From: a virus
Reading direction: 5' to 3' (one strand)
IMG/VR virus record: IMGVR_UViG_3300030106_006270
Coordinates: 31,891-95,890 of that record
DNA length: 64,000 bases
How positions within the stretch are numbered: position 1 is the first letter of the stretch; every line of letters begins with the position of its first letter. The notes beneath the pieces are model-generated. The model ran no database searches. It was not told the DNA's origin and saw only the letters and a program-made list of their open reading frames with translations. Positions 1 through 64,000 of the stretch are shown one piece after another. The translations under genes and the position numbers were made by a program.

Positions 1-80
1 CCCTTTAAGGCTTTCACTACTTTATCAAATAGTTTCTTATCTGCTTTCTTTTCAACTATCAAATCTTTTAATTTAATCAT
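1..80 (-). CDS. Partial small protein running off the left edge; putative virion-internal protein
   Basis: Manual translation from ATG at 80 gives MIKLKDLIVEKKADKKLFDKVVKALK..., with the same N-terminal motif as its neighbours. Confidence 0.6.
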   Translation of the reverse strand, partial: MIKLKDLIVEKKADKKLFDKVVKALK

Positions 81-309
81 TTCTCATACCCTTTATATCC
101 TGATAAGACTTACTCTTAGAAACCATTCTCCTTACCATCATAGATTGTTTTTCTAAAGTATTGGAAATTAGTCTTTCTTGTGGTGCATGTTTTTTAAACA
201 AATCAGATAAGTCTTCCAACGAGTCTACAGCAGATTGATATACATCTTCAATTGTATCAGACCTTTTTGATACATATCTTTCATTTAGTAATTCTTTCAA
301 CTTTATCAT
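73..309 (-). CDS. Hypothetical protein, putative head-internal protein (MIKLKELLNE N-terminus)
   Basis: ORF track; overlaps neighbouring genes; shared N-terminal motif. Confidence 0.6.
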   Translation of the reverse strand: MIKLKELLNERYVSKRSDTIEDVYQSAVDSLEDLSDLFKKHAPQERLISNTLEKQSMMVRRMVSKSKSYQDIKGMRND

Positions 310-608
310 TGTGATTTATCATCTAGTCCATCTTTTCCATCAAAGTAATTGTAAACACTTTGTAAGTAATCCATAGACTTAGTGAGTTTAGATTGAACCC
401 AAGCCGGCATTTGAACCTCACCGCCATCACCAACATTGTCAACTATTTTATAAATCATTTTTGCGTATTTCATAGAACGCTCTAACTGTGACTTTGCCAT
501 TTGCCCTTCATGGTCACTAGCCTCATTGACTTTGAACGGTGGTTTATCTTTATCAGTGTAGACTTTACCTAACTGTATATCTTTCAACATATCTGTGAGC
601 TTTACCAT
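306..608 (-). CDS. Conserved hypothetical phage protein (HEGQMAKSQL...PAWVQSKLT type), putative head-internal protein
   Basis: ORF track; probable start at MVKLTDML (608), coupled to the upstream stop. Confidence 0.6.
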   Translation of the reverse strand: MVKLTDMLKDIQLGKVYTDKDKPPFKVNEASDHEGQMAKSQLERSMKYAKMIYKIVDNVGDGGEVQMPAWVQSKLTKSMDYLQSVYNYFDGKDGLDDKSQ

Positions 609-2047
609 TTTCTGCAACTCCAATATCTAGCCTTATGTCTTGGTCCTGGATTATCACAGTTGTGTCTAGCTCTAAATGATTTACGAGCTTTAGGATTTGA
701 TTTCCTAATTCTCATCGTTCCGCCTTTAGCATCACCGCCTTGTCCAAAGTTTACTTTCACGACATTACCTTTTGGATTCTTTACATATACTTTGAACTTC
801 TTTGTGTCACCTTGCATTATCTTACCTAACTTTACTTTCCTACCTTGGTATTCTGCTTCATTGAGTTTTAGGTCTTTTATGTGTTCGAATGTGTAACCAT
901 GCCCTTCACCGTTTTGCTCATAATATATCTCAATAATTTCTTTGACACAATTCGGAACCATCTTACCACCTTTTTTCTTCATACCTAACTGTTGATATCC
1001 TACCCAACAGGTTCCTCTGGCTTCATTTACGGATTCAAATACAATGGGCAAATAAACAGATCGTTTACCTACTTTTGTTAAGATATGGTCTACACCCTTT
1101 ATGCGCTTTTTATCGTAATCTGGTCTTTTTTTGTATTGGGATTTTGTCATAACTACTCCACCTATCCCATACTTTTTTGTCTTATCTTTGGTTACTTTTA
1201 TTGGCTTACCTTTTCTGTTTTTTCCTATAACAATATAGTCATTTTTCTTTTCACTCAAAGATTCTTTTACCATATCAAAAGGAAATGATGGTGTCTGTGA
1301 CATCTTCAAACCTCTTCTCTTACGATAATAAGTTTTTCCTTTATCTGAATACCATATAACTTTTTTACCTTTATTAGAACCCGATACAAATCTTCCACTA
1401 ACTCTTAAATCGTTTTTACTTAGTATCACATACCTACCATATTTACCGAAATCAAGAGTTCCACTTTTCGGTACATCATTCCATTTCTTTATGGCTTCAT
1501 TTACGGATTCCATTTTAGCAGATAAAGCAGATATAATTTCAGCTTTTTTAGAATTTGATGCGTTCTTATACATCTTATTTACTTTGTTGTAAAGTTTTTC
1601 AACATCACTTTTCGCATCTTGTGGATTGTTGCCTCTTTTGATTAGAAGTTTTAGAACCTTTGCCTTATCTTCATTTATAGATTCTTCTCTGTTCTTCTTA
1701 ATACTTTTCTTTAAGTCTTTTGGTAAGGCTTTCAAATCATCCAAACCTTCTTTCTTAGATTTGTTTCCCCAATTTTTTGCACCAACTTTTCTACACTTTA
1801 CCAAAGCACCACTGGCATAAGCTGATGGCCAGACATCGTAACGAGCTTTCACTTTATGATAGCAAGCATCTTTCTTACCTGCAGCTTCATCGAACTGTTC
1901 TTCTGTAAGTCTTTTACCAACTAACTCTTCTAACTTTGAACTCATTACGTTCTCCTTCTTCTTTCTTCCAGCACAATGTGCTTTTTGACTAAATCCTTTT
2001 GGGTTATTACAATCGATACTTCGTTTGTACTTCTTACTCCAACCCAT
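602..2047 (-). CDS. Modular Lys-rich protein with several Cys-containing modules separated by ESVNE/ESINE linkers; C-terminal DUF6321-like domain
   Basis: Modules IDCNNPKGFSQKAHC, DACYHKVKARYDVWPSAYASG, CWVGYQQLG and VKVNFG...SFRARHNC...YWSCRKW; repeated ESxNE. Confidence 0.6.
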   Translation of the reverse strand: MGWSKKYKRSIDCNNPKGFSQKAHCAGRKKKENVMSSKLEELVGKRLTEEQFDEAAGKKDACYHKVKARYDVWPSAYASGALVKCRKVGAKNWGNKSKKEGLDDLKALPKDLKKSIKKNREESINEDKAKVLKLLIKRGNNPQDAKSDVEKLYNKVNKMYKNASNSKKAEIISALSAKMESVNEAIKKWNDVPKSGTLDFGKYGRYVILSKNDLRVSGRFVSGSNKGKKVIWYSDKGKTYYRKRRGLKMSQTPSFPFDMVKESLSEKKNDYIVIGKNRKGKPIKVTKDKTKKYGIGGVVMTKSQYKKRPDYDKKRIKGVDHILTKVGKRSVYLPIVFESVNEARGTCWVGYQQLGMKKKGGKMVPNCVKEIIEIYYEQNGEGHGYTFEHIKDLKLNEAEYQGRKVKLGKIMQGDTKKFKVYVKNPKGNVVKVNFGQGGDAKGGTMRIRKSNPKARKSFRARHNCDNPGPRHKARYWSCRKW

Positions 2048-2628
2048 TACTTTTTAGGTTTAGTAGAAACTCTTATTGGGGCTTTACCTTGTCCTGCAGA
2101 TTGTTTACCCCCTCTACCAGCTTTATTCTGTGCTGCTCTCTTTCTACGAGTAGCACTTGCCTTCTGTTTCTTTGTCATACGAGCAGCTTTACTTGCTGGT
2201 ACACATTTTGCATATCCTCTCTTCTTACCGCTCGTACCACACGGTGGATGTCCACCACCTTTCTTTTTCTTTCCAATATTAACCCATCTATCTTTGAACC
2301 ACTTTCTTAAATTTTCATTTGCAAAATCACCACAATTCTCACATATGTTATCCATAATTTTGCCAGCTTGTTCCAAAGTCATTGTAGTATCGACTCCTTC
2401 TTTCTTTACACAATTCCTATATCTCTTACCGAACATAATCTTTGTCTTACGAGTAGGATGTGTCATATATCCTTTTTGACAAGCTTCGTCTAAATCAAAT
2501 TTTTTCTTAGATTTCAACAACTCCTTTTTCTTCTTCATAAGATTAGGACCTGCTGGCTCTTCACCTAGCTTACCATCTATACCATACCCACAGGTTCCCT
2601 CTTTTAATATTTCGTATAATACTTTCAT
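2047..2628 (-). CDS. Basic Cys-containing phage protein (LRKWFKDRWVNI...KCVP, DUF5872-like)
   Basis: ORF track; motif typical of large T4-like phages. Confidence 0.55.
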   Translation of the reverse strand: MKVLYEILKEGTCGYGIDGKLGEEPAGPNLMKKKKELLKSKKKFDLDEACQKGYMTHPTRKTKIMFGKRYRNCVKKEGVDTTMTLEQAGKIMDNICENCGDFANENLRKWFKDRWVNIGKKKKGGGHPPCGTSGKKRGYAKCVPASKAARMTKKQKASATRRKRAAQNKAGRGGKQSAGQGKAPIRVSTKPKK

Positions 2629-2631
2629 CTT

Positions 2632-3288
2632 TTATTTTGCAAGTTGTTTAGCCATATTTTGAAATTTAACTTTGAATTCGATTATATGTTTTTTGAATAA
2701 AGAAGCTAATTGTAATGATTCTTTTTTCAATCCATCTTTACCCAAATCCACAATCATCTGTTTTACATTTTTTTCCAATCTATCAGTATTATCATTTACA
2801 TTTGATACATATCCTCTGAAATATCTTGGTATTTGTTCATTTACAGATTCAGGTATATTAGTTTTCATAATCTTCGCTATCTTCTTAGCAGCTTCAGGTG
2901 TAAGTTTTAAGAAATTAGTCTTACCTTTACTACTTTTAATCTGTAATGTTAAATCCTCACCTTTTAATTGATTCATAATTTGTTTTTCTTCGTATGAACC
3001 CTCATTTACAGATTCGTTCAAATCCTTTAACATATACTTTAATTGTAATTGCATATAACTTGCAACCTCAAGAAAATCTTCTTCATTTTGTACCCGATGA
3101 TATTTCTGTAGATTTTTTACTTCTCTAGCAAGAATCGAAATATACTTTTTAGACATATTCCAACCCTTTGGAGATACAGCTTCATCAACTTCTGTTTCTA
3201 AGTAAGACTGATACTTCTTCTTTCTACGCAAAAGGTCTATTTTGTTTATTTCTTGTAATGCTTTTGATTCTTTAATTACTTTCTTCAT
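2632..3288 (-). CDS. Hypothetical modular protein with ESVNE linkers
   Basis: Contains NESVNEG and PESVNEQ. Confidence 0.55.
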   Translation of the reverse strand: MKKVIKESKALQEINKIDLLRRKKKYQSYLETEVDEAVSPKGWNMSKKYISILAREVKNLQKYHRVQNEEDFLEVASYMQLQLKYMLKDLNESVNEGSYEEKQIMNQLKGEDLTLQIKSSKGKTNFLKLTPEAAKKIAKIMKTNIPESVNEQIPRYFRGYVSNVNDNTDRLEKNVKQMIVDLGKDGLKKESLQLASLFKKHIIEFKVKFQNMAKQLAK

Positions 3289-3298
3289 AGTATATTCC

Positions 3299-3586
3299 TT
3301 AGTATGCCTGATATATATCTTGGTAATTACTGTACTTTCTTTCCGCTGCAGTCATCAACATCTTATCTAATTTTTGTCTAGCTGCCATCATTTCATTCAT
3401 TTGTCTAAACATATCGTGTAAAACCATAATAGCTTCATACCCCTTTACCAAATTTTTTAAACCCATTTGTTTAGCTAAGACTAATCTGGCTTCATTATGA
3501 TTATTGTAATCAGTAAGTTTGGCAATTTTATCCACCACATTTTGTGGTAACTCTTGTTTTTCTAATAGTAAACTTTTTAACTTCAA
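3299..3586 (-). CDS. Hypothetical protein (MKLKSLLLE N-terminus)
   Basis: ORF track; in operon context. Confidence 0.55.
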   Translation of the reverse strand: MKLKSLLLEKQELPQNVVDKIAKLTDYNNHNEARLVLAKQMGLKNLVKGYEAIMVLHDMFRQMNEMMAARQKLDKMLMTAAERKYSNYQDIYQAY

Positions 3587-3588
3587 AA

Positions 3589-3891
3589 TCAGTCTCCTTT
3601 CTTTTTGGAATGTCTAAACCAAAAATCAATTGTTTTACCAAAGGTGGCTATGAACGTACCTAAGATAATATTTAATAAATCTCTATGGTTTGGGTCTAAC
3701 TCTAATACTGGATGAAACAGTAAATATAGCACCCAATACAACACAACAAACATACCAAGTGTAATAGTAAATTGCATCCAATCTGGCAAACCATCCCCAC
3801 CTAAATATAAATCAGGACCAGTAGGTAGTTCCTTTGGTTTACTCTTTACATTTCGTCTTTCGACTCCATCCCACTTTTTACTTTCTGCCAT
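3589..3891 (-). CDS. Two-TM membrane protein, holin-like topology
   Basis: Two hydrophobic segments and a basic C-terminus (FWFRHSKKKGD). Confidence 0.45.
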   Translation of the reverse strand: MAESKKWDGVERRNVKSKPKELPTGPDLYLGGDGLPDWMQFTITLGMFVVLYWVLYLLFHPVLELDPNHRDLLNIILGTFIATFGKTIDFWFRHSKKKGD

Positions 3892-3899
3892 AATAACAC

Positions 3900-4106
3900 C
3901 TATCCTGTTTTAGATAAACCCACCATCATATCTTGAATATCACCAAACTGACTCAAACTAGGTGAGTTTGTTCTTGAAGTATACTGACTTCCTCTGTTCG
4001 GAGATACTCTTTGTATACCAACCGCGCCTCTTTCTCGAGCACCAGCAGGCGCAGACCTACTTGGTTTCTTTCTATTACTAACAGCATATCTGTTTAACAA
4101 ACTCAT
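3900..4106 (-). CDS. Small basic hypothetical protein
   Basis: GAGGAG RBS upstream; preceded by a TATTTATA motif. Confidence 0.5.
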   Translation of the reverse strand: MSLLNRYAVSNRKKPSRSAPAGARERGAVGIQRVSPNRGSQYTSRTNSPSLSQFGDIQDMMVGLSKTG

Positions 4107-4153
4107 ATCATATTCTCCTCAGATATAAATATATAATATTCAAAAATATCTTT

Positions 4154-4528
4154 CTAATAAGAATCACTTGCTAAAGCATCTTCTATCGCACTTTTTATAT
4201 CATCAGCAGAACAATCTATTTCACCATCCATATCCGCCTTCCAAGTATCAACTTTATCTCCATTATGAAATAAAGCAATAGATGGATAATTTCTTACTCT
4301 TAATTTTTTACAAACCTTTTTCAAATCAGCAGATTTAACTGTTACTATTTGGGCATCCTCAAATCCATTTACTCCTTTTAGTATTGAATCATCTAAATCC
4401 CTTTCCTGCCATTCAGAGGTAAATACAACCACATAAAATCCATCACCTATCTCACTTTTAAAATTTTTGTCATTTATCTGTGCAGTTGTAATTGTTAATA
4501 AAAGTAAAGATAAAAATAATTTTTTCAT
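4154..4528 (-). CDS. Secreted thioredoxin-fold protein lacking CxxC
   Basis: Signal peptide MKKLFLSLLLLTITTA; INDKNF, VVVFTSEW and VRNYPSIALF thioredoxin pattern; AGGAG RBS before the ATG at 4528. Confidence 0.65.
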   Translation of the reverse strand: MKKLFLSLLLLTITTAQINDKNFKSEIGDGFYVVVFTSEWQERDLDDSILKGVNGFEDAQIVTVKSADLKKVCKKLRVRNYPSIALFHNGDKVDTWKADMDGEIDCSADDIKSAIEDALASDSY

Positions 4529-4538
4529 AACAAAGCTC

Positions 4539-5141
4539 CTACTTATCCCTTTTTCTACGTTCAAGGTCTTTAATATCTTTCTGTAATTCTTTTATGGTTT
4601 CTTCTAATTCATCCACCATATCTAAAACATCATCCATATCCTTTTGAAGACCACCAACTTGAGTTTTATATTGTTCAAAAGATCTTGGCCAATTATGCCC
4701 CTCAGGTTTAGATGGATACTCTGCTTCGTACAAACTCTCTAAACTTGGAAGTTGTTTTGCTTCCTCAATTTCTCCTTGTAATGTATACCACATACCAATT
4801 AAAGAAGCAAGACCAGTTCCTGCGGCTACCATAGTCTGTACTGATAAAGTAAATTTGGTATCTAATACTTTATCTTCACTCAATTCAATTGGCTCTTTTT
4901 TCTTAGATTTATTTTTCTCAACCTTCTCCTTAATTTCGTCTTGTTTTTCCTCATGTCCATTTCCGTGTTCTAATATAACATCAGTTATATCTTCAAGACT
5001 ACAAAAGCCTTTGTCTACAAGTATTTCGCCAATAGTTCTCTTGTCACCTTTTACCTGAGCCTGTAAGACTTGATTGAGTTGTCTTCTAGTGATGATATCT
5101 TCATCACAAAGTAATCTTCCTATTTTGACATCACCGTTCAT
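4539..5141 (-). CDS. MshEN/GspE-N-like domain + TM + coiled-coil protein
   Basis: Tandem KIGRLLCDEDIITRRQLNQVLQAQ / RTIGEILVDKGFCS motif; central TM; heptad C-terminus. Confidence 0.6.
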   Translation of the reverse strand: MNGDVKIGRLLCDEDIITRRQLNQVLQAQVKGDKRTIGEILVDKGFCSLEDITDVILEHGNGHEEKQDEIKEKVEKNKSKKKEPIELSEDKVLDTKFTLSVQTMVAAGTGLASLIGMWYTLQGEIEEAKQLPSLESLYEAEYPSKPEGHNWPRSFEQYKTQVGGLQKDMDDVLDMVDELEETIKELQKDIKDLERRKRDK

Positions 5142-5147
5142 CTTTTA

Positions 5148-6437
5148 TTACCACCCTACAAATTGATAATTCAAACCTACTTTGAAATCATAAGCTGGTC
5201 TTTCCCAATAGTTCAGATACTTACCTTCAGCAAACACACCTAAATTATCTTGTATCTTTACACCAAAAATTGCACCTACATCATAATCGTTCCAACTATG
5301 CCACATCGGGTCTTTAAATTCAAACTCATGTGGTTTGCCACCATCATCTTTATGCATCTGATAATGTGAGGCGTTGTGATATGCATGTGAGTCATGACCA
5401 TAGTGATATGGTAGCCAGTTACCCCAAGAATGTAACCACCAATTTTCTGAATGATGGTAGTAGTCTAATCCTAAAACAATACTTGTTTCTTTCATAAATC
5501 CTAAATCTCTTTTGACATCCTCTATATAATCTTCTAACATACCTGGAAAGTGATACAAGAAATACTCTCTATCTGTATATGCAAAAATCCTTCCATTCTC
5601 ATCTCTCCATAACCAATCGACACCAACGAATCTTCCGTCATCATTCCAAAAAGGCCCTCCACCTTCAATCTCTCTAAGTTCACCAGTTTCAGGATCTATC
5701 TCATACAGCTGAATATCCTGATCACCATTTAGATGATAATCTTCTGTGAACCAGGCATTATCGTCAATACCAAAAGCCCTTTCGGCAAACTTCCACCATT
5801 GTCCTCTATACCAAGTGGTATCTAGTATCATAGCATCAAAACCATAAACAGGATGTTGTCTATGTTTTGCACCAACGCTCACAGTTAGTTTGTTATCTAA
5901 AAATTCAGGTGACCATTTGATTCTTAAATCACCTTCACCATATTGAATTTCCTCTAATCCAAGTTCAGTCCAACCTATTTTGACCATCCACCAATTAGCT
6001 GTGTACCTTAGCCAATATTCTTGATTGAGATAATCGTCACCCCATTGACGACCTTCTGAAAATTTAATCAAATATTCCCAACCTTCAACAGGTCCAAAAG
6101 TCGCGCTTTCGTTAGCATTTTGTTCTGAACCATCATACCAAGTTCCACCTTTACCAGCATTTTTAACACCTCTTTTTGGTTCATATTTAAATCTTCCAAT
6201 CTTTCTTAAACCAAAAGATTTTTGAAAATCAGGCTTCAGTTCTCTTTTATCTCTATCAACTACTAATTGTCCTGTGCTCAATCCACCAACAATACTGAAT
6301 CTATCATCTTGATATCGTGGTGCGTTAAGACTGAAGCTAGCATAAGCAGTTGAATATTTAAAAAATTTCCAAAGTTCAGTTTCACCAAACAAAGATGAGA
6401 CCGATAGTAGGCCTATTACAATAAGCTTCTTTAACAT
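5148..6437 (-). CDS. Putative outer-membrane beta-barrel protein
   Basis: Signal peptide; aromatic-rich amphipathic strands; C-terminal FKVGLNYQFVGW beta-signal-like end. Confidence 0.6.
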   Translation of the reverse strand: MLKKLIVIGLLSVSSLFGETELWKFFKYSTAYASFSLNAPRYQDDRFSIVGGLSTGQLVVDRDKRELKPDFQKSFGLRKIGRFKYEPKRGVKNAGKGGTWYDGSEQNANESATFGPVEGWEYLIKFSEGRQWGDDYLNQEYWLRYTANWWMVKIGWTELGLEEIQYGEGDLRIKWSPEFLDNKLTVSVGAKHRQHPVYGFDAMILDTTWYRGQWWKFAERAFGIDDNAWFTEDYHLNGDQDIQLYEIDPETGELREIEGGGPFWNDDGRFVGVDWLWRDENGRIFAYTDREYFLYHFPGMLEDYIEDVKRDLGFMKETSIVLGLDYYHHSENWWLHSWGNWLPYHYGHDSHAYHNASHYQMHKDDGGKPHEFEFKDPMWHSWNDYDVGAIFGVKIQDNLGVFAEGKYLNYWERPAYDFKVGLNYQFVGW

Positions 6438-6456
6438 CTGTTTTTCTCCTAATTAA

Positions 6457-6501
6457 TTATTTACAACAACAATCGCAATTACAATTTTCACATGTACACA
6501 T
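6457..6501 (-). CDS. 14-aa Cys-rich micropeptide MCTCENCNCDCCCK (metallothionein-like or leader peptide)
   Basis: Manual translation; AGGAG RBS just upstream of the ATG; fills the intergenic gap; 7 of 14 residues are Cys. Confidence 0.6.
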   Translation of the reverse strand: MCTCENCNCDCCCK

Positions 6502-6510
6502 TTTTTTCTC

Positions 6511-6801
6511 CTACCAAACCATCCAAGCAGCAGCCCCAACTTCTACTATAATGTCAGCAGCTGTGTTGTATGCCCATTTCTTTTTACTACCATAGACTCT
6601 CCAATCCTCTATGATATATTCAAATATTTCCCACGCAATTCCAATTATAAGCACCCATAAAACTGCCCATAAATCAGAAGAACCCAACCATTGGGCTATC
6701 TTCGCAATAGCTAAACCGGCTGCTATGTGATAAGATGTCCAATGGTCAAGTTGTCCAGTTGAAAGTTGCCAATTTACAAATTTTGAAATTGGACTATTCA
6801 T
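6511..6801 (-). CDS. Small integral membrane protein (DHWTSYH...WEIFE...NTAADI; putative membrane metal-dependent hydrolase-like)
   Basis: Three TM segments with conserved-looking D/H/E residues. Confidence 0.5.
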   Translation of the reverse strand: MNSPISKFVNWQLSTGQLDHWTSYHIAAGLAIAKIAQWLGSSDLWAVLWVLIIGIAWEIFEYIIEDWRVYGSKKKWAYNTAADIIVEVGAAAWMVW

Positions 6802-6996
6802 TTACTTACTACCAAAGATTTTTGAGAAGAAACCTTTTTTCTTCTTATTACTTTTTTTCATTTTCTTCTTTTTGATTTTTTTCTTCTTTTTGATTTCTTC
6901 CATACCTGCCATATTGCTCATATCCATAGCATTAATAGTCGGTGCTGCACCAAAAAGAATTACAGCAGAAAGAAGTAATTTAAGTATGTTTTTCAT
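6802..6996 (-). CDS. Secreted polylysine-tailed peptide
   Basis: GGAGG RBS; signal peptide MKNILKLLLSAVILFGA; long Lys run ending GFFSKIFGSK. Confidence 0.55.
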   Translation of the reverse strand: MKNILKLLLSAVILFGAAPTINAMDMSNMAGMEEIKKKKKIKKKKMKKSNKKKKGFFSKIFGSK

Positions 6997-7047
6997 TCTG
7001 TATTCCTCCAGAGTTTTATTCAATAATAAATATAAGATACCAAAATT

Positions 7048-7296
7048 TTAATTATATTCAGGAGTCATTATAAAGTCTTCAGGACAAATCATAAACTTTA
7101 ATATCCACTTTTTATCATCGCCCTCATCCCACTCCTCATAGCCTGATAGGATGCAGGTATCAGTTTGCATTCTTTTAACAACTTTGTCCATTTGCTCTTC
7201 GGTGTTACAGATGACATTTATCTCATCACCATTAGTTTTAACCATAACTAAGTTGTCAGCACTATTGTAAACAGCATCAGATTTTAGTTTACCCAT
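7048..7296 (-). CDS. Hypothetical protein
   Basis: ORF track; likely start MGKLKSD. Confidence 0.5.
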   Translation of the reverse strand: MGKLKSDAVYNSADNLVMVKTNGDEINVICNTEEQMDKVVKRMQTDTCILSGYEEWDEGDDKKWILKFMICPEDFIMTPEYN

Positions 7297-7513
7297 CTCG
7301 CTCTCCATATAAATCCCAAGTCTTAGGTGGTGGCTTAGGTGCTTCTTTACCATCATCAATAACGATTTCACCAACCGATGCATCTACTTCAAATTTAGAA
7401 ACCCCCTCATTTAAAAATATTTGGTTTAGACATTCTGTAAGCGATTCGTATATATCATTATTTATTTGCCACCTATCACCTGGCGGAACTCTTTTAGCAT
7501 ATGTGACTTTCAT
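7289..7513 (-). CDS. Hypothetical protein
   Basis: ORF track; coupled to phoH. Confidence 0.5.
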   Translation of the reverse strand: MKVTYAKRVPPGDRWQINNDIYESLTECLNQIFLNEGVSKFEVDASVGEIVIDDGKEAPKPPPKTWDLYGERDG

Positions 7514-7514
7514 G

Positions 7515-8354
7515 TTAGTTCCTTATTTTATAAAAGTAATTATTACTTATAGTTGATTCATCATATGTTTGCTTTTCTATCCACATAGATAAAGTTTCTT
7601 CAGCAGACTCTGCTCCTAACTCATATCCATCTTGATATCGTACAAGTAATTGAGCAACGATAGGATGTCTCACAACATCACTTAAATCAAATTGACTAAA
7701 CCCAACCCTACGAATACCTGTAAACCTTTTTATAGCGTCTTCTAATCCATTTGACTTTCTTATATCAGATTGCATCAAGTCTCCACAAACTATGTATTTA
7801 CTACCACTACCTATACGAGTTATAAAAGTCTTTATCTGAGCAGGTGTGGCATTCTGAGCCTCATCTAATATAACTATACTATCTGTTAAAGTTAATCCTC
7901 TCATATAAGCTAATGGAATAACCTGAATAGCACCAGCTTTCTTTAACACTTCTAATCTTTGTTTACCAATTATCTGTTCCATATTGTAATATAAAGACAT
8001 CATATACGGCATTGTTTTTTCGTCAATGTCGCCTGGCAAATATCCCATCTTTTCACCATCCACTTCTACTAATGGTTTTGTGATTACCATCTTATCGTAT
8101 TTACCTTTGGCTAGGTTTTTAAGAGCATAGTGCGTAGCTAAAAATGTCTTACCACATCCAGCAGGTCCTACAGAAAAGGTTACATCATTTCTACTAATGA
8201 TATTGTAAAATGTTTTCTGATTTGGTGTTCTGAACTCTAAGGATTTCCAATCTATTCTTTTGATTTGTGATAAGGCTTGTCTTTTGTTCTCACAGGTTTG
8301 GTCGGACTTAATTCGGGTAACTGTTTTTACTTTATTTCTATCAGACATGATCAT
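7515..8354 (-). CDS. phoH: PhoH-family ATPase
   Basis: GPAGCGKT Walker A; GYLPGDIDEK; AYMRGLTL; ILDEAQN; GDLMQSD; DVVRHPIV. Confidence 0.95.
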   Translation of the reverse strand: MIMSDRNKVKTVTRIKSDQTCENKRQALSQIKRIDWKSLEFRTPNQKTFYNIISRNDVTFSVGPAGCGKTFLATHYALKNLAKGKYDKMVITKPLVEVDGEKMGYLPGDIDEKTMPYMMSLYYNMEQIIGKQRLEVLKKAGAIQVIPLAYMRGLTLTDSIVILDEAQNATPAQIKTFITRIGSGSKYIVCGDLMQSDIRKSNGLEDAIKRFTGIRRVGFSQFDLSDVVRHPIVAQLLVRYQDGYELGAESAEETLSMWIEKQTYDESTISNNYFYKIRN

Positions 8355-8410
8355 CTTCTCCTTTATTTTTAGAAGGTTGTTCCTTTCTGATAATAAATAT
8401 AATATATAAA

Positions 8411-8686
8411 CTATTCTATTAATTCATTTTTGTTTAAAATTTCGATTAATTGACTGAGTAATATATTATATTCTGGATATTTAGACATAACTTTTAATAA
8501 ATTATTCAGATATTCAGGCGGCATAGTTTCTAACTCATATTCACCTATTATTATTGCCTGTTCTATAAAAGTTTGTATCGCAACTTTTAGGTCTTTAGGA
8601 ACTCCATCTATTACTTTAAGATTTTTGATTCTTTGTATATCTCTTTTTAAATCCTCAGGTAACATTTTTAGACTCCAATATTTCAC
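8411..8686 (-). CDS. Hypothetical protein
   Basis: ORF track. Confidence 0.5.
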   Translation of the reverse strand: MKYWSLKMLPEDLKRDIQRIKNLKVIDGVPKDLKVAIQTFIEQAIIIGEYELETMPPEYLNNLLKVMSKYPEYNILLSQLIEILNKNELIE

Positions 8687-8912
8687 CTAATTGAATGGCA
8701 TACTTACCATTATCAATATCAATACCTTTATATTCAACAACCATTTCAGGTGCTACCTTAGCGTATCCATTACGAAATTTTATCACATCGTAATATCTAC
8801 CCTCTAGTCTTTTAGACCAATATGGCGTGATATCTCTGTATTCAATTGTCTTAGTTCCTTTAAGAATTGCATCGAAATACTTTCGATATAAATTAAGATG
8901 TAAAACCCTCAT
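8655..8912 (-). CDS. ASCH (PUA-like) domain protein
   Basis: FDAILKGTKTIEYR matches the GxKxxExR ASCH signature. Confidence 0.85.
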   Translation of the reverse strand: MRVLHLNLYRKYFDAILKGTKTIEYRDITPYWSKRLEGRYYDVIKFRNGYAKVAPEMVVEYKGIDIDNGKYAIQLGEILESKNVT

Positions 8913-9531
8913 TTTTTCTTATACTAAATAAATACTCAGCAACAACTTTACCAAAACTTTTATCCGATGGATAATGTGCCTTAGCTAAAATTCTTGATTG
9001 GGCAATATCTTCTCCTAACTGATTAAATACTTTTCTACTTTGTGGATACTTATCTGCAAAATACATACCTAATAAATATCCTTGTATGGCGTGTCCGCTT
9101 GGATAGGATGGAGTCTTCATCGTATCTAACTCAACACCATTTAAATTTATACCATAGAACTCAGCAATCTGATGAGGTCTTGGTCTGTTGTACTTATATT
9201 TCAATTCCATGACAAACTTCGCCGATTGTTTTAAAAGAGAGTCTAACTCCTCTTCTATGTAAGGTAGTTCCAACTCTGCTAAAGTATTTTTAAATACTTC
9301 TTTTATGTCATCATGCATTTCGACAAACTTTTTATTTTGTCTGATACTTGCTAAATGCTTGATTTCACTCAAAGTTGTTGCACTACTATTTTCGGGAGGT
9401 AACTGATTCGGTAATGCGTACTCGTTCTCAAAGAGAGTGAGCGGCGTCATCATTCTTTTTTTATGTCTGCCCTTCGGACCCGAATTATAAGTCATCTTAT
9501 TAAGCGCTAATAAGTCTGTTAGTTTAATCAA
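8893..9531 (-). CDS. PAP2/acid phosphatase-haloperoxidase family protein
   Basis: KYKYNRPRP, PSYPSGH and SRILAKAHYPSD, the three PAP2 motifs. Confidence 0.9.
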   Translation of the reverse strand: MIKLTDLLALNKMTYNSGPKGRHKKRMMTPLTLFENEYALPNQLPPENSSATTLSEIKHLASIRQNKKFVEMHDDIKEVFKNTLAELELPYIEEELDSLLKQSAKFVMELKYKYNRPRPHQIAEFYGINLNGVELDTMKTPSYPSGHAIQGYLLGMYFADKYPQSRKVFNQLGEDIAQSRILAKAHYPSDKSFGKVVAEYLFSIRKNEGFTS

Positions 9532-9590
9532 TCGATTTCTCCTCTAACTTATAATAAATATAAGGCAATATATAAAAAAAGAAAATTATT

Positions 9591-9734
9591 TTACCATTCT
9601 TCTCTTCTACCGAAATCGTTCTTTTCGATTCTTTTTTTCAAATGCCTTTTGTACATTTGTAGAAATATGAATTGTTTTATGACGCTAAGTAAATCATCAA
9701 AAAACCAATACACTTTCATTAACCAATAGGGCAT
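9591..9734 (-). CDS. Small hypothetical protein (47 aa, MPYWLMKVYWFFDD...)
   Basis: Manual translation; ATG overlaps the uvsE stop. Confidence 0.45.
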   Translation of the reverse strand: MPYWLMKVYWFFDDLLSVIKQFIFLQMYKRHLKKRIEKNDFGRREEW

Positions 9735-10678
9735 TATCCGTGCAATTCCAAATACTTTTTGACTGCTAATTCTTTGTGTTTAGCCTCTACCATGATATCA
9801 ACATCATTACCATAAGTGTCAATATAATCGTAGACATAATCAGAATGGGCTTGAGGTCTAATTGACTCGTCAAGTCGTTCTTTACTCCGACTCTCGCTAT
9901 AGTGTACAACTGGTGTGATACCTTCCGGCCAAGTTGATATAGCCAACTCCAAAGCCTCTTGTTCACTAAGCCCACCATCACAAAAGCGGTGGTGATGGTA
10001 GTCGAACACAATGGGCACGCCAATTCTACTGTATACTCCATGATATAACTCCTTAACTGAATACATATTTGCTTTATCATCATTCTCTACCGTCAAACGA
10101 GACTTAACTCTATCAGGTAGTCTTTCAAAATTTTTACAAAATCTTTCCATAGACTTTGGTTTGTTACCATAAGCACCACCGATGTGAATATTGATTTTGT
10201 TGTACGGTGTTCTACTCAATCCCATCATATCGAAAGTATCTCCATGATCTGTCAAATCACCAATACAGTTTTCTACAACGTGTTCGTGTGGTGATGTCAA
10301 TACATTAAAAGGACCAGGATGAGATGTAATCCTTACTTTATGAGTATCACATTTTATACCAGCGGAACGTAGGTAGGTTCTGATTCTAAATATGTCTTTT
10401 AAATCATCCCATTCGTACTCCGATTTCCAAGGTGCAAGACCTGATGTGATACGAAAGAAATTATACCCATTGAGTATATTCCAATCAATTATTCTATCCA
10501 AGTCCATAGCATTAGCTAGTGTAAGTTCACTAGCATAATCCAAACCTTTAGACTCGAAAGTTCGTTTAATCATACCACGACCAGTAGTAATTGGTTTCAC
10601 ACCTTTTTCTTTACCACCATATTTCTGTGGATAAGAAAGTTGCATATTGATACAAGCATAACCTATATTCATTACCAA
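9734..10678 (-). CDS. uvsE: UV-damage endonuclease UvsE/UVDE
   Basis: IGYACIN; FFRITS; HPGPFNVL; IHIGGAY; ENDD; FDYHHH; HSDY; MVEAKHKE. Confidence 0.95.
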   Translation of the reverse strand: MVMNIGYACINMQLSYPQKYGGKEKGVKPITTGRGMIKRTFESKGLDYASELTLANAMDLDRIIDWNILNGYNFFRITSGLAPWKSEYEWDDLKDIFRIRTYLRSAGIKCDTHKVRITSHPGPFNVLTSPHEHVVENCIGDLTDHGDTFDMMGLSRTPYNKINIHIGGAYGNKPKSMERFCKNFERLPDRVKSRLTVENDDKANMYSVKELYHGVYSRIGVPIVFDYHHHRFCDGGLSEQEALELAISTWPEGITPVVHYSESRSKERLDESIRPQAHSDYVYDYIDTYGNDVDIMVEAKHKELAVKKYLELHG

Positions 10679-10752
10679 TTCCTAAAATCGTCTCTGTACA
10701 ACCAATATGTTAAAAATAATATAGCCGTAGCTATTCCTAATCCTAGTTCCAT
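10672..10752 (-). CDS. 26-aa single-TM micropeptide MELGLGIATAILFLTYWLYRDDFRNW
   Basis: Manual translation; AGGAG RBS; stop coupled to the uvsE start. Confidence 0.55.
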   Translation of the reverse strand: MELGLGIATAILFLTYWLYRDDFRNW

Positions 10753-10770
10753 AGTTAACTCCTATTTTGT

Positions 10771-11325
10771 TTAAACTTTAAGTTTTGTTTTTTCCTTATC
10801 ACTAAAATTTTCAAAGTATTTAGTGTCCAATAATTTCTTGTGCGATTTACCGAAGTGTTCTCTAGTTGCAATATTAATTAAGAAGTAAGGTGCTTTCTTT
10901 CGAGTGGGTTCTCCAGCTGCAGTAAAATCTTCATATGGTGATAAACACAATGCTTTAAGTCCTGTTTTCTTAATTGCTTTTTGTAAGAACTTCTGATATT
11001 TTGTTCTCTCTACATCTTTCCATTCAATACTTTCGGTATCCATACATATGAACAGCGCAGAATCTTTTTTTGAATTTCTAAAACTATTGAATAACTCATA
11101 GAAACTTTTTTTATCTGGTTTCCATATATCAATGTAAAGATTATCTTTTTCAATTTCTGCTTTAAGAAACGGACATACAGGCATATCAGAAAAAGATTTG
11201 TTTGGCTTTTGTAGATAATTGAAGTATTCTTTTGACTCCAAAAATATTTGCCAGTCATCCTTATCTAGCATTTCTAATTGCGTGTTTTGATTAAATAGTT
11301 CTAATTGCACTATTGCCATTTCCAT
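10771..11325 (-). CDS. Hypothetical protein (PVCPF motif, DUF1415/DUF6875-like)
   Basis: ORF track; CPF motif. Confidence 0.5.
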   Translation of the reverse strand: MEMAIVQLELFNQNTQLEMLDKDDWQIFLESKEYFNYLQKPNKSFSDMPVCPFLKAEIEKDNLYIDIWKPDKKSFYELFNSFRNSKKDSALFICMDTESIEWKDVERTKYQKFLQKAIKKTGLKALCLSPYEDFTAAGEPTRKKAPYFLINIATREHFGKSHKKLLDTKYFENFSDKEKTKLKV

Positions 11326-11848
11326 CCGTTTCTAATTTGCATAATAAGTATCAATAATAATGCCAGTAATAAAAAATATTTAATCATTAAAAATATCTCT
11401 CTCAAGTTCTTTCGATAAATTATAAACAACAACCACTGAAACTATATAAAATAATAATTCAATCATTTCCATATTCCTACATCCCAAGGTTCTCTTGGTT
11501 TATAACCTTTTCTTTTTAGTTCTTTTGCAAACTTAGCTGATTGTCTAATAACCAACCACTCTTTAAATCTCTGCCATAATTTAATCATTCCAACTATCAA
11601 CCACTCCTTTTATATATTTGAATATTATGAAGATTATTGGCATCCAAACATACCATACATCCATTACTTCTTTATAATTCATCTTTCTTTTTACTTAAAT
11701 TTCTTGGTTTACCATTTGAGAATAGACTTTTGAATGTTGATGGTAAGAACTTATCCAAATAATTATCAACAATTATAAAGTGATAAAACAATACCGTTGG
11801 AATAAAAATACAAACAGCAATAATAATAGCTAGTAACTCATTACTCAT
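11310..11848 (-). CDS. Train of five coupled micro-ORFs (11672-11848, 11581-11682, 11463-11588, 11380-11466, 11310-11387), mostly single-TM or amphipathic
   Basis: Manual translation; each start overlaps the previous stop (ATGA / ATGATTAA junctions). Confidence 0.55.
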
Positions 11849-12159
11849 TTGACTTGCATCCTTTGTAAACTTTCTGGCACATTCTGTTGTATGTAATGTT
11901 GTATTACAAATGCTTCTACTATGTGAGTGAAGAACCAGAAGAATGTAAGCAACGGTACATATATTCTAAAATCTAATTCTAATATCGAAATTCCTAACCA
12001 AGTCAGAAAAATCATACCCATCGATTTAGTCAAAAAACTGATGCCTGTAAATCCCAAAGAGAATACACTACCTCTTTGTGTAACTACATAAAGACCAACA
12101 ATCAGATGTGACAAATTTAAGATTATTGGTGCGAGTATACCTAATAAGATATATGCCAT
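11845..12159 (-). CDS. Small 3-TM membrane protein
   Basis: Hydrophobic segments. Confidence 0.55.
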   Translation of the reverse strand: MAYILLGILAPIILNLSHLIVGLYVVTQRGSVFSLGFTGISFLTKSMGMIFLTWLGISILELDFRIYVPLLTFFWFFTHIVEAFVIQHYIQQNVPESLQRMQVK

Positions 12160-12503
12160 ATTTCTCCTGTATGTGGTAATCTTATTAAATAATAGTATCT
12201 TCCATCTATTGTGAAAAGTTCATTCTGAGAATATGGATTCACAAGCTCATATACTATTCGTTCCAATAGAATCTCTTTCACTTCTTCGGAATGTGCTTCT
12301 ACCATATTGTTGAAACTATATGGTTCTACTATATCAATATCCAAATAACAAGCACCATCATATGTCGCTGATAATCTGTATGGCACCATCTCAACCTTTT
12401 GTCCAGCTTTTGGATATGATTGCGCTTCTGTAAGAGATATACTGAGTATAAGTGTAGCAGCTGCTATAACAAAGTGTATTAGTGAAATTGATGTTCTTTT
12501 CAT
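12141..12503 (-). CDS. Secreted hypothetical protein
   Basis: N-terminal signal peptide. Confidence 0.55.
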   Translation of the reverse strand: MKRTSISLIHFVIAAATLILSISLTEAQSYPKAGQKVEMVPYRLSATYDGACYLDIDIVEPYSFNNMVEAHSEEVKEILLERIVYELVNPYSQNELFTIDGRYYYLIRLPHTGEIWHISY

Positions 12504-12520
12504 TGTATTTATCCTTTTAT

Positions 12521-12862
12521 TTATAAATTAGTTACTTGTATCAAAATAATTGCTAGAGCTAATAATAGACTAATAATTGTTTTTATAGTTGGAATCTCTC
12601 CAATCATAGCCCATGCCATAATACCGAATACGATTGTGCTAATACCAAAACCAGCTAACCTCATATTCCAAAAAGCACCAAAGTGTTCGTAAGACAATTT
12701 TGTACTCCAAAAAAACATCGGTGCGATAATAAGACTTGTGGCATACATCCACCATATAGATTGTAACCAAGGTTTATTCCACACTACCCATCCCTGTAAC
12801 TGAAAGAATGCAACAACTGAACCAACTAACTGAGCTATTATAGCCCACCATAATTTACTCAT
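12521..12862 (-). CDS. 4-TM membrane protein (SMR/DMT-like topology)
   Basis: Four hydrophobic helices; GE near the last helix. Confidence 0.5.
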   Translation of the reverse strand: MSKLWWAIIAQLVGSVVAFFQLQGWVVWNKPWLQSIWWMYATSLIIAPMFFWSTKLSYEHFGAFWNMRLAGFGISTIVFGIMAWAMIGEIPTIKTIISLLLALAIILIQVTNL

Positions 12863-13070
12863 ATAATTTCCTTCTAAAAGAATCGCTTAGCTCCTTTATA
12901 TGTCTACATTTTTTTCTGAACATAAAACCTTTACAATTACAACTATAGCTTTTGTCATAGGGATTCCACTCTACGACATATCTATTACCTTTTGAACCAT
13001 CTACAACCCACTGATTATCTTCTATGATAACACCATCAAATTTTTCAATTAATGTTTCAAGTAAGTTCAC
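12855..13070 (-). CDS. SWIM zinc-finger protein
   Basis: GSKGNRYVV...CNCKGFMFRKKCRH (CxC...CxH). Confidence 0.85.
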   Translation of the reverse strand: MNLLETLIEKFDGVIIEDNQWVVDGSKGNRYVVEWNPYDKSYSCNCKGFMFRKKCRHIKELSDSFRRKLYE

Positions 13071-13285
13071 ACAGCACCTATACTAGCAAGATGGTCTAAT
13101 TCGTCTTTATTACTATCTAATATAGCCCTCTCTATTTCATCTTTAAGATTGTACAATTCATATCTTGCACCATCAATTGAACCACGAGTATCTGTATTTG
13201 ATTCATACTCAGGTAGTTGATTTACAGCGTCATCGAGCTCACCCTCAATGATTTGTAATGTTTCTAAAATTTTTTTATATTCCAT
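13067..13285 (-). CDS. Acidic helical hypothetical protein
   Basis: ORF track. Confidence 0.5.
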   Translation of the reverse strand: MEYKKILETLQIIEGELDDAVNQLPEYESNTDTRGSIDGARYELYNLKDEIERAILDSNKDELDHLASIGAV

Positions 13286-13529
13286 AGTGTAACTCCGCTT
13301 TCATTTCAAGATGTTCTACTTCGTCATTACTCATCGGTACATTATCAAATTTACCATGCAAATTTTCAGCCAACTCATGCACCAATTCTTGCGCCGTACC
13401 CACAGCAGAATTAGCTTCTACTGTACTGTCTGTATCAGTAAGGTGATGAGCATCTGTTAGTTCATCAGCAATAGCTAGTAAGTAATTTAGTATCTGTTCT
13501 TTAGTTAAGTTCATTGTTTTTCCTTTCAT
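13275..13529 (-). CDS. Acidic helical hypothetical protein, first gene after an early-type promoter
   Basis: ORF track; promoter at 13540-13568. Confidence 0.5.
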   Translation of the reverse strand: MKGKTMNLTKEQILNYLLAIADELTDAHHLTDTDSTVEANSAVGTAQELVHELAENLHGKFDNVPMSNDEVEHLEMKAELHYGI

Positions 13530-13539
13530 TTCTTAACTA

Positions 13540-13568
13540 AAGCTACGAAGAATTTTGCTATAATACAA
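13540..13568 (-). promoter_or_regulatory. Sigma70-type promoter TTGTAT-N17-TAGCTT
   Basis: One of six copies with exact 17-bp spacing and conserved TTCGTAGCTTT. Confidence 0.75.
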
Positions 13569-13571
13569 GGA

Positions 13572-13886
13572 TTATTTCTTGTTTTTTTGATCTTTTTTGT
13601 ACTTTATCTTTTCTATGATATTACCAAATGTATCGTGGTCATATATTGATTCTGAACCATCTCTATGTACAGTTCCATTTTTTATACTCTCATCTACGAA
13701 TGCAATATGTGGTGGGTGTTCTGCTGGTAAAACTAATGCTAAATCTACATTTTCAAATTCTAATAATGCCCAACTACTGTCTTGATACTTAACTTTACAA
13801 TCTCTATTTTTAGTATACCAGTCTACTCCTCTATTTATGTTATTAACCACTATCGCTATATGGTCAATTTTTTCCATCACTATCAC
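13572..13886 (-). CDS. VOC/glyoxalase-family protein
   Basis: IDHIAIVV; PPHIAF; HRDGSESIY; GNIIE. Confidence 0.85.
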   Translation of the reverse strand: MIVMEKIDHIAIVVNNINRGVDWYTKNRDCKVKYQDSSWALLEFENVDLALVLPAEHPPHIAFVDESIKNGTVHRDGSESIYDHDTFGNIIEKIKYKKDQKNKK

Positions 13887-14166
13887 TCCACTTTCTGATA
13901 TCTAAACTTTTCATAATCTCTTCTAACGTCAAACCATCATTAGGATTTTTTTCTTTCTTACTCATATCTTGAATTCTTGTACTCATAATCATAGCATCTA
14001 ACATCTCATCATATGAACGCATTTTTTTCAGTTTATCAATAAAATCACCTAACTCATCTACACTAGGATTTCTATCTGCTAACATCTGTAACATAGCGAT
14101 TATCTGATTTATTTCTTTTCCGAATAACAAGTAACACTCATTATCATTGTGAAAGTTCATTTCCAT
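13864..14166 (-). CDS. Hypothetical protein
   Basis: ORF track; GGAG RBS. Confidence 0.5.
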   Translation of the reverse strand: MEMNFHNDNECYLLFGKEINQIIAMLQMLADRNPSVDELGDFIDKLKKMRSYDEMLDAMIMSTRIQDMSKKEKNPNDGLTLEEIMKSLDIRKWSDSDGKN

Positions 14167-14174
14167 TACAACTC

Positions 14175-14816
14175 CTATTTACTACTATAACTTACTAACT
14201 GATTACTTAACAAACTTTGTATTGAATAATATAAAGATGGATTTCTCTTAAGCAGTTCTTTGAACTCATCTTGTTTCCAAACCAAACATTCAGTTGCGTG
14301 TTTTGTTATACAAGTTGCCGTTGCTGGTTTCTCTGTAAGAAAAGACATCTCCCCAACAAACTGCCCATCTCTAAGTTCAGCAACCTTACCTTTGTCTACA
14401 GCAACATCTACTGTACCATTGTATATCAACACTAAATCTTTTACTGGCAAACCTTGTTTAATTATCTTCTGTCCTGACTTAAATTTTTTCCAACTAGCAA
14501 TCTTACTAATCTTTAGATATTCTACAGGACTCAAATCTTTGAATAATGTTTCATATAATTCTTTATCTTTAGGATTCATATGTACTGGCCTTTTCTCATA
14601 AATGATTACGGATATATGATAAAAATTCAACACAATGAAAACTAAGTTCCAATGTATGGCAATCCACATCGGTTCTACTGGTATAACCCAATTATAAAAA
14701 ATAGAAAATGCGCTTGCCAGTATAGATACTATTCTAAGCCATAGTATGTCTTTTACTAAAAAAGAAAATGCGATTAATCCAAAGGCTAGATGCCCAGCTA
14801 TAGTTGCTATATTCAT
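14175..14816 (-). CDS. Popeye-domain-like membrane protein (3 TM + cyclic-nucleotide-binding domain)
   Basis: DILWLR TM motif; LYETLFKDLS; GQFVGEMSFLTEKPATAT cNMP fold. Confidence 0.85.
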   Translation of the reverse strand: MNIATIAGHLAFGLIAFSFLVKDILWLRIVSILASAFSIFYNWVIPVEPMWIAIHWNLVFIVLNFYHISVIIYEKRPVHMNPKDKELYETLFKDLSPVEYLKISKIASWKKFKSGQKIIKQGLPVKDLVLIYNGTVDVAVDKGKVAELRDGQFVGEMSFLTEKPATATCITKHATECLVWKQDEFKELLKRNPSLYYSIQSLLSNQLVSYSSK

Positions 14817-14831
14817 ATAAATAAGTATTAT

Positions 14832-15089
14832 TCAATCTTCTTTTCCATCGGGCTCATCCCAATATCTTTCCTCACCAACTTCATTTATTTGATACTCTAC
14901 AAAGTCTTCCGAACTCATATTATCGTCTCCCATATAGTCAATGCCAAAAGTAAGGTAATCTTCTATATATCTTTGAATGTCTTTTGGCTGTATGTATAAT
15001 CCATAAATACTCATGGGTCTCTTCTTAGCCATTCTCTTTTGGTCTTTACATATTCTCTTATGTATATAATGACCTAATTTATTCAACAT
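14832..15089 (-). CDS. Hypothetical protein
   Basis: ORF track. Confidence 0.45.
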   Translation of the reverse strand: MLNKLGHYIHKRICKDQKRMAKKRPMSIYGLYIQPKDIQRYIEDYLTFGIDYMGDDNMSSEDFVEYQINEVGEERYWDEPDGKED

Positions 15090-15336
15090 CCAAGCTACTC
15101 CACCTTTTCAACTTTTTCTTTTTGACTTTTACTCTTTCTTCAATATCACTCCAACTGATAAGGTCATACTCATGCATCAATTCAATCATACAATACAAAT
15201 CACCAACCTCTTCTGTTAGTTTTTCTCTAGTGCGACTTTCATAGTAATCATCGCACCTGATTGCTTTACTGCATGCTTGTATCAACTCACCACACTCTTC
15301 CATTGTAATGGTTAGTAACTCTTGTAATTTATCCAT
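15079..15336 (-). CDS. MazG-like NTP pyrophosphohydrolase
   Basis: MEECGELIQACSK...EEVGD. Confidence 0.85.
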   Translation of the reverse strand: MDKLQELLTITMEECGELIQACSKAIRCDDYYESRTREKLTEEVGDLYCMIELMHEYDLISWSDIEERVKVKKKKLKRWSSLDVE

Positions 15337-15337
15337 A

Positions 15338-15868
15338 TCACAATCTCCTCATAAACTTCCTCTGCTTTGTTGTCATCATTTGTTGTGACGCTAACTCATT
15401 CATAATAGTAGATTTATTCATAAGAGTAATCTTATCGTCACTGTACAATGATTGTGTGTAGTTACAAGCAGCTTGATAACCTCTACTGTCAAACTCTGTC
15501 ATAACCAACTTAGTTGCTTTTTGTATTGAGAGCAGGGTGGGAGTCGAACCCACTAACTTCGGGTTTGCAATCCGAGCCCTTTTCCGATTGGGTACCTGCT
15601 CATTGTATTTCTTTAACCATCTATCCCAGCTGTTGTCAGCAAAGATACCTTTGGCTCTCTTATTACCACCAACACCTCTTCTGTCTAATCTCTTCAGTTC
15701 ATCAGACTTCTCACTAGATACTGGCTGAATGTAACCACCTGTTTTATGTGGGTATACTGTATGTGACGAATACTTTTGAGTATCACTACATTCAACACAT
15801 ACATCATAACCCAACTTAATACGCTCATCAGTTAACTGATGTTCACATTGTTTACATTTCTGGCACAT
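15338..15868 (-). CDS. C4 zinc-finger (DksA/TraR-like) protein whose ORF reads through a tRNA gene
   Basis: CKQC...ERIKLGYDVCVECS; frame stays open across the tRNA. Confidence 0.65.
   Translation of the reverse strand: MCQKCKQCEHQLTDERIKLGYDVCVECSDTQKYSSHTVYPHKTGGYIQPVSSEKSDELKRLDRRGVGGNKRAKGIFADNSWDRWLKKYNEQVPNRKRARIANPKLVGSTPTLLSIQKATKLVMTEFDSRGYQAACNYTQSLYSDDKITLMNKSTIMNELASQQMMTTKQRKFMRRL
15529..15601 (-). tRNA. tRNA-Cys(GCA)
   Basis: GAGCAGG/CCTGCTC acceptor; CCC/GGG D-stem; TCGGA-TT GCA AA-CCCGA anticodon arm; GTGGG-TTCGACT-CCCAC T-arm; U73 discriminator; CCA not encoded. Confidence 0.85.
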
Positions 15869-16085
15869 CTCTGTCCAAATCTATTTCGGTTTCAAAGCCT
15901 GTAGTTTGTAGACTATCTAAGTAACTGACATCCTCATCATTGTAACCATAAGAGTCATAAGGAGGACCTGGCAATTCAGGTTCGTCAGGGTCTATGATAT
16001 CGATAGAATGGTCATAAACTTCGTTATCCATTTCTTCGAAAAAGTCATCCATATCTTTTTGTATTTCCGATAGTGTTGTATTCAT
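15852..16085 (-). CDS. Highly acidic small protein
   Basis: D/E-rich; AAGGA RBS; directly after an early-type promoter. Confidence 0.55.
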   Translation of the reverse strand: MNTTLSEIQKDMDDFFEEMDNEVYDHSIDIIDPDEPELPGPPYDSYGYNDEDVSYLDSLQTTGFETEIDLDRDVPEM

Positions 16086-16111
16086 TATATATCCTTTATT
16101 TTTTACATCTA

Positions 16112-16140
16112 AAGCTACGAATAAATACGCTAAAAGTCAA
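16112..16140 (-). promoter_or_regulatory. Sigma70-type promoter TTGACT-N17-TAGCTT
   Basis: Conserved six-copy motif. Confidence 0.8.
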
Positions 16141-16158
16141 GCACTTTTTCCTGTTTTT

Positions 16159-17910
16159 TTACAATAAATGTGACACCTCAATATGTTCTGCATTGAACTG
16201 TTTTTTCTTTATACCACAGCCCTCTACGAATGTCCACTGTTTTCCACCTTTGAAAATTCTTTTATCTATAATTAAATCTATATATCTATCATTACTCACA
16301 CCTATGCTCATAAGTATTAGTTTCTTCTTAAATCTGTATATAGCTCTACTGTTTGCCACAACTCCACTGAAGTAAGTAACTCCTTCGGATTCTTCACAAC
16401 CAAAGTCGTTTGATAGAAAATCAGAACCATCCCACCAACCTGTTTTTTCAAACTGAAACATTGGTGGGCCTTGCTTTCTATTATATAAGTAATTACCGGC
16501 TAATATACTTTGTCTTCTATGCACCCATCTACGATAAGATGAGTTACAATTCTTAATAGTGGCTTTCCAAAACTTCTGTGGTTCTCTGGCTTTCCAATAA
16601 GCCAATGCCCATACTAATTGTCCATAGGATAAAGCGTGTCCTCTGCAGTAACTATACTTCGGTGAGTGTCTTAGTTCAGTAATAATATTTGATTGGTCAG
16701 CGTCTTTCTTTTTACCTTGCAATCTATTGAGAAACTCATCCATCACATCAGGTTGTTGTTTGCTCCAACCTCTACGGTATCTATCGGCAAAATCCATAGA
16801 ACATCCTAAACTATCAGAGATATATTCTATGGCATCTTCATCAGTTATTATCTGTCTCTTACCCTTACCACCACTACGGAAGTAAGCTGCTTTCCTACCA
16901 CCATCGGCAGCGGCTGGTCTTATCAAAGCCAGAGCCAACGCCACATCATACACATTCTTTGGTTGCAAAGCCAGTATAGTCTTTCTCATAGTACGGCTTT
17001 CACTTTGAGTTAAACCTATGACTTCTCCTCTGCATAGTAATTCAGAAGCTAACTTATCATCCTGCGGATACTCTGCTACAGGTTTGGAACTAAGTTGCCA
17101 CAATTGAGATAATCCTCTATTACATAGTAAATCTATTTTGATTAAGTTCTGCTCCTCAACATCGTACTTGTCTAATATGATTTGCTTCCTCTGTTCTTTC
17201 AACCAAAGTTCATTCGGTACATTGTCGTTAAAAACAATCAACCCACCACAATGTAGAGACCACTGTCGTTGCTTACCCAAAAGAGATTTCGCATAGTGTT
17301 GAACGTCTTTACGAACATAAGGGTCGGGAAAGATGTCGGAGAGTTTGTACCTTCGTGGAAGAAACTTACGATAACCAAATTTTCGAATTGCTTCCCTCAT
17401 AGCAGACTTAGGCTTGTACATAACTTTATTACTTATCCTAGCAACTTTGTTAGGGTGTATCTCGTGGAACTGCTCTATCAAATCATCCCTAATAAAGTGA
17501 GGTACATCTAAGTCGATATCGGGTTGGGTATCCCTACACCAGTTCATAAATCTAGTTAATGGAATCTTTTCTCGGATAGGGTCGATATCACTAATTCCTA
17601 ATTGATAACAGATTAACGAACTAGCCGCTGAACCTCTGAGGACATGCGGTATGTTTTGATTTTTAATCAACTGTAGTAAATCACTTACTCTGTGAAATGT
17701 AGAGACAAAACCTTTTTGCTCAATAATCTTATACTCTTTGTCTAATCTTCTGATATACTCCATACCAGTGGGATAAGGGCGTCTGAATCTTTTAATCAAT
17801 GCCCCTATGGGCTGGGAATACTTTTTATCAACTAAACCTATGTGTAAATCTGAATTACTTATATAACCTTCCATGCAGTAATAAATAGTTTCGGAAGGAT
17901 GGAATATCAA
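16159..17910 (-). CDS. dnaE: Compact family-C DNA polymerase (DnaE-like, lacking the PHP domain); true start possibly 17874
   Basis: RGSAASSLICYQLGISDIDP; PDIDLD; HCGG; KIDLL; ALALIRP; YSYCRGHA...LAYWKA. Confidence 0.85.
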   Translation of the reverse strand: MIFHPSETIYYCMEGYISNSDLHIGLVDKKYSQPIGALIKRFRRPYPTGMEYIRRLDKEYKIIEQKGFVSTFHRVSDLLQLIKNQNIPHVLRGSAASSLICYQLGISDIDPIREKIPLTRFMNWCRDTQPDIDLDVPHFIRDDLIEQFHEIHPNKVARISNKVMYKPKSAMREAIRKFGYRKFLPRRYKLSDIFPDPYVRKDVQHYAKSLLGKQRQWSLHCGGLIVFNDNVPNELWLKEQRKQIILDKYDVEEQNLIKIDLLCNRGLSQLWQLSSKPVAEYPQDDKLASELLCRGEVIGLTQSESRTMRKTILALQPKNVYDVALALALIRPAAADGGRKAAYFRSGGKGKRQIITDEDAIEYISDSLGCSMDFADRYRRGWSKQQPDVMDEFLNRLQGKKKDADQSNIITELRHSPKYSYCRGHALSYGQLVWALAYWKAREPQKFWKATIKNCNSSYRRWVHRRQSILAGNYLYNRKQGPPMFQFEKTGWWDGSDFLSNDFGCEESEGVTYFSGVVANSRAIYRFKKKLILMSIGVSNDRYIDLIIDKRIFKGGKQWTFVEGCGIKKKQFNAEHIEVSHLL

Positions 17911-17918
17911 TTATTTTT

Positions 17919-18614
17919 TCAAAAACTACCTGTTATTGTCTTTCTCGGTGTATCTTTATAATAATTCCAATCTGTATAAATAGAGTGTATGAGATTAGAC
18001 CTATAGCTTACCAACCTATTGAACTTCATCGGTATCATATAATACTGTTCCCATTGATTGCTATCATAATTCCAAACATCCTCTGAGTTTATAAGAGTTT
18101 TATTATCAACCAATACCTTAGTCCACTCATCATAATTTTCAGTGGTTTCGTACTTCTTATCTAAATCTACTCGTCTGATGAATTGAGTTCCTCCGTGTAT
18201 ATGTTGTTCATTCATATAGATGACTGCAGCATACCAGGGGTCGATGTTTCTCTGACTATCTACGTGTGGTATAACTGAATCCACATCTATTGCATCGCCC
18301 CTATCATAATACTTATCGAATGACCAAACCAGATGTGATAAGGTTTGTATATTATACTTTTCAAAGTGTTGGGCAAATATCTCACGTGTTAAATCTCTGA
18401 TTGGAAAGCCCATAGTGCACCTAAGAGCTGGAGTTAGATTTCTTATATCTCGGTTATCCGTATAGTAAAGGTCTTCCATAAACAAAGATATGTCCTGTGG
18501 ATACCTGAATACATCATCTATTACTACGAGTTGATGCCCACCCTCTCCGATTGAAATAGTATTAAGAGTTCTTTTTTCGTTGAGTTGAAATAGTTCTGGT
18601 GGTAAGAACTTCAT
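17919..18614 (-). CDS. 2OG-Fe(II) oxygenase (DUF6445-like)
   Basis: VVIDD; PHVD; GGTQF; FNRLVSYRSNLIHS; R-x-T. Confidence 0.8.
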   Translation of the reverse strand: MKFLPPELFQLNEKRTLNTISIGEGGHQLVVIDDVFRYPQDISLFMEDLYYTDNRDIRNLTPALRCTMGFPIRDLTREIFAQHFEKYNIQTLSHLVWSFDKYYDRGDAIDVDSVIPHVDSQRNIDPWYAAVIYMNEQHIHGGTQFIRRVDLDKKYETTENYDEWTKVLVDNKTLINSEDVWNYDSNQWEQYYMIPMKFNRLVSYRSNLIHSIYTDWNYYKDTPRKTITGSF

Positions 18615-18896
18615 TTAGGCATCTACTTTAACCATTGTCCATTTATAAGGCCCACCATCTTCATCCAGTTTATTCGTATCTGCACTATAGATATCGCGAG
18701 TCTCCTCTATCACTTCTATGGTAATCTTTCTCACATCCTTATACCACATAGGAGAGAGAGCTGATACAACTAAACCAGTAAACATTTGCTTAGGGTCGTG
18801 ATGCTCATCCTCTTCAGCGGTATCATAAATAATTTCATCCTCTATGGTGTTGGGGTTCCACTGCATAGGCTTATCTGTTTTAATTCTTATCTTCAT
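18615..18896 (-). CDS. Hypothetical protein
   Basis: ORF track. Confidence 0.5.
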   Translation of the reverse strand: MKIRIKTDKPMQWNPNTIEDEIIYDTAEEDEHHDPKQMFTGLVVSALSPMWYKDVRKITIEVIEETRDIYSADTNKLDEDGGPYKWTMVKVDA

Positions 18897-19062
18897 CTTT
18901 GTTCAACTCCTTACTGGCATAATTGGTTAATACATTGGGTAGGAAGGCGTGTATCAATAGAGCCAGAGCTATACGAATAGCCCTAAACATATGAGAGAGG
19001 TAACTGATTTGCCCATCCTCTAAGTGTTGGAAGAGATAGATACGCTTTTTATTTTTTATCAT
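18880..19062 (-). CDS. Small hypothetical protein (HL...SYLSHMFRA...LIHAFLP, DUF6356-like)
   Basis: Motif pattern. Confidence 0.6.
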   Translation of the reverse strand: MIKNKKRIYLFQHLEDGQISYLSHMFRAIRIALALLIHAFLPNVLTNYASKELNKDEDKN

Positions 19063-19193
19063 TATGATACCCTTTTTATATCAAATCCCATAGGGTTTAA
19101 AACCTGCCTGTATATGAAAATCAGTATGAGCGCCTGACATTTTGTCATACTGCTGCCGATTCCCTAGCAATTGCCTCAGGTGGCGTCAATTTG

Positions 19194-19379
19194 TCAGGCT
19201 TCTCCGATAATCATGCCTAAGGCTTCATAGTGAGTTCTATCAGAGTGTACTGCTACCAGTATTGTTTCGATGAACTCTGAGTCATTTTCGAGCACATACT
19301 TTGCCTCTCCTAATGACCACATCCTTACCATCTCATCTTCTAGCCTAGCTATTATCTCATATACTTGTTCCATATCCAT
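19194..19379 (-). CDS. Small acidic hypothetical protein
   Basis: ORF track; TATTTATA motif immediately upstream. Confidence 0.5.
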   Translation of the reverse strand: MDMEQVYEIIARLEDEMVRMWSLGEAKYVLENDSEFIETILVAVHSDRTHYEALGMIIGEA

Positions 19380-19429
19380 ACCTATAAATAGTGTAGTGTG
19401 TTAGCAAAAATCTTTTTATCTTACCGCTC

Positions 19430-19500
19430 AAAAAATAGACGGTGCCAAAGGGTAGTTAACTCTATCGCCAGGAAAACTATCCTTCCAACAGCACCGCCTA
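19430..19500 (-). terminator. Extended hairpin + T6, probable 3' end of the ncRNA
   Basis: TAGGCGGTGC/GCACCGTCTA and AAGGATAGTT/AACTACCCTT stems followed by TTTTTT. Confidence 0.6.
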
Positions 19501-19830
19501 CATAACAACAAACAATAAGGTAAATCTTTGAGTTGGTCTGTTTCTGTCTTTTAGTTCGAACACTCAGACATAATACGAGCTATCTTACGAATTACACTTT
19601 AAGGGAACTCACCCCACCATAAGCCTACTCTTGCATTTCGAACCTATGGCCAACAAATTCTTTGTCGGTATTTATCTATGAGTTCCGACTTCTCAGCTGC
19701 CTCACCATTCTTGACTCTACTGAGGACTTTAGCAGAGCCCCACACTCTTCTTACTCTATCCCGTCTTTACCCAATGTGGTAGGTGGGATTACGAGCTTTC
19801 TCTAATTCATCGGTATTATCTCATTTCTCA
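19430..19830 (-). ncRNA. Candidate large structured non-coding RNA (~400 nt)
   Basis: No ORF; own promoter (19837-19865); many helices including a long-range closing stem; ends in a long hairpin plus U-tract. Confidence 0.7.
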
Positions 19831-19836
19831 TATATA

Positions 19837-19865
19837 AAGCTACGAAGAAATCCGCTAAAATACAA
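19837..19865 (-). promoter_or_regulatory. Sigma70-type promoter TTGTAT-N17-TAGCTT driving the ncRNA candidate
   Basis: Conserved six-copy motif. Confidence 0.75.
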
Positions 19866-19898
19866 GGAAAAAGTCCAGAAATATTGATCTTTTTTTAC

Positions 19899-19928
19899 TT
19901 GACATATATGGGATTTATTCAGTATACT
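19899..19928 (+). promoter_or_regulatory. Divergent plus-strand sigma70 promoter TTGACA-N18-TATACT
   Basis: Near-consensus -35 and -10 with a T-rich upstream element. Confidence 0.5.
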
Positions 19929-19942
19929 CTGGCGCTGCAGAA

Positions 19943-20434
19943 TTAGGATGGCTTACTGAAGGCAGAGTAGACAGCCTTTTGAAATGACTTAACTGACTTC
20001 GGTATATCTACGCTCACTCTGTCGAGCTTCAACAGATAGAAACAGTTGTAGCATAACACCCTTAGATTCGCTAAGTCTTTGTTAGTTGGGTCGTCATCCA
20101 AATAGTCCAGCATTAGCGGCTTAGACATATCCTGTGGTCTATACTCATCATATCCACAGTTACCACACTCCTCCGCTAAATAACCTTCGCGGTGTAGTCG
20201 ATGCTGTAATTTCGTGGTACTGTAATTAGGATTCTCACCCGCTAGTATCTTATCCAACTCTATTGGTCTACCCTTAGAGTCTCTCGACACTCCCGCATTA
20301 CTGGCGGGCTCCCATAAGTCGTATAGCTTAGCATACTTCTTAAAGGTATTATAACTTACGCTAAGTATTTTGGCTGCTCTACGCATAGATGTGGTTTCGT
20401 TGATTGCCCAAGCTATTTTACTTTTTGCTAACAT
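19943..20434 (-). CDS. HTH + degenerate HNH zinc-finger protein
   Basis: SMRRAAKILSVSYNTFKKY HTH; CGNC...LMLDYLDDDPTNKDLANLRVLCYNCF with catalytic His replaced. Confidence 0.75.
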   Translation of the reverse strand: MLAKSKIAWAINETTSMRRAAKILSVSYNTFKKYAKLYDLWEPASNAGVSRDSKGRPIELDKILAGENPNYSTTKLQHRLHREGYLAEECGNCGYDEYRPQDMSKPLMLDYLDDDPTNKDLANLRVLCYNCFYLLKLDRVSVDIPKSVKSFQKAVYSAFSKPS

Positions 20435-20449
20435 AATACTCTCCCAATA

Positions 20450-20591
20450 TGACAGAATGACACAGCTGGTATATCAAGCCGCTGCTATAAAAAAGTCTGA
20501 CACGATGACACACACGAATTATATTCCTGTATATGTGACACCGTTGTGGTCAATAAGTAGGTAAGGGTGGTAAAAAGTGGTTAGAAGTGGG
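20450..20591 (+). repeat. Operator-like repeats: TGACA-N3-TGACA (x2) and a 10-bp-phased GTGG array
   Basis: tgacagaatgaca at 20450, tgacacgatgaca at 20498; GTGG/GTAG at 20546, 20557, 20567, 20577, 20587. Confidence 0.65.
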
Positions 20592-20846
20592 TTATGTCTT
20601 GGTGAGTTGCTTAATCAAATAGTTTAATCCGTCTATTCTACCGTTCAACCGTTTGATTTTCTCTTCTGCTTGTTCTAATCGTTGTTCTAAGTCATCAACT
20701 CTATCGCGAGACGATATGTTGGCACCCCATGGCTCAGGGTTCTTGATAACTTTGGTTATGTCATTGATACGCTTCTCCAATTTAGTGTGTCTATCGAGTT
20801 CTCTTGGAGCGCTCATCTTATTCAATTCTTTGTAATTGTCTTTCAT
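20592..20846 (-). CDS. Coiled-coil hypothetical protein
   Basis: ORF track; heptad pattern. Confidence 0.5.
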   Translation of the reverse strand: MKDNYKELNKMSAPRELDRHTKLEKRINDITKVIKNPEPWGANISSRDRVDDLEQRLEQAEEKIKRLNGRIDGLNYLIKQLTKT

Positions 20847-20879
20847 ACAGGTAAGTATAGGGTTGGTGGGAAAACGATT

Positions 20880-20905
20880 GAAGGGGAGCGGTTTATCTCC
20901 CCTTC
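20880..20905 (-). terminator. Hairpin downstream of the TonB-CTD gene
   Basis: GAAGGGGAG/CTCCCCTTC 9-bp stem; weak U-tract. Confidence 0.5.
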
Positions 20906-20917
20906 AGCTTCATCTAC

Positions 20918-21250
20918 TTACTTAAACAAGATAGGTAATTGGTAATCCACAGCGATAGCTTTGCCATTTTGCACAGCCGGTTCAAACTCTATGGCTAAAA
21001 CCTTATCCAGAATAGTATCATTCAGATATGGATTAAAACTATTTATTATTTCTGGTCTCGTAACCTTTCCTTCTTTATTCACTCTAAACCGAACCAATAC
21101 ACTACCCCTGAGATTCAAATGTCTGTAATTCTCTATATCTTCATAATGTAATTGGAAAGGAGTTTTAGTCTTAGGTGGTTGACTCAAACCCGTTGGTAAG
21201 TTTTGGGCCATCAACGAGCCCATTAAGGATAAACACAAAAGTGCTCTCAT
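20918..21250 (-). CDS. Secreted stand-alone TonB C-terminal domain protein
   Basis: Signal peptide MRALLCLSLMGSLMA; GSVLVRFRVNKEGKV...FEPAVQNGKAIAVDYQLPILFK. Confidence 0.85.
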   Translation of the reverse strand: MRALLCLSLMGSLMAQNLPTGLSQPPKTKTPFQLHYEDIENYRHLNLRGSVLVRFRVNKEGKVTRPEIINSFNPYLNDTILDKVLAIEFEPAVQNGKAIAVDYQLPILFK

Positions 21251-21398
21251 CTCTTTCTCTCCCTGCCTGCTCACGCAAGTCTTTTCTTTTCTTTAACTAT
21301 TTTAAGGATGGATAAAGTATGAAGGAATAAACTTTACTCATCTACTATAAATACTTAAAGATTGAAAAATATCTTCAGGTATTTTGTAAAATCTTTTC

Positions 21399-21578
21399 CT
21401 AAACCCGTCTTAGTTGATTTAGCGTATCATCCAATTCCTGATGGCTTAACTTCATATCCATCTCAATGCATAGTGCAAATCTTTTCATCACTCTACGCCA
21501 GGCTTTGGATGACCATCCGCTTCTCCCAACAATCAAAAGGGCCTTTTCTCTTAATTTACTTTCCTGTGACTCATTCAT
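21399..21578 (-). CDS. Small hypothetical protein (59 aa, MNESQESKLREKALLIVG...)
   Basis: Manual translation; on the same strand as the other genes. Confidence 0.5.
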   Translation of the reverse strand: MNESQESKLREKALLIVGRSGWSSKAWRRVMKRFALCIEMDMKLSHQELDDTLNQLRRV

Positions 21579-21757
21579 AACTCTTTTCCAAGCTATGGAT
21601 AACCAAACTCCGATGAAGTATCTTCTTAACGGAGAGCCGCTATCCGTTATTTAAGTATTACTATATGGTGAAATCTCGTAAGAGATTTTACCCTTTGACA
21701 GAGTGTTAAAAGATTCAAGCGACACGCGTATTCGTCACGCGTCTTCGTTCCACACCC

Positions 21758-22039
21758 CTAACTGAAAAAGTCGTAGATTTGTTTGAAAAATAACCCTACA
21801 AAACCGGCACCAATAGTTGTTCTCCACCTATTGGCATTTTCTCTAAACTGAGTATTTTGTTTGGTTTCAGCCCACAAACCCTTATGTGGATTGAATAGGT
21901 TTTCTTTGATGAATTTTAGATTCTCTTCTGTTCTCTGATGAGCAACATCCATCTCAGCTTTTAAATCATCGATGGATTGTGTTATGTTGTCTATCTTATT
22001 ATGTATTAAATCAAATTCTTTTCTGTCCGCCTGATTCAA
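21758..22039 (-). CDS. Coiled-coil protein with a C-terminal TM (XhlA/holin-like)
   Basis: Heptads followed by a hydrophobic tail; AGGAG RBS. Confidence 0.45.
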   Translation of the reverse strand: MNQADRKEFDLIHNKIDNITQSIDDLKAEMDVAHQRTEENLKFIKENLFNPHKGLWAETKQNTQFRENANRWRTTIGAGFVGLFFKQIYDFFS

Positions 22040-22078
22040 TTTATTTCTCCTATCATTACATATAAATATAACACAATA

Positions 22079-22294
22079 TTATTTTCCACGTCGTTTTGAA
22101 CGAGGTTTTGGTTTTACTTGGTTATCTAATCTAAATATTTCGTCTTTAAGTGATTCTCTGACAAATTTTAAGTGATGAATCTCAGCCTCTAAGTCTGCTT
22201 GTTTACCACTGTTCAATATTCCACTTACTACTATACCAGCTATTGCTCCAATAACTATTCCCATCCATACCCAGCCTATTGTTGTTATAATCAT
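22079..22294 (-). CDS. Single-TM small protein
   Basis: N-terminal hydrophobic helix and coiled coil. Confidence 0.55.
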   Translation of the reverse strand: MIITTIGWVWMGIVIGAIAGIVVSGILNSGKQADLEAEIHHLKFVRESLKDEIFRLDNQVKPKPRSKRRGK

Positions 22295-22752
22295 TTTACT
22301 CTCCTAAGATTTTTCATATCTATTTTTGTTTTCTTCTTATGACACTCACGACATAAGGTTTGTAAATTCTTTTCATCCCAATACGACCAATCAACCTCAT
22401 GCGGTTGTTTGTGCTTTTGTTCATATAGTGGTTTGATGTGGTCTATTTGAAATCTTGGGTCGTATTCACCACATTCAGCACACTCACAGTAATCTCTTTG
22501 CCTGATATACTTTCTAATGTGTTTGGAATTATAATACATTAGAAACTCTTCACTACAATCGGGATGCCAACTGGCACGCATATTTCTCTCACCCCTTTCG
22601 TTATTTATAATACCATCACACCATCTACACACGCCCTTTTCTTTCACATCATAGTATGAGTCAGGCTTAGGTGGAAATCTGAAGTTATTTTCGAAAGTCT
22701 GTTCATCAAACTTTCTTGTCTTAATTCCTAATGTTCTTCTTATTCTTGGCAT
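22291..22752 (-). CDS. HNH endonuclease
   Basis: RDYCECAECG...QIDHIKPL...NLQTLCRECHKKKT. Confidence 0.9.
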   Translation of the reverse strand: MPRIRRTLGIKTRKFDEQTFENNFRFPPKPDSYYDVKEKGVCRWCDGIINNERGERNMRASWHPDCSEEFLMYYNSKHIRKYIRQRDYCECAECGEYDPRFQIDHIKPLYEQKHKQPHEVDWSYWDEKNLQTLCRECHKKKTKIDMKNLRRVK

Positions 22753-22928
22753 TAAACAGTGTTATTCTTCTTCTAAAATCTCCGCATTTTGATGTACATA
22801 TATCACACTACCGCTTTCTTCTGACGGTGTTGGATTATTTTCATAATCCAATTTCATTTGGATAGCCTCAGCTTCTATCTCTAATGCGAGTTGTTCTAAC
22901 TCTTTCTGTTGTTCTTTTGTTAAATCTT

Positions 22929-23180
22929 TCATGGTTTATCTATATCTAACCAACCCTCATCATCTTTCCACCACTCATATTGCTTTCCTTCACGATTAGC
23001 TAAATCCTTTTGTGTGTTATAGTATTGTTCGCTCATTACCTTCCATAACTTATCAAACTCTTTTTCTTCCATTTGTTTGACACCCATAAAATATGTTTTA
23101 GCACCAGAGATACCAACACCACTTCCTATCTCACATTTACCAACTATCTCATCTGCTTTATTAACTAATAGCCATTTCAT
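22929..23180 (-). CDS. Hypothetical protein
   Basis: ORF track; GAGG RBS. Confidence 0.5.
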   Translation of the reverse strand: MKWLLVNKADEIVGKCEIGSGVGISGAKTYFMGVKQMEEKEFDKLWKVMSEQYYNTQKDLANREGKQYEWWKDDEGWLDIDKP

Positions 23181-23190
23181 CTATCCTCTC

Positions 23191-23721
23191 CTAATCAAAT
23201 ATTATATTAAAACTCCCATATGTATCTTCATATCTCCAATTGTCATAGTAAGTAAAATATATTGTGGCAGTATCCCCAATCATAGTTTTCACAGGTGCTA
23301 ACATAGTATTTACATATCCATCGAAATCACTGTAAGAAGCACCGTTCACTATAGGAACTTCGAATCCATTGAACCAAGTAACATAAGTGGTGTCGTATCC
23401 AATATACAGTAATTCATCTGATGTGTTCTGTATAGCATAACCAAGCGTATCACCAACAAACCACATCAAATCACTACTCCAACCAAATTTTATTACATTA
23501 ACTCCATCATTATTACGAAGAACTCTTCCCTCTATGCGATGTAAAGTTTGCCACCTATTTCTGTCAATGGTTAATCTGTAGTAACCATTTTCGTCTTGTG
23601 GTAACTTAGTGTTAAGTTTAAAGACAATTTCTTCTATCTGATGATTGTCCTCACATCCTATGAATAAACTAGATACGCTTAGGGTTATTACTCCAAGTAT
23701 TCTTCTTATCACGTTTGACAT
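23191..23721 (-). CDS. Putative lipoprotein
   Basis: Signal peptide ending in lipobox FIGC; beta-rich. Confidence 0.65.
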   Translation of the reverse strand: MSNVIRRILGVITLSVSSLFIGCEDNHQIEEIVFKLNTKLPQDENGYYRLTIDRNRWQTLHRIEGRVLRNNDGVNVIKFGWSSDLMWFVGDTLGYAIQNTSDELLYIGYDTTYVTWFNGFEVPIVNGASYSDFDGYVNTMLAPVKTMIGDTATIYFTYYDNWRYEDTYGSFNIIFD

Positions 23722-23836
23722 TTTTTATCTCTTCCTTTTTATATGATTTTTTTTGTTTCTTTGGTTTCTTTTTTCTACTAATTCTATCAGCAAAAGCCTG
23801 TTCTTCAAGCTCTTCATAGTAATCGTAATTAGCCAT
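23669..23836 (-). CDS. Small acidic/basic protein (start MANYDYY)
   Basis: AGGAG RBS directly after the promoter at 23850-23878. Confidence 0.5.
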   Translation of the reverse strand: MANYDYYEELEEQAFADRISRKKKPKKQKKSYKKEEIKNVKRDKKNTWSNNPKRI

Positions 23837-23849
23837 TTTTCTACTCCTA

Positions 23850-23878
23850 AAGCTACGAATAATTTTGTTAATTGTCAA
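23850..23878 (-). promoter_or_regulatory. Sigma70-type promoter TTGACA-N17-TAGCTT
   Basis: Conserved six-copy motif. Confidence 0.8.
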
Positions 23879-24104
23879 GCATTATTTTAAACTTTTTTAT
23901 TGTATCTAAGAACTCTGTGATACTATACTTAGAACCCCTTTCATCAACTATCTTCACATCACCAAGTGCCTCAGGTTCTTTTTGTATCATGTTGTTTAAT
24001 GCTATAAATCCATTACCGGTATAAAACTTACCAAAGGATTCCTCACCCAAAATGTTCTCATCCCATAAGTCTTCGTTGTCATTTAATAATATATAGTAGG
24101 TCAT
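23868..24104 (-). CDS. Hypothetical protein
   Basis: ORF track. Confidence 0.5.
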   Translation of the reverse strand: MTYYILLNDNEDLWDENILGEESFGKFYTGNGFIALNNMIQKEPEALGDVKIVDERGSKYSITEFLDTIKKFKIMLDN

Positions 24105-24973
24105 TTATCTAAAACATAATTTTCTTTTATAAAGTCTAATACATCTAAACTTGGATTCCACCCCAACAATTCATTGGCATTTTCATCCTCACACAAAGTT
24201 TCTCTCATTTCACCCTGCTTTCCATCTATATGTATTGTTGGATAGTTTTCACCAAAGGCTTCAGCTATTTCATTTACTGAATAGTTTTTACCTCTACCTA
24301 ACTCAAACAACTCTCCGCTAACCTCATGTATTGACTCTCCACACCTGATTAATCCATCTACAATATCATCCACGTGTGTAAAATCTCTCCTCTGTTCTCC
24401 ATCATCTGTAATAGTTAATGGTCTACCCTCTTTATAAAGAGTCTGAAATATACCTATCAGAGTGCAATACTCACCCTCTGTAAGTTGATGTGGTCCGTAC
24501 ACATTATAAAATCTACATATAGCTGTTGGTAAATCATATACTTTATTGTACAATTCTACTAACTGCTCACTAAGAGACTTACTTAAAGTATATGGATTAG
24601 CAAACTTATCCCCATTAGATGATGATGAGCCTGCAAATACAATAGGACAACCAATACCTCTAGCCCACTCTAATACATTTAGTGTTGCTGTAACATTTGC
24701 GTGGTGTGTATACACAGGATGTTTAAATGAAGGTTGTATTCTAGCGATTGCCGCTAAATGAAATATCAAATCAGGTTTTGATATAAAGAAGTCGTAGTTT
24801 ACAGTTTCAGTCAAATCTACATCAAAGTATTGAACACCCTTTTGTTCTATCTCATTTTCTTTCAAACCAGTAGAGTAATTATCTAATGAAACGACTTTGT
24901 GTCCTTCACTTAACAATCTTTTGATTAAATTAGTACCTACAAATCCTGCACCGCCTGTTACTAAGACTCGCAT
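24101..24973 (-). CDS. NAD-dependent NDP-sugar epimerase/dehydratase
   Basis: TGGAGFVG; YTLSK; RFYNVYGP; RDFTHVDD. Confidence 0.92.
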   Translation of the reverse strand: MRVLVTGGAGFVGTNLIKRLLSEGHKVVSLDNYSTGLKENEIEQKGVQYFDVDLTETVNYDFFISKPDLIFHLAAIARIQPSFKHPVYTHHANVTATLNVLEWARGIGCPIVFAGSSSSNGDKFANPYTLSKSLSEQLVELYNKVYDLPTAICRFYNVYGPHQLTEGEYCTLIGIFQTLYKEGRPLTITDDGEQRRDFTHVDDIVDGLIRCGESIHEVSGELFELGRGKNYSVNEIAEAFGENYPTIHIDGKQGEMRETLCEDENANELLGWNPSLDVLDFIKENYVLDK

Positions 24974-26193
24974 ACAATCAAATCCTTTTCATATGTTTTT
25001 AATGATTTAATATAAAATTTAAATATACTGTACTCCATCTCACCTATCTCCCCACTGTCTTGTAACATCTGTGATAGATTCACAATTACTTGAAAGTTTT
25101 GTGGTGTAAGTTTTTGACAATCAAACTCAATACAAATATCGTGCAACTCTGATATCTTACTGTTTCCATACAATTTTATTCTTTCACCCAAGTTAAAATC
25201 TGTGTTTGGCTGTTCTTTTTTAACATACTCATTTATACATTCCGAATCACTTAAATCTAAGTATATTTTGTTACACCAAGGTTCTAATTCTGCTAACACA
25301 TGAGAATCACAGTTGTAAGCGACAAATGCCACATCATACTTTGGTGGTACAATTGGTTTAAGATATTCATCATGATTAACCATATGGCCCCACTTACGGA
25401 TGAAGTTACGAGTAGACCTAAGATTTTGCGCTAACCATTCTGATGATTCTCTACCTTTCATAAACACCTGTCCAGCGGGATTTCTCAAAGCACCATCTTT
25501 GAATCTACTACCTCTACAAGTCATATGGTATACAAACCCTTGCCAAGTCTGTATCGTTTCGTATCCGGCCAATACAAACCTATTGAATATATCAGAGTCC
25601 TCTTTTGATTGTGGAGCATATAAAGGATCATGTCCACCTATTGCAAGAAAGTCATCTTTGTATATAGCCCAAGGTGCAAAGATACCATTTGTGGTATCAT
25701 GCTCATCATCTTTATTTTCATCTAAATATTGATTAATCCAACTCAGTAGTTTATCTTCTTCAAATTCTTCTGGTTCTATACCACAATCCATTAATATCTT
25801 CTCAGGACCATCAGGATGAAGTGGTGGTTCTATACGAGTAGCAGATACAACCTTACCTCGCTCTAAATGTTTAAGTATCTCTGTATCTAAATTAGGACAA
25901 GCGTACATATCTGCGTGATATATCATAACAATATCGTTTGTTGCCATATCTACTAATGTATCATATAAAATGGTGTGTCCAAGTCTCGTAGGTCCTTCAT
26001 TCCTATGTATCTTTACATTCTCATCCTTTTCAGCAATCTCCTGCATCCACTCCCAAGTTCCGTCATCAGAGAAATCATCAGCCCAACATATTTCGTGGTC
26101 AGGTGAGAGATTTTTACGGATACTCTCATAAGACCACTGTAGGTATTTAAGATTATTTCTACTTGGTTGGATAAAACTTATAACTTTATTCAT
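24961..26193 (-). CDS. GT2-family glycosyltransferase
   Basis: DDFSDDGT; YHADM; GGHDP...EDSD. Confidence 0.85.
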   Translation of the reverse strand: MNKVISFIQPSRNNLKYLQWSYESIRKNLSPDHEICWADDFSDDGTWEWMQEIAEKDENVKIHRNEGPTRLGHTILYDTLVDMATNDIVMIYHADMYACPNLDTEILKHLERGKVVSATRIEPPLHPDGPEKILMDCGIEPEEFEEDKLLSWINQYLDENKDDEHDTTNGIFAPWAIYKDDFLAIGGHDPLYAPQSKEDSDIFNRFVLAGYETIQTWQGFVYHMTCRGSRFKDGALRNPAGQVFMKGRESSEWLAQNLRSTRNFIRKWGHMVNHDEYLKPIVPPKYDVAFVAYNCDSHVLAELEPWCNKIYLDLSDSECINEYVKKEQPNTDFNLGERIKLYGNSKISELHDICIEFDCQKLTPQNFQVIVNLSQMLQDSGEIGEMEYSIFKFYIKSLKTYEKDLIVCES

Positions 26194-27211
26194 CGATTAA
26201 CCCCTCGAATATCATTTCTAAATAACTTCTACATCTCTTTTCATTATACATTGATTTTTTATAATTCTCTCTACACATAGAACTACACTCCTCATAAAAA
26301 TCATCATCTTTTAATTTATCGGCAAGCTCAATTGCACCACATAAATCACCATCGTCTACGGACAACAATGGATGTAAATCTTCTTGCGTATCTAATCCTT
26401 TATATCCAATACAAGGTATCCCATGAAATGCACAATTCAATGTGAATGTTCCAGCTGCGTGTGTTGGCATCATATGAACGCCTACATAGTATTGACTCAA
26501 AGTATTAATCCATTCTACCCAAGTCATATAGGGCAAGTGTTGTATATCCATCTCATCTTCTCTATCTATCTTTCTACCCATTGATGGTGCTGATATAGGC
26601 ATTTCAAATTCTCTAGCAACAATCATCGAATCGAATCCACCATACCATCTAACCATATTACCGCCAATCATAACTTTTTTCTCTCTGTAGGAAGATGGAC
26701 TTGGTAAGTCACCATATTTATCTATCAAATTATCTCTTTTCGATGTTATATTTAATTTTTCAGCTAACATTAGTGTTGGCATTTTTACAACAGATTTATT
26801 TGTGATACCTTTGTAGTAATTTACATCCTTCCAATTGTGGGCGAACAACATATCAAACTCTGTAAGGGAGTTGTACCACCAAATCTGTTGTTCCATACTG
26901 TAATCTTGAAAATACCAATGAGGGCCTTCCTGCATTGATATAGTTTTTTTACACAACTTCTTCAAATCACCAACCATATCAAACTTTAGTAACTGCTCTA
27001 TGTTTGTTTTAGGTAAAGTTACTATACCAATGTCGAAATGATTCTCACCAAAATGTTGTAGTACCTGTGGTAATTGAAAGATAGGATAATGTTCAGCCCC
27101 TATCAACCATTTAGTAGAAACATCATTTCTCATATTTGGATTATCTAAGGAAACCGTACCTTGCCATCCACCCTCTGTGAACCAAGCTATTTTAAGATCT
27201 AATAACCCCAT
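26186..27211 (-). CDS. Putative GT-B glycosyltransferase
   Basis: C-terminal GTFTLNCAFHGIPCIG resembles a GT-B donor-binding motif. Confidence 0.6.
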   Translation of the reverse strand: MGLLDLKIAWFTEGGWQGTVSLDNPNMRNDVSTKWLIGAEHYPIFQLPQVLQHFGENHFDIGIVTLPKTNIEQLLKFDMVGDLKKLCKKTISMQEGPHWYFQDYSMEQQIWWYNSLTEFDMLFAHNWKDVNYYKGITNKSVVKMPTLMLAEKLNITSKRDNLIDKYGDLPSPSSYREKKVMIGGNMVRWYGGFDSMIVAREFEMPISAPSMGRKIDREDEMDIQHLPYMTWVEWINTLSQYYVGVHMMPTHAAGTFTLNCAFHGIPCIGYKGLDTQEDLHPLLSVDDGDLCGAIELADKLKDDDFYEECSSMCRENYKKSMYNEKRCRSYLEMIFEGLIDE

Positions 27212-28104
27212 ACTAATTTTTCTATCTCCTCAGTTGTCATTTTTTCTGCACTAGCAGAGTTGTAAGGTTCACTCAATTTGTTCTCCTCTTCATTTTTTTC
27301 TGTTCTGATATGGATGTCATCTCCATAAATAAAAGTGCGAGATATTTCTCTTTCCGATATCAAATCCTCATCTGTTTTCTCGCCTGGTCTTTTACCAACT
27401 ATTTCTATGTCATCAGAAATAACTTTAGCTAAATCAAACATATTCACACATTTCATCTTATAGGACTTTACAAATCCACCACCACTTTCTTTAGTAAAAT
27501 CAATTGTTCTGTTTATTAGACTAGCAGCATCCTCTTTTGTGAATATCAATCTATTCATATTTGGGTCTGTAAGTTTAAGTGGATTACCCTCTTTTTTTAA
27601 CTTCAACCAAAATGGTAGTACCGAACCAGCACTGTGTGCCACATTAGCAAATCTGGTAAGTGAAAATCTGTTGTCATCTGTATTGGTATTCATAAACACT
27701 CTTTCCATTAAATACTTCGAAGCACCGTATACGCTTTCTGATAAACAGGCTTTGTCTGTACTAATACCAATTGTAATTGGAATGTCATTTATTATGCTAG
27801 CTTCTACGACATTCAAACTACCCATCACATTTACATTACATCCAGCTATTGGATTTAGTTCCATCAAATCAATATGTTTCATAGCGGCTGAATGAACCAC
27901 CACATCTGGCTTTACCTCTTTGAACACTCTGAGTAATAAAGATTTATCTTCTATATTACCAACATAACATTTAACATTTGGATAATCTCTTTTTAGGTTA
28001 GCTATATTCTCTTCATTTCTGCTGATACTGATATATTCATTATCGTTTTGTGCGATAAGAGCCTTACCTACAGTACCTGTTCCACCTGTTATTAATACTT
28101 TCAC
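27199..28104 (-). CDS. UDP-N-acetylglucosamine 4,6-dehydratase (PseB/CapD family)
   Basis: TGGTGTVG; HSAAMKHI; STDKA; YGASK; RFANV; RPGEK. Confidence 0.9.
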   Translation of the reverse strand: MKVLITGGTGTVGKALIAQNDNEYISISRNEENIANLKRDYPNVKCYVGNIEDKSLLLRVFKEVKPDVVVHSAAMKHIDLMELNPIAGCNVNVMGSLNVVEASIINDIPITIGISTDKACLSESVYGASKYLMERVFMNTNTDDNRFSLTRFANVAHSAGSVLPFWLKLKKEGNPLKLTDPNMNRLIFTKEDAASLINRTIDFTKESGGGFVKSYKMKCVNMFDLAKVISDDIEIVGKRPGEKTDEDLISEREISRTFIYGDDIHIRTEKNEEENKLSEPYNSASAEKMTTEEIEKLVWGY

Positions 28105-28105
28105 A

Positions 28106-28837
28106 TCAACTCCTAAATGCCATTTCGTTATTGTAATCTACTTTCATTCTTGGATAGAACTTTTTCTCTATGTATCTAAATATATCTTGGTCTTGTGAAC
28201 CTTTTGGGTAATCATCAGGTTGACTACCTAAGTAATCTCTATATTCATCCATAGTTACACCATGTGGTACAGCATATTTCATTCCTTCTTCTATCATTTC
28301 TTTAACAAAAGAAGTTCTTCCGATATAAACACCGCTGTTCAAATATCTATCCTTTTTATTGATGGTATCCACCCATTCTTTTACTTCTGGCATACAATTA
28401 TATCCATCTGTGGAATTAGTGGACATAAATAAAGCATCACAATCAAAAGATTCGAACATATCTATTACTCTCTGTGGTTTATCTCTCCATATAACATCAA
28501 TGGCATCTAAACACATAAAGTATTCTGTTGTGCATTCACCTGAATTAAAATAGTTATGTAGCATCTCAAACTTAAATGTATTTCTCCAAGGTAATCTATC
28601 ATCTCTGAGGACAACTAAATCCAAACCTAAGTATCTCATATTACTCTCTAAAATCGACTCTTCTTCATAGCCTGACAAATGTGGTATTATTCTATCTTCT
28701 AACGTACCCTCATTTCGACAAGTCACAATCGTTAGATTTTCAGGCATATCGAATTGTTTTAATTGATTGTTTACCAAATTTTGGAATTCTTTCTTAACTA
28801 TGTGTCGGTCATGCACAAGTGGTTGATTCATAACCAC
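28106..28837 (-). CDS. GT-A glycosyltransferase (PLOD GT-domain-like)
   Basis: DAIDV; RYLNSGVYIG; DQD. Confidence 0.7.
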   Translation of the reverse strand: MVMNQPLVHDRHIVKKEFQNLVNNQLKQFDMPENLTIVTCRNEGTLEDRIIPHLSGYEEESILESNMRYLGLDLVVLRDDRLPWRNTFKFEMLHNYFNSGECTTEYFMCLDAIDVIWRDKPQRVIDMFESFDCDALFMSTNSTDGYNCMPEVKEWVDTINKKDRYLNSGVYIGRTSFVKEMIEEGMKYAVPHGVTMDEYRDYLGSQPDDYPKGSQDQDIFRYIEKKFYPRMKVDYNNEMAFRS

Positions 28838-29709
28838 CCCATTTTTTCTAATACAGATTCTAAGTTTCTCAAATACTGATTACCATCGGCTCTGTGATTT
28901 TTGATAAATCCTCTTTCACCCTCTACACAATATTTACTAACTCTTTTAGTATTAGATAACCATCTTGTATTTTCAACTAAATTTGAATCGTACAAAAAGT
29001 TTCTAAAAGTACCAGCGTGCGTATTCCAAGCTGAAATACCATTATGTCCTACGCTATCTGTTTTTCCAACTCTATTTACTACCCCCTCTCCACCAGACTG
29101 ATACATATCGAATTTGTTATTAGGTAACATATCTATTAATTCTTTTTTGTAGAAACTAAAAGAACCTCTTGGTTCGAAAGCCTTTGGTATCTGTTCTGTA
29201 TATCCATTATCTAAAAACAACCAATTATCTAATTTTACAACCTCTGTTGGAAATTGATGTGCACTATATCTTTCTTCAACGATAGGTTTATGTACATCTA
29301 CTCCACTGACAATATCTACAAATAGCTGATTCGATAATATCAGATTGTCATCATGCGTAACCAAAACAAAGTCATACTCTGTGTAGTCATAATGCTCTGA
29401 CCATTGATTGAAACACTCCATATCACCAACAGTGTTATCTTCAATCATAAAGTTCCAACCTAAGTCTTCTATTTGTTTAGTTGTTATAGGATACTCATAC
29501 AACATTTTGTCTAATTCATCTAAGTAATTGTCGCTCTTTGAATTTCTGGCACTTTCTTTCTCTGATATTGTGTTATCATCCTCTGGCATTCTGTGGGCAA
29601 CACAATAGTAATCAATCTTCCAACCTTTTGGAACCTCTTGTTTTATCATTTCCTCATAAAAGTGAGAACTAAAATGCCAGCCTGTGGCAACTACTAATAT
29701 TTTCCTCAT
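28828..29709 (-). CDS. Putative GT-A glycosyltransferase
   Basis: THDD motif; cluster context. Confidence 0.5.
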   Translation of the reverse strand: MRKILVVATGWHFSSHFYEEMIKQEVPKGWKIDYYCVAHRMPEDDNTISEKESARNSKSDNYLDELDKMLYEYPITTKQIEDLGWNFMIEDNTVGDMECFNQWSEHYDYTEYDFVLVTHDDNLILSNQLFVDIVSGVDVHKPIVEERYSAHQFPTEVVKLDNWLFLDNGYTEQIPKAFEPRGSFSFYKKELIDMLPNNKFDMYQSGGEGVVNRVGKTDSVGHNGISAWNTHAGTFRNFLYDSNLVENTRWLSNTKRVSKYCVEGERGFIKNHRADGNQYLRNLESVLEKMGWL

Positions 29710-30263
29710 GAAAAATCCAAATTATACATATCGGAATTGTAAATAGCGGAAGCAGAATATTTAACATTTCCAGTTAGTATTTTATATCCAATTTTCTCTT
29801 TGATATCATACATACCACCACCATTATGTCCGTGTGAATCCCTTTCTTTAGAACCACCTTCAAAAAACACAACAGAACCATTTTCTATCTGTTCTTTTAC
29901 TCCATCATAGAGTGTAAGTAATTTTTCAGATGTATTATTAATGTCGAAATACATAAAGTCAAACTCTGTTGGGTTTTTTATCCAATCAAAGAAATCAAGT
30001 TTTTCCAATGTTATATATCTGGAAACACCCCAAGCATCATATTCTATCTGAGTAAGAGTTTTTTTACCCCAATACTTATCATCCCAAATATCATAAGAGT
30101 TTATGTATCCATCTATATCATTTTCATCTAAAGCCTTAGCCATAGTTACTGTGGTGTATCCTGCGCCAGGACCAAACTCTATTATCTTCTTAGGTTTTAG
30201 GGTGACTATAAAATCATATAAGATAGGCATCCATTCATACTTACCATGTGTAGGTATATTCAT
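29706..30263 (-). CDS. Class I SAM-dependent methyltransferase
   Basis: IIEFGPGAGYTT; YFDI. Confidence 0.8.
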   Translation of the reverse strand: MNIPTHGKYEWMPILYDFIVTLKPKKIIEFGPGAGYTTVTMAKALDENDIDGYINSYDIWDDKYWGKKTLTQIEYDAWGVSRYITLEKLDFFDWIKNPTEFDFMYFDINNTSEKLLTLYDGVKEQIENGSVVFFEGGSKERDSHGHNGGGMYDIKEKIGYKILTGNVKYSASAIYNSDMYNLDFS

Positions 30264-31195
30264 TACAAATTCTCCTTTACTTTATCTATAATGTATTCAG
30301 TTTCTAAAAAGGATAAGGTTTCATTCATTGGAAGACTAACAGTTCTTTTTTCTAACTTCTCTGATTTGGGGCAATCAGGTTGATTTCCATCATTGTATAT
30401 TGGATTTAAATGTAACGCAGGATAATGAATACCACATATTATTCCAGCATTTTTCATACTCTGAATGAACTTTTCATTATTTAAAACCTCTATTGTGTAC
30501 AAGTGTTTACTTTTATTTTCGTAACCAAGCTCTCTATTATATATATCAACCAAATTTCCCAACACCTTCATTTTTTTATCTAAATGTTCAAAATTTCTCA
30601 TCAAAACCTCAGCTTGTATTGAATTCATGTACATTTTGTAACCTGGAAAAGATATCCCACGCTCCCAATTATTTTGGGCAAAAGTCATTCCATTTAAAAC
30701 TGCTTCTTTGAACCACTTATAAGCTTTATAATCATCTGTAACAATAGTTCCACCATCTATCCCACCTAAAGGTTTAGTCGGATAATGACTAAATATCATT
30801 ATATCATTTGGGTTACACTCTTTTCTAAATTGATTCTTTTCTAGTTTTTGAGCAGAGTCAACCAATTTGTATGTTCTAAACTTATGTAAAATATATGAAT
30901 CACCAATCCACTTAACATTATCTGTAAACTTAACTTTGTTATGACTTGTAATAATAGCGTTAGCAACTACAGGCGGAATCATACTTGGTACTTTAACTGT
31001 GCGTGGTTTCAGAAAGTAATCCATAGTAAATGTTAAGAAAATAGCATTTGTCGCACTATTAACAGCACAAGCATATTTAGCACCTACATATTTTGCAATT
31101 TTTTTCTCAAATTTCAAAACCACATCATCATGTAGTATGTGGGAAAACTTGGAAGTATCTATTATGTGATTGTTTAGATTAAATAATTGAATCAT
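30263..31195 (-). CDS. DegT/DnrJ/EryC1/StrS PLP aminotransferase
   Basis: AVNSATNA; DSAQ; SHYPTKPLGGIDGG; VSLP. Confidence 0.9.
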   Translation of the reverse strand: MIQLFNLNNHIIDTSKFSHILHDDVVLKFEKKIAKYVGAKYACAVNSATNAIFLTFTMDYFLKPRTVKVPSMIPPVVANAIITSHNKVKFTDNVKWIGDSYILHKFRTYKLVDSAQKLEKNQFRKECNPNDIMIFSHYPTKPLGGIDGGTIVTDDYKAYKWFKEAVLNGMTFAQNNWERGISFPGYKMYMNSIQAEVLMRNFEHLDKKMKVLGNLVDIYNRELGYENKSKHLYTIEVLNNEKFIQSMKNAGIICGIHYPALHLNPIYNDGNQPDCPKSEKLEKRTVSLPMNETLSFLETEYIIDKVKENL

Positions 31196-31904
31196 CGATA
31201 ACCTTTTTCATTTTTGTTACATCAAGCGAACAATCAGTTGCCATATTAACATCTGATATATCTCTTAAATAAATAGGTTCTATGTTAGGATTTTCTTCTT
31301 TTACAAAGTCATAGACAGATTTCGACTCACCACCAACATTAATTATACCATTTTCACCCAATAACTTTAGAGTAATCTTAGCAGCATCCTCAATCCACAT
31401 CAAACTCTTTTTCATATCTTTAATAGCTTTCGGATGTGGAAATGGTTTTCTGTTCATAGCCATTCTTAATATCAAATGGTTGTCATACATTTGAACTGCA
31501 CACTCACCACCTAATTTAGACCATCCATACTTTGTAAATGGTTTCATAGCATCAGTTTCTTTATAGTTTCCATCCTTACCTTCATAAACATAATCAGTAG
31601 ATATATAAATTATTTTCTTATTATATCTTTCACACATTAATACCACATTAGAAGTTCCAATTATGTTTGTTTGTATACTTAACGATGGATTATCTTCGTG
31701 TATAACCATAGGTCTTGTAATAGCACCAGCATGTATTACATAATCAAAGTCATTTTGAGATTGATAAAAGTACCTATCTAGTTTCCAATAGTCTCTTATA
31801 TCGGCTTGTTTTTTTGTTGGTGTTAAAAATGAGTGTTCGTATTTTCCATACTCAACCAAATGTTTACAAAACTCCCCATCACCTCCTGTAACTAATATTC
31901 TCAA
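31179..31904 (-). CDS. RmlD-like NDP-4-keto-sugar reductase
   Basis: ISTDYVYEG; YGWSKLGGE. Confidence 0.85.
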   Translation of the reverse strand: MRILVTGGDGEFCKHLVEYGKYEHSFLTPTKKQADIRDYWKLDRYFYQSQNDFDYVIHAGAITRPMVIHEDNPSLSIQTNIIGTSNVVLMCERYNKKIIYISTDYVYEGKDGNYKETDAMKPFTKYGWSKLGGECAVQMYDNHLILRMAMNRKPFPHPKAIKDMKKSLMWIEDAAKITLKLLGENGIINVGGESKSVYDFVKEENPNIEPIYLRDISDVNMATDCSLDVTKMKKVIDDSII

Positions 31905-32542
31905 TCAAACTCCAAATTATTGTTAAACTTAGCTTTAATTTGTTCACCTTCTTTGTCCTTAGACCAGAACATAACTCCTAATGTTTTTCTATCCATACCC
32001 TTCGTAATCTCAGGTAATCCATGCCAAGAGTTTTCAGAACATTTAAATATATTTAATTGATTGAATTTGTAAGGTATAGTTCCATGCTCATCTCCATTAT
32101 GTATCTTTAAATCGAAAGATGAATCATATTCTTCTGATAAACAAAGTATAGCACTAAATTCTCTTTTCCAATCTCTGTGTAATCCATGATGACTAGCATC
32201 AACATGCATACCCAAATAACCACCTTCTCCATTTTTGTTGGGTGTAACCATCATACCACCACCATAATGAGACATATCAGGAAAACACTTAGTATCGAAT
32301 CCCATTAGTAAATCAGGATTACAATGTGTTGCTATGTAGTCTAATAAAAGTAAGGCAGGTGCTGGAACATTATCACGTCCCAATTTAGAGCAATATTGAA
32401 TTTGTCCAGCATCATCTCCACCATACTTTACCCAATCTTCAACCTCATCAAAACTCTCAGCGGCTGCCCTTACCAATGGTTCTGACGGATGAAAGTTTTC
32501 TATTGTCATAGCTGGATATGGTTTTTCAATTTTAGTTTTCAT
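31901..32542 (-). CDS. 2OG-Fe(II) oxygenase
   Basis: YGGG...HVD...SWHG...RKTL. Confidence 0.85.
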   Translation of the reverse strand: MKTKIEKPYPAMTIENFHPSEPLVRAAAESFDEVEDWVKYGGDDAGQIQYCSKLGRDNVPAPALLLLDYIATHCNPDLLMGFDTKCFPDMSHYGGGMMVTPNKNGEGGYLGMHVDASHHGLHRDWKREFSAILCLSEEYDSSFDLKIHNGDEHGTIPYKFNQLNIFKCSENSWHGLPEITKGMDRKTLGVMFWSKDKEGEQIKAKFNNNLEFD

Positions 32543-32945
32543 TCTTTAACCTTTTAAATTCATCATAGTCTTCAATGTAATCACTAGTATCATAATTTGT
32601 ATTTGATAAAACTAACAATACTGAACTTTCATTGTGATATACCTGTTCATCCCAAATCATCTCTGGAATGTATAATGCTTTGTTTGGTTCGTTCAAAATG
32701 TAGTTTCTTCTTTTCTTACCATCGTCACATATAACAGTCACCCCACCATTTACGGCAATTAAAATCTGCTTAGTTTTATGATGACTGTGCTTTCCTCTAT
32801 CATTTTGGTCGTGCACATCGTATACATAAAACATTCTTTTAACTTCAAATGGTATGTCCTTATCTAATTCAATTGGTGTCAACTTACCATCTGGTTCTGT
32901 AAATGTTTTTAATGTAAATTTTTTTACATCATCCAATGTTGTCAT
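32532..32945 (-). CDS. FdtA/QdtA-type dTDP-sugar 3,4-ketoisomerase (cupin)
   Basis: PFEVKRMFYVY; RGKHSHH; LLVLSNTNYD..DYI. Confidence 0.9.
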   Translation of the reverse strand: MTTLDDVKKFTLKTFTEPDGKLTPIELDKDIPFEVKRMFYVYDVHDQNDRGKHSHHKTKQILIAVNGGVTVICDDGKKRRNYILNEPNKALYIPEMIWDEQVYHNESSVLLVLSNTNYDTSDYIEDYDEFKRLKNEN

Positions 32946-33325
32946 TTATTTTCTGTTCCCCATTCTTCTCCAAAATGCCCAACAGCCACTCTGAACTCAT
33001 CTTTTGGATTATACTTCTCTGTCAAATAGTATAGTAAAATAGAATTTGGTTCTAATGCTTTATATCCGTGATAGACACCTGGTTTCATTTCTATTACTCT
33101 TGGATTCTTATCTGATAGATAAACAAACTCACAACCATCTTCCTCTGTAGCCATTCCAACTTTGAATGAACCTTTTAGACAAGTCCAATAATCAGATTGT
33201 ATATCATGTTTATGCCAAGCCACAATATGTTCCGTACTGTTAACATAAGATACATTTATCTGTCCATCAATAACTTCAAAGACATCTAATAACCTCTGTG
33301 CTCTATCGTCTTCATTATAATACAT
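32942..33325 (-). CDS. RmlC-like dTDP-4-keto-sugar 3,5-epimerase
   Basis: DDRA; AWHKH..Q; PGVYHGYKAL; YNPKDE. Confidence 0.8.
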   Translation of the reverse strand: MYYNEDDRAQRLLDVFEVIDGQINVSYVNSTEHIVAWHKHDIQSDYWTCLKGSFKVGMATEEDGCEFVYLSDKNPRVIEMKPGVYHGYKALEPNSILLYYLTEKYNPKDEFRVAVGHFGEEWGTENK

Positions 33326-33336
33326 ATCAATCTCCT

Positions 33337-34521
33337 TTACGAAAATGTCATTATTTTTGGAACATGAGTTATAAATTGTCCACCACTTTCTACGAACTCT
33401 CTCTCCGCATTAGCTATTAAACTTTTAAAGTTCCAAGCACCCAAAAAAGCGTAGTCGTAATCCAAAAGGTTTACTGAATCACGACTTACAACAGGTATAG
33501 AAGAGCCTGGTGCGATAGTTCCTTGTTTATCAGGCGTTGTATCAGTAATACATTCAATCAAATCGGGACCAATTTCACAGTAATTAAATACGGTTGTAGA
33601 TTTCGATGTGGCACCAATACTTACAACTCTCTTTCCATTAAATTTCAAGCCTCTTAGTAACTCAATTAACTCTCTTTTTGATTCCTCAACTCTTTCAGCA
33701 AACTCCACATAAGTAGAGAATTCATTGATACCAAAAAGTTTTTCGTTGAGTATATTATCACTCACGCTTTGCTTTATGGTATTATCTGATGGAATATCTG
33801 GTTTCTTAGCATATATTCTGTTTGAACCGCCATGCACTGATAGATTATCTACATCAAAAATAATCAAACCATTTTTTCTCAGAATATTATCTAATGCTGT
33901 GACTGAGAATACATGCGCGTGTTCATCATATATTTGGTCATATGAACCTCTCTCTAACATTCTGAGTAAAGATGGGTCTTCGAATACAAACACCCCTTTA
34001 TCACTTAACAATTCAGAAACTGCGCTGAAACAATCATCTAAATCTTGAATGTGGCAAATACAATTAGCAGAGTAAATTAAATCCATTTCCCCAACTGATT
34101 CTTTAATTTTGTTAGCTAAGTCAGTTGTCCAAAATTCTGTCCAAGTTCTGTATCCCATTTCTCCTGTCATTTCTGCAAAGTTATCACAAGGTTCAACACA
34201 AAAGGCATCTTCTTTTTTAAAGTTCGATATGAAAGGCCCGTCATTTGAACCAATCTCTAACACACTTTTTGGTTTGAATTCAGATGCTAACATTTCGGCA
34301 GTGCTTTTGAAATGATTAACCATAGGTGTAGATAAAGATGTGTTGTATTTGTAATCCTCATTGAACATCATTTCTGGCTTTACGAAGTCTTTCATAGACA
34401 CAAGTTTCGTTTCTTCATCAAAAACTACTTTCAAATCGTAAAAAAACTCTGACTCTTTCTCATCACTTCTAAAATTATTTGCTATAGGTTGTTTGCCCAA
34501 ATTTAAAAACTCTTTCTTCAT
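33337..34521 (-). CDS. NDP-hexose C-methyltransferase (TylC3/NovU type)
   Basis: LGKQPIANNF; EIGSNDG; YDQIYDEH; HGGSNR; GATSKS; AWNF. Confidence 0.9.
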   Translation of the reverse strand: MKKEFLNLGKQPIANNFRSDEKESEFFYDLKVVFDEETKLVSMKDFVKPEMMFNEDYKYNTSLSTPMVNHFKSTAEMLASEFKPKSVLEIGSNDGPFISNFKKEDAFCVEPCDNFAEMTGEMGYRTWTEFWTTDLANKIKESVGEMDLIYSANCICHIQDLDDCFSAVSELLSDKGVFVFEDPSLLRMLERGSYDQIYDEHAHVFSVTALDNILRKNGLIIFDVDNLSVHGGSNRIYAKKPDIPSDNTIKQSVSDNILNEKLFGINEFSTYVEFAERVEESKRELIELLRGLKFNGKRVVSIGATSKSTTVFNYCEIGPDLIECITDTTPDKQGTIAPGSSIPVVSRDSVNLLDYDYAFLGAWNFKSLIANAEREFVESGGQFITHVPKIMTFS

Positions 34522-35156
34522 TTTAACTCCTTGTTTAAAAATAGTAAATCTTTCTGAGATATTTCATCACCTTCATAGTGCTCACCTACGCTCATAGCCT
34601 CTTCAAAACCAATACTATTCATATATTTGATAACTTCATCACTTGTTGGCGCACCTAAATTATATTCCATATACGCTACTTCTAATATTACAGCAGTTGT
34701 TCTGCTAACCAAATTTTCACCACCTTTTAAAATATCTAACTCAGAACCCTGAGTGTCCATCTTAATCAATTCAAATACTTTTTCATCACTAAATATATCA
34801 TCTAATCTTTGTAAGGTTACAGTTTCTTCTTGAACAAGCTGTGGTATATCCCAATAATTAGCTTCTTTATAGTATGAATTACCCTCTGTATGTGGTTTGT
34901 CACTTCGAGTGTAGAAAGTAACCTCTCTTTCTACATCACCTAAAGCAGCTATCATATATTCATCGTTACTATTAGATGTCAGGTTTAGTAATGTGCTTTC
35001 GTGTATTTGATTAGCTTCTATCATAAAAACATTACAGTAAGGCCAAACTGATTTAGCCCATTTACAGAACTGTCCGGTGTGTGCACCAATATCTAAAACA
35101 TCTTTTGGCATTAATTGGATATCTCTTAATCTCATACCCTCACCATCTCTATACAT
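34518..35156 (-). CDS. FkbM-family methyltransferase
   Basis: DIGAHTG; IEAN; KMDTQGSELDILKG. Confidence 0.9.
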   Translation of the reverse strand: MYRDGEGMRLRDIQLMPKDVLDIGAHTGQFCKWAKSVWPYCNVFMIEANQIHESTLLNLTSNSNDEYMIAALGDVEREVTFYTRSDKPHTEGNSYYKEANYWDIPQLVQEETVTLQRLDDIFSDEKVFELIKMDTQGSELDILKGGENLVSRTTAVILEVAYMEYNLGAPTSDEVIKYMNSIGFEEAMSVGEHYEGDEISQKDLLFLNKELK

Positions 35157-35883
35157 TATTCAACTCCTCTAAGATTTCAACATCATCACAGACTCTTTTT
35201 ATCTGTGTATAGTATTGTCCACTATTTTCTTTGCCAGGCACACCCCAAGGTTTGTGTATTCCAAATGGAGCGTTGTCATCTAACGGATACATATAACTAC
35301 TGTCTATAGAAAAACTTAAAACCTCTTTTACCTTTGGTCTATCAGTAACGCAAGCAGAAACAAAATAGTCTTCACAAGGATTACCCCCATTAGCTAAATA
35401 TGATTCTAACTTATTTTCTATTATATCTAACATAAATTCTTTCTTTCTAAACGACACCCCGCCATTCATAACTCTGTCATATGTTTGTTCCAAAGATGAT
35501 ATATCAAATGGAAACCCCCACCAGCCACCAATGTAGTTATGGTGCATGTAATCATCTATTTTGTATTTCGAATTAGTACATAACATTGTATCACACTCAA
35601 AGTACAAAACATTATCTGCTACAACTTGGTTCCAAAATTTGCTGGTTAACATTATATCTAAACTTGACTCATCTGCTGTGATTGATTTTATGTTGAGATT
35701 AGTAAAGGTAGTTTTTTCAAAATATTTTTCATTTGAGATAAATTCATTTATGTATTCAAAATTATCAGTGCCATAAAATATTTGTAGTTGCCAATCATCT
35801 GGCAAAACTGACATTACATTATTTATTACGAATGGTAGAGCTTTATGTTTTCTAGTCTCTACTATTATCGCTACTTTCTCCAT
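35149..35883 (-). CDS. DUF5672-like glycosyltransferase-related protein
   Basis: IVETRKH; FECD; YIGGWW; NGGVSFRK; EDYF; FGIHKPW. Confidence 0.75.
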   Translation of the reverse strand: MEKVAIIVETRKHKALPFVINNVMSVLPDDWQLQIFYGTDNFEYINEFISNEKYFEKTTFTNLNIKSITADESSLDIMLTSKFWNQVVADNVLYFECDTMLCTNSKYKIDDYMHHNYIGGWWGFPFDISSLEQTYDRVMNGGVSFRKKEFMLDIIENKLESYLANGGNPCEDYFVSACVTDRPKVKEVLSFSIDSSYMYPLDDNAPFGIHKPWGVPGKENSGQYYTQIKRVCDDVEILEELNNV

Positions 35884-37493
35884 AACTTACTTACCAATAT
35901 ACCGTAATCTCTGAAATACAAATGGTCTATATTAGTTCTTAGAAAACAATCTAATCCATGCTCTGGCGTTTCAACTATTGGTTCTCTATCATTGAAGCTG
36001 GTATTTAATACTATGGGAACACCAGTCTTTTTCCTAAACTTATCGATAAAATTATAGTACCATTCATTATCTTCTTTTTTCACAGTCTGAAGTCTAGCAG
36101 TATAATCATGATGTAAAACCGCTGGAACTTTTTCACCCATTCCCTCTTTGAACTTAAGCGCAATGCTCATATATGGACTGTCAACATCATGTACAAACCA
36201 ATCTTTGACATAATCTCTGAGTATTGATGGTGCGAATGGTCGAAACCACTGTCTATGTTTTACCTTTTCATTTACTATATCTTTGTTTTCTTCTGACCTC
36301 GGGTCTGCTAAAATACTTCTATTACCTAACGCTCTCCTACCTGACTCAGAGCCACCACCGAAAACTGAAATGATTTTCTTTTGAGTCATTAACTCAATCA
36401 CATAATCATCGTCACAACCGATAGTTTCAATTTCATCTGCTCTATCTAATATGGCAGATTCAACCTGTTCTTCGCTGTAAGTATATCCCAAATAAGGACT
36501 CCAATTCTTTGGATTGTCATATACTCTTGGTTTATCTAAGATTTGATGCCAGACATATCGAGAAGAACCTAATGATAATCCCGCATCATATGGTATTGGG
36601 TCACAGAATATGTTGATACCAGGAAACCAATCAAACATCTTACCAACTGAAACACAATTCAAACTGACACCACCTGATAAACACAAATTCTTTGGTTTAT
36701 ACTTTTCGATGTAAGGAGTTAAATATGCTTTCATAATCTCCTCAGTTTCAGCCTGTAGTGCAGCAGCTACGTGAAAACCTTCTCTTTCGTCTCTTCTAGT
36801 CTCTTTTGCCAAAAGTCCGTGATTTTTTGGTGTTACATAGCCATCTTTCATATTTTTGAAATGTCCTCGATATTTCTCAGGATCTCCAAGTGCAGCCATA
36901 CCCATAACTGTGCCTGCTTGGTCGCCTCTTGGGTCTCCCCAAGTACCAAGTCCAAATATTTCTCTCGTAACATTAGCCCAATAGAACCCTATATTTATCT
37001 TTGTATTAGGTATCATTTTCAGTGGTTCAATTTTATTATCCTTCCCCAACCAAAAAGTTGTACAGGTATTTACTGCACTTTTACTAGTGTCTATCTCATC
37101 TTTATGGTGTAAGGAACCATCTTGATTGTCTACACCACCACCATCAATAGTCATTATTAGTGCTTCTTTGAAGTTACTACTGAAGAAAGCATTTGCTGCA
37201 TGTGCTTGATGGTGTCCTGTAACATATAATCTACCACCATTCTTCTTTACTACTTCTTCACACATCTCAAGGTCATCCATATATTTATTATCTCTAGGCC
37301 CGCCTGTTCTGTGTGTAGTCATAGAATCTATGTTGTTGACATCTTCATCATTATCTATAAAGAATTTTATCGAATTAGCAACGCAATTTTTTATTCTGTT
37401 AAATCTTTCTATTTCATTATGTACCTTTGGAACACCATCTTCTAAAACTGAGTATGAAGCATCGTGTGCACTGTGAAAACCTACTATTTTCAT
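35871..37493 (-). CDS. O-carbamoyltransferase (NodU/CmcH family)
   Basis: HDAS; HHQAHAANAF; IDGGG; GGVSLN; DAGLSLG; RALGNRSILADP; FRPFAP; LNTSFN. Confidence 0.93.
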   Translation of the reverse strand: MKIVGFHSAHDASYSVLEDGVPKVHNEIERFNRIKNCVANSIKFFIDNDEDVNNIDSMTTHRTGGPRDNKYMDDLEMCEEVVKKNGGRLYVTGHHQAHAANAFFSSNFKEALIMTIDGGGVDNQDGSLHHKDEIDTSKSAVNTCTTFWLGKDNKIEPLKMIPNTKINIGFYWANVTREIFGLGTWGDPRGDQAGTVMGMAALGDPEKYRGHFKNMKDGYVTPKNHGLLAKETRRDEREGFHVAAALQAETEEIMKAYLTPYIEKYKPKNLCLSGGVSLNCVSVGKMFDWFPGINIFCDPIPYDAGLSLGSSRYVWHQILDKPRVYDNPKNWSPYLGYTYSEEQVESAILDRADEIETIGCDDDYVIELMTQKKIISVFGGGSESGRRALGNRSILADPRSEENKDIVNEKVKHRQWFRPFAPSILRDYVKDWFVHDVDSPYMSIALKFKEGMGEKVPAVLHHDYTARLQTVKKEDNEWYYNFIDKFRKKTGVPIVLNTSFNDREPIVETPEHGLDCFLRTNIDHLYFRDYGILVSKLWRK

Positions 37494-38248
37494 TTTAAAA
37501 CCTCCTGTAAAGTCTTTCTATCTATAAATATATCACATTCTTGAATCTTGTCATATTTTAATGCTTCATCAATTATCAAATCAATATCTACTGCGAAGAA
37601 AAAAACCTCTTTTGTTATATCACTCACATCCACTCCCATAAATTTTGAAATCTTTGGTAAAAAGTATCCCAAAGCTCTACCGTGGGATACTCCGTAAATG
37701 CCTGTCATTGGGTAAGATAAAGAATGTAGTAAGTTAGTGCCTGTTATCTCTATAGCCTTTCCACCTAACCTACCAGCTCTTATTAAATCTACCACACTAC
37801 CCTTTTTTCTAAGAATATCAAGTCCTTCAATGCAATATTTTTTACTAACCTTTGTTTTGTTTTTCGAAAACATACTGTCCAAAAAATGACTAACAACATC
37901 ACAGGTTGTATCTTCTATAACCCTTTCTGGCAGATTCAAAAACTCTGAATTAATTATAACCTCTTTTGGTTTCTGTCTTTTTAAACTTTTTTTATCAGTT
38001 CCATCCCAATATACAGACCAAGAGGTTTCTGTAGCACCTGATGCTGTAGTGGGATAACAAACTATAGGTTTACTACTTAATATTTTTGCAGTATCAACAA
38101 CTGCACCACCACCAATTGCAGTCACCTTTTCATAAGAACCTACCTCTGATAATATACTGACATCAGGCGCTCCTTTAACCACTCTAACTTCATCAAAATC
38201 GCTAAGAAAATCTTTTGTAGATTCTGAACATACTAAAAGTTTACTCAA
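37490..38248 (-). CDS. Iron-containing alcohol dehydrogenase, putative phosphonoacetaldehyde reductase
   Basis: GGGAVVDTAK; PTTASG; HSLSYP...SHG; immediately after ppd. Confidence 0.8.
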   Translation of the reverse strand: MSKLLVCSESTKDFLSDFDEVRVVKGAPDVSILSEVGSYEKVTAIGGGAVVDTAKILSSKPIVCYPTTASGATETSWSVYWDGTDKKSLKRQKPKEVIINSEFLNLPERVIEDTTCDVVSHFLDSMFSKNKTKVSKKYCIEGLDILRKKGSVVDLIRAGRLGGKAIEITGTNLLHSLSYPMTGIYGVSHGRALGYFLPKISKFMGVDVSDITKEVFFFAVDIDLIIDEALKYDKIQECDIFIDRKTLQEVLK

Positions 38249-38700
38249 AATAACTCCTTAATTTGTTTGGTATTTTTTTGACAATCCAACTTAACTCTAC
38301 CTGTTTTGCCATCGTTAGTAATTTTGAATATCTTAGTAATTCCCAATAGATTCGTACCTAATGATACACACTCAAATCCACCAACGGATTCATGACACTC
38401 ATTGTCTAAGACATATACAAACAGATTTTTCAAATCCCGTTCAACTATAGTGTGTGTTATACCTAAGTGCATTAGAAGAGCGGCATCACCACTTATAACA
38501 ACTATGTCTTTATCCGTATTAGCAGCCATACCTAACCCAATACAAGGAGCTAATCCCATACTACCCTGCATATAGAATATGTTTTTGTTTTCAGGAAATA
38601 TATTGTACATAGCTCGAGAAATGTAACCAGTGCTTGTAATAAATACAGCATCTTCATGATATGATACAATCGTATCTAATACAAATTCTCTACTGTTCAT
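38245..38700 (-). CDS. ppd: Phosphonopyruvate decarboxylase, ThDP-binding (beta) subunit
   Basis: STGYISR; FYMQGSMG; GDAALLMHLG; DNECHESVGG. Confidence 0.85.
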   Translation of the reverse strand: MNSREFVLDTIVSYHEDAVFITSTGYISRAMYNIFPENKNIFYMQGSMGLAPCIGLGMAANTDKDIVVISGDAALLMHLGITHTIVERDLKNLFVYVLDNECHESVGGFECVSLGTNLLGITKIFKITNDGKTGRVKLDCQKNTKQIKELF

Positions 38701-39062
38701 ACTATAATAAAATTTTCATATCCGATTAATTCCAACATTTCTTTATCAACCCTACCCATAACCTCATGTTGTGGTAAGGTGTGTCTGTGACCAATAACTA
38801 AAAATGGATGTATATTATGTGGTATACACAAACTTGTCAAAGCATTTATACAATTACCAAGACCTGAGTTTTGTAGGTAAACACAACTTTTCGAACCAGC
38901 TAATTCTGCACCAACTGCGATACCAATAGCTTGCCCTTCATTAAGAGCTGGTATGTGATTGAAGCCTGAGTTTTCAATTTGTCTTATGAAAAATTTCAGT
39001 CTACTATCTGGCACACCAGTGAAAAAATCGTATCCGTCTGGTAAATCTGACATATCAAACAT
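38697..39062 (-). CDS. ppd: Phosphonopyruvate decarboxylase, N-terminal (alpha) subunit
   Basis: FFTGVPDS; NEGQAIGIA; YLQNSGLGN; PQHEVMG. Confidence 0.85.
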   Translation of the reverse strand: MFDMSDLPDGYDFFTGVPDSRLKFFIRQIENSGFNHIPALNEGQAIGIAVGAELAGSKSCVYLQNSGLGNCINALTSLCIPHNIHPFLVIGHRHTLPQHEVMGRVDKEMLELIGYENFIIV

Positions 39063-41460
39063 CTGGTATTAACTCCAATATGTCTTTGATTGGTAAGCAC
39101 TTAGAATCACACTCATAAGACCTTTTGTTTTTTAGAATTGTTTTAGCTGTAGAAACCATAGCTGGGTAAGAACTCCTCAGTAAATGATTAGCATAGATAA
39201 CAACATCAACACCTGCCTCTATTAATTCCTGTTCTGTTATCTGGTTATAAGTAGTTGGTACAACCACCAAAGGAACTTTTTTGTCAAACTTTCTATACAT
39301 TATACAGAAAGTAATTACTTCTTTTATATCTCTATCCTTACTGTGAATCATTATACCATCTGCACCATTATCTATGTAAATTCTAGCTCTGTCAAGTGCA
39401 TCATTGAAACCTTTTCCTAAAATCAAACTCTCTATCCTAGCAATTATCATAAAGTCTTTTGTAACTAAAGATTTTTTACCTTCTGATATTTTTTCTGCAA
39501 AATCATCAGCTTCGTCTTGTTTTTGATTTGACGTATCTTCAAATAATGAGTTTCTTTTACTACCTATTTTATCTTCAATAATTACAGCGGACACGCCCAT
39601 TCTTTCTAAAGTTCTAACTGTGTATTTAAAATGCTCAATCATCCCACCATTGTCTAAATCCACAATCATTGGTTTGGTAGTTACATCAAATATTTCACTA
39701 AGAGTTTGACTTACTGTTGTTATATCAACGTATTGATTATCTCTTTTTCCTTTAGATGTGGAATGTGTTAGACTACTCAACCACATAGCATCAAATTCAT
39801 CGTTTCCTACTTTTGTTTTCTCTACTATCAAACCAGTTAAGCCGTTATGTGTTTCTAAAACTCTAACTATAGGTTTAACTTCTAATAACCTTAACAACAT
39901 CGTTCTTCTCACATCAGGTGTAGTTCCGATTTCTTTTAAATGATTATTTATTTTTGTAGATGATATACCTTGTGTATAAGGAACATCAACAATTTCACCA
40001 TCCCACTCCTTCAACTTTTCCGAAACTTTTTGTCGTACTTGCTTTTGAACTCCTTCCAGCCAATCATCACCATGCACAACAAATTTCGGTTTGTACTTCT
40101 CCAAGTTAGGAATGTAATCTAATGTTTCTTGTGGAACAACTGTATGAACCCCAACAATACTTTTGACTATTTCATACCTCTGATTATAAGTTAATGTAGG
40201 CAATCTTTTGTAACTTGCAATTGCAGAATCAGTTAGTAATCCTACCATAACATTACCATGCTTTTTCGCTTCCCTTATTATATTTAAATGTCCGTGATGT
40301 ATTATATCAGCACACATCCCAACATAAGAAATCAATTCAGAACCATCTTCTGGCATTATACCATAATACCAGCACCAATGTCGTGAGTGCTTTAAGTGTT
40401 TTGATAAATCAGCAGCCACATTTTTTATCTTACTACCAGCTAACACATTCCTACGAACTGTGGTGTTATAACCGACATATTTTTCCTCATTTTTTGGTTT
40501 ATGATAAGACAACTGAACATATAAATCATCTTCAATTCTTTTTATAGCTGAAACGGTTGTTGAGTTGTCACTATCTTCTTTACTTCTCCCATCCTCACAT
40601 ACATAGATTCTCTCTGTATCAACCTCATCTAAAACATCATTTGGCAACCTTTCGTCTCTTACTCTATTCAGAATTGTATTTTTGAAGTCGCACATATAAA
40701 TCAAATCTTTCTTAACAGTTTTGTTAGTTATATTATCAGTAACACTACACCAACTCAACCAAGAATCTGGCGGAGACATATGGACATCAATATGATTAGG
40801 TAGTCCGTGGTCTGAAAATAACCAAAACAAGGAATTTTCTTCGGTAAAGTCTATTTTTTTAATGATATTCTTATAACTTTCAACCCAACGCTCTCTTTCA
40901 TTATCAAATTTAGCATCGTGATAATGATTATATTTCAAAAAAATAAAGTGATTCTCATCTTTGGGAAGTTCTTGCATTTTTTCAATAAAATTATACTCAT
41001 CTCCCCTTTTTTTGTATTGTGGTAAGCCACCAACAACTTTATCTTCGATGTAAGGATATATAATATAATCTCTGTTTATAGAACATATCTCATCCGGCAC
41101 AAATCTGAAATTTTCATTATCACCTCTTGTAGGACCCATAGAGTGTATGTGTATCTTCCAATCATCAGGCAGCATATTAAATATCATTTTTTTGTCTGCA
41201 ATTTGCTTTTCAAACTCTCCTTTAGATTTGTAAGTATCCTCATAAGCAATCCCCTTCATTGGATACAACTCAGAGGGTGACAAACCAGAAAACATAGAGG
41301 ATAGGGTAGTAGCAGTCCAACTGTTAGTTATAAAATCAGAACAGTGTAATCCCTTTGATTTTATAATGTCTTCCATACCGACATTTTTTCTAACCATATC
41401 AAACAGTATAGCATATATCTTCATTATAGTTTCCTTATAAAAGCCAACATAGTTGGCCAT
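39055..41460 (-). CDS. pepM: Triple fusion: alkaline-phosphatase/sulfatase-like domain + cytidylyltransferase + phosphoenolpyruvate mutase (likely start 41424)
   Basis: PepM motif EDKIGSKRNS (EDKX5NS) and IARIES; HHGH cytidylyltransferase with VHGDDW and GISST; N-terminal LFDMVR, WTATTLSSMFSG and FSDHG. Confidence 0.92.
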   Translation of the reverse strand: MANYVGFYKETIMKIYAILFDMVRKNVGMEDIIKSKGLHCSDFITNSWTATTLSSMFSGLSPSELYPMKGIAYEDTYKSKGEFEKQIADKKMIFNMLPDDWKIHIHSMGPTRGDNENFRFVPDEICSINRDYIIYPYIEDKVVGGLPQYKKRGDEYNFIEKMQELPKDENHFIFLKYNHYHDAKFDNERERWVESYKNIIKKIDFTEENSLFWLFSDHGLPNHIDVHMSPPDSWLSWCSVTDNITNKTVKKDLIYMCDFKNTILNRVRDERLPNDVLDEVDTERIYVCEDGRSKEDSDNSTTVSAIKRIEDDLYVQLSYHKPKNEEKYVGYNTTVRRNVLAGSKIKNVAADLSKHLKHSRHWCWYYGIMPEDGSELISYVGMCADIIHHGHLNIIREAKKHGNVMVGLLTDSAIASYKRLPTLTYNQRYEIVKSIVGVHTVVPQETLDYIPNLEKYKPKFVVHGDDWLEGVQKQVRQKVSEKLKEWDGEIVDVPYTQGISSTKINNHLKEIGTTPDVRRTMLLRLLEVKPIVRVLETHNGLTGLIVEKTKVGNDEFDAMWLSSLTHSTSKGKRDNQYVDITTVSQTLSEIFDVTTKPMIVDLDNGGMIEHFKYTVRTLERMGVSAVIIEDKIGSKRNSLFEDTSNQKQDEADDFAEKISEGKKSLVTKDFMIIARIESLILGKGFNDALDRARIYIDNGADGIMIHSKDRDIKEVITFCIMYRKFDKKVPLVVVPTTYNQITEQELIEAGVDVVIYANHLLRSSYPAMVSTAKTILKNKRSYECDSKCLPIKDILELIPDV

Positions 41461-42128
41461 TTGTAAGTGTAACCTTTAGGATTAGTATAAGAGTCCACTC
41501 CTATTTTAGTTCTACACCACTTGACTTGACTCTTAATGTCGGACAGTCTTTCTTTAGATATATAATTAGTTTCGGTTATAGTCTCATCGTTATTTTCCAT
41601 ACTATAAAGTAAATCAGTTGTCAATGTATCACCAGATTTTATAACTTCGTAACCATATAAATGAGACCATTCACCACTACAACTATGTAAATCTTCAATC
41701 ACATATAACCCACCTGACTTTACTTCATCCCATAAATAATTCAAAGACACCTGCATTTGTTCCATAGTGTGTCCACCATCATCTATTATCATATCAAACT
41801 CACCACCATTCTCTGATATGAACCTTTTTAAATCATCGGTATTTGACTGATCTCCTTTAAACATTACAGACCTATCTAAGTAAGGATTACCCTCTTGCAA
41901 TTTATTAAACTCATCAACACCATACTCAAAAATATCATAACCATAAACAGTAGCATTTTCAAAATACTCTAACCACATTCTATGAGACCTGCCTGTTTCC
42001 ACACCTATCTCAAGAACTTTACCAATATTATATCTATCTTCCTCTAATATATCGTGATAATGTTTTGTGTAACCCAACTCTAAAGCATCGACATCATATT
42101 TTCTAGTTAAATCTTCTAATGTAGCCAT
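41424..42128 (-). CDS. SAM-dependent sugar O-methyltransferase-like protein
   Basis: VLEIGV; GDQS; IIDDGGH; GGLYVIEDL. Confidence 0.85.
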   Translation of the reverse strand: MATLEDLTRKYDVDALELGYTKHYHDILEEDRYNIGKVLEIGVETGRSHRMWLEYFENATVYGYDIFEYGVDEFNKLQEGNPYLDRSVMFKGDQSNTDDLKRFISENGGEFDMIIDDGGHTMEQMQVSLNYLWDEVKSGGLYVIEDLHSCSGEWSHLYGYEVIKSGDTLTTDLLYSMENNDETITETNYISKERLSDIKSQVKWCRTKIGVDSYTNPKGYTYKWPTMLAFIRKL

Positions 42129-42880
42129 TATATTCTCTTTTCCAAATAATGGTCTTGAACATTGGTATGTCCAACATGTAATATAATTTCATTACCACAT
42201 CCTATGTAACCACTACCAACTCCCCACTGCTGTGGCATTGAATAAGGATGTATACCAGTATTCCAACTAGCTCTACTCATTTGAAGTGGTGCTCTTTTTG
42301 GATTTGTCTCCATCAACCTACAGAATTCACTTAACCAAGCCCTACCTCTGTTATCACTCACATCGAAACTACACCACCATAAATCATAGGTTAATAAATT
42401 ACCTTTACTTTCATCCTCATCTAAATGGTAATCTCCATCGTTACCTCTAGTGTAAATACCATCTACTTTTACCATTTGTCTTTCATTAGTTGGAACACAA
42501 ACTCCAAATTTCTTTGTTATTGGCAAAATAGTCCTTACATCTGATGATATGAACATAAGGTCTGAATCAACAGATATAGCGACATCAGCAGTTGATTCTA
42601 ATAAACCTTTAGCTTCGTAGTAATCACAACAATGCCAACCCCATCTATGATTAGCCTTTGTGAAAGGACTCTTATCTATATCAATCAATCTCACTTCAAC
42701 ATCAGGATAATTCTTACCTAACTCTTTGATATCAGTATACAATGTTAACTTGGCTTCTGGAAAGAATTTCTTTACAGAAGAATATGTTGGGTCTAATCTA
42801 TACTCATCAGTAAAACTATCTGGCTGATTAGCAGTAGACCTCAAACCAAACTCTGAAAATATAAACTCTATATTCATCAA
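42128..42880 (-). CDS. Putative GT-A glycosyl/phospho-transferase
   Basis: LYTD; VDSD DxD motif; cluster context. Confidence 0.5.
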   Translation of the reverse strand: MMNIEFIFSEFGLRSTANQPDSFTDEYRLDPTYSSVKKFFPEAKLTLYTDIKELGKNYPDVEVRLIDIDKSPFTKANHRWGWHCCDYYEAKGLLESTADVAISVDSDLMFISSDVRTILPITKKFGVCVPTNERQMVKVDGIYTRGNDGDYHLDEDESKGNLLTYDLWWCSFDVSDNRGRAWLSEFCRLMETNPKRAPLQMSRASWNTGIHPYSMPQQWGVGSGYIGCGNEIILHVGHTNVQDHYLEKRI

Positions 42881-43299
42881 CTCCTCTCCTTTACAATCTT
42901 AGCTATAGTATTAGTAGTGCTGTAGTCATGATCTCTACTATTGAATACTATATCGATTGGCAAATCATCGCCTGTAAATGGTTTTCCTTTATGGTCTGCT
43001 CCTAATATACGAACATTAATAAAGTCTACATTTTTAGATAGATACTCATATAGTGCTGGTTCACCATCGTACAGAAAAGCAGTATCTACATACTTATTTG
43101 ATTTTACCATCAACAACCTCTCTTCAGGTGTCCATATAGGTTCACTTTTAACTCTACCATCTGGTTGACTAACTTTAGTTTTGTATTCATTAACTGCTAC
43201 TATTAAATGGTCACAGTATTGTGTACATTCTTTTAACATCATAACATGACCAGGATGCATGATATCGAAGTATCCGCTAGTAAATCCTATCACTTGCAT
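42877..43299 (-). CDS. TagD/RfaE-like cytidylyltransferase
   Basis: GYFDIMHPGH; LGADH; YSTT. Confidence 0.88.
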   Translation of the reverse strand: MQVIGFTSGYFDIMHPGHVMMLKECTQYCDHLIVAVNEYKTKVSQPDGRVKSEPIWTPEERLLMVKSNKYVDTAFLYDGEPALYEYLSKNVDFINVRILGADHKGKPFTGDDLPIDIVFNSRDHDYSTTNTIAKIVKERS

Positions 43300-44057
43300 A
43301 TTTCTGTAAATGTCCTTTTAATCCAATAATTAGCATCTCTATTCATAGGGTTAGGTGGTATAGAATTGAAGTGATATACCCAACCTGCATCTAAATAGTG
43401 TAACTCATCAGTCCAATACTCTTTACCAGTCAATACCAATAAATTTTTTCTATACAAATCTTGTAGGTTATAACAACTTGGTAAATATTTTACATCTACT
43501 TTTTCTTTGTGTAACATATAATTTACTATGGTTTGGTCAGTACCACATTTCAACTCATCAATAGTCTGAATAATTTTATCGCTGTTCTCTTTGTAGTAAG
43601 ACTTCATAGCGTCAAAGAATGACTTATGATTACTATTAACAATCTGAAATCCACCGTTAATATAATTCCAAGGATGTATCCTGATACCATCGAATAACTT
43701 ATCACCAAATCCTCTGATACTCCGCAGTACCCACTCATAACAACCATCAACCCTCACACCACAGTATCTATTGTCTGTTTCATCAAAAAAATTAGGACAA
43801 TTTGGATGAACTATAGTATCAGCATCTACCATCAGTATTTGATTATATTCGATTTGATTAGCTTCAAGTATATCAAAAAGATAATACCTTTGCCAGGTAA
43901 TTTTCATATAATCCACAGGATATAATAAATCTTCCCACACTAATAATTCACAGCTATTTTTTTCACACCAATTCTTCCAACTGTTGACAGAGTATAAGTA
44001 GGAATCACTCCTACCATTACCTAAATCTATATTTGGAATAAATACTACATTTTTCAT
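43290..44057 (-). CDS. GT-A glycosyltransferase (GT8/GT34-like)
   Basis: VDAD; YINGG; DQTIVNY; YHF. Confidence 0.8.
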   Translation of the reverse strand: MKNVVFIPNIDLGNGRSDSYLYSVNSWKNWCEKNSCELLVWEDLLYPVDYMKITWQRYYLFDILEANQIEYNQILMVDADTIVHPNCPNFFDETDNRYCGVRVDGCYEWVLRSIRGFGDKLFDGIRIHPWNYINGGFQIVNSNHKSFFDAMKSYYKENSDKIIQTIDELKCGTDQTIVNYMLHKEKVDVKYLPSCYNLQDLYRKNLLVLTGKEYWTDELHYLDAGWVYHFNSIPPNPMNRDANYWIKRTFTEICK

Positions 44058-44743
44058 TTTTTTCCTACGTGGGGATTTGTATCTCTTTTGAAATATTTGT
44101 TGTCTCTTGAGTCACCATCAATGTAATTAAACTTTAAATTATTCTTCCAAGCAACATAGTTAAAACTCAATTGGTCTCTCCTGCTACCATACTTTATTTC
44201 TGTCCACCAATCTTCCATAGTTTGTATACAATCTTTTTCATTGTGTCTTCTTAGGATAACCATACCTGTAATCAAACCATTATTTGCAGGATAGCTCAGT
44301 ATTCTGTATGTCTCTAACTGATTCTGTATAACAAATGGATTGTCTTTATAATTCAACACACCCCTTTCTGGTGTGGCATTCATATTTTTTTCACCTAACT
44401 GAAATATAGTTCTAGCTTCTTCATAAGCACAGTTTCTTGAATCCAATCCATTATTATTATGACTAAAAAATGCCACATTAGCGTCACCCAAATACTTATC
44501 AATCAACTCATTAAGATTCTTATCATTCACATACATATTACCATCAATAAAAATACTATACTCATAGTCTTTGAGATACCGATGTGGTAGAATCTTAAAT
44601 CTCTTAGCATTTCTTGTATTATCTTGGTAGATAGGTAGACTATTCTCCTCACTGAAACATTTCCAATCCCAACCTTCAATTTTCTGTGGATTGACATTAT
44701 CGTATCCACCAAATATAGATGTGTAAATTATACTGTTTGACAT
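44054..44743 (-). CDS. DUF616 (TOD1/MUCI70-like) glycosyltransferase-related protein
   Basis: YTSIFGGYD; KILPHRYL; IFIDGN; SRRDQLSFNYV. Confidence 0.85.
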   Translation of the reverse strand: MSNSIIYTSIFGGYDNVNPQKIEGWDWKCFSEENSLPIYQDNTRNAKRFKILPHRYLKDYEYSIFIDGNMYVNDKNLNELIDKYLGDANVAFFSHNNNGLDSRNCAYEEARTIFQLGEKNMNATPERGVLNYKDNPFVIQNQLETYRILSYPANNGLITGMVILRRHNEKDCIQTMEDWWTEIKYGSRRDQLSFNYVAWKNNLKFNYIDGDSRDNKYFKRDTNPHVGKK

Positions 44744-46170
44744 ATTATCCCCTCATAATCTCGTAGTATTTTATGTGCCGTTTTGGGAATAACGACATCT
44801 TTTTTGTGTCCTATATACTTAACAACCTTTATCAATCCAGCCTCTATGAATTCATCAACAGCCTTCATCACACTGTTTGGAAATAATCCATAGTCATCGA
44901 AAATAAGTAATGGTTTGTAAAAGTAATTTATAGCATTTTCTATGTCTCTTCTAACATATGGATAATCATGCACACAATCTATAAAAACCACTTGATGATT
45001 TTTATCGAAATCCCAAACTGTTCCATAAACATCTTTTACTACAAAATCTATATTTGTTTTATTCTGACTAAATTGTCTAGCAGAGTGTATTCTGGCAGGA
45101 TCGAAGTCAACGGCAGTAACCTTATTGAAGTAACCACTGAGGACATGAGATGTGTATCCTAAAGAACATCCTATTTCTACTACATTTTTGTCTCTAAAAT
45201 TATCTCCTAAGAAATCTATCAAGTCTGCTTTAAATTTTAATGTAGTGGTTGTTTTAGATTCAAACTTATCTGGTGAACGCATAAGGTGTTGTCTTTTGTA
45301 CTCATCATCCATATAAACTTCACCACGAACAAAGTTATGAGCAATTGGAAATTGTCTCTGTACGGTGTAAACATCTGAATACCTAGTCACTATTTGTGTT
45401 GTTCCGCATTGATTACCTACGTTATACTTAGCTTTAGACTTTATGTAAAGTTGAACCCTAATAGGCATATGTCTCATATCTAATGCTTTGTCAATATAAT
45501 CAAACTCTGTCTGTTCAATCGGTTTTTCTGTCCAATAAAAGTGTTTCAATTCTTTATCTATTTTTTCGATTATAAGCTTATCCATAGTATAATCATATCT
45601 GTCTGATATTAATAAACAACCAAATTCATTTTCACCAATATATTCTTTTATTATATCATCACCTAATTTCTTTTCTTCATCAGACCAATACATCTCAGGC
45701 TGAGAGTCTTCATAGTCTTTTTCATCGAACTGCCAGAACTTTAACATTTGTTCTACAAGAGGAACATTCAAATCATCATTGTCATAAATTCTGTAGTGGT
45801 CATGGAATATTTCACCATCATATTCGTCTACAAAATCATCGACAAAAGGATTGTTTTTGAATACAGTTTCGACATTATGAAACTTACTGTTCCAAGGATT
45901 TAAATCGGGATGGTATTTAGTAAATAATTTTTCTAAAAGATTAACTGATGGAACATATACTTTACAATCAGGATACTTTTCTTTCAATAATCTTGGCATT
46001 GATGATATAATTCCCCAATCACCAATACCATGCGCTGTTCTCATAACCATAAACTCTTTTCTTTCTAAATATTCATCAGGTATAACAAGACCATCAGACT
46101 TTTCAAAACCAAGAGTATCTGTTTCCTCAACATCATAAACATTATTATCGACTATTCTCCAAAATATCAT
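44728..46170 (-). CDS. Fusion: GT9-like N-terminal domain + class I methyltransferase
   Basis: GIGDWG..SSMPRLLKEKYPD and NNPFVD; C-terminal EIGCSLG, FIDCVHDY, FDDY. Confidence 0.7.
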   Translation of the reverse strand: MIFWRIVDNNVYDVEETDTLGFEKSDGLVIPDEYLERKEFMVMRTAHGIGDWGIISSMPRLLKEKYPDCKVYVPSVNLLEKLFTKYHPDLNPWNSKFHNVETVFKNNPFVDDFVDEYDGEIFHDHYRIYDNDDLNVPLVEQMLKFWQFDEKDYEDSQPEMYWSDEEKKLGDDIIKEYIGENEFGCLLISDRYDYTMDKLIIEKIDKELKHFYWTEKPIEQTEFDYIDKALDMRHMPIRVQLYIKSKAKYNVGNQCGTTQIVTRYSDVYTVQRQFPIAHNFVRGEVYMDDEYKRQHLMRSPDKFESKTTTTLKFKADLIDFLGDNFRDKNVVEIGCSLGYTSHVLSGYFNKVTAVDFDPARIHSARQFSQNKTNIDFVVKDVYGTVWDFDKNHQVVFIDCVHDYPYVRRDIENAINYFYKPLLIFDDYGLFPNSVMKAVDEFIEAGLIKVVKYIGHKKDVVIPKTAHKILRDYEGIICQTV

Positions 46171-46829
46171 AATCCCCTCCGAACATTCATTTCTCTACTA
46201 AAATTTTGATTATAAAACATATTCTGTTCTTCCTGCCTTTCTATAGTTTTTGGATGATACAAACTTAACTCCTCATGAGGTGGCAAATGTGAGTAAGTTT
46301 TGTAACCTCTAATCACTTCATGTAATGGTCTTTCCCATCTAATTTTCTCATCATTTTTAAATACACGAGCTTGATAGTCGGGGTAATTAACCCATCCCTT
46401 TTCTGTAACTTTCCAACCCCACTTTTTAATATGTTCATCTTTCATGCCATCAATTGTATTTACCCTCGGTATCCAAACCAAATCAACATCATTAATAGTT
46501 AGTATTTGTTTGAGTTGATTTATTAATATTTCATTTGGATACTCATCCGCATCAATGTGAAAAACATAATCACCTATGGAGTTTTCTATGACTGAATTCT
46601 TTTGAGAAGCAAAGTCTTTATTGAGTTCTCTCTGATAAACTTTCATAACTCTAGAGTCATCGTAAAACTTTTTGGAGTATATATCTAGCTCAAATCTTAC
46701 AGCATCATCTTCACCATCAACACAAACTACAATCTCATCATTGTCATCTATGTTTTTATACAATACATCTAATAGCCTCTTCAGTTCTTCAGCCTCTTTG
46801 TGGACTGTGATACCATAACTAATTATCAT
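46167..46829 (-). CDS. GT2-family glycosyltransferase
   Basis: DFASQKN; IDADE; PDYQAR; LHE. Confidence 0.88.
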   Translation of the reverse strand: MIISYGITVHKEAEELKRLLDVLYKNIDDNDEIVVCVDGEDDAVRFELDIYSKKFYDDSRVMKVYQRELNKDFASQKNSVIENSIGDYVFHIDADEYPNEILINQLKQILTINDVDLVWIPRVNTIDGMKDEHIKKWGWKVTEKGWVNYPDYQARVFKNDEKIRWERPLHEVIRGYKTYSHLPPHEELSLYHPKTIERQEEQNMFYNQNFSREMNVRRGL

Positions 46830-47262
46830 CTAATAACATCTCTTTATATTTTTCTGGCAATCGTAAATCCTCTAAAAAAACTCCACTACGACTGGCCTTT
46901 TCATAAGCAAAACTTCTATACATTCCAAACTTTTTAATAAAAGACCTAAGTCTTTTATATATTTCTTGACTCTTATCTTGAAGTTCAACTCTATATATAT
47001 TTTTATCTTTATTAACAGATTCCACTACACCTGAATCGGTAAGTATTTCAGTGATTACTCGAGAAGACACTACTGATACATTTGATACTTCTAGCTGAAT
47101 ACCATGCAGTAAGAATTTGCTTTTGGCATTTTTGGACTTATTGGCTAGTTTAGGTTCTAATACTAATATCGTTCTTCTTAATCTTCTACCTTCTTTACTC
47201 TTATAGACAAATGAGATAATATCACCACGCTTTACTTTACTCCACGCGTAACCTATTTTCAT
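46819..47262 (-). CDS. Hypothetical protein
   Basis: ORF track. Confidence 0.55.
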   Translation of the reverse strand: MKIGYAWSKVKRGDIISFVYKSKEGRRLRRTILVLEPKLANKSKNAKSKFLLHGIQLEVSNVSVVSSRVITEILTDSGVVESVNKDKNIYRVELQDKSQEIYKRLRSFIKKFGMYRSFAYEKASRSGVFLEDLRLPEKYKEMLLDDN

Positions 47263-47729
47263 CAGAGAATAACCTTAGTATCGTCATCAACCATTATTCC
47301 CATAGCCTTACAAGCATCTAAAAACTCAAACTGGCCAAATACTTCAGGATTTTCTATGTCCAACCTTTTGTCATGTCCTTCGAATTGTTCACGTTCTTCT
47401 TCTGGCACTTCAACGACTTTAGCATAGTTCCAATACCAATCATTTGCTTTACCGTCAGGATATATTATACCTCTTTCACCCATATTAAGAACTGATGGAA
47501 ACCACACAAGACCTCTCTCCTCATCTACTATTTTTAAATCGTTCATCAGTTGTGTATTATTTTCTGTAGCTTTTTCTAAATGTTCACTGTCAACAGCCAT
47601 ATAGGAATTACTAGTCATTCCACAACTGAAACACATATATGACTCAAATGGTTTTTTCTCTATCTCTGTTTTTTCAACAAAACAAATATTTGAATCTAAA
47701 TTACAAGGACAATTAGTTTTCTGTTCCAT
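47262..47729 (-). CDS. Hypothetical protein with Cys pairs
   Basis: CPC and CFSCG. Confidence 0.55.
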   Translation of the reverse strand: MEQKTNCPCNLDSNICFVEKTEIEKKPFESYMCFSCGMTSNSYMAVDSEHLEKATENNTQLMNDLKIVDEERGLVWFPSVLNMGERGIIYPDGKANDWYWNYAKVVEVPEEEREQFEGHDKRLDIENPEVFGQFEFLDACKAMGIMVDDDTKVIL

Positions 47730-49063
47730 TATTTCACCTTTTTAAGTTTAGGTAATTCCATTTTCTTTGGAGTAGTGCTCGAAACTTTCTTCAACTTAGG
47801 AAGTTTTAGCTCAACGGGTTGTGGCATACTCTCAAACTTTGGTAGGTAATTATCTAATATTTTTTCAAATTTATTATTCATACCTTTAAGTGAAAAATTA
47901 CCTCTGTTCGATATACCTAATCGTTTTGCTGGTAAGGTGTACTGTTTGTAATTCTTAAACACTCGAGTCATCATTTGGGATGCATATTGATAATTTACGG
48001 CAAACCACTTAGCACCTTCTTGTAACATTTCTTTTGGTATTGCAGATGAATGTACATCTATTAAAGTACCTGGTAAGAGGATAGCGTTTTTAGAATTCAA
48101 AAAATCTCTCTGCCCACTCCAATCAGGTGCAATAATTGGTTTTTCACTCAAAGATGCTTCAAGTAAAGGACGACCAAAACCCTCTCCATGTGTAAAAGTT
48201 ATGTGTGCCTTAACTTTTGGATGATTATATAGTTCATTTATCTCATCATCTGTCATATCACCATGTAATAAATAAACATTAGGTAAATCTCCTTTTATAG
48301 TTTCTTTAATTTCTTTAATTTTTCCAAGTATAGTTCTTCTATCAATAACAGAGAAAGTAGCACCACTTGTTTTCATAAGTAATGCTGGTTTATTTTTCTT
48401 ATTTTTAAATGTTTCTAAAAATGTTTTCACTAACATACCAGTGTCTTTTCTGTCCTGACCTAAATTTCCTTGTAACCAATGACCCGTATATAAAAACACA
48501 AACTTTTCAGGTATGTTTTCCATCTCATCTACAAGTTCTTTTGAAAACTCCTTTGTTTTTTTATAGATGTCTGTATCAGCACCCTCAAACAATACTTCCA
48601 TAGGTTTATTCATTTTTACAATTCCTACGCTCTGTCCTTTATCATCCACTTGGTCATAGACAACACCAGAAAAAACATCTTTTACAAATTCAGAAACTGC
48701 TATGTTTAAATCCATCCTATTCAAACCATCAACCCATTCTGGTTTTGGAGCGGTATTTTCAATACCAGCTGTCACTCCAATATTGTACTTACCTATTGGT
48801 GTGAATTCATTTGGAACTGATACTTGAATATGAACATCAGGTTGTCTTGGTAAACTGTTTTCTTTAAGTAATCTGTCAATGATTAACTTATCCTTTGGAT
48901 TTTGTATGTTTAGAGCATTCATTGGTGTATTACCCCACCTTAAAGAATTAATATGAATGTCAAATCTATCCATAGCTATCAAAGCCCAAATTAAATCTCT
49001 AGTGTGTGCTCCGTAACCACTTCTTGTTGCTGGTGGTCCTGTAACTAATAGTAATGGTTTCAT
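47729..49063 (-). CDS. GT4-like glycosyltransferase
   Basis: TRSGYG; GEGFGRPLLEA; WSGQ. Confidence 0.88.
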   Translation of the reverse strand: MKPLLLVTGPPATRSGYGAHTRDLIWALIAMDRFDIHINSLRWGNTPMNALNIQNPKDKLIIDRLLKENSLPRQPDVHIQVSVPNEFTPIGKYNIGVTAGIENTAPKPEWVDGLNRMDLNIAVSEFVKDVFSGVVYDQVDDKGQSVGIVKMNKPMEVLFEGADTDIYKKTKEFSKELVDEMENIPEKFVFLYTGHWLQGNLGQDRKDTGMLVKTFLETFKNKKNKPALLMKTSGATFSVIDRRTILGKIKEIKETIKGDLPNVYLLHGDMTDDEINELYNHPKVKAHITFTHGEGFGRPLLEASLSEKPIIAPDWSGQRDFLNSKNAILLPGTLIDVHSSAIPKEMLQEGAKWFAVNYQYASQMMTRVFKNYKQYTLPAKRLGISNRGNFSLKGMNNKFEKILDNYLPKFESMPQPVELKLPKLKKVSSTTPKKMELPKLKKVK

Positions 49064-49071
49064 TCTATCTC

Positions 49072-50466
49072 CTATCCTTCAAAAATTGTGTATCGTTTTC
49101 TTGGTTCCCACTTTTCAAAAGCAGTATCCATATGGTTAATGAAATTCTGACACATAGCTTTAGCAGACATCATGGCATCATCACCCATTACAAATTCATG
49201 CCCTAACATTCCACATCTATCTCTTTCTTCTTTACCCATATCATACCACTCTTTTAGAACATCAGCAAAATCTTCGAATCTTGGTCTATCATCAAAGATA
49301 TATGGTGTTGGTATTGAACCTTGTAAACTACGATTAGATGGCCAAACAGGTTTACACCACTCACCCCAAGTCAAATCGGAATTGTTTTTCCACTTTTTCT
49401 CATCGTGCAGTGAGTGAACCCAACTGTAATCATCGGCAGTAAGTAACTTATCCTTATACCTAAACCCACATTGGTCTTGTAATCCACCTGTAACATTCAC
49501 TGATACTGGCGTGCCACACATTAGTGCTTCACAAGTCCCTAATCCAAACCCCTCATTGGAAGCCATATTGATTTGTACATCAGCCATATTGTACAGATAA
49601 TTAAGATGTTTAGGTGCTAATTTCTTATGTGAAAATATTACATCATAATCAGGACAGACAGCCTCAACTACTGCTGGTAAGTCTGTTCCATTAGTATCTT
49701 TTGGTTGAGTGTGCATTACCAATGCACATCTTTTTGCTTTATCTTTAGGTAGCATATCGCAAAATGTTTTGTATGCCATTATAACATCACCGGGCAGTTT
49801 TCTTCTAATATTTCTATTGTTCCAAAATACTATGAAATCGTAATCTTCTCTTTCTTGAGTCACAGTTCTTTTGAATTGAAGTAAATCACCCCATTCTTTA
49901 TCAGATTTTTTAATAGGATAAAAGGAATTCTCATCTATGCCATGCGGAACATAAGTATTATTCCATTCATTAGTTGGAACGTCTCTACGAACATTAGTGA
50001 CTATATTATGAGTTTGCTTTGAGATGTTCATAATTAAATCACAACTTTCATAAAAGGGTTCATTCCACATAGGATAAGGTAAGTCATCCCATATATTGTA
50101 ATAAAATATTGGTATCTCTTGCCGCACCTCATGCTCTATTTGATATAGAAACTCCCAAAATCTTGGGTCTGTGTAGTGAAGTATGGCATCTGGTTTCTCT
50201 GTAGCCATCAAATGTCTGACTATTTCTGCACTTCCATAACCACTTGTAGGAACAATTTTTAAGTATGCGTGTTCAATGCCAGTTTCTTTACGAACTGAAT
50301 CATTCATATCTATAAACTTACCTTCGTCAGGATGTTTGATAGCACCACCAACTTGAACCCACTCATAATGATGAAGTGTTCCCATCACTATTTCTCTGGA
50401 CATTGTTCCAACACCTGATGACATTCTTAAATCATCGGATAACAACAATATTTTCTTTTTATCCAT
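49072..50466 (-). CDS. GT4-like glycosyltransferase
   Basis: SGVG; VPHG; NRNIRRK; NEGFGLGTCEA; TGGLQDQ. Confidence 0.88.
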   Translation of the reverse strand: MDKKKILLLSDDLRMSSGVGTMSREIVMGTLHHYEWVQVGGAIKHPDEGKFIDMNDSVRKETGIEHAYLKIVPTSGYGSAEIVRHLMATEKPDAILHYTDPRFWEFLYQIEHEVRQEIPIFYYNIWDDLPYPMWNEPFYESCDLIMNISKQTHNIVTNVRRDVPTNEWNNTYVPHGIDENSFYPIKKSDKEWGDLLQFKRTVTQEREDYDFIVFWNNRNIRRKLPGDVIMAYKTFCDMLPKDKAKRCALVMHTQPKDTNGTDLPAVVEAVCPDYDVIFSHKKLAPKHLNYLYNMADVQINMASNEGFGLGTCEALMCGTPVSVNVTGGLQDQCGFRYKDKLLTADDYSWVHSLHDEKKWKNNSDLTWGEWCKPVWPSNRSLQGSIPTPYIFDDRPRFEDFADVLKEWYDMGKEERDRCGMLGHEFVMGDDAMMSAKAMCQNFINHMDTAFEKWEPRKRYTIFEG

Positions 50467-50586
50467 TTAAAACTCTCTTCTTTTTATCTTTATCAGAAGA
50501 TATTTTACTTTCTATTATTGATATTTTCTTTTCTATGGTGATTAGAAGATTCACCATTTGGTTTAAAACTTTTTCTAAATCTGAAT

Positions 50587-50796
50587 TCATAATGCACTCC
50601 CACTTGGTTTTAAATTTTGCCATTCATTAATTTGATTTCTAAATTCTTCATCGTGAACATATAAATCCATTGAACGATTTACTAATTTTTGTAATGTAAA
50701 GCTATCATCTAAATTATATATTTTGAATTTTTTATAGAGATTGTCCAATAACTTTACGGATGTCAGTTTCAACATACTTTTCCTCCGTATATACAT
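50587..50796 (-). CDS. Small putative ribbon-helix-helix DNA-binding protein
   Basis: KLTSVKL beta strand followed by two helices. Confidence 0.5.
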   Translation of the reverse strand: MYIRRKSMLKLTSVKLLDNLYKKFKIYNLDDSFTLQKLVNRSMDLYVHDEEFRNQINEWQNLKPSGSAL

Positions 50797-50812
50797 ATAT
50801 AAATATATAAAA

Positions 50813-51220
50813 CTAATTTATTATTACATATTTTTTTTCTTTTTTATGAGCTTCTTTAAGAGCTGAGTTTGTTCCTTTAGATATAGTTCCTTTAGGGATA
50901 AATGCAACCATTACATCAGTGTATTCTACCATTTCTTTATTACGATTGTGGTAGTGCCAAACGGCATAGGGTTTACCATACTTATAACTTTCCAATACAC
51001 AGTGTTGATTATACTGATAATGAGCTGGTGGGAACTCAGAATAGTTTACATCAAATTCTAAAGCATATTTTTTAGCGTAGCCATCAGCACCTTGTTTTTG
51101 TCCACCACTTACTATCTCAAGTTGTTCACCATACTTTTCTTTGAGTTTGAATATAAATTCTTGTATTCGTCTTTTATCAGTGTATTTTCTACTTCCTACT
51201 ATCGCTACTCTCATAGTCAT
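50813..51220 (-). CDS. SLOG-superfamily protein (DUF2493/YspA-like)
   Basis: AIVGSR; IVSGG...GAD; RNKEMV; SKGT. Confidence 0.85.
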   Translation of the reverse strand: MTMRVAIVGSRKYTDKRRIQEFIFKLKEKYGEQLEIVSGGQKQGADGYAKKYALEFDVNYSEFPPAHYQYNQHCVLESYKYGKPYAVWHYHNRNKEMVEYTDVMVAFIPKGTISKGTNSALKEAHKKEKKYVIIN

Positions 51221-51620
51221 TCCTTTTCTGTCTTTTAGGTGGCTTTTCTGATGTACAAAATTTAGCGCAACTATGGTATTCTTCTAAACCTTTCAGTATA
51301 TCCTTTTTATCATTGTATACATACCGAAACCTAAGTCTATTAGTATTGGTGTCATTACTTGCATCAATTATATCAAACCAAATAAAATCATTACTTTTCA
51401 GCTCAGAACCGATGATTATATTCGTTTTAAAATATAATCTACTCTCATATTTTTCAATAAACTGCTTAATATCAGTTGGATTCAGTGCTCCATCTTCATA
51501 CCATAAGGTAAGATAATACTTAACATGATCTCTATGTATATCACCAAGTTTTTCTATTACCTGTTCTTCAAACGGCTTATTTAAAAAATGAGACAAATTC
51601 ATTCTAAGATTTACTTTCAT
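51189..51620 (-). CDS. Hypothetical protein
   Basis: ORF track. Confidence 0.55.
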   Translation of the reverse strand: MKVNLRMNLSHFLNKPFEEQVIEKLGDIHRDHVKYYLTLWYEDGALNPTDIKQFIEKYESRLYFKTNIIIGSELKSNDFIWFDIIDASNDTNTNRLRFRYVYNDKKDILKGLEEYHSCAKFCTSEKPPKRQKRNDYESSDSRK

Positions 51621-52495
51621 TACTTTACTCCTGCGTCACAATGTTCTGTCTGATTGAAATCACAAAATCTACAGTTCTTTTTAGATGCTTCTTTTCTATA
51701 AATATGTTCAATATTATATTCTCCATCAGAAGTAAAGCATTCTTTCAAAAATACATCCAATCTACTAACTACTTTATTTATAGATGGTTTACCATTTGCT
51801 GGTACAAACTTTTGTACTCTTTTTTGTGGAAAGTCTAAGTTTTCATATAACTTTCTTTTTACTATAAAATATTCAACTTCTATTTTATCTATGGGATGGT
51901 TAAACTGTTTGGAGTAAAATTGTTTGTAGAGTAATAGTTGGTCAGTTTTGTTCTTATCAGCCTTCATATACTTGTTCCAACCCATAGTAGAGGTTTTGAT
52001 ATCGTAAATTTTGATTACATCTCTCACCGTGTCTCTAATTACGATGTCGATAAAGCCGACAAATTTTATACCGCTTGGCAAATCATAATTTAGTGGCACT
52101 TCTATACCAATCAATTCATAACCTTTCTTACTAAAGTACTGACCTCTTTTCTTTCTGATAAATTTGAGTATCTCTATACCTTGTGTATAAAACTCTACCA
52201 TGTCGCTTTCAGTACAAAACATCTCACCACCATTTGCTTTAACAATCTGTTCAAAGTTACGTTTCATTCTAGTCCGTAACATATCTTCTAGTGGTAACTG
52301 TTCTGCTAGTTTAGCAGTATCATTATACATCACTGTGAGAAAAGTTTGTATTACTTCGTGCATCGAAGTACCAAACATTGTGTGAATACTGTCTGAGTAT
52401 TCTCTGATACCATCAACGTAAGAAGTCTTCCATCTATGTGGACACTGAGACCACATCGAATATTGACTATAGCTTATTTTTTTCAATCCATCCAC
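51620..52495 (-). CDS. PD-(D/E)XK Cas4/AddB-like exonuclease
   Basis: SYSQ...CP; GTSMH; E...GFID...YDIKT; QLLLY; CRFCDF...C. Confidence 0.88.
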   Translation of the reverse strand: MDGLKKISYSQYSMWSQCPHRWKTSYVDGIREYSDSIHTMFGTSMHEVIQTFLTVMYNDTAKLAEQLPLEDMLRTRMKRNFEQIVKANGGEMFCTESDMVEFYTQGIEILKFIRKKRGQYFSKKGYELIGIEVPLNYDLPSGIKFVGFIDIVIRDTVRDVIKIYDIKTSTMGWNKYMKADKNKTDQLLLYKQFYSKQFNHPIDKIEVEYFIVKRKLYENLDFPQKRVQKFVPANGKPSINKVVSRLDVFLKECFTSDGEYNIEHIYRKEASKKNCRFCDFNQTEHCDAGVK

Positions 52496-52749
52496 CTACC
52501 GTGCTTTATCAAATGCCATAACTTATGAGTAAACCTTTCCCACAACAAACCAATCAATGTATCTGATTCATAAGTTCCAGCCTTACACTCATACTTATAC
52601 ACTCCATTTGTTGTCATCTTCATATTCCTCACTTCTTTTAGTCACACCTTCATACAACCATTTTATATACCAACGTACTCTAGCCCCAAGTTCCATATCA
52701 TTTGGATATTTATCTACCATTTCTTTAATTATTTTTCTGACAGACTTCA

Positions 52750-53133
52750 TTACTTTCCCCACTTACCATTTTTTACAATGGTTGCCATAATACCATAATT
52801 ACTAACATCTAAGTAAGCATCTTCCATAGGTTCATCAACGGCAGATTCTCTTTTACTCATTAACATATTTTTCAATCGTTGTATCTTATCATTCATACGA
52901 AACCATAAGCCAGTTAGTGCTAGATGAGTTTCATCTGGTGTTTGCAACATAGTACCGACAGAAATATTACCAGGACCATAATCATGCTGCTTCCTCAGAA
53001 ATAGTTCATACTGTTCTCTTTGTAACCTTTTGAACTCCTTAGTCATCTCAGGCCATTCTTTTTCCATCTGTTCAACGACAGGATGAACATCCTCTGTATA
53101 AGTCACACTTTTAGATTCTTTTATATTCTTCAT
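52750..53133 (-). CDS. DUF1599 / nucleotide-modification-associated domain 1 (Nmad1)-like protein
   Basis: KQHDYG; RMNDKIQRL; EPMEDAYLDVSNYGIM. Confidence 0.8.
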   Translation of the reverse strand: MKNIKESKSVTYTEDVHPVVEQMEKEWPEMTKEFKRLQREQYELFLRKQHDYGPGNISVGTMLQTPDETHLALTGLWFRMNDKIQRLKNMLMSKRESAVDEPMEDAYLDVSNYGIMATIVKNGKWGK

Positions 53134-53156
53134 TATAACACTCCAATTTACATTAA

Positions 53157-53185
53157 AAGCTACGAACTTTTAGGCTGAAAGTCAA
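53157..53185 (-). promoter_or_regulatory. Sigma70-type promoter TTGACT-N17-TAGCTT
   Basis: Conserved six-copy motif overlapping the end of the upstream gene. Confidence 0.8.
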
Positions 53186-53801
53186 GCTTTTTTATTTGTC
53201 TTTTGATTTTTTTACTGAGATAGTAAACATAAATATGTTTTGGTTTTCTCTTCTTCCAAAAAATATTTTCATCACCGGCTTTATACCTACGATTTAATTC
53301 TCTTCCATACGGTCTCTTCAATTGATTTAGAGACCTGCTGTGCATTTCTTTACCATCAACGATTAATACTCTAGCGTCAGCAGTTTCACCTAAGTAATCA
53401 AAGTTAGTTGCTTTGTAAATTGTGCCAGAATGACCATAGTGTTGGTCAGCAAATGAAACTATAACTTCCATATCAGTGTACTTTTTTAACCATTTGAAAG
53501 TCTTTCCAATAAAATAACTTTCGGTATTTTTAGGTGTGTCATCCACACAAACAAGTCTTCTTAGTTCTAAACATTTATTAGGATTAATTGGATTATATTT
53601 TGAAGCAGTAGCTGGCATAGATGGTATAGCGTACATCATAGCACCAATCATTTTAGGTAAACCAAAACTACCCTCACCATATAATCCAAAGTGATACAAA
53701 GATTGCACACCATTGACATTATGAGAATAGTGATATTTTTCAATGAACTGAACTATGGATTTTCTTGGTATTTCTTCAACAGTAAAGTTGGTGACACTCA
53801 T
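53160..53801 (-). CDS. Mom-like (GNAT-fold) DNA modification protein, copy 2
   Basis: KYHYS; LELRRL; NTESYFI; SFADQHYGHSGTIYKATNFDYLG; KHIYVY. Confidence 0.85.
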   Translation of the reverse strand: MSVTNFTVEEIPRKSIVQFIEKYHYSHNVNGVQSLYHFGLYGEGSFGLPKMIGAMMYAIPSMPATASKYNPINPNKCLELRRLVCVDDTPKNTESYFIGKTFKWLKKYTDMEVIVSFADQHYGHSGTIYKATNFDYLGETADARVLIVDGKEMHSRSLNQLKRPYGRELNRRYKAGDENIFWKKRKPKHIYVYYLSKKIKRQIKKLDFQPKSS

Positions 53802-54247
53802 AATCCAATCTTACGACACTCATCCTCTGTTTTACCATACTTAATAAGTATGTCTACTAATTCTGCTTGTCCACCATGCGACAATTCATACATATCTACT
53901 GCCTCACTAGCTTCTCTCATACTACATTGTAGATGCTTAGCAACTATTTCATATACCCATTTTGGATACTTCATCTTTTTATCTCCTTTGATATACTTTA
54001 GCCATTGTCTTTTTTTCGGCAGTATATCTGTGTAAATTTTATAAACCTGTTCTGGCTCTAAAGGATACTTCTGTACCTCATTAACAAACTCTACCCAGTC
54101 CATTTTCATAGATAAGAATCTGTTAACCATATAGTTAGACCACGACTTTTTATCATCATCAGAAATCTCATCCCAATAATTAGGGTTCTGAACATCTGTT
54201 ATCTGTTTGATGTGATCGAATAAACTCTTCTTCTTAACTGTTACCAT
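53798..54247 (-). CDS. Clamp-loader small subunit (T4 gp62-like)
   Basis: LFDHIKQI; YMVNRFLSM; KKRQWLKYIK; replication context. Confidence 0.7.
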   Translation of the reverse strand: MVTVKKKSLFDHIKQITDVQNPNYWDEISDDDKKSWSNYMVNRFLSMKMDWVEFVNEVQKYPLEPEQVYKIYTDILPKKRQWLKYIKGDKKMKYPKWVYEIVAKHLQCSMREASEAVDMYELSHGGQAELVDILIKYGKTEDECRKIGL

Positions 54248-54485
54248 TAACTTCCTTCATTAACTTGTCCGGCACCTTACCACAATTTCCACAACTATAT
54301 ACCTGAATTGGTATAAGTGCTTCTTGTCCTGTTGGAGATACAAGTGGTGAAAGTCTCTTTAGGAAAAATGCTGGAATAAAAACTGTGTTACCACAATCTT
54401 CACATTTCATAGTTTCGGCTTCACTCAAATCAACCTGAACTTGTGTCTTAGGTTTAGGTAATGGCTTTTGTGGTTTCATATTCAT
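54234..54485 (-). CDS. Zinc-ribbon protein
   Basis: CEDC...CGNC. Confidence 0.65.
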   Translation of the reverse strand: MNMKPQKPLPKPKTQVQVDLSEAETMKCEDCGNTVFIPAFFLKRLSPLVSPTGQEALIPIQVYSCGNCGKVPDKLMKEVNGNS

Positions 54486-55420
54486 TTTATTACTCCTAGT
54501 AATTCTATTAACATAGCCATAGCATTTATCTCCTTATCAACTACCTGAGCATCTGACAACTGATATTTAGCTACGGTTAAAATACATTCTGCGATATGCC
54601 CTTTACCATAGTCATCAACCTCATCATAGAGTAAACGAAACAGATCAGCAAAGTCTGATATCTGATTATCAGCCAACATCTTTCTTATAGTTACGAAAGC
54701 ATCTTTTTTACTTTGTGTCTTTAGGACATTTATAATTTGTGAAGAAAATACATTGACATTTAAATCTACCGCTACTAAATTATTTTGGTCTATGGATAGT
54801 TTACCATCCACTACTTGTCTTTGAGCAAAATTTATAACTCTACGAATATCAGGATAACCACCATTAACTAACGTAGCTACATCATCCATCTCAAAAGTAA
54901 CAGTCTCTTCTTTCAGTATACTATTAAGATGTACTGCAACTTCTTTTCTTGATGGTGGCACTATTTGAAATGGTTGGCAACGACTTTGTATTGGGTCTAT
55001 AATTCTCTCCACATAATTACAAGTCAATATGAATCTGGTGTGCTTAGAAAAAGTCTCCATAAGATTACGAAGAGCAGCCTGAGCATTTGGTGTAATGTAA
55101 TCACACTCATCCAATATGATAACCTTCATATCTTTGAATCCAATAGTCGAAGCAAAGTTACGAACCTTATTACGAACTGTATCCACACTATTCTCATCAG
55201 AAGCGTTTATATACAGTTGGTCACACTCTATATTATTAACCAACAATTTTGCTAATGTTGTTTTACCCGTACCAGCTCTTCCATATAAAAGAAGATGTGG
55301 TAAGTCACCATTTTCTAAATACAATTTTATCTTACTTTTTAGATGTTCATTACCTATGTAAGACTCTAATGAATCAGGCCGATACTTCTCAACCCAAAGG
55401 GTATGTTCTAATTTTCCCAT
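54482..55420 (-). CDS. Clamp-loader AAA+ subunit (gp44/RFC-like)
   Basis: WVEKYRP; GRAGTGKTT; INASDE; LDECD; IQSRC. Confidence 0.95.
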   Translation of the reverse strand: MGKLEHTLWVEKYRPDSLESYIGNEHLKSKIKLYLENGDLPHLLLYGRAGTGKTTLAKLLVNNIECDQLYINASDENSVDTVRNKVRNFASTIGFKDMKVIILDECDYITPNAQAALRNLMETFSKHTRFILTCNYVERIIDPIQSRCQPFQIVPPSRKEVAVHLNSILKEETVTFEMDDVATLVNGGYPDIRRVINFAQRQVVDGKLSIDQNNLVAVDLNVNVFSSQIINVLKTQSKKDAFVTIRKMLADNQISDFADLFRLLYDEVDDYGKGHIAECILTVAKYQLSDAQVVDKEINAMAMLIELLGVIK

Positions 55421-56172
55421 TTGTTATTTTCTACCTCTACTTTTGTAATTTCAACTTCTTGTACATAATTTTTTGGATATCTCATCTCAGGATGTTTCAT
55501 CACTTTACGAAACTTTCTGTTTTCTGTTTTATTTCCTAAAAAATAAATATATCTATGTTTTGTGGCTTCTTTCTTCAACCAAAAGGTTTGCCCTATGGTT
55601 TTAATCAAATTCTTAGGTGCAGCTGAACCATACTTTGAATATACGCTTCTACTGTGCATCCATTCATCTTCTTCATTAACTCTTAAAGAGTATGTTGGTG
55701 CTAACTGAAAATCACCACAACCTTGATATATCCAATTAGTAGCTTGATAGATAGCACCATCATGACTTTGTTCAGGATCTGCGTAGGATACTAAAACCTT
55801 TATGTTTGGAGCATTTTCTCTCAACCATTTAAATGTGGATGAGATAACATGCGACTCTATGTTTTTACCATAACCATCATCTATATACAGTCTTGTCAAT
55901 TCCAAAATGTTTTTATTTTCTAGTATCTCTTCACTAAAGATTGAACCAATAACTCTTCTACCAACTGGAAATCCATAACAGGCTACTCCAATTAGTTTCT
56001 CTTCAGCCTCATCAAAGAATTGATGTTGGTTGTCCGTTTGATAAAATATCCCTAACGGATATCTACAAGAGGACAACCTACCACTGTAATGATTCTTTTC
56101 AATTATATCTCTCGCCAATGCTTTGTAGATTGGTCGAACTGATACTCTTGTGGTGTCTACATAAGACTCCAT
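55408..56172 (-). CDS. Mom-like (GNAT-fold) DNA modification protein, copy 1
   Basis: KNHYS; LELTRL; NIESHVIS; SYADPEQSHDGAIYQATNWIYQG; KHRYIY. Confidence 0.85.
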   Translation of the reverse strand: MESYVDTTRVSVRPIYKALARDIIEKNHYSGRLSSCRYPLGIFYQTDNQHQFFDEAEEKLIGVACYGFPVGRRVIGSIFSEEILENKNILELTRLYIDDGYGKNIESHVISSTFKWLRENAPNIKVLVSYADPEQSHDGAIYQATNWIYQGCGDFQLAPTYSLRVNEEDEWMHSRSVYSKYGSAAPKNLIKTIGQTFWLKKEATKHRYIYFLGNKTENRKFRKVMKHPEMRYPKNYVQEVEITKVEVENNKWEN

Positions 56173-56889
56173 TTACACATCTGTTTCTGCAACAAGATAG
56201 TAAGTGGCATCATACTCATCAATTTTGAATTTGATACGGGCAAGACCTTGTGAACTAACTTCTAATGTAGCACTTTCACATTCTTTGTTAGCAACTAAAA
56301 CATCTCTGAATAGATTAGCATTGAAAGAAACATTATCTATGACATCATAAGTTTCTGTTTGAACAGGCAGAGTCACACGATTAGTATTTATTTCTGCATA
56401 ACCAATTACAACCTTTACGCCATCATCACTTGTCAATACTGTAAAGTTATCTGTATCAGCTAATGCACCTTTACCAGCAACAAACTTATTCATAAAAGAT
56501 TTATCAACTTTTATCTTTACTTCAAAGTCAGGCACGCTCTTCATATTAGGTACTTGTCCAATCACAGATAAATCAGAGAGCATGTAATTTACGCTTGAAG
56601 CGCTGTCCGATACTTTAAGAGAAACAACCTTATCACCAGCTTTCGTCAAATTCATCGAAATATTATCTGACATAACTGAAAGTAGTTTTACCAACTGTTC
56701 TGTGTTGTAAACACCAAGTTCAGCTTTATCAAATTTCCAATCTGACATCTTTAGTTCACCGAGCAAATTCTTATCACCTGTGATGAACCTAGTAGATAGA
56801 TTTGTTCCATCGCTTTTTATCACAACTGAAGAACAATTTCCTCCAAGATAATATTTGTCGATGAAACGGTTTAGTGAATGTTTATTCAT
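56173..56889 (-). CDS. DNA sliding clamp (gp45/PCNA-like)
   Basis: Size; repeated beta/alpha pattern; C-terminal ATYYLVA; lies between polymerase and clamp loader. Confidence 0.75.
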   Translation of the reverse strand: MNKHSLNRFIDKYYLGGNCSSVVIKSDGTNLSTRFITGDKNLLGELKMSDWKFDKAELGVYNTEQLVKLLSVMSDNISMNLTKAGDKVVSLKVSDSASSVNYMLSDLSVIGQVPNMKSVPDFEVKIKVDKSFMNKFVAGKGALADTDNFTVLTSDDGVKVVIGYAEINTNRVTLPVQTETYDVIDNVSFNANLFRDVLVANKECESATLEVSSQGLARIKFKIDEYDATYYLVAETDV

Positions 56890-56951
56890 TTATCACTCCT
56901 TATTTGTTAATAGATATATACATATATACATATCAATGTTATTATTCAAAA

Positions 56952-59444
56952 TCAAAAAAATCTTTCCATAGATGTTTTTTTATTCACAGGCTCATTCCAT
57001 TTCAAAGATTCATAAAACATCATTATCTTCTTCTCTAACATTTGAGCATACATCTTTTTGTGATCTATGTATTGTTTTATAAAACTAATTACCTCAGGTG
57101 GGTCTTCATAACCTTTGTAACCACAAGAATCTAATCCAAACTCATTTTGTCTTAAGTAAACCCATTTTATCTTTTCGGAATTACTTATCTTTTCATACTT
57201 ACCATCAACACCGAAGTGTTCCAATAAGTCATTGTAAGTTAGTGCTGCTTTGACATGTGCTGGGGCACCTTTCGCAAACTGAGTAAAGTGACCATTTTTA
57301 CCAGCACTATATTTTTTCATATTTTTTACACCTGTCGGCATAGCTATCCTATCAAAGTCTACTAATTTCATAGACTCCTTAAAGTTTATTATCCTTTCGT
57401 CTATCTTGTCCTTTGGTACATTTGCCAGTATATCTTCTAAAACACTCTTTAGTAACTCACCCATAGCCTTTGGAAAATTACTACGAACTAAGTCCAAACC
57501 CTTTACATGCAGTTTGTTTACCTTTACTCCATTGTCATTGATAATCTTCATACCATATCGTTTCTTCACAATAAATAAACCACTCTTAGCAATCAATTCC
57601 TGCTTTATCTCAAACCTATGTTTGTCTAAGTTTAGAAACTTACTAGCAAAGTAGTCGTATGACTTATTAAGATATGTTTGCATCTCATCAGCCACATCCA
57701 AAATTACCTTACTCATCTGTGTTTCTGTGAATTTTTTATTTGGAAATCTTTTTTGCACCAATGGTAGTGCTGAATAAAATACGGAATCTGTATCGATGTA
57801 AATACAATAGTCCTCATCAGTATTCAGAGCATTGTTGTAAAAATAGTTACCAATCTTTTTAGTAAATTTTATTAGTTCTTGACCTGTTAGTGTGGTAGCC
57901 TCAGCATTATCTAAATCATAGAATCTAAATACTGGTAAACCTAACACACCATACAATGAGTTTAGAACAACTTTTTGAATCAACTGGCGACTTTTGAAAT
58001 ATGTATACTTTTCGTTATTACCAGCATCACCAAACTTCTTCATTAGCTTTCTATACTCCACACGAGTATCAAACCATTTCTCCAACAATGCAGGAATCAA
58101 ACCTTTTTTATCACTACGATATAATACACCATTGGAAGATACTGAAACCTTATTTTTATCAAAGAAATCTTTCAACTCTTTTTCTGTAAGTTTTCCTTTT
58201 TCTACACCATTGGATATGAGGGTATAAGTTTTTGGCGTGCCCTTCAAGAACTCCTCAGCATCCCAACCTGAAAGTTTTCCAATTTTTGTTTCTGGTGATA
58301 TATTTAAAGACATAATTACTGATGGATACATAGAGGTAATATCTAAGTCAAACACCCAATCATGTTTACCTCTTTGTGGTGGTTGTACATAAGCACCAGC
58401 AAATTTATCGTCATCTTTTTTCTCAACTCTTGGTGGCTTGTTAGGAGCAACAACACCTAAGTTTTTTAGGTAAACCAATATAGCCCCTTCTAAGTAACGA
58501 GATGAGAAGTAAACATCTTCATAAGGAACATGACCTACGTGACATACACCTCTAGCCATATCAATAAAATCTAATTTGTCATGCAATCTTTTCACAAGTC
58601 TAACATCATGTATGTTATATTCGACAAACTTATTTATATCATTTTCATATAAATCATTAAGTGTTCCATCATACTCTATTTTGTTTTCACCTAACTCTTT
58701 TTCTGCAACGGCATCCAATCTATAAGATGATAATTGAGTGTAAGTAAACAATCTGTATAAAGCATAGTAATCTAAACAACTGACACCGGCAAACATATAT
58801 CTCTTTCTATGTTTGTTCCATTGAGCTGTCTGAATTGGTGAAATCATATCAGCAACATTTTTACCAACCACCTTACACATTCTGTTGTATAGATATGGCA
58901 TATCAAATGTATCTATGTTCCAACCTGTAATGATGGTTGGTTTCCATTTCAGATACTCCACCATAAATTTTTGTAAAAGTTCATACTCTGTATTAAATTT
59001 CTCTACTATTATATTATCTTTTGATTTTAGTGTTAGTCTATCTTTATCATCCAACACAAAAGCGTAATAAGTATCACTAACAGAGTCATATGTAGCAATA
59101 GAAGTAATCTTATTGTTAGCATCCTCTGGCATTGGGAATCCCTCTGTTACTTCTACCTCAATGTCAATCATCATTATATTGTGATTATTAGATAGCTCCT
59201 CTGAATCTCCATATTGGTCTACCAATACACGTGTTTCAGGTGGTACATCGGATTCAAATAAGTTTGGTGTGTCGGCATCGAACTTAAATACCTTTCTAAG
59301 TTTATCACCATAGAGAGAAACATGAGAACCGTTTCTATCTTTTACATATGCGTACTTCTTATATGGAATAACATAATAACCTTTATCATCATCCCAAATA
59401 TGAACTTTTCGCGTTTTCATATCAAAGTAAATATTCTGATACAT
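56952..59444 (-). CDS. Family-B DNA polymerase (gp43-like)
   Basis: DIE exonuclease motif; GWNIDTFD; DITSMYPS; KVVLNSLYG; YIDTDS; KKRY; KGLD. Confidence 0.97.
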   Translation of the reverse strand: MYQNIYFDMKTRKVHIWDDDKGYYVIPYKKYAYVKDRNGSHVSLYGDKLRKVFKFDADTPNLFESDVPPETRVLVDQYGDSEELSNNHNIMMIDIEVEVTEGFPMPEDANNKITSIATYDSVSDTYYAFVLDDKDRLTLKSKDNIIVEKFNTEYELLQKFMVEYLKWKPTIITGWNIDTFDMPYLYNRMCKVVGKNVADMISPIQTAQWNKHRKRYMFAGVSCLDYYALYRLFTYTQLSSYRLDAVAEKELGENKIEYDGTLNDLYENDINKFVEYNIHDVRLVKRLHDKLDFIDMARGVCHVGHVPYEDVYFSSRYLEGAILVYLKNLGVVAPNKPPRVEKKDDDKFAGAYVQPPQRGKHDWVFDLDITSMYPSVIMSLNISPETKIGKLSGWDAEEFLKGTPKTYTLISNGVEKGKLTEKELKDFFDKNKVSVSSNGVLYRSDKKGLIPALLEKWFDTRVEYRKLMKKFGDAGNNEKYTYFKSRQLIQKVVLNSLYGVLGLPVFRFYDLDNAEATTLTGQELIKFTKKIGNYFYNNALNTDEDYCIYIDTDSVFYSALPLVQKRFPNKKFTETQMSKVILDVADEMQTYLNKSYDYFASKFLNLDKHRFEIKQELIAKSGLFIVKKRYGMKIINDNGVKVNKLHVKGLDLVRSNFPKAMGELLKSVLEDILANVPKDKIDERIINFKESMKLVDFDRIAMPTGVKNMKKYSAGKNGHFTQFAKGAPAHVKAALTYNDLLEHFGVDGKYEKISNSEKIKWVYLRQNEFGLDSCGYKGYEDPPEVISFIKQYIDHKKMYAQMLEKKIMMFYESLKWNEPVNKKTSMERFF

Positions 59445-59475
59445 TTAGATATAAAATCCCCTATTTGATTTATTA

Positions 59476-59504
59476 AAGCTACGAATAAAACCTGATAAAG
59501 TCAA
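59476..59504 (-). promoter_or_regulatory. Sigma70-type promoter TTGACT-N17-TAGCTT upstream of the DNA polymerase
   Basis: Conserved six-copy motif. Confidence 0.8.
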
Positions 59505-59516
59505 GCTTTTTTTTGA

Positions 59517-59541
59517 TAAAAAGGGGGGAAAATCCCCCCTA
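59517..59541 (-). terminator. Rho-independent terminator after nrdJ
   Basis: G-rich/C-rich stem (AGGGGG...CCCCCCT) followed by a T-run on the minus strand. Confidence 0.75.
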
Positions 59542-59572
59542 AATTTACCATTTTAGAAATTAACAGAAAGTC

Positions 59573-61582
59573 CTAAGTTGAAACTTCTTGGTCATCGTTA
59601 TCGCCTGACAACGATGGCACTTCACAAGAATCATTGTTACAAAACTTATCTATATCCGCTTCTTCATTCTTGATAACACCGAATGATAATTTACTGAGTT
59701 TTTTTATTTGTTTATTATATTCCTTTTCATCAATAGATTCATATGGCATTTGCTTATAAGCACCATAATCATGTCTTGGTAATAAACTGATACCCTTTAG
59801 GTGATACTGATAGTAATTCAAACACGGAGCAATCTGATTTGCTTCTGTTTCTGGATTGAATGTAACCGTGCAACTTACTTGATTGTCTGCCCAATGTCGT
59901 TGAAGAAAAGCAGCTAGACTGAATTGTTCCCAAATCGAAAGTTCAGCTGCTGTTTTAATTCCCTCACCAACGTCAACGGGTATTTCTACAACCATTGTTG
60001 TTTCCTCAGAACCGAATGCTGGTTCTAATTTATATCCAGCTTTTTTTAACGGTTCTAATAATTCTGAATGTTTTGATAATCTTATCCGTCTAATATAAAA
60101 CCGACTTTCAGGATAGTGAAGACCAGGAGTCGCTCCAGCCAAAAGCGATACTGTACCGCTAGGTTTAACAGATGTAGTTTTAATTGACTTTGGTACAGCA
60201 AACCAATCAGAGTATACATCATCCCATTCTTGAATGACATCATATCCATCATTTAACCACTCCTTTAACGAATCAATTCCTCTGTGTGTAATAAATTGTG
60301 CAACACCACTTACAGAACAGCCGATTCTTCTGTTTCTTAACATAACTCTATTGGTATCACTCCAATGAGTTCTCCCTAATGTAACTGTTTTAGCGTAAAG
60401 ATAGGCATACTTTAGAGTTCTCGCATAATCTTCAAAGTCTATGTGATTATCAGGAAATGTTTCTACTAAACAACATAACTCATAACTCTCTAAAGATTGT
60501 TCCAAACAGGGATTACCCCCCATAACCCTATGGTCTTTGTTGTCTCCACCATTTTTCATACGAGAATACTTTCTCATATTATGTAACCAAGCAAAACCAG
60601 GCTCTCCATTATCTACAATTCTTTTTGCAGCTTCGGTGTAATCCATTCCTAATTCAGCAAAGATACTGTTATTAGATGTCCAACCGAATTGTTCTCTATC
60701 TGGATTAACTTCATAATTCTTTAAATCCAAATACTCCTCTGAATCTGGTTCGCCAAAAACTATTTCAGCAGTTCTTCTAACATTACCTGCAACAACACAC
60801 TTACCGATTAGATTCATTATGTCTACAATTGTTGTTACTGAAATTGGTTCTCCACTATTTTTTTCTAATACCTTTCTGATGTCTTCGTGCACTTCCATTA
60901 GTGGTTCGTGACCACTTGAAACACCACCAAAACCACTTATGGGTTCACCTGCAGGCCGTATCTTTGTATAGTCAAACTCCATCGGTGCCTGACCATGAAA
61001 GTAACTCTCTAAAAGAAGTTTCAAAGACTCCACCCAACCCTCACGTGTATCAGGTATTTTGTAAGTCTGTTCATCTCTACTTTTGTCAATACCTTTAATT
61101 ACTATTTCACCAGCACCTTTTGTATCAAACCCCACACCGACACCTAACATACTGGCATCCATGAGGAAACAGAATGGTTTTGCGTAGTCTTCTTTAAGTG
61201 TTTTTGTAGATACAAAAGCACAATTATTTAGGGCGGCGTATAATCCCTTTTTCTCTGTGATAGGCGTTCCCATCGCCCACAGACCGCGACCAGGAGGCAA
61301 AAACTTCATTGTAAAAATTCGCTCATACATATCTTGAGCACTCTTCTGAGCTTGCCACGGATTCCACCCTAATTGATGTGATTCAATCCAATTCTTTTGC
61401 ATGTTGTAAGTACCTTCTACAACTCTCTGTACTGTCTCCCACCATCTTTCGTTTTTACCATCTTCTTTGATTCGAGAATAGGTTCTCATATAAACCAATT
61501 CACCTAATCCATTAAAACCAAAAGGAGCCTTTTTCCTTTTATATTTGCTTATAAAATTTTCTGATAATGTAAACTTTTCCAT
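59573..61582 (-). CDS. nrdJ: Class II adenosylcobalamin-dependent ribonucleotide reductase (monomeric RTPR type)
   Basis: FLPPGRGLW; ALNNC; GNVRRTAE; GNPCLEQ; KPSGTVS; C-terminal FCNNDSC. Confidence 0.93.
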   Translation of the reverse strand: MEKFTLSENFISKYKRKKAPFGFNGLGELVYMRTYSRIKEDGKNERWWETVQRVVEGTYNMQKNWIESHQLGWNPWQAQKSAQDMYERIFTMKFLPPGRGLWAMGTPITEKKGLYAALNNCAFVSTKTLKEDYAKPFCFLMDASMLGVGVGFDTKGAGEIVIKGIDKSRDEQTYKIPDTREGWVESLKLLLESYFHGQAPMEFDYTKIRPAGEPISGFGGVSSGHEPLMEVHEDIRKVLEKNSGEPISVTTIVDIMNLIGKCVVAGNVRRTAEIVFGEPDSEEYLDLKNYEVNPDREQFGWTSNNSIFAELGMDYTEAAKRIVDNGEPGFAWLHNMRKYSRMKNGGDNKDHRVMGGNPCLEQSLESYELCCLVETFPDNHIDFEDYARTLKYAYLYAKTVTLGRTHWSDTNRVMLRNRRIGCSVSGVAQFITHRGIDSLKEWLNDGYDVIQEWDDVYSDWFAVPKSIKTTSVKPSGTVSLLAGATPGLHYPESRFYIRRIRLSKHSELLEPLKKAGYKLEPAFGSEETTMVVEIPVDVGEGIKTAAELSIWEQFSLAAFLQRHWADNQVSCTVTFNPETEANQIAPCLNYYQYHLKGISLLPRHDYGAYKQMPYESIDEKEYNKQIKKLSKLSFGVIKNEEADIDKFCNNDSCEVPSLSGDNDDQEVST

Positions 61583-61628
61583 AGTAACTCCTTATACAAT
61601 ATTAAATATAATATATACACATTCTTAT

Positions 61629-62987
61629 TTACTCAAAACCTTCCATATCTTTATATTTTTGAGATAAAGTTTTGCGTAGATATTCTTCCGAATTATCCAT
61701 TTTACCTTGTGTTTGTTTTCCAGCAACAGTAGATGCTTCGTGCACTTGAATCAAACCTGTATTTGTGTTTATGTTTGCTGGAAATGTTATACCATCAACT
61801 CCAAACCTATTTTTGATTACATGGAACCTACCTGTATTAGCAATCTTATCTTCAACCTTACGACTAACTGACATTACAAAATCTGCTGTCATAACTTTTG
61901 AGTAGTCTTCTGAAACTTTAGTAGCATCAATCACATCCTCTTCGAGTGAACTACGATTTGCCTGTGAAGCAGTCCATATCGGAATATCGAACTCACCAGC
62001 CATACCACGAAGATTTTCATAAGTCTCACCAGTAGCGTGCCTTTTCTCTTTATAAAAAGTTGTAGGTTTCAAAATATCAGCATAATCCACTATCACAGCG
62101 TCAGGTTTAATTTCCTGAATCTCCATTTGTTTTAGATGAGCTGCTAGTGTGTTTACTGTAGCAGAACGAGTTGGGTAGTATTTGATTATCAATTTACCTT
62201 TCAATCCATCAATCACCTTCTGTACTTCATCTTGGTAAAACTTTACATTAGCAGTTGGTGTTCCACTAAATACTGTATCGTATCTCAAACCAACATAAGA
62301 TTCATTTAACTCTAAAGTATAATGTACAACTGTTTTGCCCTCTTTAACTAAGTGAGCACCCAAAGATTGTAAACACCAAGTCTTACCAATACCAGCAGGC
62401 GCAACCAAAACACCTAACTCTCCACCACCAAGTCCACCATCCATAACACCCGTTACTGCATCCCAAGGTGTTGGTAAAGTTTCTCTTACTGATTCTGTAA
62501 GTCTATCGTTTAGAGATATTATATAGTCATGTCCTAAGTCTCTTTCACTACCAGCTTTCATAGCAGCGTCAACTATAGTTTTTATCTCATCATATTTCTT
62601 CTGTTCTAGTAAGTCTACAGCTTCTACGATAGCACCTTTTAACACCTGATTCTTACAAAAGTCTAATGTCTCCTGCTTTACAAATTCTAAATCAGTAGCC
62701 TCAACGCTTCTCCAAGCCTCTTTAAGATTTTCTATGACAGATACTTTTAGAATCTCATCATCCATCTGAGTAATCTTTATCTTTAATACTTCTAAGGTAG
62801 GTGCCTTCCTAAACTCATTGAAGTATTTACTAATTTCTGAGGATAACCATTTATTAGCATCTGAATCAAAATATTTTGGTTCAAGTATGTCACTGATAGT
62901 TTGTATAAATTTATTGTCTGATAGTAAAGATGATATTATTTTTGATTGGAATGTCGGGCCAAATTGATTAAAATTTTCACTCACCAT
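61629..62987 (-). CDS. Replicative DNA helicase (DnaB/gp41-like)
   Basis: APAGIGKT; YTLEL; VDYAD; TASQANR; KNRFG. Confidence 0.93.
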   Translation of the reverse strand: MVSENFNQFGPTFQSKIISSLLSDNKFIQTISDILEPKYFDSDANKWLSSEISKYFNEFRKAPTLEVLKIKITQMDDEILKVSVIENLKEAWRSVEATDLEFVKQETLDFCKNQVLKGAIVEAVDLLEQKKYDEIKTIVDAAMKAGSERDLGHDYIISLNDRLTESVRETLPTPWDAVTGVMDGGLGGGELGVLVAPAGIGKTWCLQSLGAHLVKEGKTVVHYTLELNESYVGLRYDTVFSGTPTANVKFYQDEVQKVIDGLKGKLIIKYYPTRSATVNTLAAHLKQMEIQEIKPDAVIVDYADILKPTTFYKEKRHATGETYENLRGMAGEFDIPIWTASQANRSSLEEDVIDATKVSEDYSKVMTADFVMSVSRKVEDKIANTGRFHVIKNRFGVDGITFPANINTNTGLIQVHEASTVAGKQTQGKMDNSEEYLRKTLSQKYKDMEGFE

Positions 62988-63156
62988 ATAACTCTTTTCT
63001 TTGTTTTTCTTTTATTTCCATTTGTTTCTTTCTACGATATCTCTCACGTGCTTTTGCCTGAAGAACTGCTCTATTTCTATAATAGTATTCCATAGACCAT
63101 TTTCTCTGAGCAACTTTCTTTTCTTCTTCTGAGTTATATTTCTTTTGTCTACCCAT
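62977..63156 (-). CDS. Small basic protein (59 aa, MGRQKKYNSEEEKK...)
   Basis: Manual translation; fills the gap and is coupled to both neighbours. Confidence 0.55.
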   Translation of the reverse strand: MGRQKKYNSEEEKKVAQRKWSMEYYYRNRAVLQAKARERYRRKKQMEIKEKQRKELYGE

Positions 63157-64000
63157 GTGTTTTATTAGCCATTTGATTTAGAGTGGCAAAACATTGAACC
63201 AACCAACTATCCATATTCGGAAGTGTGGCAAATAACCTGTCCTCTATGAATCTTTTTTGAAATTTTAGTTTATTTAGTTTGTTTATAGGTTCTCGAATTT
63301 TATCAAGTATCTTCATTTTAGCAGAAGCACTGATGTCCACTTCATCTAATTGCATCAACATATGATTTCTTTTCAATAACTCCTCATTCTCTTTGAGTTT
63401 TTCGTCTTCAGTAATTATGTCATCTATATTAAGTATATTGTCTTCTAGTAAAAGTGGTAATTTTTTTTGAATAGTTTTCAATCCCCAACCACGAACTCCA
63501 TCTATGTTATCAGATTTATCTCCATCAATTGCTCTGTACACAGCAAAGTTATGAGATGGTATCCCATAGTCCTCTAACACCTTTGGTGGGTCGTATAGTT
63601 TCTTCTTTGTTGGAGACCAAACTGATACTCTATGATTTACTAACTGAAGAAAGTCTTTGTCTGTAGACATCAAAACTATTTTAGAGGTCTTTAGTATTTG
63701 TTTTGTGATGTAAGCCATTGTATCATCAGCTTCAATATCTTCAATTGTAATTGAGGTTACTGGCAAATATTCTAAGTAATCAATAACTCTAGTTAACTGT
63801 ATAATCATTGATTGGTGTTCATCTTCTTTAGTGTTGAAATCATAAGAACGATTCAACCTTTCAGACATATTTCTACCAGCTTTGTATTCTGGAAATATTT
63901 TCTTTCGGCGGTTAGACCCACCCTTACCATCAAATACTATGACAGTTCGAGTAGGTCTAATTGTTCTTATAGCGTAACCGATTGACCTTAGAAAACCAAC
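63149..64000 (-). CDS. 5'-3' exonuclease/RNase H (FEN-like), 5' end beyond the window
   Basis: Frame open to 64000 (VIVFDGKGGS..RKKIFPEYKAGR); EADD; STDKDFLQL; GDKSDNIDGV. Confidence 0.93.
   Translation of the reverse strand, partial: VGFLRSIGYAIRTIRPTRTVIVFDGKGGSNRRKKIFPEYKAGRNMSERLNRSYDFNTKEDEHQSMIIQLTRVIDYLEYLPVTSITIEDIEADDTMAYITKQILKTSKIVLMSTDKDFLQLVNHRVSVWSPTKKKLYDPPKVLEDYGIPSHNFAVYRAIDGDKSDNIDGVRGWGLKTIQKKLPLLLEDNILNIDDIITEDEKLKENEELLKRNHMLMQLDEVDISASAKMKILDKIREPINKLNKLKFQKRFIEDRLFATLPNMDSWLVQCFATLNQMANKTHG

What the first reader, a model, noticed from the sequence alone, without database searches (positions are those of the whole stretch)
15338..15868. Intact tRNA-Cys gene embedded in frame, on the same strand, inside a Cys zinc-finger protein gene
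Seen: a cloverleaf with GCA anticodon and U73 (15529-15601) starts exactly on a codon boundary. Its 72 nt encode EQVPNRKRARIANPKLVGSTPTLL, and the ORF continues ~60 aa beyond it to meet the next gene. Established: U73 plus GCA define tRNA-Cys, and RNase P/RNase Z processing would cut the mRNA. Inference: this is dual-coding DNA in which tRNA excision competes with translation. Five early Cys codons could make it a Cys-tRNA-sensing switch: stalled ribosomes leave the tRNA free to fold and be released. It could also be a way of hiding a tRNA or an att-like site.
Basis: partly seen in the sequence, partly recalled or inferred. Interest (0 to 1): 0.8.

Follow-up and report, generated by a model that had tools for sequence, protein, structure and literature searches.

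The report
tRNA gene nested inside phage gene
A complete cysteine tRNA gene sits in frame in the floppy-linker codons of a conserved two-domain gene of an uncultured T4-like marine phage, and about thirty related sequences keep a Cys or Gly tRNA at the same spot with both the cloverleaf and the reading frame preserved, so this DNA very probably serves as both tRNA gene and coding sequence.

Summary
ARAGORN and Rfam (52.3 bits) call a tRNA-Cys(GCA, U73) at 15529-15601 on the minus strand. It lies in frame inside the 176-codon ORF 15338-15868.

The ORF is a real gene. Hundreds of marine phage contigs encode the same protein: a zinc-ribbon N domain, a variable basic linker of about 20 aa, and a four-helix C domain. 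Most have no tRNA there.

In 31 contig records (29 distinct genes) a tRNA replaces the linker: tRNA-Cys in three alleles, tRNA-Gly(UCC) in nine, and one Cys-like tRNA with anticodon GUA.
- All 27 complete genes stay open through the tRNA, in five length classes.
- Both domains show dN/dS of 0.04-0.33.
- The stems show 9 pairs with changes on both sides.
- The tRNA-Gly is 91% identical where the flanks are 61-66%.
- Recombinants carry the window's exact tRNA in other flanks.

Best reading: a working tRNA nested in tolerant linker codons, with both products made from one transcript. Expression is untested.

The published precedent is selC nested in selB (Mukai 2021). This scan has already noted the same kind of arrangement in at least eight other phage genes on other DNA.

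The parts
15338..15868 (-). Whole ORF, 176 codons plus TGA (P0001). It encodes a conserved two-domain phage protein of unknown function.
   Evidence: Full-length homologues at 30-65% identity occur in 33 IMG/VR loci, each one a single open frame. IMG/VR holds 464 relatives.
15602..15868 (-). N-terminal domain, codons 1-89: a CxxC-X15-CxxC zinc ribbon, then the motifs VYPHKTGGYIQPV, LDRR and AKGIFADNSWDRWL.
   Evidence: Alignments. AF2 pLDDT is 82-93 for residues 1-60. The fold resembles small phage DksA/TraR C4-type proteins in BFVD. dN/dS is 0.04-0.21.
15529..15601 (-). tRNA-Cys(GCA), 73 nt, U73, no encoded CCA. It is read as codons 90-113 plus the first base of codon 114, and it replaces the variable basic linker of the protein family.
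   Evidence: ARAGORN and Rfam at 52.3 bits. Phase 0. The residues it encodes have pLDDT 53-56. The identical 74-nt sequence occurs in five metagenome contigs in three flank contexts. Four pairs covary among the Cys-type alleles.
15566..15568 (-). Anticodon GCA, read in frame as codon 101 (Ala).
   Evidence: Read directly from the sequence.
15341..15528 (-). C-terminal four-helix domain, rest of codon 114 to codon 176 (motifs GY..A...LYS.DKI(S/T)L..K). The first helix starts right after the tRNA.
   Evidence: pLDDT 91-98, helices 115-129, 131-143, 149-163 and 167-175. Conserved across the family. The distance from the tRNA end to the GY motif is 46 nt in all 30 nested genes that could be measured. 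dN/dS is 0.09-0.33.
15338..15340 (-). TGA stop of the ORF, 1 nt upstream of the ATG (15336) of the MazG-like gene 15079-15336.

Best explanation
A working tRNA-Cys gene is nested, on the same strand and in frame, in the codons for the flexible linker between the two folded domains of a conserved phage protein. The phage's genes all lie on one strand and are tightly packed, so the tRNA is transcribed as part of the mRNA.

Inferred steps:
- Transcripts in which the cloverleaf folds are cut by host RNase P at the 5' side and by 3' processing enzymes. CCA is then added, because none is encoded. This gives mature tRNA and destroys that copy of the message.
- Transcripts covered by ribosomes are read straight through. 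They give the full-length protein, in which the 24 tRNA-derived residues simply act as linker.

Shown by comparison:
- The DNA is under double selection, for the cloverleaf with its anticodon and for an open frame that joins the two domains.
- The tRNA plus its 5' spacer behaves as a cassette that recombination swaps between related genes (Cys alleles, Gly).

The cassette most likely came from the tRNA cluster that neighbours this gene in related phages. No dedicated regulatory role is needed. The linker is one of the few places in a gene-dense genome where a tRNA can sit without harm.
For: 1. The tRNA is real. ARAGORN and Rfam give 52.3 bits for the window and 60-62 bits for the nested tRNAs of L003, L036 and L037.
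2. The gene is real and continuous. All 33 first homologues are single frames of 167-214 codons, and the tRNA falls exactly in their variable linker.
3. A pattern scan that required only WDRWL codons and a T-loop, not an open frame, found 27 metagenome contigs of the family with a nested tRNA. Every one that is complete (23) runs open into the C domain. With the IMG/VR records this makes 31 records and 29 distinct genes.
4. Five different spacer and tRNA length combinations are all in frame.
5. dN/dS is 0.04-0.33 in both domains among tRNA-bearing genes. In 8 of 20 distinct post-tRNA segments there is no in-frame ATG, GTG or TTG before the C domain, so that domain can only be made by reading through the tRNA.
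6. The cloverleaf is selected while nested. For Gly, 5 pairs changed on both sides, the acceptor, D and anticodon helices are paired in all 8 alleles, and a U-U mismatch in the T stem (columns 48-62) is the same in all 8. For Cys, 4 pairs changed on both sides. Slid controls give 0-1. The anticodon loops are invariant within each type.
7. The nested tRNA-Gly is 91% identical in pairs whose flanks are 61-66% identical. For L036 against L037 the figures are 97% against 56-67%.
8. The window's exact tRNA occurs in three flank contexts (L183, L172, L212).
9. The tRNA-coded residues are the low-confidence stretch (pLDDT 53-56) between two confident domains.
10. Free-standing tRNA-Cys lies 25-124 nt upstream or about 720 nt downstream of the gene in other family members. 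L003's nested tRNA-Cys is 83.5% identical to the free-standing one of L021, L022 and L025.
Against: There is no direct evidence that either product is made. The only RNA run found covers a neighbouring ORF, not this gene. No proteomic data were available. The window's tRNA has an A31-C39 mismatch and the lowest Rfam score of the four. Window against L003 shows no extra nucleotide conservation of the tRNA (73%, against 70-73% in the flanks). One relative (L200) has anticodon GUA and a C4-A69 mismatch, so some copies may be decaying. Many of the 31 records are close relatives, so the count of independent lineages is nearer 7-8. The host is unknown, so its processing enzymes are assumed.
Confidence: 0.75

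Rival explanations
1. Adaptive expression switch. The nesting is selected because tRNA maturation and translation exclude each other on one transcript. The phage would use this to set the ratio of tRNA to protein, or to sense translation status. The first reader's version is that ribosomes stalled at the early Cys codons free the tRNA-Cys to fold.
For: Any RNase P cut must sever the message, and the 5' fragment would then lack a stop codon (a standard inference). Mukai proposed the same logic for selC in selB. The arrangement persists across diverged genes.
Against: The Cys-specific version fails. tRNA-Gly(UCC) occupies the identical junction in a sister clade with the same Cys-rich zinc ribbon, and most family members have the Cys codons without any tRNA. 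Nothing links the protein to tRNA or to Cys/Gly metabolism (no Pfam or PHROG family). Presence and absence is patchy, with at least 3 changes on the domain-only tree, as expected for a tolerated cassette rather than a fixed regulator.
Confidence: 0.12
2. The cloverleaf is not used as a tRNA. It would be a relic or an mRNA structure, and the DNA is now kept only as linker codons or as an RNA stability or processing element.
For: The window copy has an A31-C39 mismatch and its tRNA is no more conserved than the flanks when compared with L003. L200 has a changed anticodon and an acceptor mismatch. Expression is unproven.
Against: There are nine stem pairs with changes on both sides, and the only unpaired cells are a U-U mismatch fixed in the T stem of all eight Gly alleles, the window's A31-C39 and L200's C4-A69. 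The anticodon loops are invariant and the bacterial identity elements are kept: U73 plus GCA for Cys; G1-C72, C2-G71, G3-C70, U73 and UCC for Gly (the identity rules come from my own knowledge). The tRNA-Gly is 91-97% identical against 56-67% in the flanks. The nested tRNA-Gly is 97-99% identical to free-standing phage tRNA-Gly genes. Linkers of tRNA-less relatives are free to vary and show no tRNA trace at E up to 10.
Confidence: 0.08
3. Two separate genes with a tRNA gene between them. On this view the long ORF is an accident of a stop-free tRNA frame.
For: A third to a half of tRNA sense frames are stop-free. The window has an in-frame ATG 9 codons after the tRNA.
Against: All tRNA-less relatives encode both domains as one protein. 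All 27 complete nested genes are in frame, in five length classes. Three lineages (the L003 type, the L037/L151/L191 type and the L208/L210/L218 type) have no start codon between the tRNA and the C domain. No stop precedes the tRNA in any copy.
Confidence: 0.03

Closest known systems
selC (tRNA-Sec) nested inside the selB ORF of Alphaproteobacteria (Mukai 2021, Int J Mol Sci 22:4605, PMC8124441; a bioinformatic prediction)
   Same: An entire tRNA gene lies on the same strand inside a protein ORF and is translated as extra residues. The frame is kept across relatives, and remnants or losses occur in some lineages. Competition between tRNA folding and processing and full-length translation was proposed.
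   Different: In selB the tRNA forms a C-terminal extension. Here it lies between two folded, conserved domains, so both sides must be read. In selB the tRNA and the protein are functional partners, and no such link is seen here. Here the host is a phage, the tRNA species varies (Cys, Gly) and the tRNA behaves as a swappable cassette.
Intergenic tRNA clusters of T4-like and other large phages
   Same: These are phage-borne tRNAs, co-transcribed with neighbouring genes and matured by host enzymes. Related phages of this family carry such clusters (Thr-Ala-Glu-Lys-Cys, Ala-Cys) right next to this gene.
   Different: Those tRNAs lie between genes. This one lies inside a coding sequence, in frame.
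Nested tRNAs in linkers of other phage genes, noted earlier in this scan (primase-helicase, nrdJ, glycosyltransferases, a lysin, a small giant-phage gene)
   Same: The anatomy is the same: a complete tRNA, in frame, in flexible-linker codons, kept in a clade, sometimes with swappable tRNA species (AI notes, not independent evidence).
   Different: The host protein family is different. Those notes are unpublished and I did not re-test them.
Inteins and other in-frame insertions in phage genes
   Same: A foreign module is inserted in frame into a tolerant site of a conserved gene and exchanged between relatives.
   Different: There is no protein splicing and no homing endonuclease. The insert is an RNA gene whose translation stays in the protein.

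Membership tests
tRNA (Rfam RF00005), bacterial-type tRNA-Cys | Cloverleaf that scores above the family's gathering score | tested here: met
   52.3 bits against 29, full length 1-71. ARAGORN gives tRNA-Cys(gca). The cloverleaf also appears in the minimum-energy fold of 171 nt of mRNA context.
tRNA (Rfam RF00005), bacterial-type tRNA-Cys | CysRS identity elements: anticodon GCA and discriminator U73 (rule from my own knowledge of E. coli CysRS) | tested here: met
   GCA at 15568-15566 and U73 at 15529. Both are kept in all three Cys alleles.
tRNA (Rfam RF00005), bacterial-type tRNA-Cys | Stems maintained by compensatory change among relatives | tested here: met
   Four pairs changed on both sides among 4 Cys-type alleles, with 97.5% of cells paired. 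Five pairs among 8 Gly alleles.
tRNA (Rfam RF00005), bacterial-type tRNA-Cys | Mature, CCA-ended, aminoacylated RNA is produced | not testable with these tools
   The only RNA run found covers 15906-16086, not the tRNA.
[quoted passage not shown] | The whole tRNA lies within an ORF, on the same strand, and is translated in frame | tested here: met
   The same holds in 30 further records.
[quoted passage not shown] | The ORF that contains the tRNA is a real, conserved gene whose frame is kept across relatives | tested here: met
[quoted passage not shown] | The tRNA forms a C-terminal extension and is the functional partner of the protein | tested here: not met
   The tRNA is internal, between two domains. 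The tRNA species varies (Cys, Gly), and the protein has no recognisable tRNA-related family.
DksA/TraR C4-type zinc finger (Pfam PF01258), for the N domain | Four-Cys zinc ribbon, CxxC-spacer-CxxC | tested here: met
   C5, C8, C24 and C27 are invariant or nearly so in 44 members.
DksA/TraR C4-type zinc finger (Pfam PF01258), for the N domain | Sequence match to the family profile | tested here: not met
   No PF01258 hit in P0001 or in any of 44 members at E up to 1.
DksA/TraR C4-type zinc finger (Pfam PF01258), for the N domain | Fold similarity | tested here: inconclusive
   BFVD hits to small phage DksA C4-type proteins have E 0.011-0.063 and TM about 0.5 relative to the target. The Atlas lead scores 0.88, below its own trust line. 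Foldseek found nothing in the PDB.
Phage attachment site (attP) overlapping a tRNA | An integrase is encoded in the phage, and the att core matches a 3' part of a host tRNA | tested here: not met
   No PF00589 match in the 95.9-kb record, which is about 52% complete, so absence is not proven. The tRNA is complete, and its alleles diverge with compensatory changes.

The most novel reading that the evidence does not exclude
Linker-nested tRNAs would be a distinct, mobile class of phage gene cassette. The tRNA plus its 5' spacer would move between phages and replace other tRNAs at a fixed 3' junction, which is 46 nt before the GY motif in every Cys and Gly copy. The phage would exploit the exclusive choice between RNase P cleavage and translation to tie the supply of a tRNA to the dose of a TraR-like regulator. 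If so, tRNA genes would be a general and overlooked source of in-frame protein linkers and of post-transcriptional control in large phages.
Probability: 0.15. Interest if true: 0.85.

Novelty: new variant of a known kind. Interest (0 to 1): 0.72.

Why it matters
Gene callers and tRNA finders treat tRNA genes and coding sequences as mutually exclusive, so cases like this are annotated either as a broken gene or as a false tRNA. Here comparative data show one 73-nt stretch under selection both as a cloverleaf and as readable codons joining two protein domains. The tRNA species is swapped in place. This extends the single published example (selC in selB, a C-terminal extension in bacteria) to an internal linker of a phage gene. 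With the other cases noted in this scan, it suggests that nesting of tRNAs in linkers is a recurrent solution in gene-dense phage genomes. It offers a tractable system for two questions: how translation and RNase P compete on one RNA, and how RNA-level constraints shape a protein sequence.

Tried and rejected
- GenBank phages (INPHARED): blastn of 14800-16200 and tblastn of P0001 found nothing.
I reached the DNA of P0006 through the search for related loci instead.
- Pfam, PHROGs and Foldseek against the PDB gave no family for the protein.
- RNA evidence: one marine metatranscriptome held 8% of the sampled words. When laid, it gave a single 181-nt contig over the neighbouring ORF (15906-16086) and nothing over the gene or the tRNA, so it says nothing on expression.
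- tRNA remnants in tRNA-less linkers: an Rfam search at E up to 10 over 11 loci found none at the linker. I therefore cannot say that ordinary linkers descend from decayed tRNAs.
- Own promoter or terminator for the tRNA: promoter-like sites were not above the shuffled expectation, and no terminator-like site was found.
- Integrase, for the att-site idea: none found.
- Paralogy of the two acidic 77-aa ORFs that precede the genome's two tRNA loci: not supported, E 0.21.
- A single origin of all nested tRNAs: the first tree left it open. The domain-only tree needs at least 3 changes. Recombination, shown, makes the count unreliable, so origin by one insertion plus cassette swapping against several insertions remains undecided.
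- Further tRNA species at this site: the viral pattern scan and the best 80 IMG/VR relatives added none beyond Cys and Gly. The pattern requires WDRWL and a GGTTCRANTCC T-loop, so other cases may have been missed.

Full report
**Observation.**
The window is part of a 95.9-kb IMG/VR viral record, about 52% complete. It has 33% G+C and every gene lies on the minus strand. Its replication genes are T4-like: a family-B polymerase, a DnaB-like helicase and RNR.

ARAGORN finds a single tRNA in the window, tRNA-Cys(GCA) at 15528-15601 on the minus strand. Rfam matches 15601-15529 end to end at 52.3 bits against a gathering score of 29. The ORF 15338-15868 (minus strand, 176 aa, P0001) spans it.
- G1 of the tRNA is the first base of codon 90.
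- The 73 nt are read as EQVPNRKRARIANPKLVGSTPTLL plus the first base of Ser114.
- 63 more codons follow.
- The stop lies 1 nt before the next gene's ATG.
- The discriminator is U73 and no CCA is encoded.

**Is it more than chance?**
An open frame across a tRNA is common. The genome's second tRNA (Gly, L001 1500-1572) is also crossed by a spurious ORF. The case therefore rests on relatives.

**The gene is real and continuous.**
The search for related loci gave 33 IMG/VR loci that match residues 5-176 at 30-65% identity. In each, the match lies in one open frame of 167-214 codons. The exhaustive protein search gave 161 representatives, and IMG/VR holds 464 relatives.

The alignment shows three parts:
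- a conserved N domain: a CxxC-X15-CxxC zinc ribbon with VYPHKTGG.IQPV, LDRR and AKG...SWDRWL;
- a variable Lys/Pro-rich linker of about 20 residues;
- a conserved C domain: GY..A...LYS.DKISL..K.

The tRNA-coded residues fall exactly on the variable linker.

An AlphaFold2 model built on 44 sequences gives:
- pLDDT 82-93 for residues 1-60;
- pLDDT 53-56 for the tRNA-coded stretch;
- pLDDT 91-98 for a four-helix C domain that starts at residue 115, right after the tRNA.

The protein has no Pfam or PHROG family and no PDB fold match. The N domain resembles small phage DksA/TraR C4 zinc-finger proteins in BFVD, and the protein atlas gives the same weak lead. I treat that as a lead only.

**Other nested copies.**
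Among the first 33 loci only L003 (65% identical) has the tRNA-Cys inside the gene. A representative at 47% identity (P0006) showed a different tRNA-like peptide. Its locus L036 and a relative, L037, carry tRNA-Gly(UCC) at the same place.

I then scanned for WDRWL codons followed 62-92 nt later by a T-loop. This pattern does not require an open frame. In the metagenome collection, 27 of the 76 hits are family genes, and each has a nested tRNA: 12 Cys, 14 Gly and one Cys-like tRNA with anticodon GUA. The total is 31 records and 29 distinct genes, from TARA, JGI and other assemblies. All 23 complete metagenome genes and the four IMG/VR ones are open from the zinc ribbon through the tRNA to the end of the C domain. 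The other four run off their contigs.

**Selection on the frame.**
- The spacer between WDRWL and the tRNA is 12, 20, 23, 35 or 38 nt, and the tRNA calls are 72-75 nt. The sum is a multiple of three in all five classes.
- dN/dS among tRNA-bearing genes is 0.04-0.21 for the N domain and 0.09-0.33 for the C domain, wherever dS is not saturated.
- In 8 of 20 distinct post-tRNA segments, covering three lineages, there is no in-frame ATG, GTG or TTG before the C domain. That domain can only be made by reading through the tRNA.

**Selection on the tRNA.**
- Eight distinct nested tRNA-Gly alleles (of nine found) show five stem pairs changed on both sides. The acceptor, D and anticodon helices are 100% paired. 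A U-U mismatch in the T stem (columns 48-62) is fixed in all eight.
- Four Cys-type alleles show four such pairs, with 97.5% of cells paired.
- Slid-partner controls give 0-1 pairs.
- The anticodon loops do not vary within a type.
- In pairs of Gly genes whose N domains are under 80% identical, the tRNA is 91% identical against 66% and 61% for the two domains. For L036 against L037 the figures are 97% against 56-67%.
- The window-type tRNA-Cys is identical over 74 nt in five further contigs whose flanks differ by up to 32%.
- Window against L003 shows no excess conservation (73% against 70-73%), but the differences include compensatory changes at pairs 5-68, 12-23 and 27-43.

**Cassette behaviour and origin.**
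- L183 combines the N domain of L003 (99%), the window's tRNA (100%) and the C domain of L212 (100%).
- L172 has L174-like flanks (87% and 90%) but the window's spacer and tRNA (100%).
- The distance from the tRNA to the GY motif is 46 nt in every measurable copy, Cys and Gly alike (44 nt in L202, where the tRNA call includes 2 further nt).
- On a tree built from the two domains only, the Gly genes form one clade. The Cys genes are mixed with tRNA-less genes, and at least 3 changes of tRNA presence are needed.
- Related phages carry free-standing tRNA clusters beside this gene. A tRNA-Cys lies 25-124 nt upstream in three loci and about 720 nt downstream in four, and an Ala-Cys pair lies about 2 kb upstream in others.
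- L003's nested tRNA-Cys is 83.5% identical to the free-standing tRNA-Cys of L021, L022 and L025. The nested tRNA-Gly is 97-99% identical to free-standing tRNA-Gly genes of many other phage contigs.
- No tRNA trace is found in the linkers of 11 tRNA-less loci.

I infer that a neighbouring tRNA entered the linker and has since been exchanged by recombination.

**Mechanism.**
The comparison shows double selection on one stretch of DNA.

The rest is inference from standard bacterial RNA processing. The tRNA is co-transcribed with the message; no promoter or terminator signal of its own stands out. The cloverleaf can form in mRNA context. RNase P and 3' processing would release it and sever the message, while ribosome-covered copies would yield the full protein. 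Neither product has been observed, because the one RNA run found does not cover the gene.

- The Cys-sensing switch is contradicted by tRNA-Gly at the same junction, and by the many tRNA-less relatives that have the same Cys codons.
- The att-site idea lacks an integrase and does not fit a complete tRNA that evolves by compensatory change.

**Comparison with what is known.**
Full-text searches found one published case of a tRNA nested in a bacterial ORF: selC in selB (Mukai 2021, PMC8124441). There the tRNA forms a C-terminal extension of its own partner protein.

Earlier notes of this scan describe the same anatomy in at least eight other phage genes on other DNA. None concerns this protein family. 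Those notes gave me the lead to the Mukai paper, which I checked. I did not use them as evidence.

**Verdict.**
It is a new variant of a known kind. The comparative support is strong, and expression is untested.

Noticed in passing
L200:569-642 (TARA_R110002074_G_scaffold382001_1): This family gene carries a nested tRNA with the window-type tRNA-Cys body (86% identical), but with anticodon GTA (Tyr), a short variable arm and a C4-A69 acceptor mismatch. The ORF is still open. It is either a decaying copy or an anticodon-shifted tRNA.
   Followed up: partly
L202:1095-1168: In this nested tRNA-Gly, the Ser codon after the discriminator is TCC instead of TCA. This synonymous change creates an encoded CCA end.
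   Followed up: no
L006:2662-2866 (weaker: L031:1061-1270, L035:147-345): A manA RNA motif (RF01745, 69.3 bits, above its gathering score) lies directly upstream of the tRNA-less family gene. The matches in the two other relatives are below threshold.
   Followed up: no
L303, L300, L301 (upstream); L258, L263, L292, L293 (downstream): A free-standing tRNA-Cys is persistently linked to this gene across the family. It is the last member of a Thr-Ala-Glu-Lys-Cys array 25-124 nt upstream, or it lies alone about 720 nt downstream.
   Followed up: partly
window 15566-15568: The anticodon GCA of the nested tRNA-Cys is itself read in frame as codon 101 (Ala). All Cys alleles share this frame (peptide RIANP).
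   Followed up: yes
window 14175-14816 (-): A 213-aa phage protein combines a POPDC (Popeye-like) membrane domain with a cyclic-nucleotide-binding domain (Pfam E 1e-14 and 3e-16).
   Followed up: no
window 16159-17910 (-): A 583-aa protein carries the DnaE-type (Pol III alpha) NTPase and finger domains. It is much shorter than cellular DnaE, and the phage also has a family-B polymerase at 56952-59444.
   Followed up: no
L297:1034-1602 (same contig as L028): This tRNA-less family gene is split into two overlapping frames, by an apparent frameshift or sequencing error. It is the only broken copy among about 130 loci examined.
   Followed up: no
L001:1460-1828 (own genome, outside the window): The genome's other tRNA, Gly(UCC) at L001 1500-1572, is intergenic. 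It is nevertheless crossed by a spurious 122-aa same-strand ORF, which makes it a useful internal control for chance open frames.
   Followed up: yes

Follow-up and report, generated by a model that had tools for sequence, protein, structure and literature searches.

The minus-strand stretch at 19865-19430 of the window (the whole 64,000-nucleotide piece of viral DNA analysed here) is a chain of independent modules and not one closed 400-nt fold, as was found when ~55 related marine phage contigs were compared. On comparative grounds we show four independent RNA modules that are maintained by selection and portable between related phages; as judged from the aligned sequences, at least three well-supported RNA folds among them, a double pseudoknot, an H-type pseudoknot and a four-helix junction, are new to Rfam 15. 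We suggest, with middling confidence, that the best explanation overall is a module chain headed by an early promoter and presumably transcribed as one unit, whose members would act in trans as structured RNAs.

With its 64 kb the window makes up the end of a 95.9-kb IMG/VR virus record, whose completeness is estimated at 52%; the window's genes all lie on the minus strand, and its GC content is ~33%. The DNA polymerase of the phage is of the T4 type, with Microcystis phage Mel-JY01 as the nearest cultured relative (47% identity) and ~32% identity to cyanophages and to Pelagibacter phage HTVC008M. Because of this polymerase, and because all related contigs come from marine metagenomes, the phage is classed from its sequence as an uncultured marine T4-like myovirus. 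The gene upstream of the array (19943-20434) codes for a protein of 163 aa, in which a helix-turn-helix at the N-terminus is combined with a degenerate HNH/zinc-ribbon; it has no RuvC domain, and its catalytic DH has become DY, with loss of the His, in 12 of 12 aligned homologues. This gene was used as the anchor for finding relatives, and 53 viral and 80 metagenomic loci were retrieved; in the closest of them an ORF-poor gap of 420-840 nt follows the HNH-like gene, and then a ~62-aa ORF. A DUF6445 neighbour, used as an anchor among viral contigs, gave no related loci, and the only loci gained from four DNA pattern scans of viral contigs were L143 and L144. Downstream of the array in the window lies a 61-aa ORF (19379-19194), with more small genes after it, while the nearest tRNA gene found by ARAGORN, a tRNA-Cys, is 3.8 kb distant.

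Six-frame translation of the minus strand at 19865-19430 reveals no ORF longer than 33 aa and stops in every frame. When the frames were translated through their stops and searched against Pfam, no family was matched, and a coding reading was dropped with both the six frames and the read-through frames empty. Insertions and deletions among homologues have lengths that are not multiples of three. The ~400 nt behind the promoter cassette are non-coding and do not encode a protein. An earlier note on this DNA, made from the window alone, had described an ORF-free region directly behind a copy of a conserved promoter, and this description holds, the promoter block being present eight times in the genome. 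The elements at the head of the array are the following.

19828-19875, minus strand: early promoter cassette of the PeSL type, a ~50-nt block with 8 copies in the genome
19865-19860, minus strand: -35 element TTGTAT of the cassette copy heading the array, with a 17-nt spacer to the -10 element
19842-19837, minus strand: -10 element TAGCTT of the cassette copy heading the array
19822-19816, minus strand: degenerate Shine-Dalgarno-like GAGAUAA, read from the sequence
19810-19802, minus strand: two-codon minigene ATG AAT TAG, ending 5 nt ahead of module I

All 8 cassette copies consist of TTGTAT or TTGACT, a spacer of 17-18 nt, and then TAGCTT or TATATT; a Bacteroidota-type -33/-7 promoter was considered and dropped, the ordinary -35/-10 spacing being preferred. 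For the copy heading the array, a start site is predicted near 19831-19829. The other seven copies run into an AAAGGA ribosome site, N8 and an ATGAAC gene start, in place of which the array-heading copy has GAGAUAA-N5-ATGAATTAG. The Shine-Dalgarno sequence of the minigene, degenerate in the window, is intact in L136, L110, L143 and L015-L021, and an ATG-AAY-stop minigene with such a better ribosome site (GAGG, AAGGA) heads the arrays of L136, L110, L143, L015, L016 and L021; the minigenes of L073 and L097 are 2-13 codons long and end at or inside the fold. On the upstream side of the promoter the window holds only a 4-bp hairpin, UCUG/CAGA, past the upstream gene, which in relatives reads CAGG(G)/(C)CCUG.

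In blastn and nhmmer searches the RNA of the window is homologous to the corresponding gaps of its relatives only piecewise. The part at 19814-19659 recurs in L136, L110, L143 and L097/L100/L101, and in the divergent L073 when a covariance model is used; these are the loci that supply the homologues of module I. The part at 19655-19525 recurs in L087, L097, L093, L094, L081, L096, L009, L109, L143 and L144, and weakly in L036, while a match of L038 to model R1 was weak (E = 0.28) and taken as chance. Module orders were read from profile searches seeded with six families, of which I, K and II came from the window and A, CB and D from relatives. Representative orders are given below, and further combinations exist, in ~55 loci in all.

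Window: promoter-I-K-II-hairpin
L136 and L073: promoter-I-K-hairpin
L144: promoter-II-hairpin-terminator
L110: I-K-A-D
L093: CB-K-II-D
L087: CB-D-II-promoter-A
L016: promoter-A-A

Modules I and K thus occur without II in L136 and L073, II stands alone behind the promoter in L144, and both I with K and II recombine with families A, CB and D at the same locus in other phages; K always lies 3' of module I or CB. Whole modules can be exchanged between close relatives: in L136, which is 94% identical to the window, and in a contig from a sequencing run, 99 unrelated bases replace module II and the hairpin, so that within conserved flanks 230 nt give way to 99 nt. The modules of L143 and L144 stand in other gene contexts, closed by a hairpin and a U-run. 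The genome of the window contains a single copy of I with K, and module II is present in one copy per genome examined.

The first two modules, I and K, were aligned together, and their helices are placed as follows.

19700-19796, minus strand: module I, a double-pseudoknot domain of ~100 nt, supported by covariation
19796-19793 / 19756-19753, minus strand: module I P1, GCUC/GAGU
19789-19785 / 19762-19758, minus strand: module I P2, AUCCC/GGGAU
19779-19774 / 19745-19740, minus strand: module I PK1, CCACAU/GUGUGG
19739-19731 / 19721-19713, minus strand: module I P3, a 9-bp hairpin, GGCUCUGCU/AGUAGAGUC
19725-19722 / 19703-19700, minus strand: module I PK2, CCUC/GAGG
19664-19695, minus strand: module K, an H-type pseudoknot of ~35 nt with an A-rich loop 3
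19695-19692 / 19682-19679, minus strand: module K S1, UGAG/CUCA, in four variants
19689-19685 / 19668-19664, minus strand: module K S2, GUCGG/CCGAC, in four variants

In module I, PK1 joins the loop of P2 with the segment past P1, and PK2 joins the loop of P3 with the downstream GAGG. The paired sequences differ between relatives in ways that preserve the pairing: P1 also occurs as GCUU/GAGC, ACCU/GGGU and CUCC/GGAG; P2 as ACUCC/GGAGU in L073; PK1 as CCUAAU/AUUAGG and GUUGG/CCAAC; and PK2 as CCCC/GGGG in L073. P3 exists in four wholly different yet complementary versions around a constant loop, AAAGUCCUC. Pairing of the five helices of module I is kept in 5 of 5 independent lineages with at least one compensatory change each, the covariation of P2 and of PK2 coming in each case from one divergent sequence, L073. 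Module K has the interleaved order S1a-S2a-S1b-S2b of an H-type pseudoknot, and compensatory changes keep both of its stems: S1 is found as UGAG/CUCA, UCAG/CUGA, UCGG/CCGA and UGGG/CCUA, and S2 as GUCGG/CCGAC, GGUGG/CCACC, GUUGG/CCAAC and GAGUU/AACUC. The alignment of I with K comprises 7 sequences from 5 independent lineages and 7 helices, three of which cross others, and was fitted to the nested portion of the structure; 94.9% of its cells are paired and 22 of its 37 pairs are compensatory, while slid registers give at most 4. The motif UGAG is present twice, so that the loop of P3 and the loop of K each have two possible partners.

Module II, which follows K, has been modelled from 12 distinct sequences.

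19532-19654, minus strand: module II, a four-helix junction domain of ~125 nt, supported by covariation in 12 distinct sequences
19654-19650 / 19536-19532, minus strand: module II P1, the closing helix GUUGG/CCAAC
19649-19642 / 19624-19617, minus strand: module II P2, CCAUAGG/CUUAUGG in the window
19615-19613 / 19605-19603, minus strand: module II P3, from the model-based alignment
19570-19566 / 19549-19545, minus strand: module II P4, from the model-based alignment
19656-19663, minus strand: linker AAAGAAUU between K and II, with AAAGAWU enrichment
19529-19522, minus strand: second copy of the linker, AAAGAUUU, past II, with AAAGAWU enrichment

In the model-based alignment of these 12 sequences, pairing holds in 93.3% of cells, and compensatory changes are seen at 16 of 24 pairs. 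When the 3' partners are shifted by 1-3 columns, no more than 7 compensatory pairs and 52% pairing are left, and 0 of 500 shuffles were as good, although the kinship of the module sequences means that shuffle controls overstate significance. The closing helix reads UAGUG/CACUA in L093 and GAGAG/CUCUC in L036, and P2 reads CCUGAGA/UUUCAGG in L109 and CUCAGUU/GAUUGAG in L143. In contrast to these variable helices, the unpaired stretches CGAAA, GAGUAGG, UGAG, CCUUAAA and CUCG are invariant, a pattern characteristic of RNAs that have a tertiary structure or a bound partner. G-U pairs are frequent in module II, and because they work only on minus-strand RNA, they establish the minus strand as the structured one.

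Module II is 83-96% identical between phages, whereas the adjacent conserved gene is only 70-76% identical, and the modules are mostly better conserved than the neighbouring protein gene; for module II this points to purifying selection, recent exchange, or both. Three more specific readings of module II were tried and rejected. Its T-loop-like GGUUCGAAA does not point to a tmRNA or tRNA, since ARAGORN and Rfam were negative and the motif is unconserved (UACGAAAG in relatives); an 11-nt tetraloop receptor fails on the unconserved UAUGG; and a RegB GGAG site in the P2 loop is missing from the window's own copy. T-arm-like hairpins were seen only in module CB of relatives, and the modules of the window are without a T-arm or acceptor end.

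The linkers are a recurrent feature of the arrays: AAAGAWU was found 36 times where 8.9 were expected, a ~4-fold enrichment, and it comes after K modules in 16 of 18 cases and after II modules in 11 of 15; since these copies share descent, they amount to a conserved 3' tail and carry no independent statistical weight.

The array of the window ends in a long hairpin.

19501-19436, minus strand: terminal hairpin of 66 nt, -30.3 kcal/mol, z = -4.59
19473-19459, minus strand: conserved 15-nt apical loop UCCUGGCGAUAGAGU, found on other stems in module A
19435-19430, minus strand: U6 (T6 in the DNA), directly behind the terminal hairpin

None of 200 shuffles was as stable as this hairpin, and the long terminal hairpin with T6 pointed out in the earlier note is thereby borne out. 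Its loop UCCUGGCGAUAGAGU recurs on different stems in module A hairpins of L012, L014, L066, L082 and L087. A stable GC-rich hairpin followed by a U-run is what defines an intrinsic terminator, and 19501-19436 with U6 has both parts and looks like one by its sequence; a simple terminator scanner overlooked it, the loop and the stem being beyond the limits of the scanner. A canonical hairpin and U-run at the array end was counted in 13 of 41 distinct arrays by a crude test. Arrays ending in this way include those of the window, L143, L144, L015 and L021, where the next gene has a promoter-like block of its own, which speaks for the array being transcribed as a unit by itself. In the window a conserved block, GAGCGGUAAG...UUUGCUAA (19429-19401), follows the terminator, then a -10-like TATTTA and the 61-aa ORF, and because of this block and the -10-like element that ORF probably has its own promoter.

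The strings quoted in the earlier note are all present on the minus strand where they had been placed, and seven of the stems that it proposed hold. Compensatory changes in relatives support ATCCC/GGGAT, GTCGG/CCGAC, CCATAGGTT/GGCTTATGG, GGG/CCC and TGTCT/AGACA, and more weakly CCTCA/TGAGG. The stems TACC/GGTA and AGAGT/GCTCT, on the other hand, are displaced by the better-supported PK1 (CCACAU/GUGUGG), P1 (GCUC/GAGU) and P3 (GGCUCUGCU/AGUAGAGUC). A second copy of AGCTCGTA had also been remarked upon; both copies exist, yet the repeat is coincidental, as the first copy varies in relatives and the second belongs to the invariant junction of module II. Covariation in collected homologues, which had been recommended as a check, proved strong for both alignments (no slid register exceeding 7 compensatory pairs). 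The support for structure comes from this covariation; folding energies are unremarkable and do not exceed chance, be it for the whole stretch (z = -1.87), for I with K (z = -1.32) or for module II (z = +0.09).

Database searches gave no known family. With cmscan against Rfam 15, nothing beyond a chance snoRNA match in the promoter appeared over 19300-20000 even at E <= 10, which is the outcome of another check that had been advised; at the gathering score Rfam 15 has no match in this RNA region of the window, and its models do not match the modules in 22 related loci. ARAGORN detects no tRNA or tmRNA in the array region, blastn of the whole RNA region against 50,697 cultured-phage records gave no match, and when 185,579 bacterial and archaeal genomes were scanned for exact matches to two conserved-motif patterns, from modules I and II, none was found. 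That the earlier note could find no match of the region to tmRNA, RNase P or group I/II introns agrees with Rfam 15 and ARAGORN, and its suggestion of an undescribed family stands relative to Rfam 15; the further suggestion of a single large RNA of the GOLLD/ROOL kind does not, the modules being independent. A group I intron with a homing endonuclease was likewise rejected, since no intron model matched and the ORFs on either side do not make up two parts of a single gene, as was a guide RNA of the HEARO/IscB type, for which the adjacent 163-aa protein has a helix-turn-helix and degenerate HNH but no RuvC, and Rfam has no match.

Based on this, we propose that the host sigma70 polymerase would transcribe the array early, giving one primary transcript from ~19830 to 19431 that would stop at the hairpin and U6. 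The modules would then be stable structured RNAs acting in trans, and separate trans-acting units are favoured because the arrays of L143 and L144, in other contexts, are closed by a hairpin and U-run. By analogy, and with modest confidence, we believe that they would most likely be protein-binding decoys or scaffolds for early host take-over or counter-defence, since their early placement and hypervariable, cassette-like composition are as in functions of that type. An RNase E-type cut in the single-stranded AAAGAWUU linkers may separate the modules; RNase E in Salmonella reportedly prefers RN↓WUU according to a cleavage map, and linker cutting is proposed because AAAGAWUU fits this preference. 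After such cuts, K and the terminal hairpin would shield the new 3' ends. The ribosome site and minigene carried by the cassette may be a relic, or may serve to park a ribosome at the 5' end; because the minigene's stop lies 5 nt before P1, a ribosome could be loaded beside the fold.

The main rival to this trans-acting reading, possible though unlikely, is that the array is a cis-acting leader of an early operon whose folds act on their own transcript, either by ligand- or protein-dependent attenuation at the terminal hairpin or by a polymerase modification like that of HK022 put RNA, leading to terminator read-through; it would govern the downstream small genes from the 61-aa ORF (19379-19194) onward. 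In ~50 contigs the array is always just behind the early promoter and upstream of the same small ORF, and aptamers typically show knotted folds whose junction bases are invariant. A leader role is also kept in play because a clear hairpin and U-run is present in no more than 13 of 41 arrays, which makes read-through likely in many relatives. The content of the array, however, varies freely while the downstream gene stays constant, the modules of L143 and L144 are terminator-closed and lie among different genes, and past the terminator the downstream ORF is preceded by a conserved promoter-like block of its own; nor does any module directly overlap a ribosome site, and the module patterns are absent upstream of genes in the bacterial genomes scanned. 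It is improbable, in our view, that at least one module, most likely I with K, belongs to a new class of self-cleaving ribozymes or small-molecule aptamers, with the linkers as cleavage or expression-platform sites. The compact fold with interleaved helices and invariant unpaired nucleotides would suit such an RNA, as would the conserved linker behind the modules, and the doubled UGAG, by giving the loops alternative partners, would permit a switch; yet there is no likeness to any ribozyme or riboswitch model of Rfam 15, and no conserved class of downstream gene hints at a ligand.

We give an equally small chance to the idea that the modules are mainly selfish or structural passengers of recombination-prone promoter-terminator cassettes in a T4-type hyperplastic region, with folds that merely stabilise or insulate transcripts and have no specific role in trans. 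PeSL-like promoter repeats do flank the modules, and modular shuffling is known to proceed through such repeats (PMC2839356, PMC4122927); whole modules are replaced between close relatives, and a homing-endonuclease-like gene adjoins. Hairpins that simply stabilise would nonetheless have no need of three pseudoknots, a four-way junction or unpaired bases that do not vary; in sequence the modules are better conserved than the protein gene beside them, and the catalytic His of the HNH-like protein is missing in 12 of 12 aligned homologues (DY for DH). The model of the earlier note, one ~400-nt RNA of a single, GOLLD/ROOL-like architecture closed by a long-range helix, is very improbable. The complementary strings do exist, and part of them is paired when the whole stretch is folded to its minimum free energy; yet the closing helix (ATAATAC/GTATTAT, 19819-19813 / 19576-19570, with TGAATT/AATTCG), which would join the promoter-proximal leader to the junction of module II, is unconserved. 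Its arms belong to units that occur apart (in L136, L110 and L073 as against L087, L144 and L081) and are uncomplementary in L097 and L143, which carry both units, and for these reasons we regard the helix as a coincidence; the z of the whole region is, as noted, only -1.87. The least credible reading is that the region does not work as RNA at all but is what remains of a gene, or an element acting at the level of the DNA, for instance an origin or a protein-binding array: the cassette does keep a start codon, and its other seven copies head protein genes, but the stops in every frame, the lack of a family match and the indels that are not multiples of three speak against a gene, and pairing is kept through G-U pairs that are functional only in minus-strand RNA.

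A bolder extension of the trans-acting reading, which we consider decidedly unlikely yet worth stating, is a previously undescribed toolkit of portable RNA effectors of marine T4-like phages, in which each knotted module would bind and neutralise a different host factor (for example an RNase, a nuclease of a defence system or a protein associated with the ribosome) or represent a new ribozyme or aptamer class, reassorted by recombination at the promoter cassettes. Were this true, the arrays would be the RNA counterpart of the islands of protein anti-defence genes, shaped by an arms race.

Phage T4 makes small stable RNAs from its tRNA region, species 1 and species 2 (rnaC and rnaD), which derive from a multi-RNA precursor of the early or middle region and whose function is unknown. 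The modules described here are similar in being small structured RNAs of a T4-type phage, but they lie 3.8 kb from the nearest tRNA and are without a tRNA-like acceptor end. GOLLD and ROOL of Rfam are also phage-borne, protein-free and highly structured RNAs; they are single large architectures, however, whereas the units of the window are ~35-125 nt long, exist independently and have no covariance-model match. The manA and wcaG RNA motifs were found by comparative genomics in T4-like cyanophages (Weinberg et al. 2010, PMC2864571); in contrast to the shuffled arrays of the window, which have other folds and no Rfam match, they are single motifs upstream of particular genes.

The closest parallel for the arrangement as a whole is with the PeSLs, promoter-early stem-loop mobile regulatory cassettes of T4-type phages that mediate modular shuffling (Arbiol et al. 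2010, PMC2839356; Comeau et al. 2014, PMC4122927) and whose 3' end carries a Shine-Dalgarno sequence together with the start codon of the gene that follows (PMC4122927). The cassette of the window is similarly a repeated sigma70-like early promoter in a variable region, with a Shine-Dalgarno sequence and start codon at its 3' end, and whole cassettes are replaced at these repeats between close relatives (L136 and the run contig). PeSLs as described flank protein genes, however, while the cargo here is a pseudoknotted non-coding RNA chain, and the start codon of the window's cassette is closed after two codons. A translated two-codon minigene is known from the LEE1 leader of enterohaemorrhagic E. 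coli, where it matters for the RNA downstream and tunes translation of the next gene (PMC3262186). Both have AUG, one sense codon and a stop behind a ribosome site, followed by long untranslated RNA; in the window, unlike LEE1, no gene follows inside the presumed transcription unit. From IMG/VR, Fremin et al. 2023 predicted 8,495 phage RNA candidates that are 29-151 nt long and uncatalogued (PMC10690425), and single modules of the window could be among them; in the searched parts of the main text of that paper, no mention of shuffled module arrays was found.

Phage genomes are annotated almost wholly by their proteins, and this locus reveals exchangeable RNA cassettes in the part of the genome devoted to early host take-over, in a group of phages that is abundant in the ocean yet uncultured. 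If the modules act in trans, they would add an RNA layer to the conflict between marine phages and their hosts; if they act in cis, they would be new regulatory RNAs. The chaining of modules also explains why such regions look like one giant RNA when a single sequence is read. The alignments and models A5, A7, R1 and R2 define constructs for experiments. In three seawater metatranscriptome runs of an associated study and one further run, contigs at 80% likeness yielded short pieces from relatives that are uninformative on transcription, since they lie on the modules and on the flanking genes alike and one of them reaches into the promoter.

The gene that lies upstream of the RNA array and serves as our anchor for related marine phage loci encodes an HNH-like protein, and a promoter on the opposite strand sits beside it:

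19943-20434, minus strand: helix-turn-helix plus HNH/zinc-ribbon protein, 163 aa
19899-19928, plus strand: strong sigma70-like promoter, TTGACA-18-TATACT, 11/12 matches

Conservation of the protein is high, with a mean column identity of 71% across 12 homologues; its gene is syntenic with the RNA arrays, and at the site where HNH nucleases carry their catalytic DH the protein has DY instead. It has the look of a DNA- or RNA-binding protein that has been domesticated rather than of a mobile endonuclease. The plus-strand promoter, located between the stop of this gene and the promoter of the array, is directed into the 3' end of the gene, and since TTGACW-N16-18-TAnnnT is present at the equivalent position in 23 of 26 related loci, we consider it likely that the predicted promoter drives antisense transcription of the HNH-like gene and that this transcript is conserved.

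Behind the HNH-like gene, the gap that carries the array in the window contains three more uncatalogued families of RNA modules in relatives (L009-L021, L066, L082, L087, L093 and further loci):

Family A: GGGAACUAGGGUUAAGAGCCACUG-hairpin-CUGGAGUUCCC, frequently in tandem
Family CB: T-arm-like GGGGUUCGAAUCCCC
Family D: about 130 nt, with a GC-rich hairpin at its end

Module II, the four-helix junction domain of the array, has a divergent copy in a more distant phage (L036:7163-7287; 27.7 bits), 2.7 kb from the anchor gene. There every helix is altered yet complementary (e.g. P1 GAGAG/CUCUC), which suggests that the family extends beyond the loci fetched here.

Downstream of the array, a conserved block immediately precedes the small 61-aa ORF:

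19381-19429, minus strand: GAGCGGUAAG...UUUUUGCUAA, then TATTTA

Block and TATTTA are found in most related loci. The TTTGCTAA of the block is similar to a T4 MotA box, and the block may thus act as a promoter of middle type. Its AGCGGUACGCU portion folds, in some of the relatives, into a small hairpin that covaries.

Elsewhere in the same genome (G000:C1), outside the window, the phage has RNA genes of its own:

14431-14840, minus strand: tmRNA with tag EYDYSPMVASNQDQPTYAYAA* (ARAGORN)
12297-12369: tRNA-Gly

Within the window, a DnaE-like (family C) polymerase fragment of 583 aa (16159-17910, minus strand) lacks the N-terminal PHP domain, and the phage has it together with a T4-type family B polymerase.

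What the first reader, a model, noticed from the sequence alone, without database searches (positions are those of the whole stretch)
37490..43299. Phage-encoded phosphonate (2-hydroxyethylphosphonate) pathway inside a viral glycan island
Seen: contiguous, translationally coupled genes for PepM (EDKIGSKRNS), a two-subunit phosphonopyruvate decarboxylase, an Fe-dependent alcohol dehydrogenase and two cytidylyltransferase domains, flanked by glycosyltransferases, on a contig whose replication genes are T4-like. Established: PepM -> Ppd -> Fe-ADH converts PEP to 2-hydroxyethylphosphonate (HEP), and cytidylyltransferases activate phosphonates for phosphonoglycan synthesis in bacteria. Inference: this phage builds C-P-bond-decorated glycans on virion proteins or on the infected cell surface. 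Such glycans would resist hydrolysis, could alter receptors, and would make viruses a source of environmental phosphonates.
Basis: partly seen in the sequence, partly recalled or inferred. Interest (0 to 1): 0.88.

Follow-up and report, generated by a model that had tools for sequence, protein, structure and literature searches.

The report
Phage-borne compact hydroxyethylphosphonate glycan cassette
An uncultured marine T4-like phage carries a shrunken but apparently intact gene set for making the carbon-phosphorus compound 2-hydroxyethylphosphonate in CMP-activated form. It sits inside the phage's own 26-kb sugar-chain factory, and I found no paper describing this for any tailed phage.

Summary
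On the minus strand at 37490-41424 lie four overlapping genes:
- a three-domain protein (alkaline-phosphatase-like domain, Fom1-type cytidylyltransferase, PEP mutase);
- a two-subunit phosphonopyruvate decarboxylase of 121 and 151 aa;
- a 252-aa Fe-alcohol dehydrogenase.

PEP mutase passes its NCBIfam cut-off and has the EDKxxxxxNS motif. The cytidylyltransferase domain's best solved match is the Fom1 HEP cytidylyltransferase. The predicted product is CMP-2-hydroxyethylphosphonate (CMP-HEP).

The decarboxylase and dehydrogenase are about 30% shorter than in 71 of 72 cellular cassettes. They keep the cofactor and metal motifs and show dN/dS of 0.02-0.25. The dehydrogenase folds at pLDDT 95.

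About 20 IMG/VR contigs carry the same compact cassette, one of them a complete 189-kb genome. Eighteen of 20 viral PEP mutases form one clade.

The surrounding island (24101-50466, 27 genes) has no predicted membrane protein. I infer that HEP is esterified onto a glycan built in the cytoplasm.

The fused alkaline-phosphatase-like domain is the best candidate for the transferase. In other viral cassettes the same gene slot holds a TagF-like, LicD or sulfatase-like gene.

The second cytidylyltransferase (42877-43299) is generic and is not conserved in sister contigs.

This scan has flagged the same cassette before on other viral DNA.

The parts
40336..41424 (-). Alkaline-phosphatase-superfamily domain (N-terminal part of the fusion protein). 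Candidate HEP-phosphonyl transferase.
   Evidence: No Pfam or PDB sequence hit. The Atlas model gives TM 0.64-0.68 to sulfatase-family proteins. My AF2 model (pLDDT 58, pTM 0.63) gives Foldseek E 4e-8 to 1e-4 against YejM/PbgA, sulfatases, GacH and LtaP. D21, T49, T52, H104, H106, D217 and H218 are invariant in 8 homologues. It is a separate ORF directly upstream of CT-PepM in 7 sister contigs. The family is rare: 139 representatives among 1.84 billion proteins.
39916..40335 (-). Fom1-type cytidylyltransferase domain. Predicted reaction: HEP + CTP -> CMP-HEP.
   Evidence: PF01467 with E 6e-16. The best solved match is 5X3D, the Fom1 CyTase domain (E 5e-48), against 3e-14 for ethanolamine-phosphate cytidylyltransferase and 2e-6 for TagD. 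The HHGH and GISST motifs are present.
39055..39915 (-). PEP mutase domain (PEP -> phosphonopyruvate).
   Evidence: TIGR02320 scores 371 bits, above the 319.6 cut-off. EDKIGSKRNS is present. The best PDB match is 1M1B PEP mutase, E 3e-41.
38697..39062 (-). Phosphonopyruvate decarboxylase alpha subunit (PYR domain), 121 aa.
   Evidence: TIGR03297 positions 1-120, E 1e-29. The best PDB match is 9IZ3_A, a Ppd alpha subunit, E 1.5e-14. Sister contigs are 70-83% identical. dN/dS is 0.02-0.23.
38245..38700 (-). Phosphonopyruvate decarboxylase beta subunit (ThDP-binding PP domain), 151 aa.
   Evidence: TIGR03297 positions 172-297, E 4.5e-28. The best PDB match is 9IZ3_B, E 6e-18, with GDA...DNxxHExxGG aligned to GDG...DNxxHExxGG. 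dN/dS is 0.07-0.17.
37490..38248 (-). Compact Fe-dependent alcohol dehydrogenase, 252 aa (phosphonoacetaldehyde -> HEP).
   Evidence: The best NCBIfam match is TIGR03405 PsrA/Phn_Fe-ADH (70 bits, far below its cut-off). GGGxVxDxAK, PTTxxG, D117, H121, H175 and H189 are invariant in 13 viral homologues. The AF2 model has pLDDT 95.3 and pTM 0.92. TM (by query) is 0.82-0.84 to 360-385-aa Fe-ADHs.
41424..42128 (-). SAM methyltransferase, probably a sugar O-methyltransferase.
   Evidence: PF13578. The best PDB matches are MycE (3SSM) and TylE (8IA9), E 5e-12. Present next to the cassette in most sister contigs.
42128..42880 (-). 250-aa protein of a virus-only family, possibly a GT-A-type glycosyltransferase.
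   Evidence: No Pfam or NCBIfam hit. The Atlas neighbours are all Uroviricota hypotheticals, with one weak GT8 lead. It lies directly upstream of the AP-domain gene in six of the seven sister contigs examined, and elsewhere in the seventh, L091.
42877..43299 (-). Second, generic cytidylyltransferase-like protein, 140 aa. Not linked to the phosphonate steps.
   Evidence: PF01467 E 1.7e-10. The RfaE-II and TagD models match far below their cut-offs. Only the HxGH region resembles the Fom1-type domain. No homologue in the sister contigs.
35871..37493 (-). NodU/CmcH-type carbamoyltransferase directly downstream of the Fe-ADH gene.
   Evidence: PF16861 E 4e-60 and PF02543 E 3e-16. Found at this position only in this window and in L094.
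24101..50466 (-). Glycan-building island of 27 contiguous genes that holds the cassette.
   Evidence: It encodes sugar-nucleotide dehydratases and epimerases, FdtA, a DegT aminotransferase, a C-methyltransferase, FkbM and other methyltransferases, a 2OG oxygenase, and GT2, GT4, PLOD-GT, TOD1/MUCI70 and DUF5672 proteins. No protein has a hydrophobic 19-mer with Kyte-Doolittle mean >= 1.6.

Best explanation
The phage makes CMP-2-hydroxyethylphosphonate in the infected cell using four of its own genes.

1. The PEP mutase domain converts PEP to phosphonopyruvate.
2. The two-subunit ThDP decarboxylase makes the step irreversible by forming phosphonoacetaldehyde.
3. The compact Fe-ADH reduces that to 2-hydroxyethylphosphonate (HEP).
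4. The Fom1-type cytidylyltransferase domain couples HEP to CMP.

These four assignments rest on family and structure matches.

The next steps are inferred. The activated phosphonate is passed to a hydroxyl of a sugar chain that the surrounding membrane-protein-free island assembles in the cytoplasm. The transfer is probably done by the alkaline-phosphatase-like domain fused to the same polypeptide, through a Thr-phosphonyl intermediate as in LtaS/EptA-type enzymes. The product would be an HEP-ester-decorated glycan on a soluble acceptor. A phage protein is the most likely acceptor. A host envelope precursor is not excluded.
For: Enzyme identities:
- PepM is above its equivalog cut-off and has the signature motif.
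- The CyTase domain's best solved match is Fom1 (5X3D, E 5e-48). Fom1 is shown biochemically to make CMP-HEP (Cho et al. 2017, as cited in PMC6697681).
- The Ppd subunits match the solved two-subunit Ppd 9IZ3 and keep the ThDP motif.
- The Fe-ADH keeps its four metal ligands and the NAD glycine motif in 13 of 13 homologues. It folds at pLDDT 95.

Conservation and spread:
- All five parts have dN/dS of 0.02-0.25.
- The order CT-PepM, Ppd, Fe-ADH is the standard cellular cassette, seen in 71-75 of 80 loci.
- About 20 viral contigs share the compact form. Eighteen of 20 form one clade with SH-aLRT 99.

No onward small-molecule enzymes:
- There is no radical-SAM gene in the contig.

Link to a glycan and a transferase:
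- The slot just upstream of CT-PepM holds a TagF-like gene (L098, L100), LicD (L099) or a sulfatase-like gene (L105) in other viral cassettes. Here it holds the AP-like domain.
- That domain is a separate gene in 7 sister contigs and is fused only in this subclade.
- Contigs from three runs of three studies span the fusion junction at 40335.
- Elsewhere the AP-like family is fused to GT2, LicD or DegT domains, so it belongs to glycan synthesis.
- The island has no membrane protein.
Against: - No chemistry has been measured.
- The Ppd subunits and the Fe-ADH are 27-32% shorter than characterised enzymes. They score far below the NCBIfam equivalog cut-offs, so activity is not guaranteed.
- The AP-like domain matches no Pfam family, and its model is of low confidence (pLDDT 58).
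- The known LtaS/EptA enzymes are membrane-anchored and use lipid donors, not CMP-linked ones.
- In two proteins the AP-like domain is fused to LicD. That suggests it may do something other than the LicD-type transfer.
- Only about 52% of the genome is held. A LicD, a TagF-like enzyme or a further tailoring enzyme could lie in the unseen part.
Confidence: 0.72

Rival explanations
1. The cassette makes free HEP or another small phosphonate, and no glycan is decorated. The product could be a fosfomycin-like antimetabolite, a precursor of methylphosphonate, or a form of phosphorus that competitors cannot use.
For: The Fom1/Fom2/FomC enzymes are the first steps of fosfomycin synthesis. One other viral cassette (L105) has a B12-binding radical-SAM gene right after the Fe-ADH, as Fom3 follows in that pathway.
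Against: The held contig has no radical-SAM gene. No epoxidase, HEPD or MpnS-like ORF turned up among the island proteins scanned. The cassette is embedded among 20 or more sugar-nucleotide and glycosyltransferase genes, and the neighbouring slot holds transferases in other viruses.
Confidence: 0.12
2. CMP-HEP is made as proposed, but the alkaline-phosphatase-like domain is not the transferase. It could be a hydrolase or phosphodiesterase that releases CMP, trims the product or scavenges phosphorus. The transfer would then be done by another island protein (the 250-aa virus-only protein, the TOD1/MUCI70-like protein or DUF5672) or by a host enzyme.
For: Most alkaline-phosphatase-superfamily members are hydrolases. 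The domain occurs fused to LicD in two proteins. Several neighbouring conserved proteins have no assigned function.
Against: The gene slot is equivalent to that of the TagF-like, LicD and sulfatase-like genes in other viral cassettes. The domain is fused to the enzyme that makes the donor. The D / T / DH spacing resembles the LtaS/EptA transferases (compared with residues recalled from memory).
Confidence: 0.3
3. The shortened decarboxylase and dehydrogenase are decaying remnants, and the pathway no longer works.
For: They are 27-32% shorter than in 71 of 72 cellular cassettes and score far below the equivalog cut-offs.
Against: The same short lengths are kept across viral contigs as low as 39% identical. 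dN/dS is 0.02-0.25. The cofactor and metal residues are invariant. The Fe-ADH model is very confident. At least 234 90%-identity clusters of the short Fe-ADH exist in metagenomes.
Confidence: 0.05
4. The island is host DNA joined to a phage contig by misassembly.
For: Glycan islands are typical of cellular genomes. One short Fe-ADH homologue is labelled Candidatus Marinimicrobia in NCBI.
Against: GC and coding strand are uniform across the 95.9-kb contig. Phage genes lie on both sides. Seven or more viral contigs are syntenic. A complete viral genome with terminal repeats carries the cassette. The best cellular CT-PepM is only 65% identical or less. Short contigs from four runs of four studies lie on nearly all of 33001-53000.
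Confidence: 0.02

Closest known systems
Early fosfomycin pathway of Streptomyces wedmorensis: Fom1 (CyTase-PEP mutase fusion), Fom2 (Ppd), FomC (Fe-ADH)
   Same: The same four reactions, and the same N-terminal PF01467 CyTase fused to PEP mutase. Fom1's CyTase domain (5X3D) is the best solved match. The product is CMP-HEP.
   Different: There is no Fom3, FomD or Fom4. Ppd is split and shortened. The Fe-ADH has 252 aa rather than about 370. An extra alkaline-phosphatase-like domain is present. The genes lie in a phage glycan island, not an antibiotic cluster.
Widespread cellular CT-PepM / Ppd / Fe-ADH cassette of Bacteroidota, Ignavibacteria, Patescibacteria, archaea and others, and HEP-bearing exopolysaccharides (Stackebrandtia nassauensis, cited in PMC8942020)
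   Same: The gene order is the same, and CT-PepM is 58-65% identical. It is presumed to serve cell-surface glycans.
   Different: Cellular versions have one Ppd gene of about 375 aa and an Fe-ADH of about 365-380 aa in 71 of 72 loci. None of the 80 loci has the AP-like domain, the 250-aa protein or the other island genes.
Bacterial phosphonyl-tailoring (Pnt) pathway: Ppm-Ppd-AEPT, PntC, LicD-type transferase (Rice et al. 2019, PMC6697681)
   Same: The logic is the same: make a phosphonate, activate it with CMP, and hand it to a cell-surface glycan or lipid.
   Different: That pathway makes 2-aminoethylphosphonate through an aminotransferase, and mostly uses PF12804 cytidylyltransferases. The Ppm fusion inventory in that paper lists only nucleotidyltransferase and ThDP-domain fusions, and no alkaline-phosphatase-like fusion.
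The single virus-encoded phosphonate pathway in the literature I could search: an AEP cluster on a giant-virus (NCLDV) MAG contig (Li and Horsman 2022, PMC8942020)
   Same: A virus-borne PEP mutase next to sugar genes, read by the authors as a viral phosphonoglycan.
   Different: That case is a eukaryotic giant virus with a Ppm-Ppd fusion and an aminotransferase, giving AEP. The same study scanned RefSeq viruses and 364 huge phages and found no phage Ppm.
LtaS / EptA / GacH-type alkaline-phosphatase-superfamily transferases
   Same: The fold class is the same. An acidic residue, a Thr and an Asp-His pair are conserved at similar spacing.
   Different: Those enzymes have N-terminal membrane domains and take phosphoglycerol or phosphoethanolamine from lipids. 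This domain is soluble, matches no Pfam model, and would need to use CMP-HEP.

Membership tests
PEP mutase (TIGR02320 / PF13714 with Ppm motif) | Score above the equivalog cut-off, and higher than for phosphonopyruvate hydrolase or methylisocitrate lyase | tested here: met
   371 bits against a cut-off of 319.6. Pphn_pyruv_hyd scores 127 bits and prpB 90 bits.
PEP mutase (TIGR02320 / PF13714 with Ppm motif) | EDKxxxxxNS active-site loop | tested here: met
   EDKIGSKRNS in the translation. The motif is invariant in 10 aligned CT-PepM sequences.
PEP mutase (TIGR02320 / PF13714 with Ppm motif) | Catalyses PEP to phosphonopyruvate | not testable with these tools
   Needs an enzyme assay.
Fom1-type HEP cytidylyltransferase (PF01467) | HxGH nucleotidyltransferase motif, with the domain N-terminal to PEP mutase | tested here: met
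   HHGH at residues 388-391 of the 801-aa ORF. PF01467 covers 383-504 and PepM 524-799.
Fom1-type HEP cytidylyltransferase (PF01467) | Closer to Fom1 CyTase than to other cytidylyltransferases | tested here: met
   5X3D gives E 5e-48, against 3e-14 for ECT and 2e-6 for TagD.
Fom1-type HEP cytidylyltransferase (PF01467) | Substrate is HEP | not testable with these tools
   Inferred from the Fom1 match and the adjacent Fe-ADH in place of an aminotransferase.
Phosphonopyruvate decarboxylase (TIGR03297; two-subunit form as in PDB 9IZ3) | PYR and PP ThDP domains, with the activating Glu and the GDG...N(D)N Mg-ThDP motif | tested here: met
   NEGQA lies in the alpha subunit. GDA...DNECHESVGG in the beta subunit aligns to GDG...DNGMHESTGG of 9IZ3_B.
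Phosphonopyruvate decarboxylase (TIGR03297; two-subunit form as in PDB 9IZ3) | Full-length match above the equivalog cut-off | tested here: not met
   103 and 98 bits against a cut-off of 312.5. The subunits cover profile positions 1-120 and 172-297 of 360. They have 121 and 151 aa, against 181 and 186 aa in 9IZ3.
Phosphonoacetaldehyde reductase, group III Fe-ADH (PhpC/FomC/PsrA, TIGR03405) | Fe-ADH fold with the Asp-His-His-His metal site and the GGGxxxD NAD(P) motif | tested here: met
   The residues are invariant. The model has pLDDT 95.3 and TM (by query) of 0.82-0.84 to Fe-ADH structures.
Phosphonoacetaldehyde reductase, group III Fe-ADH (PhpC/FomC/PsrA, TIGR03405) | Equivalog-level score | tested here: not met
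   TIGR03405 is the best family but scores 70 bits against a cut-off of 423.7. About 100 residues of the standard fold are missing (TM by target 0.55-0.60).
Alkaline-phosphatase superfamily, LtaS/EptA-like transferase | Alkaline-phosphatase core fold | tested here: met
   Atlas TM of 0.64-0.68 to sulfatase-family models. Foldseek probability 1.00 and E down to 4e-8 against YejM, sulfatases, GacH and LtaP, but from a low-confidence model.
Alkaline-phosphatase superfamily, LtaS/EptA-like transferase | Metal-binding acidic residue, Thr nucleophile and Asp-His pair | tested here: inconclusive
   D21, T49/T52 and D217-H218 are invariant in 8 sequences. Their roles are assigned by spacing only, from remembered LtaS/EptA residues.
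Alkaline-phosphatase superfamily, LtaS/EptA-like transferase | N-terminal membrane domain and a lipid donor | tested here: not met
   No hydrophobic segment is present, and the domain is fused to soluble enzymes.
Alkaline-phosphatase superfamily, LtaS/EptA-like transferase | Sequence membership in Pfam Sulfatase, Phosphodiest or Metalloenzyme | tested here: not met
   No Pfam hit at E <= 0.01 and no PDB sequence hit at E <= 10.
Fosfomycin biosynthetic cluster | Fom3 (B12 radical-SAM methyltransferase) and the later enzymes | tested here: not met
   No PF04055 match in the 95.9-kb contig, while the control genomes all match. Only about 52% of the genome is held.
Methylphosphonate pathway (MpnS after HEP) | An MpnS or HEPD-type oxygenase next to the HEP genes | tested here: inconclusive
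   No specific model was available. None of the island ORFs scanned gave a cupin or HEPD-like hit. The only 2OG oxygenase belongs to PF13640.

The most novel reading that the evidence does not exclude
Tailed marine phages carry their own miniaturised route to CMP-HEP. A previously unrecognised soluble alkaline-phosphatase-like enzyme uses a CMP-phosphonate donor to put HEP esters on phage-built glycans. Infected cells or virions would then be a direct, so far uncounted source of the HEP-bearing polysaccharide found in marine dissolved organic phosphorus.
Probability: 0.3. Interest if true: 0.85.

Novelty: new variant of a known kind. Interest (0 to 1): 0.72.

Why it matters
Phosphonates make up a large share of marine high-molecular-weight dissolved organic phosphorus. 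HEP is a major polysaccharide-bound form and a precursor of methylphosphonate (PMC8942020, PMC8931226).

Producers have been sought only among cells. The one survey I found that included phages reported no phage PEP mutase.

Here the pathway sits in a phage lineage found in marine metagenomes of seven studies, two of whose runs may be the source sample. The short Fe-ADH family has at least 234 sequence clusters.

If the pathway is active, three things follow:
- Viruses redirect host PEP and phosphorus into hydrolysis-resistant C-P glycans.
- Cell-surface phosphonates have been proposed as an anti-phage defence (PMC8931226). Phages may use the same chemistry themselves.
- The half-size Ppd and Fe-ADH would be minimal versions of these enzymes, useful for enzymology.

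Tried and rejected
I could not see the contexts of the 76-80% identical 442-aa CT-PepM proteins or of the Marinimicrobia-labelled short Fe-ADH.
- GenBank phages hold no close relative. There are only two unannotated faecal 'Bacteriophage sp.' fragments with about 50% identical CT-PepM.
- No donor host could be named. The best of 589 or more cellular CT-PepM hits is 65% identical or less, and they are spread over many phyla.
- A profile comparison of the AP-like domain with the sulfatase-like protein upstream of the L105 cassette was not significant (hhalign probability 2%).
- The methyltransferase at 41424-42128 matched sugar O-methyltransferases (MycE, TylE) and no phosphonate O-methyltransferase.
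- The 250-aa protein gave only virus-only hypothetical neighbours.
- No RNA holder was listed among the sequencing runs.
- The laid contigs were short (0.5-1.7 kb), so no single record spans the cassette. A weak joint at 33385->50830 (side of 22 letters) was not taken as evidence.
- The window's DNA polymerase found no match in five records that carry distant cassettes. The tool warns that an empty answer there shows little.

Full report
**What is there.** The window is bases 31891-95890 of a 95.9-kb IMG/VR viral contig that CheckV rates about 52% complete. ORFs of 60 aa or more on the minus strand cover 95% of the contig, against 21% for plus-strand ORFs. GC stays near 0.33 throughout the window.

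The contig carries these phage genes:
- a T4-type family-B DNA polymerase, clamp loader, DnaB-like helicase and ribonucleotide reductase to the right of the finding;
- a baseplate wedge protein and CobS/CobT-like genes to the left.

The polymerase's nearest isolate is Microcystis phage Mel-JY01 at 47% identity. T4-like cyanophages and a pelagiphage follow at about 32-34%.

**The cassette.** Four overlapping genes occupy 37490-41424.

- **Fusion protein.** The first ORF (39055-41460) most likely starts at the ATG at 41424. That start has an AAGGAA ribosome-binding site and overlaps the stop of the upstream gene by one base. All homologues begin at the same MKIY. The protein has three domains.
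  - Residues 524-799 are a PEP mutase. TIGR02320 scores 371 bits against a cut-off of 319.6, while phosphonopyruvate hydrolase scores 127 and methylisocitrate lyase 90. The EDKIGSKRNS loop is present.
  - Residues 383-504 are a PF01467 cytidylyltransferase. Its best solved relative by a wide margin is the CyTase domain of Fom1 (5X3D, E 5e-48; the next is ethanolamine-phosphate cytidylyltransferase at 3e-14). Fom1's CyTase converts HEP and CTP to CMP-HEP (Cho et al. 2017, as cited in PMC6697681).
  - The first ~365 residues match no Pfam model and no PDB sequence. They fold as an alkaline-phosphatase-superfamily domain. The Atlas model gives TM 0.64-0.68 to sulfatase-family proteins. My own model is of low confidence (pLDDT 58) and hits YejM/PbgA, sulfatases, GacH and LtaP at Foldseek E of 4e-8 to 1e-4.
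- **Decarboxylase.** Two subunits of 121 and 151 aa follow. Both hit TIGR03297 best, and both match the solved two-subunit Ppd 9IZ3. The ThDP-Mg motif aligns (GDA...DNxxHExxGG).
- **Dehydrogenase.** The 252-aa Fe-ADH comes last. Its best NCBIfam match is the phosphonate-pathway Fe-ADH TIGR03405.

**Are the shortened enzymes real?** In the 80 best cellular loci from 185,579 species genomes, CT-PepM is followed by Ppd and Fe-ADH in 71-75 cases. Ppd is a single gene of about 375 aa in 71 of 72 of these. The Fe-ADH is about 365-380 aa.

Every viral cassette but one instead has a split Ppd of about 125 + 155 aa and an Fe-ADH of about 255-265 aa.

Four results argue that these short forms are functional:
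- The lengths are kept down to 39% identity.
- dN/dS is 0.02-0.25 for all five parts in pairs where dS is not saturated.
- In 13 viral Fe-ADHs the glycine-rich NAD motif, the PTTxxG motif and the Asp-His-His-His metal ligands never vary.
- With that 13-sequence alignment the Fe-ADH folds at pLDDT 95.3 and pTM 0.92. It superposes on 360-385-aa Fe-ADHs with TM 0.82-0.84 by query and 0.55-0.60 by target. It is a trimmed but complete core.

**Distribution.** IMG/VR holds about 20 contigs with the compact cassette. One is a 189,182-bp genome with direct terminal repeats, rated 100% complete. No match to this window's polymerase was found in it.

In a tree with the 80 closest cellular sequences, 18 of the 20 viral CT-PepM sequences form one clade (SH-aLRT 99). 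Its sister, with weak support, is a mostly Bacteroidota group.

The best cellular identity is 65%. The short Fe-ADH family has at least 234 clusters at 90% identity, and every one of the top 120 is 206-273 aa long.

Two caveats apply:
- One cluster of that family is labelled Candidatus Marinimicrobia in NCBI.

So "virus-only" cannot be claimed.

The DNA of 37400-43400 is held, at half of its sampled words or more, by 20 marine runs from seven studies. Two of those runs may be the source sample.

**The fusion and the transferase question.** In seven sister contigs the AP-like domain is a separate ORF of 375-408 aa that ends at or overlaps the start of CT-PepM. It is fused in this window and in 11 database clusters of 782-808 aa. 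Near-identical contigs from three runs of three studies span the junction at 40335.

D21, T49, T52, H104, H106, D217 and H218 are invariant. From memory, the spacing acidic residue / Thr / Asp-His resembles the metal and nucleophile set of LtaS and EptA. That is a lead, not a test.

The family is rare: 139 representatives among 1.84 billion proteins. Elsewhere it occurs fused to GT2, LicD or DegT domains.

In more distant viral cassettes, the gene just upstream of CT-PepM is one of these:
- a TagF-like CDP-glycerol-type phosphotransferase (L098, L100);
- a LicD protein (L099);
- a sulfatase-family protein (L105).

This positional equivalence, together with the fusion to the donor-making enzyme, is my reason for proposing the domain as the HEP transferase. 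I put this step at roughly 45%.

The published Ppm fusion inventory lists only nucleotidyltransferase and ThDP-domain fusions.

**Context.** Genes 24101-50466 form an island of 27 contiguous genes. It encodes:
- 4,6-dehydratase/epimerase-type enzymes, FdtA, a DegT aminotransferase and a sugar C-methyltransferase;
- FkbM, MycE-like and other methyltransferases, a carbamoyltransferase and a 2OG oxygenase;
- GT2, GT4, PLOD-type, TOD1/MUCI70-like and DUF5672 proteins.

None of these proteins has a hydrophobic 19-mer at Kyte-Doolittle >= 1.6, whereas such segments do occur elsewhere on the contig. So I see no flippase, polymerase or initiating phosphoglycosyl transferase. The glycan is probably built on a soluble acceptor. 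This is an inference from a crude test.

No radical-SAM gene is present. I therefore see no route onward to fosfomycin-type products.

The second cytidylyltransferase (42877-43299) is generic, shares only the HxGH region with the Fom1-type domain, and is missing from the sister contigs.

**Literature and earlier notes.** The searchable library holds no description of a PEP mutase pathway in a tailed phage.
- Li and Horsman (PMC8942020) scanned RefSeq viruses, 364 huge phages and 501 giant-virus MAGs. They found a single viral Ppm, an AEP cluster on a giant-virus contig.
- Other hits concern virus-borne phosphonate degradation genes.
- This scan has already reported the same compact HEP cassette on other viral contigs, with the same closest-known system. 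It has also reported the AP-like domain of this very window.

My tests of spread, clade structure and the cellular comparison were run independently here.

**Verdict.** The chemistry is of a known kind (Fom1/Fom2/FomC, phosphonoglycans). Three things are new:
- the host of the genes, a marine tailed phage lineage;
- the miniaturised enzymes;
- the three-domain fusion with a candidate new transferase.

Noticed in passing
L105:8538-14452 (IMGVR_UViG_3300020411_004289, 106 kb, rated 21% complete): Another viral compact cassette has a sulfatase-family gene upstream. A B12-binding radical-SAM gene lies directly after the Fe-ADH, in the position Fom3 holds in fosfomycin synthesis. This virus may methylate CMP-HEP to a hydroxypropylphosphonate.
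   Followed up: partly
L098:8941-12883 (IMGVR_UViG_3300007511_000001, 189,182 bp, direct terminal repeats): A complete viral genome carries the compact cassette with a TagF-like (Glyphos_transf) gene upstream. No match to this window's DNA polymerase was found in it, so the cassette seems to move between phage groups.
   Followed up: partly
window 16159-17910 (-): A 583-aa ORF has only the NTPase and finger domains of bacterial DNA polymerase III alpha. The same phage also has a full T4-type family-B polymerase at 56952-59444.
   Followed up: no
window 28106-28837 and 31901-32542 (-): A PLOD-type glycosyltransferase domain and a prolyl/lysyl-hydroxylase-like 2OG-Fe(II) oxygenase (PF13640) lie in the same island. 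The pairing recalls collagen-type hydroxylation plus glycosylation of proteins, and hints that the island's acceptor is a protein.
   Followed up: no
window 33385 -> 50830: Contigs in two marine runs (X3, X5) join these two places, skipping 17.4 kb that include the cassette. Only 22 letters lie on the shorter side, so the joint is weak. It could mark relatives that lack the central island.
   Followed up: no
L108 and L111 (GVMAG giant-virus MAG contigs); L107, L109, L110, L112: Fom1-type cytidylyltransferase homologues (52-68% identical) occur without a PEP mutase domain, including on two giant-virus MAG contigs. In L112 one is followed by an Fe-ADH-like gene.
   Followed up: no
window 22291-22752 (-): An HNH endonuclease gene lies about 1.3 kb from the left edge of the glycan island.
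   Followed up: no
window 50813-51220 and 52750-53133 (-): A YspA/SLOG-family protein and a DUF1599 'nucleotide modification associated' protein sit between the island and the replication genes.
   Followed up: no
G000:C1:24570-28208 (left of the window): CobS-like (phrog_249) and CobT-like (phrog_5298) genes are present, as in marine T4-like cyanophages and pelagiphages.
   Followed up: no
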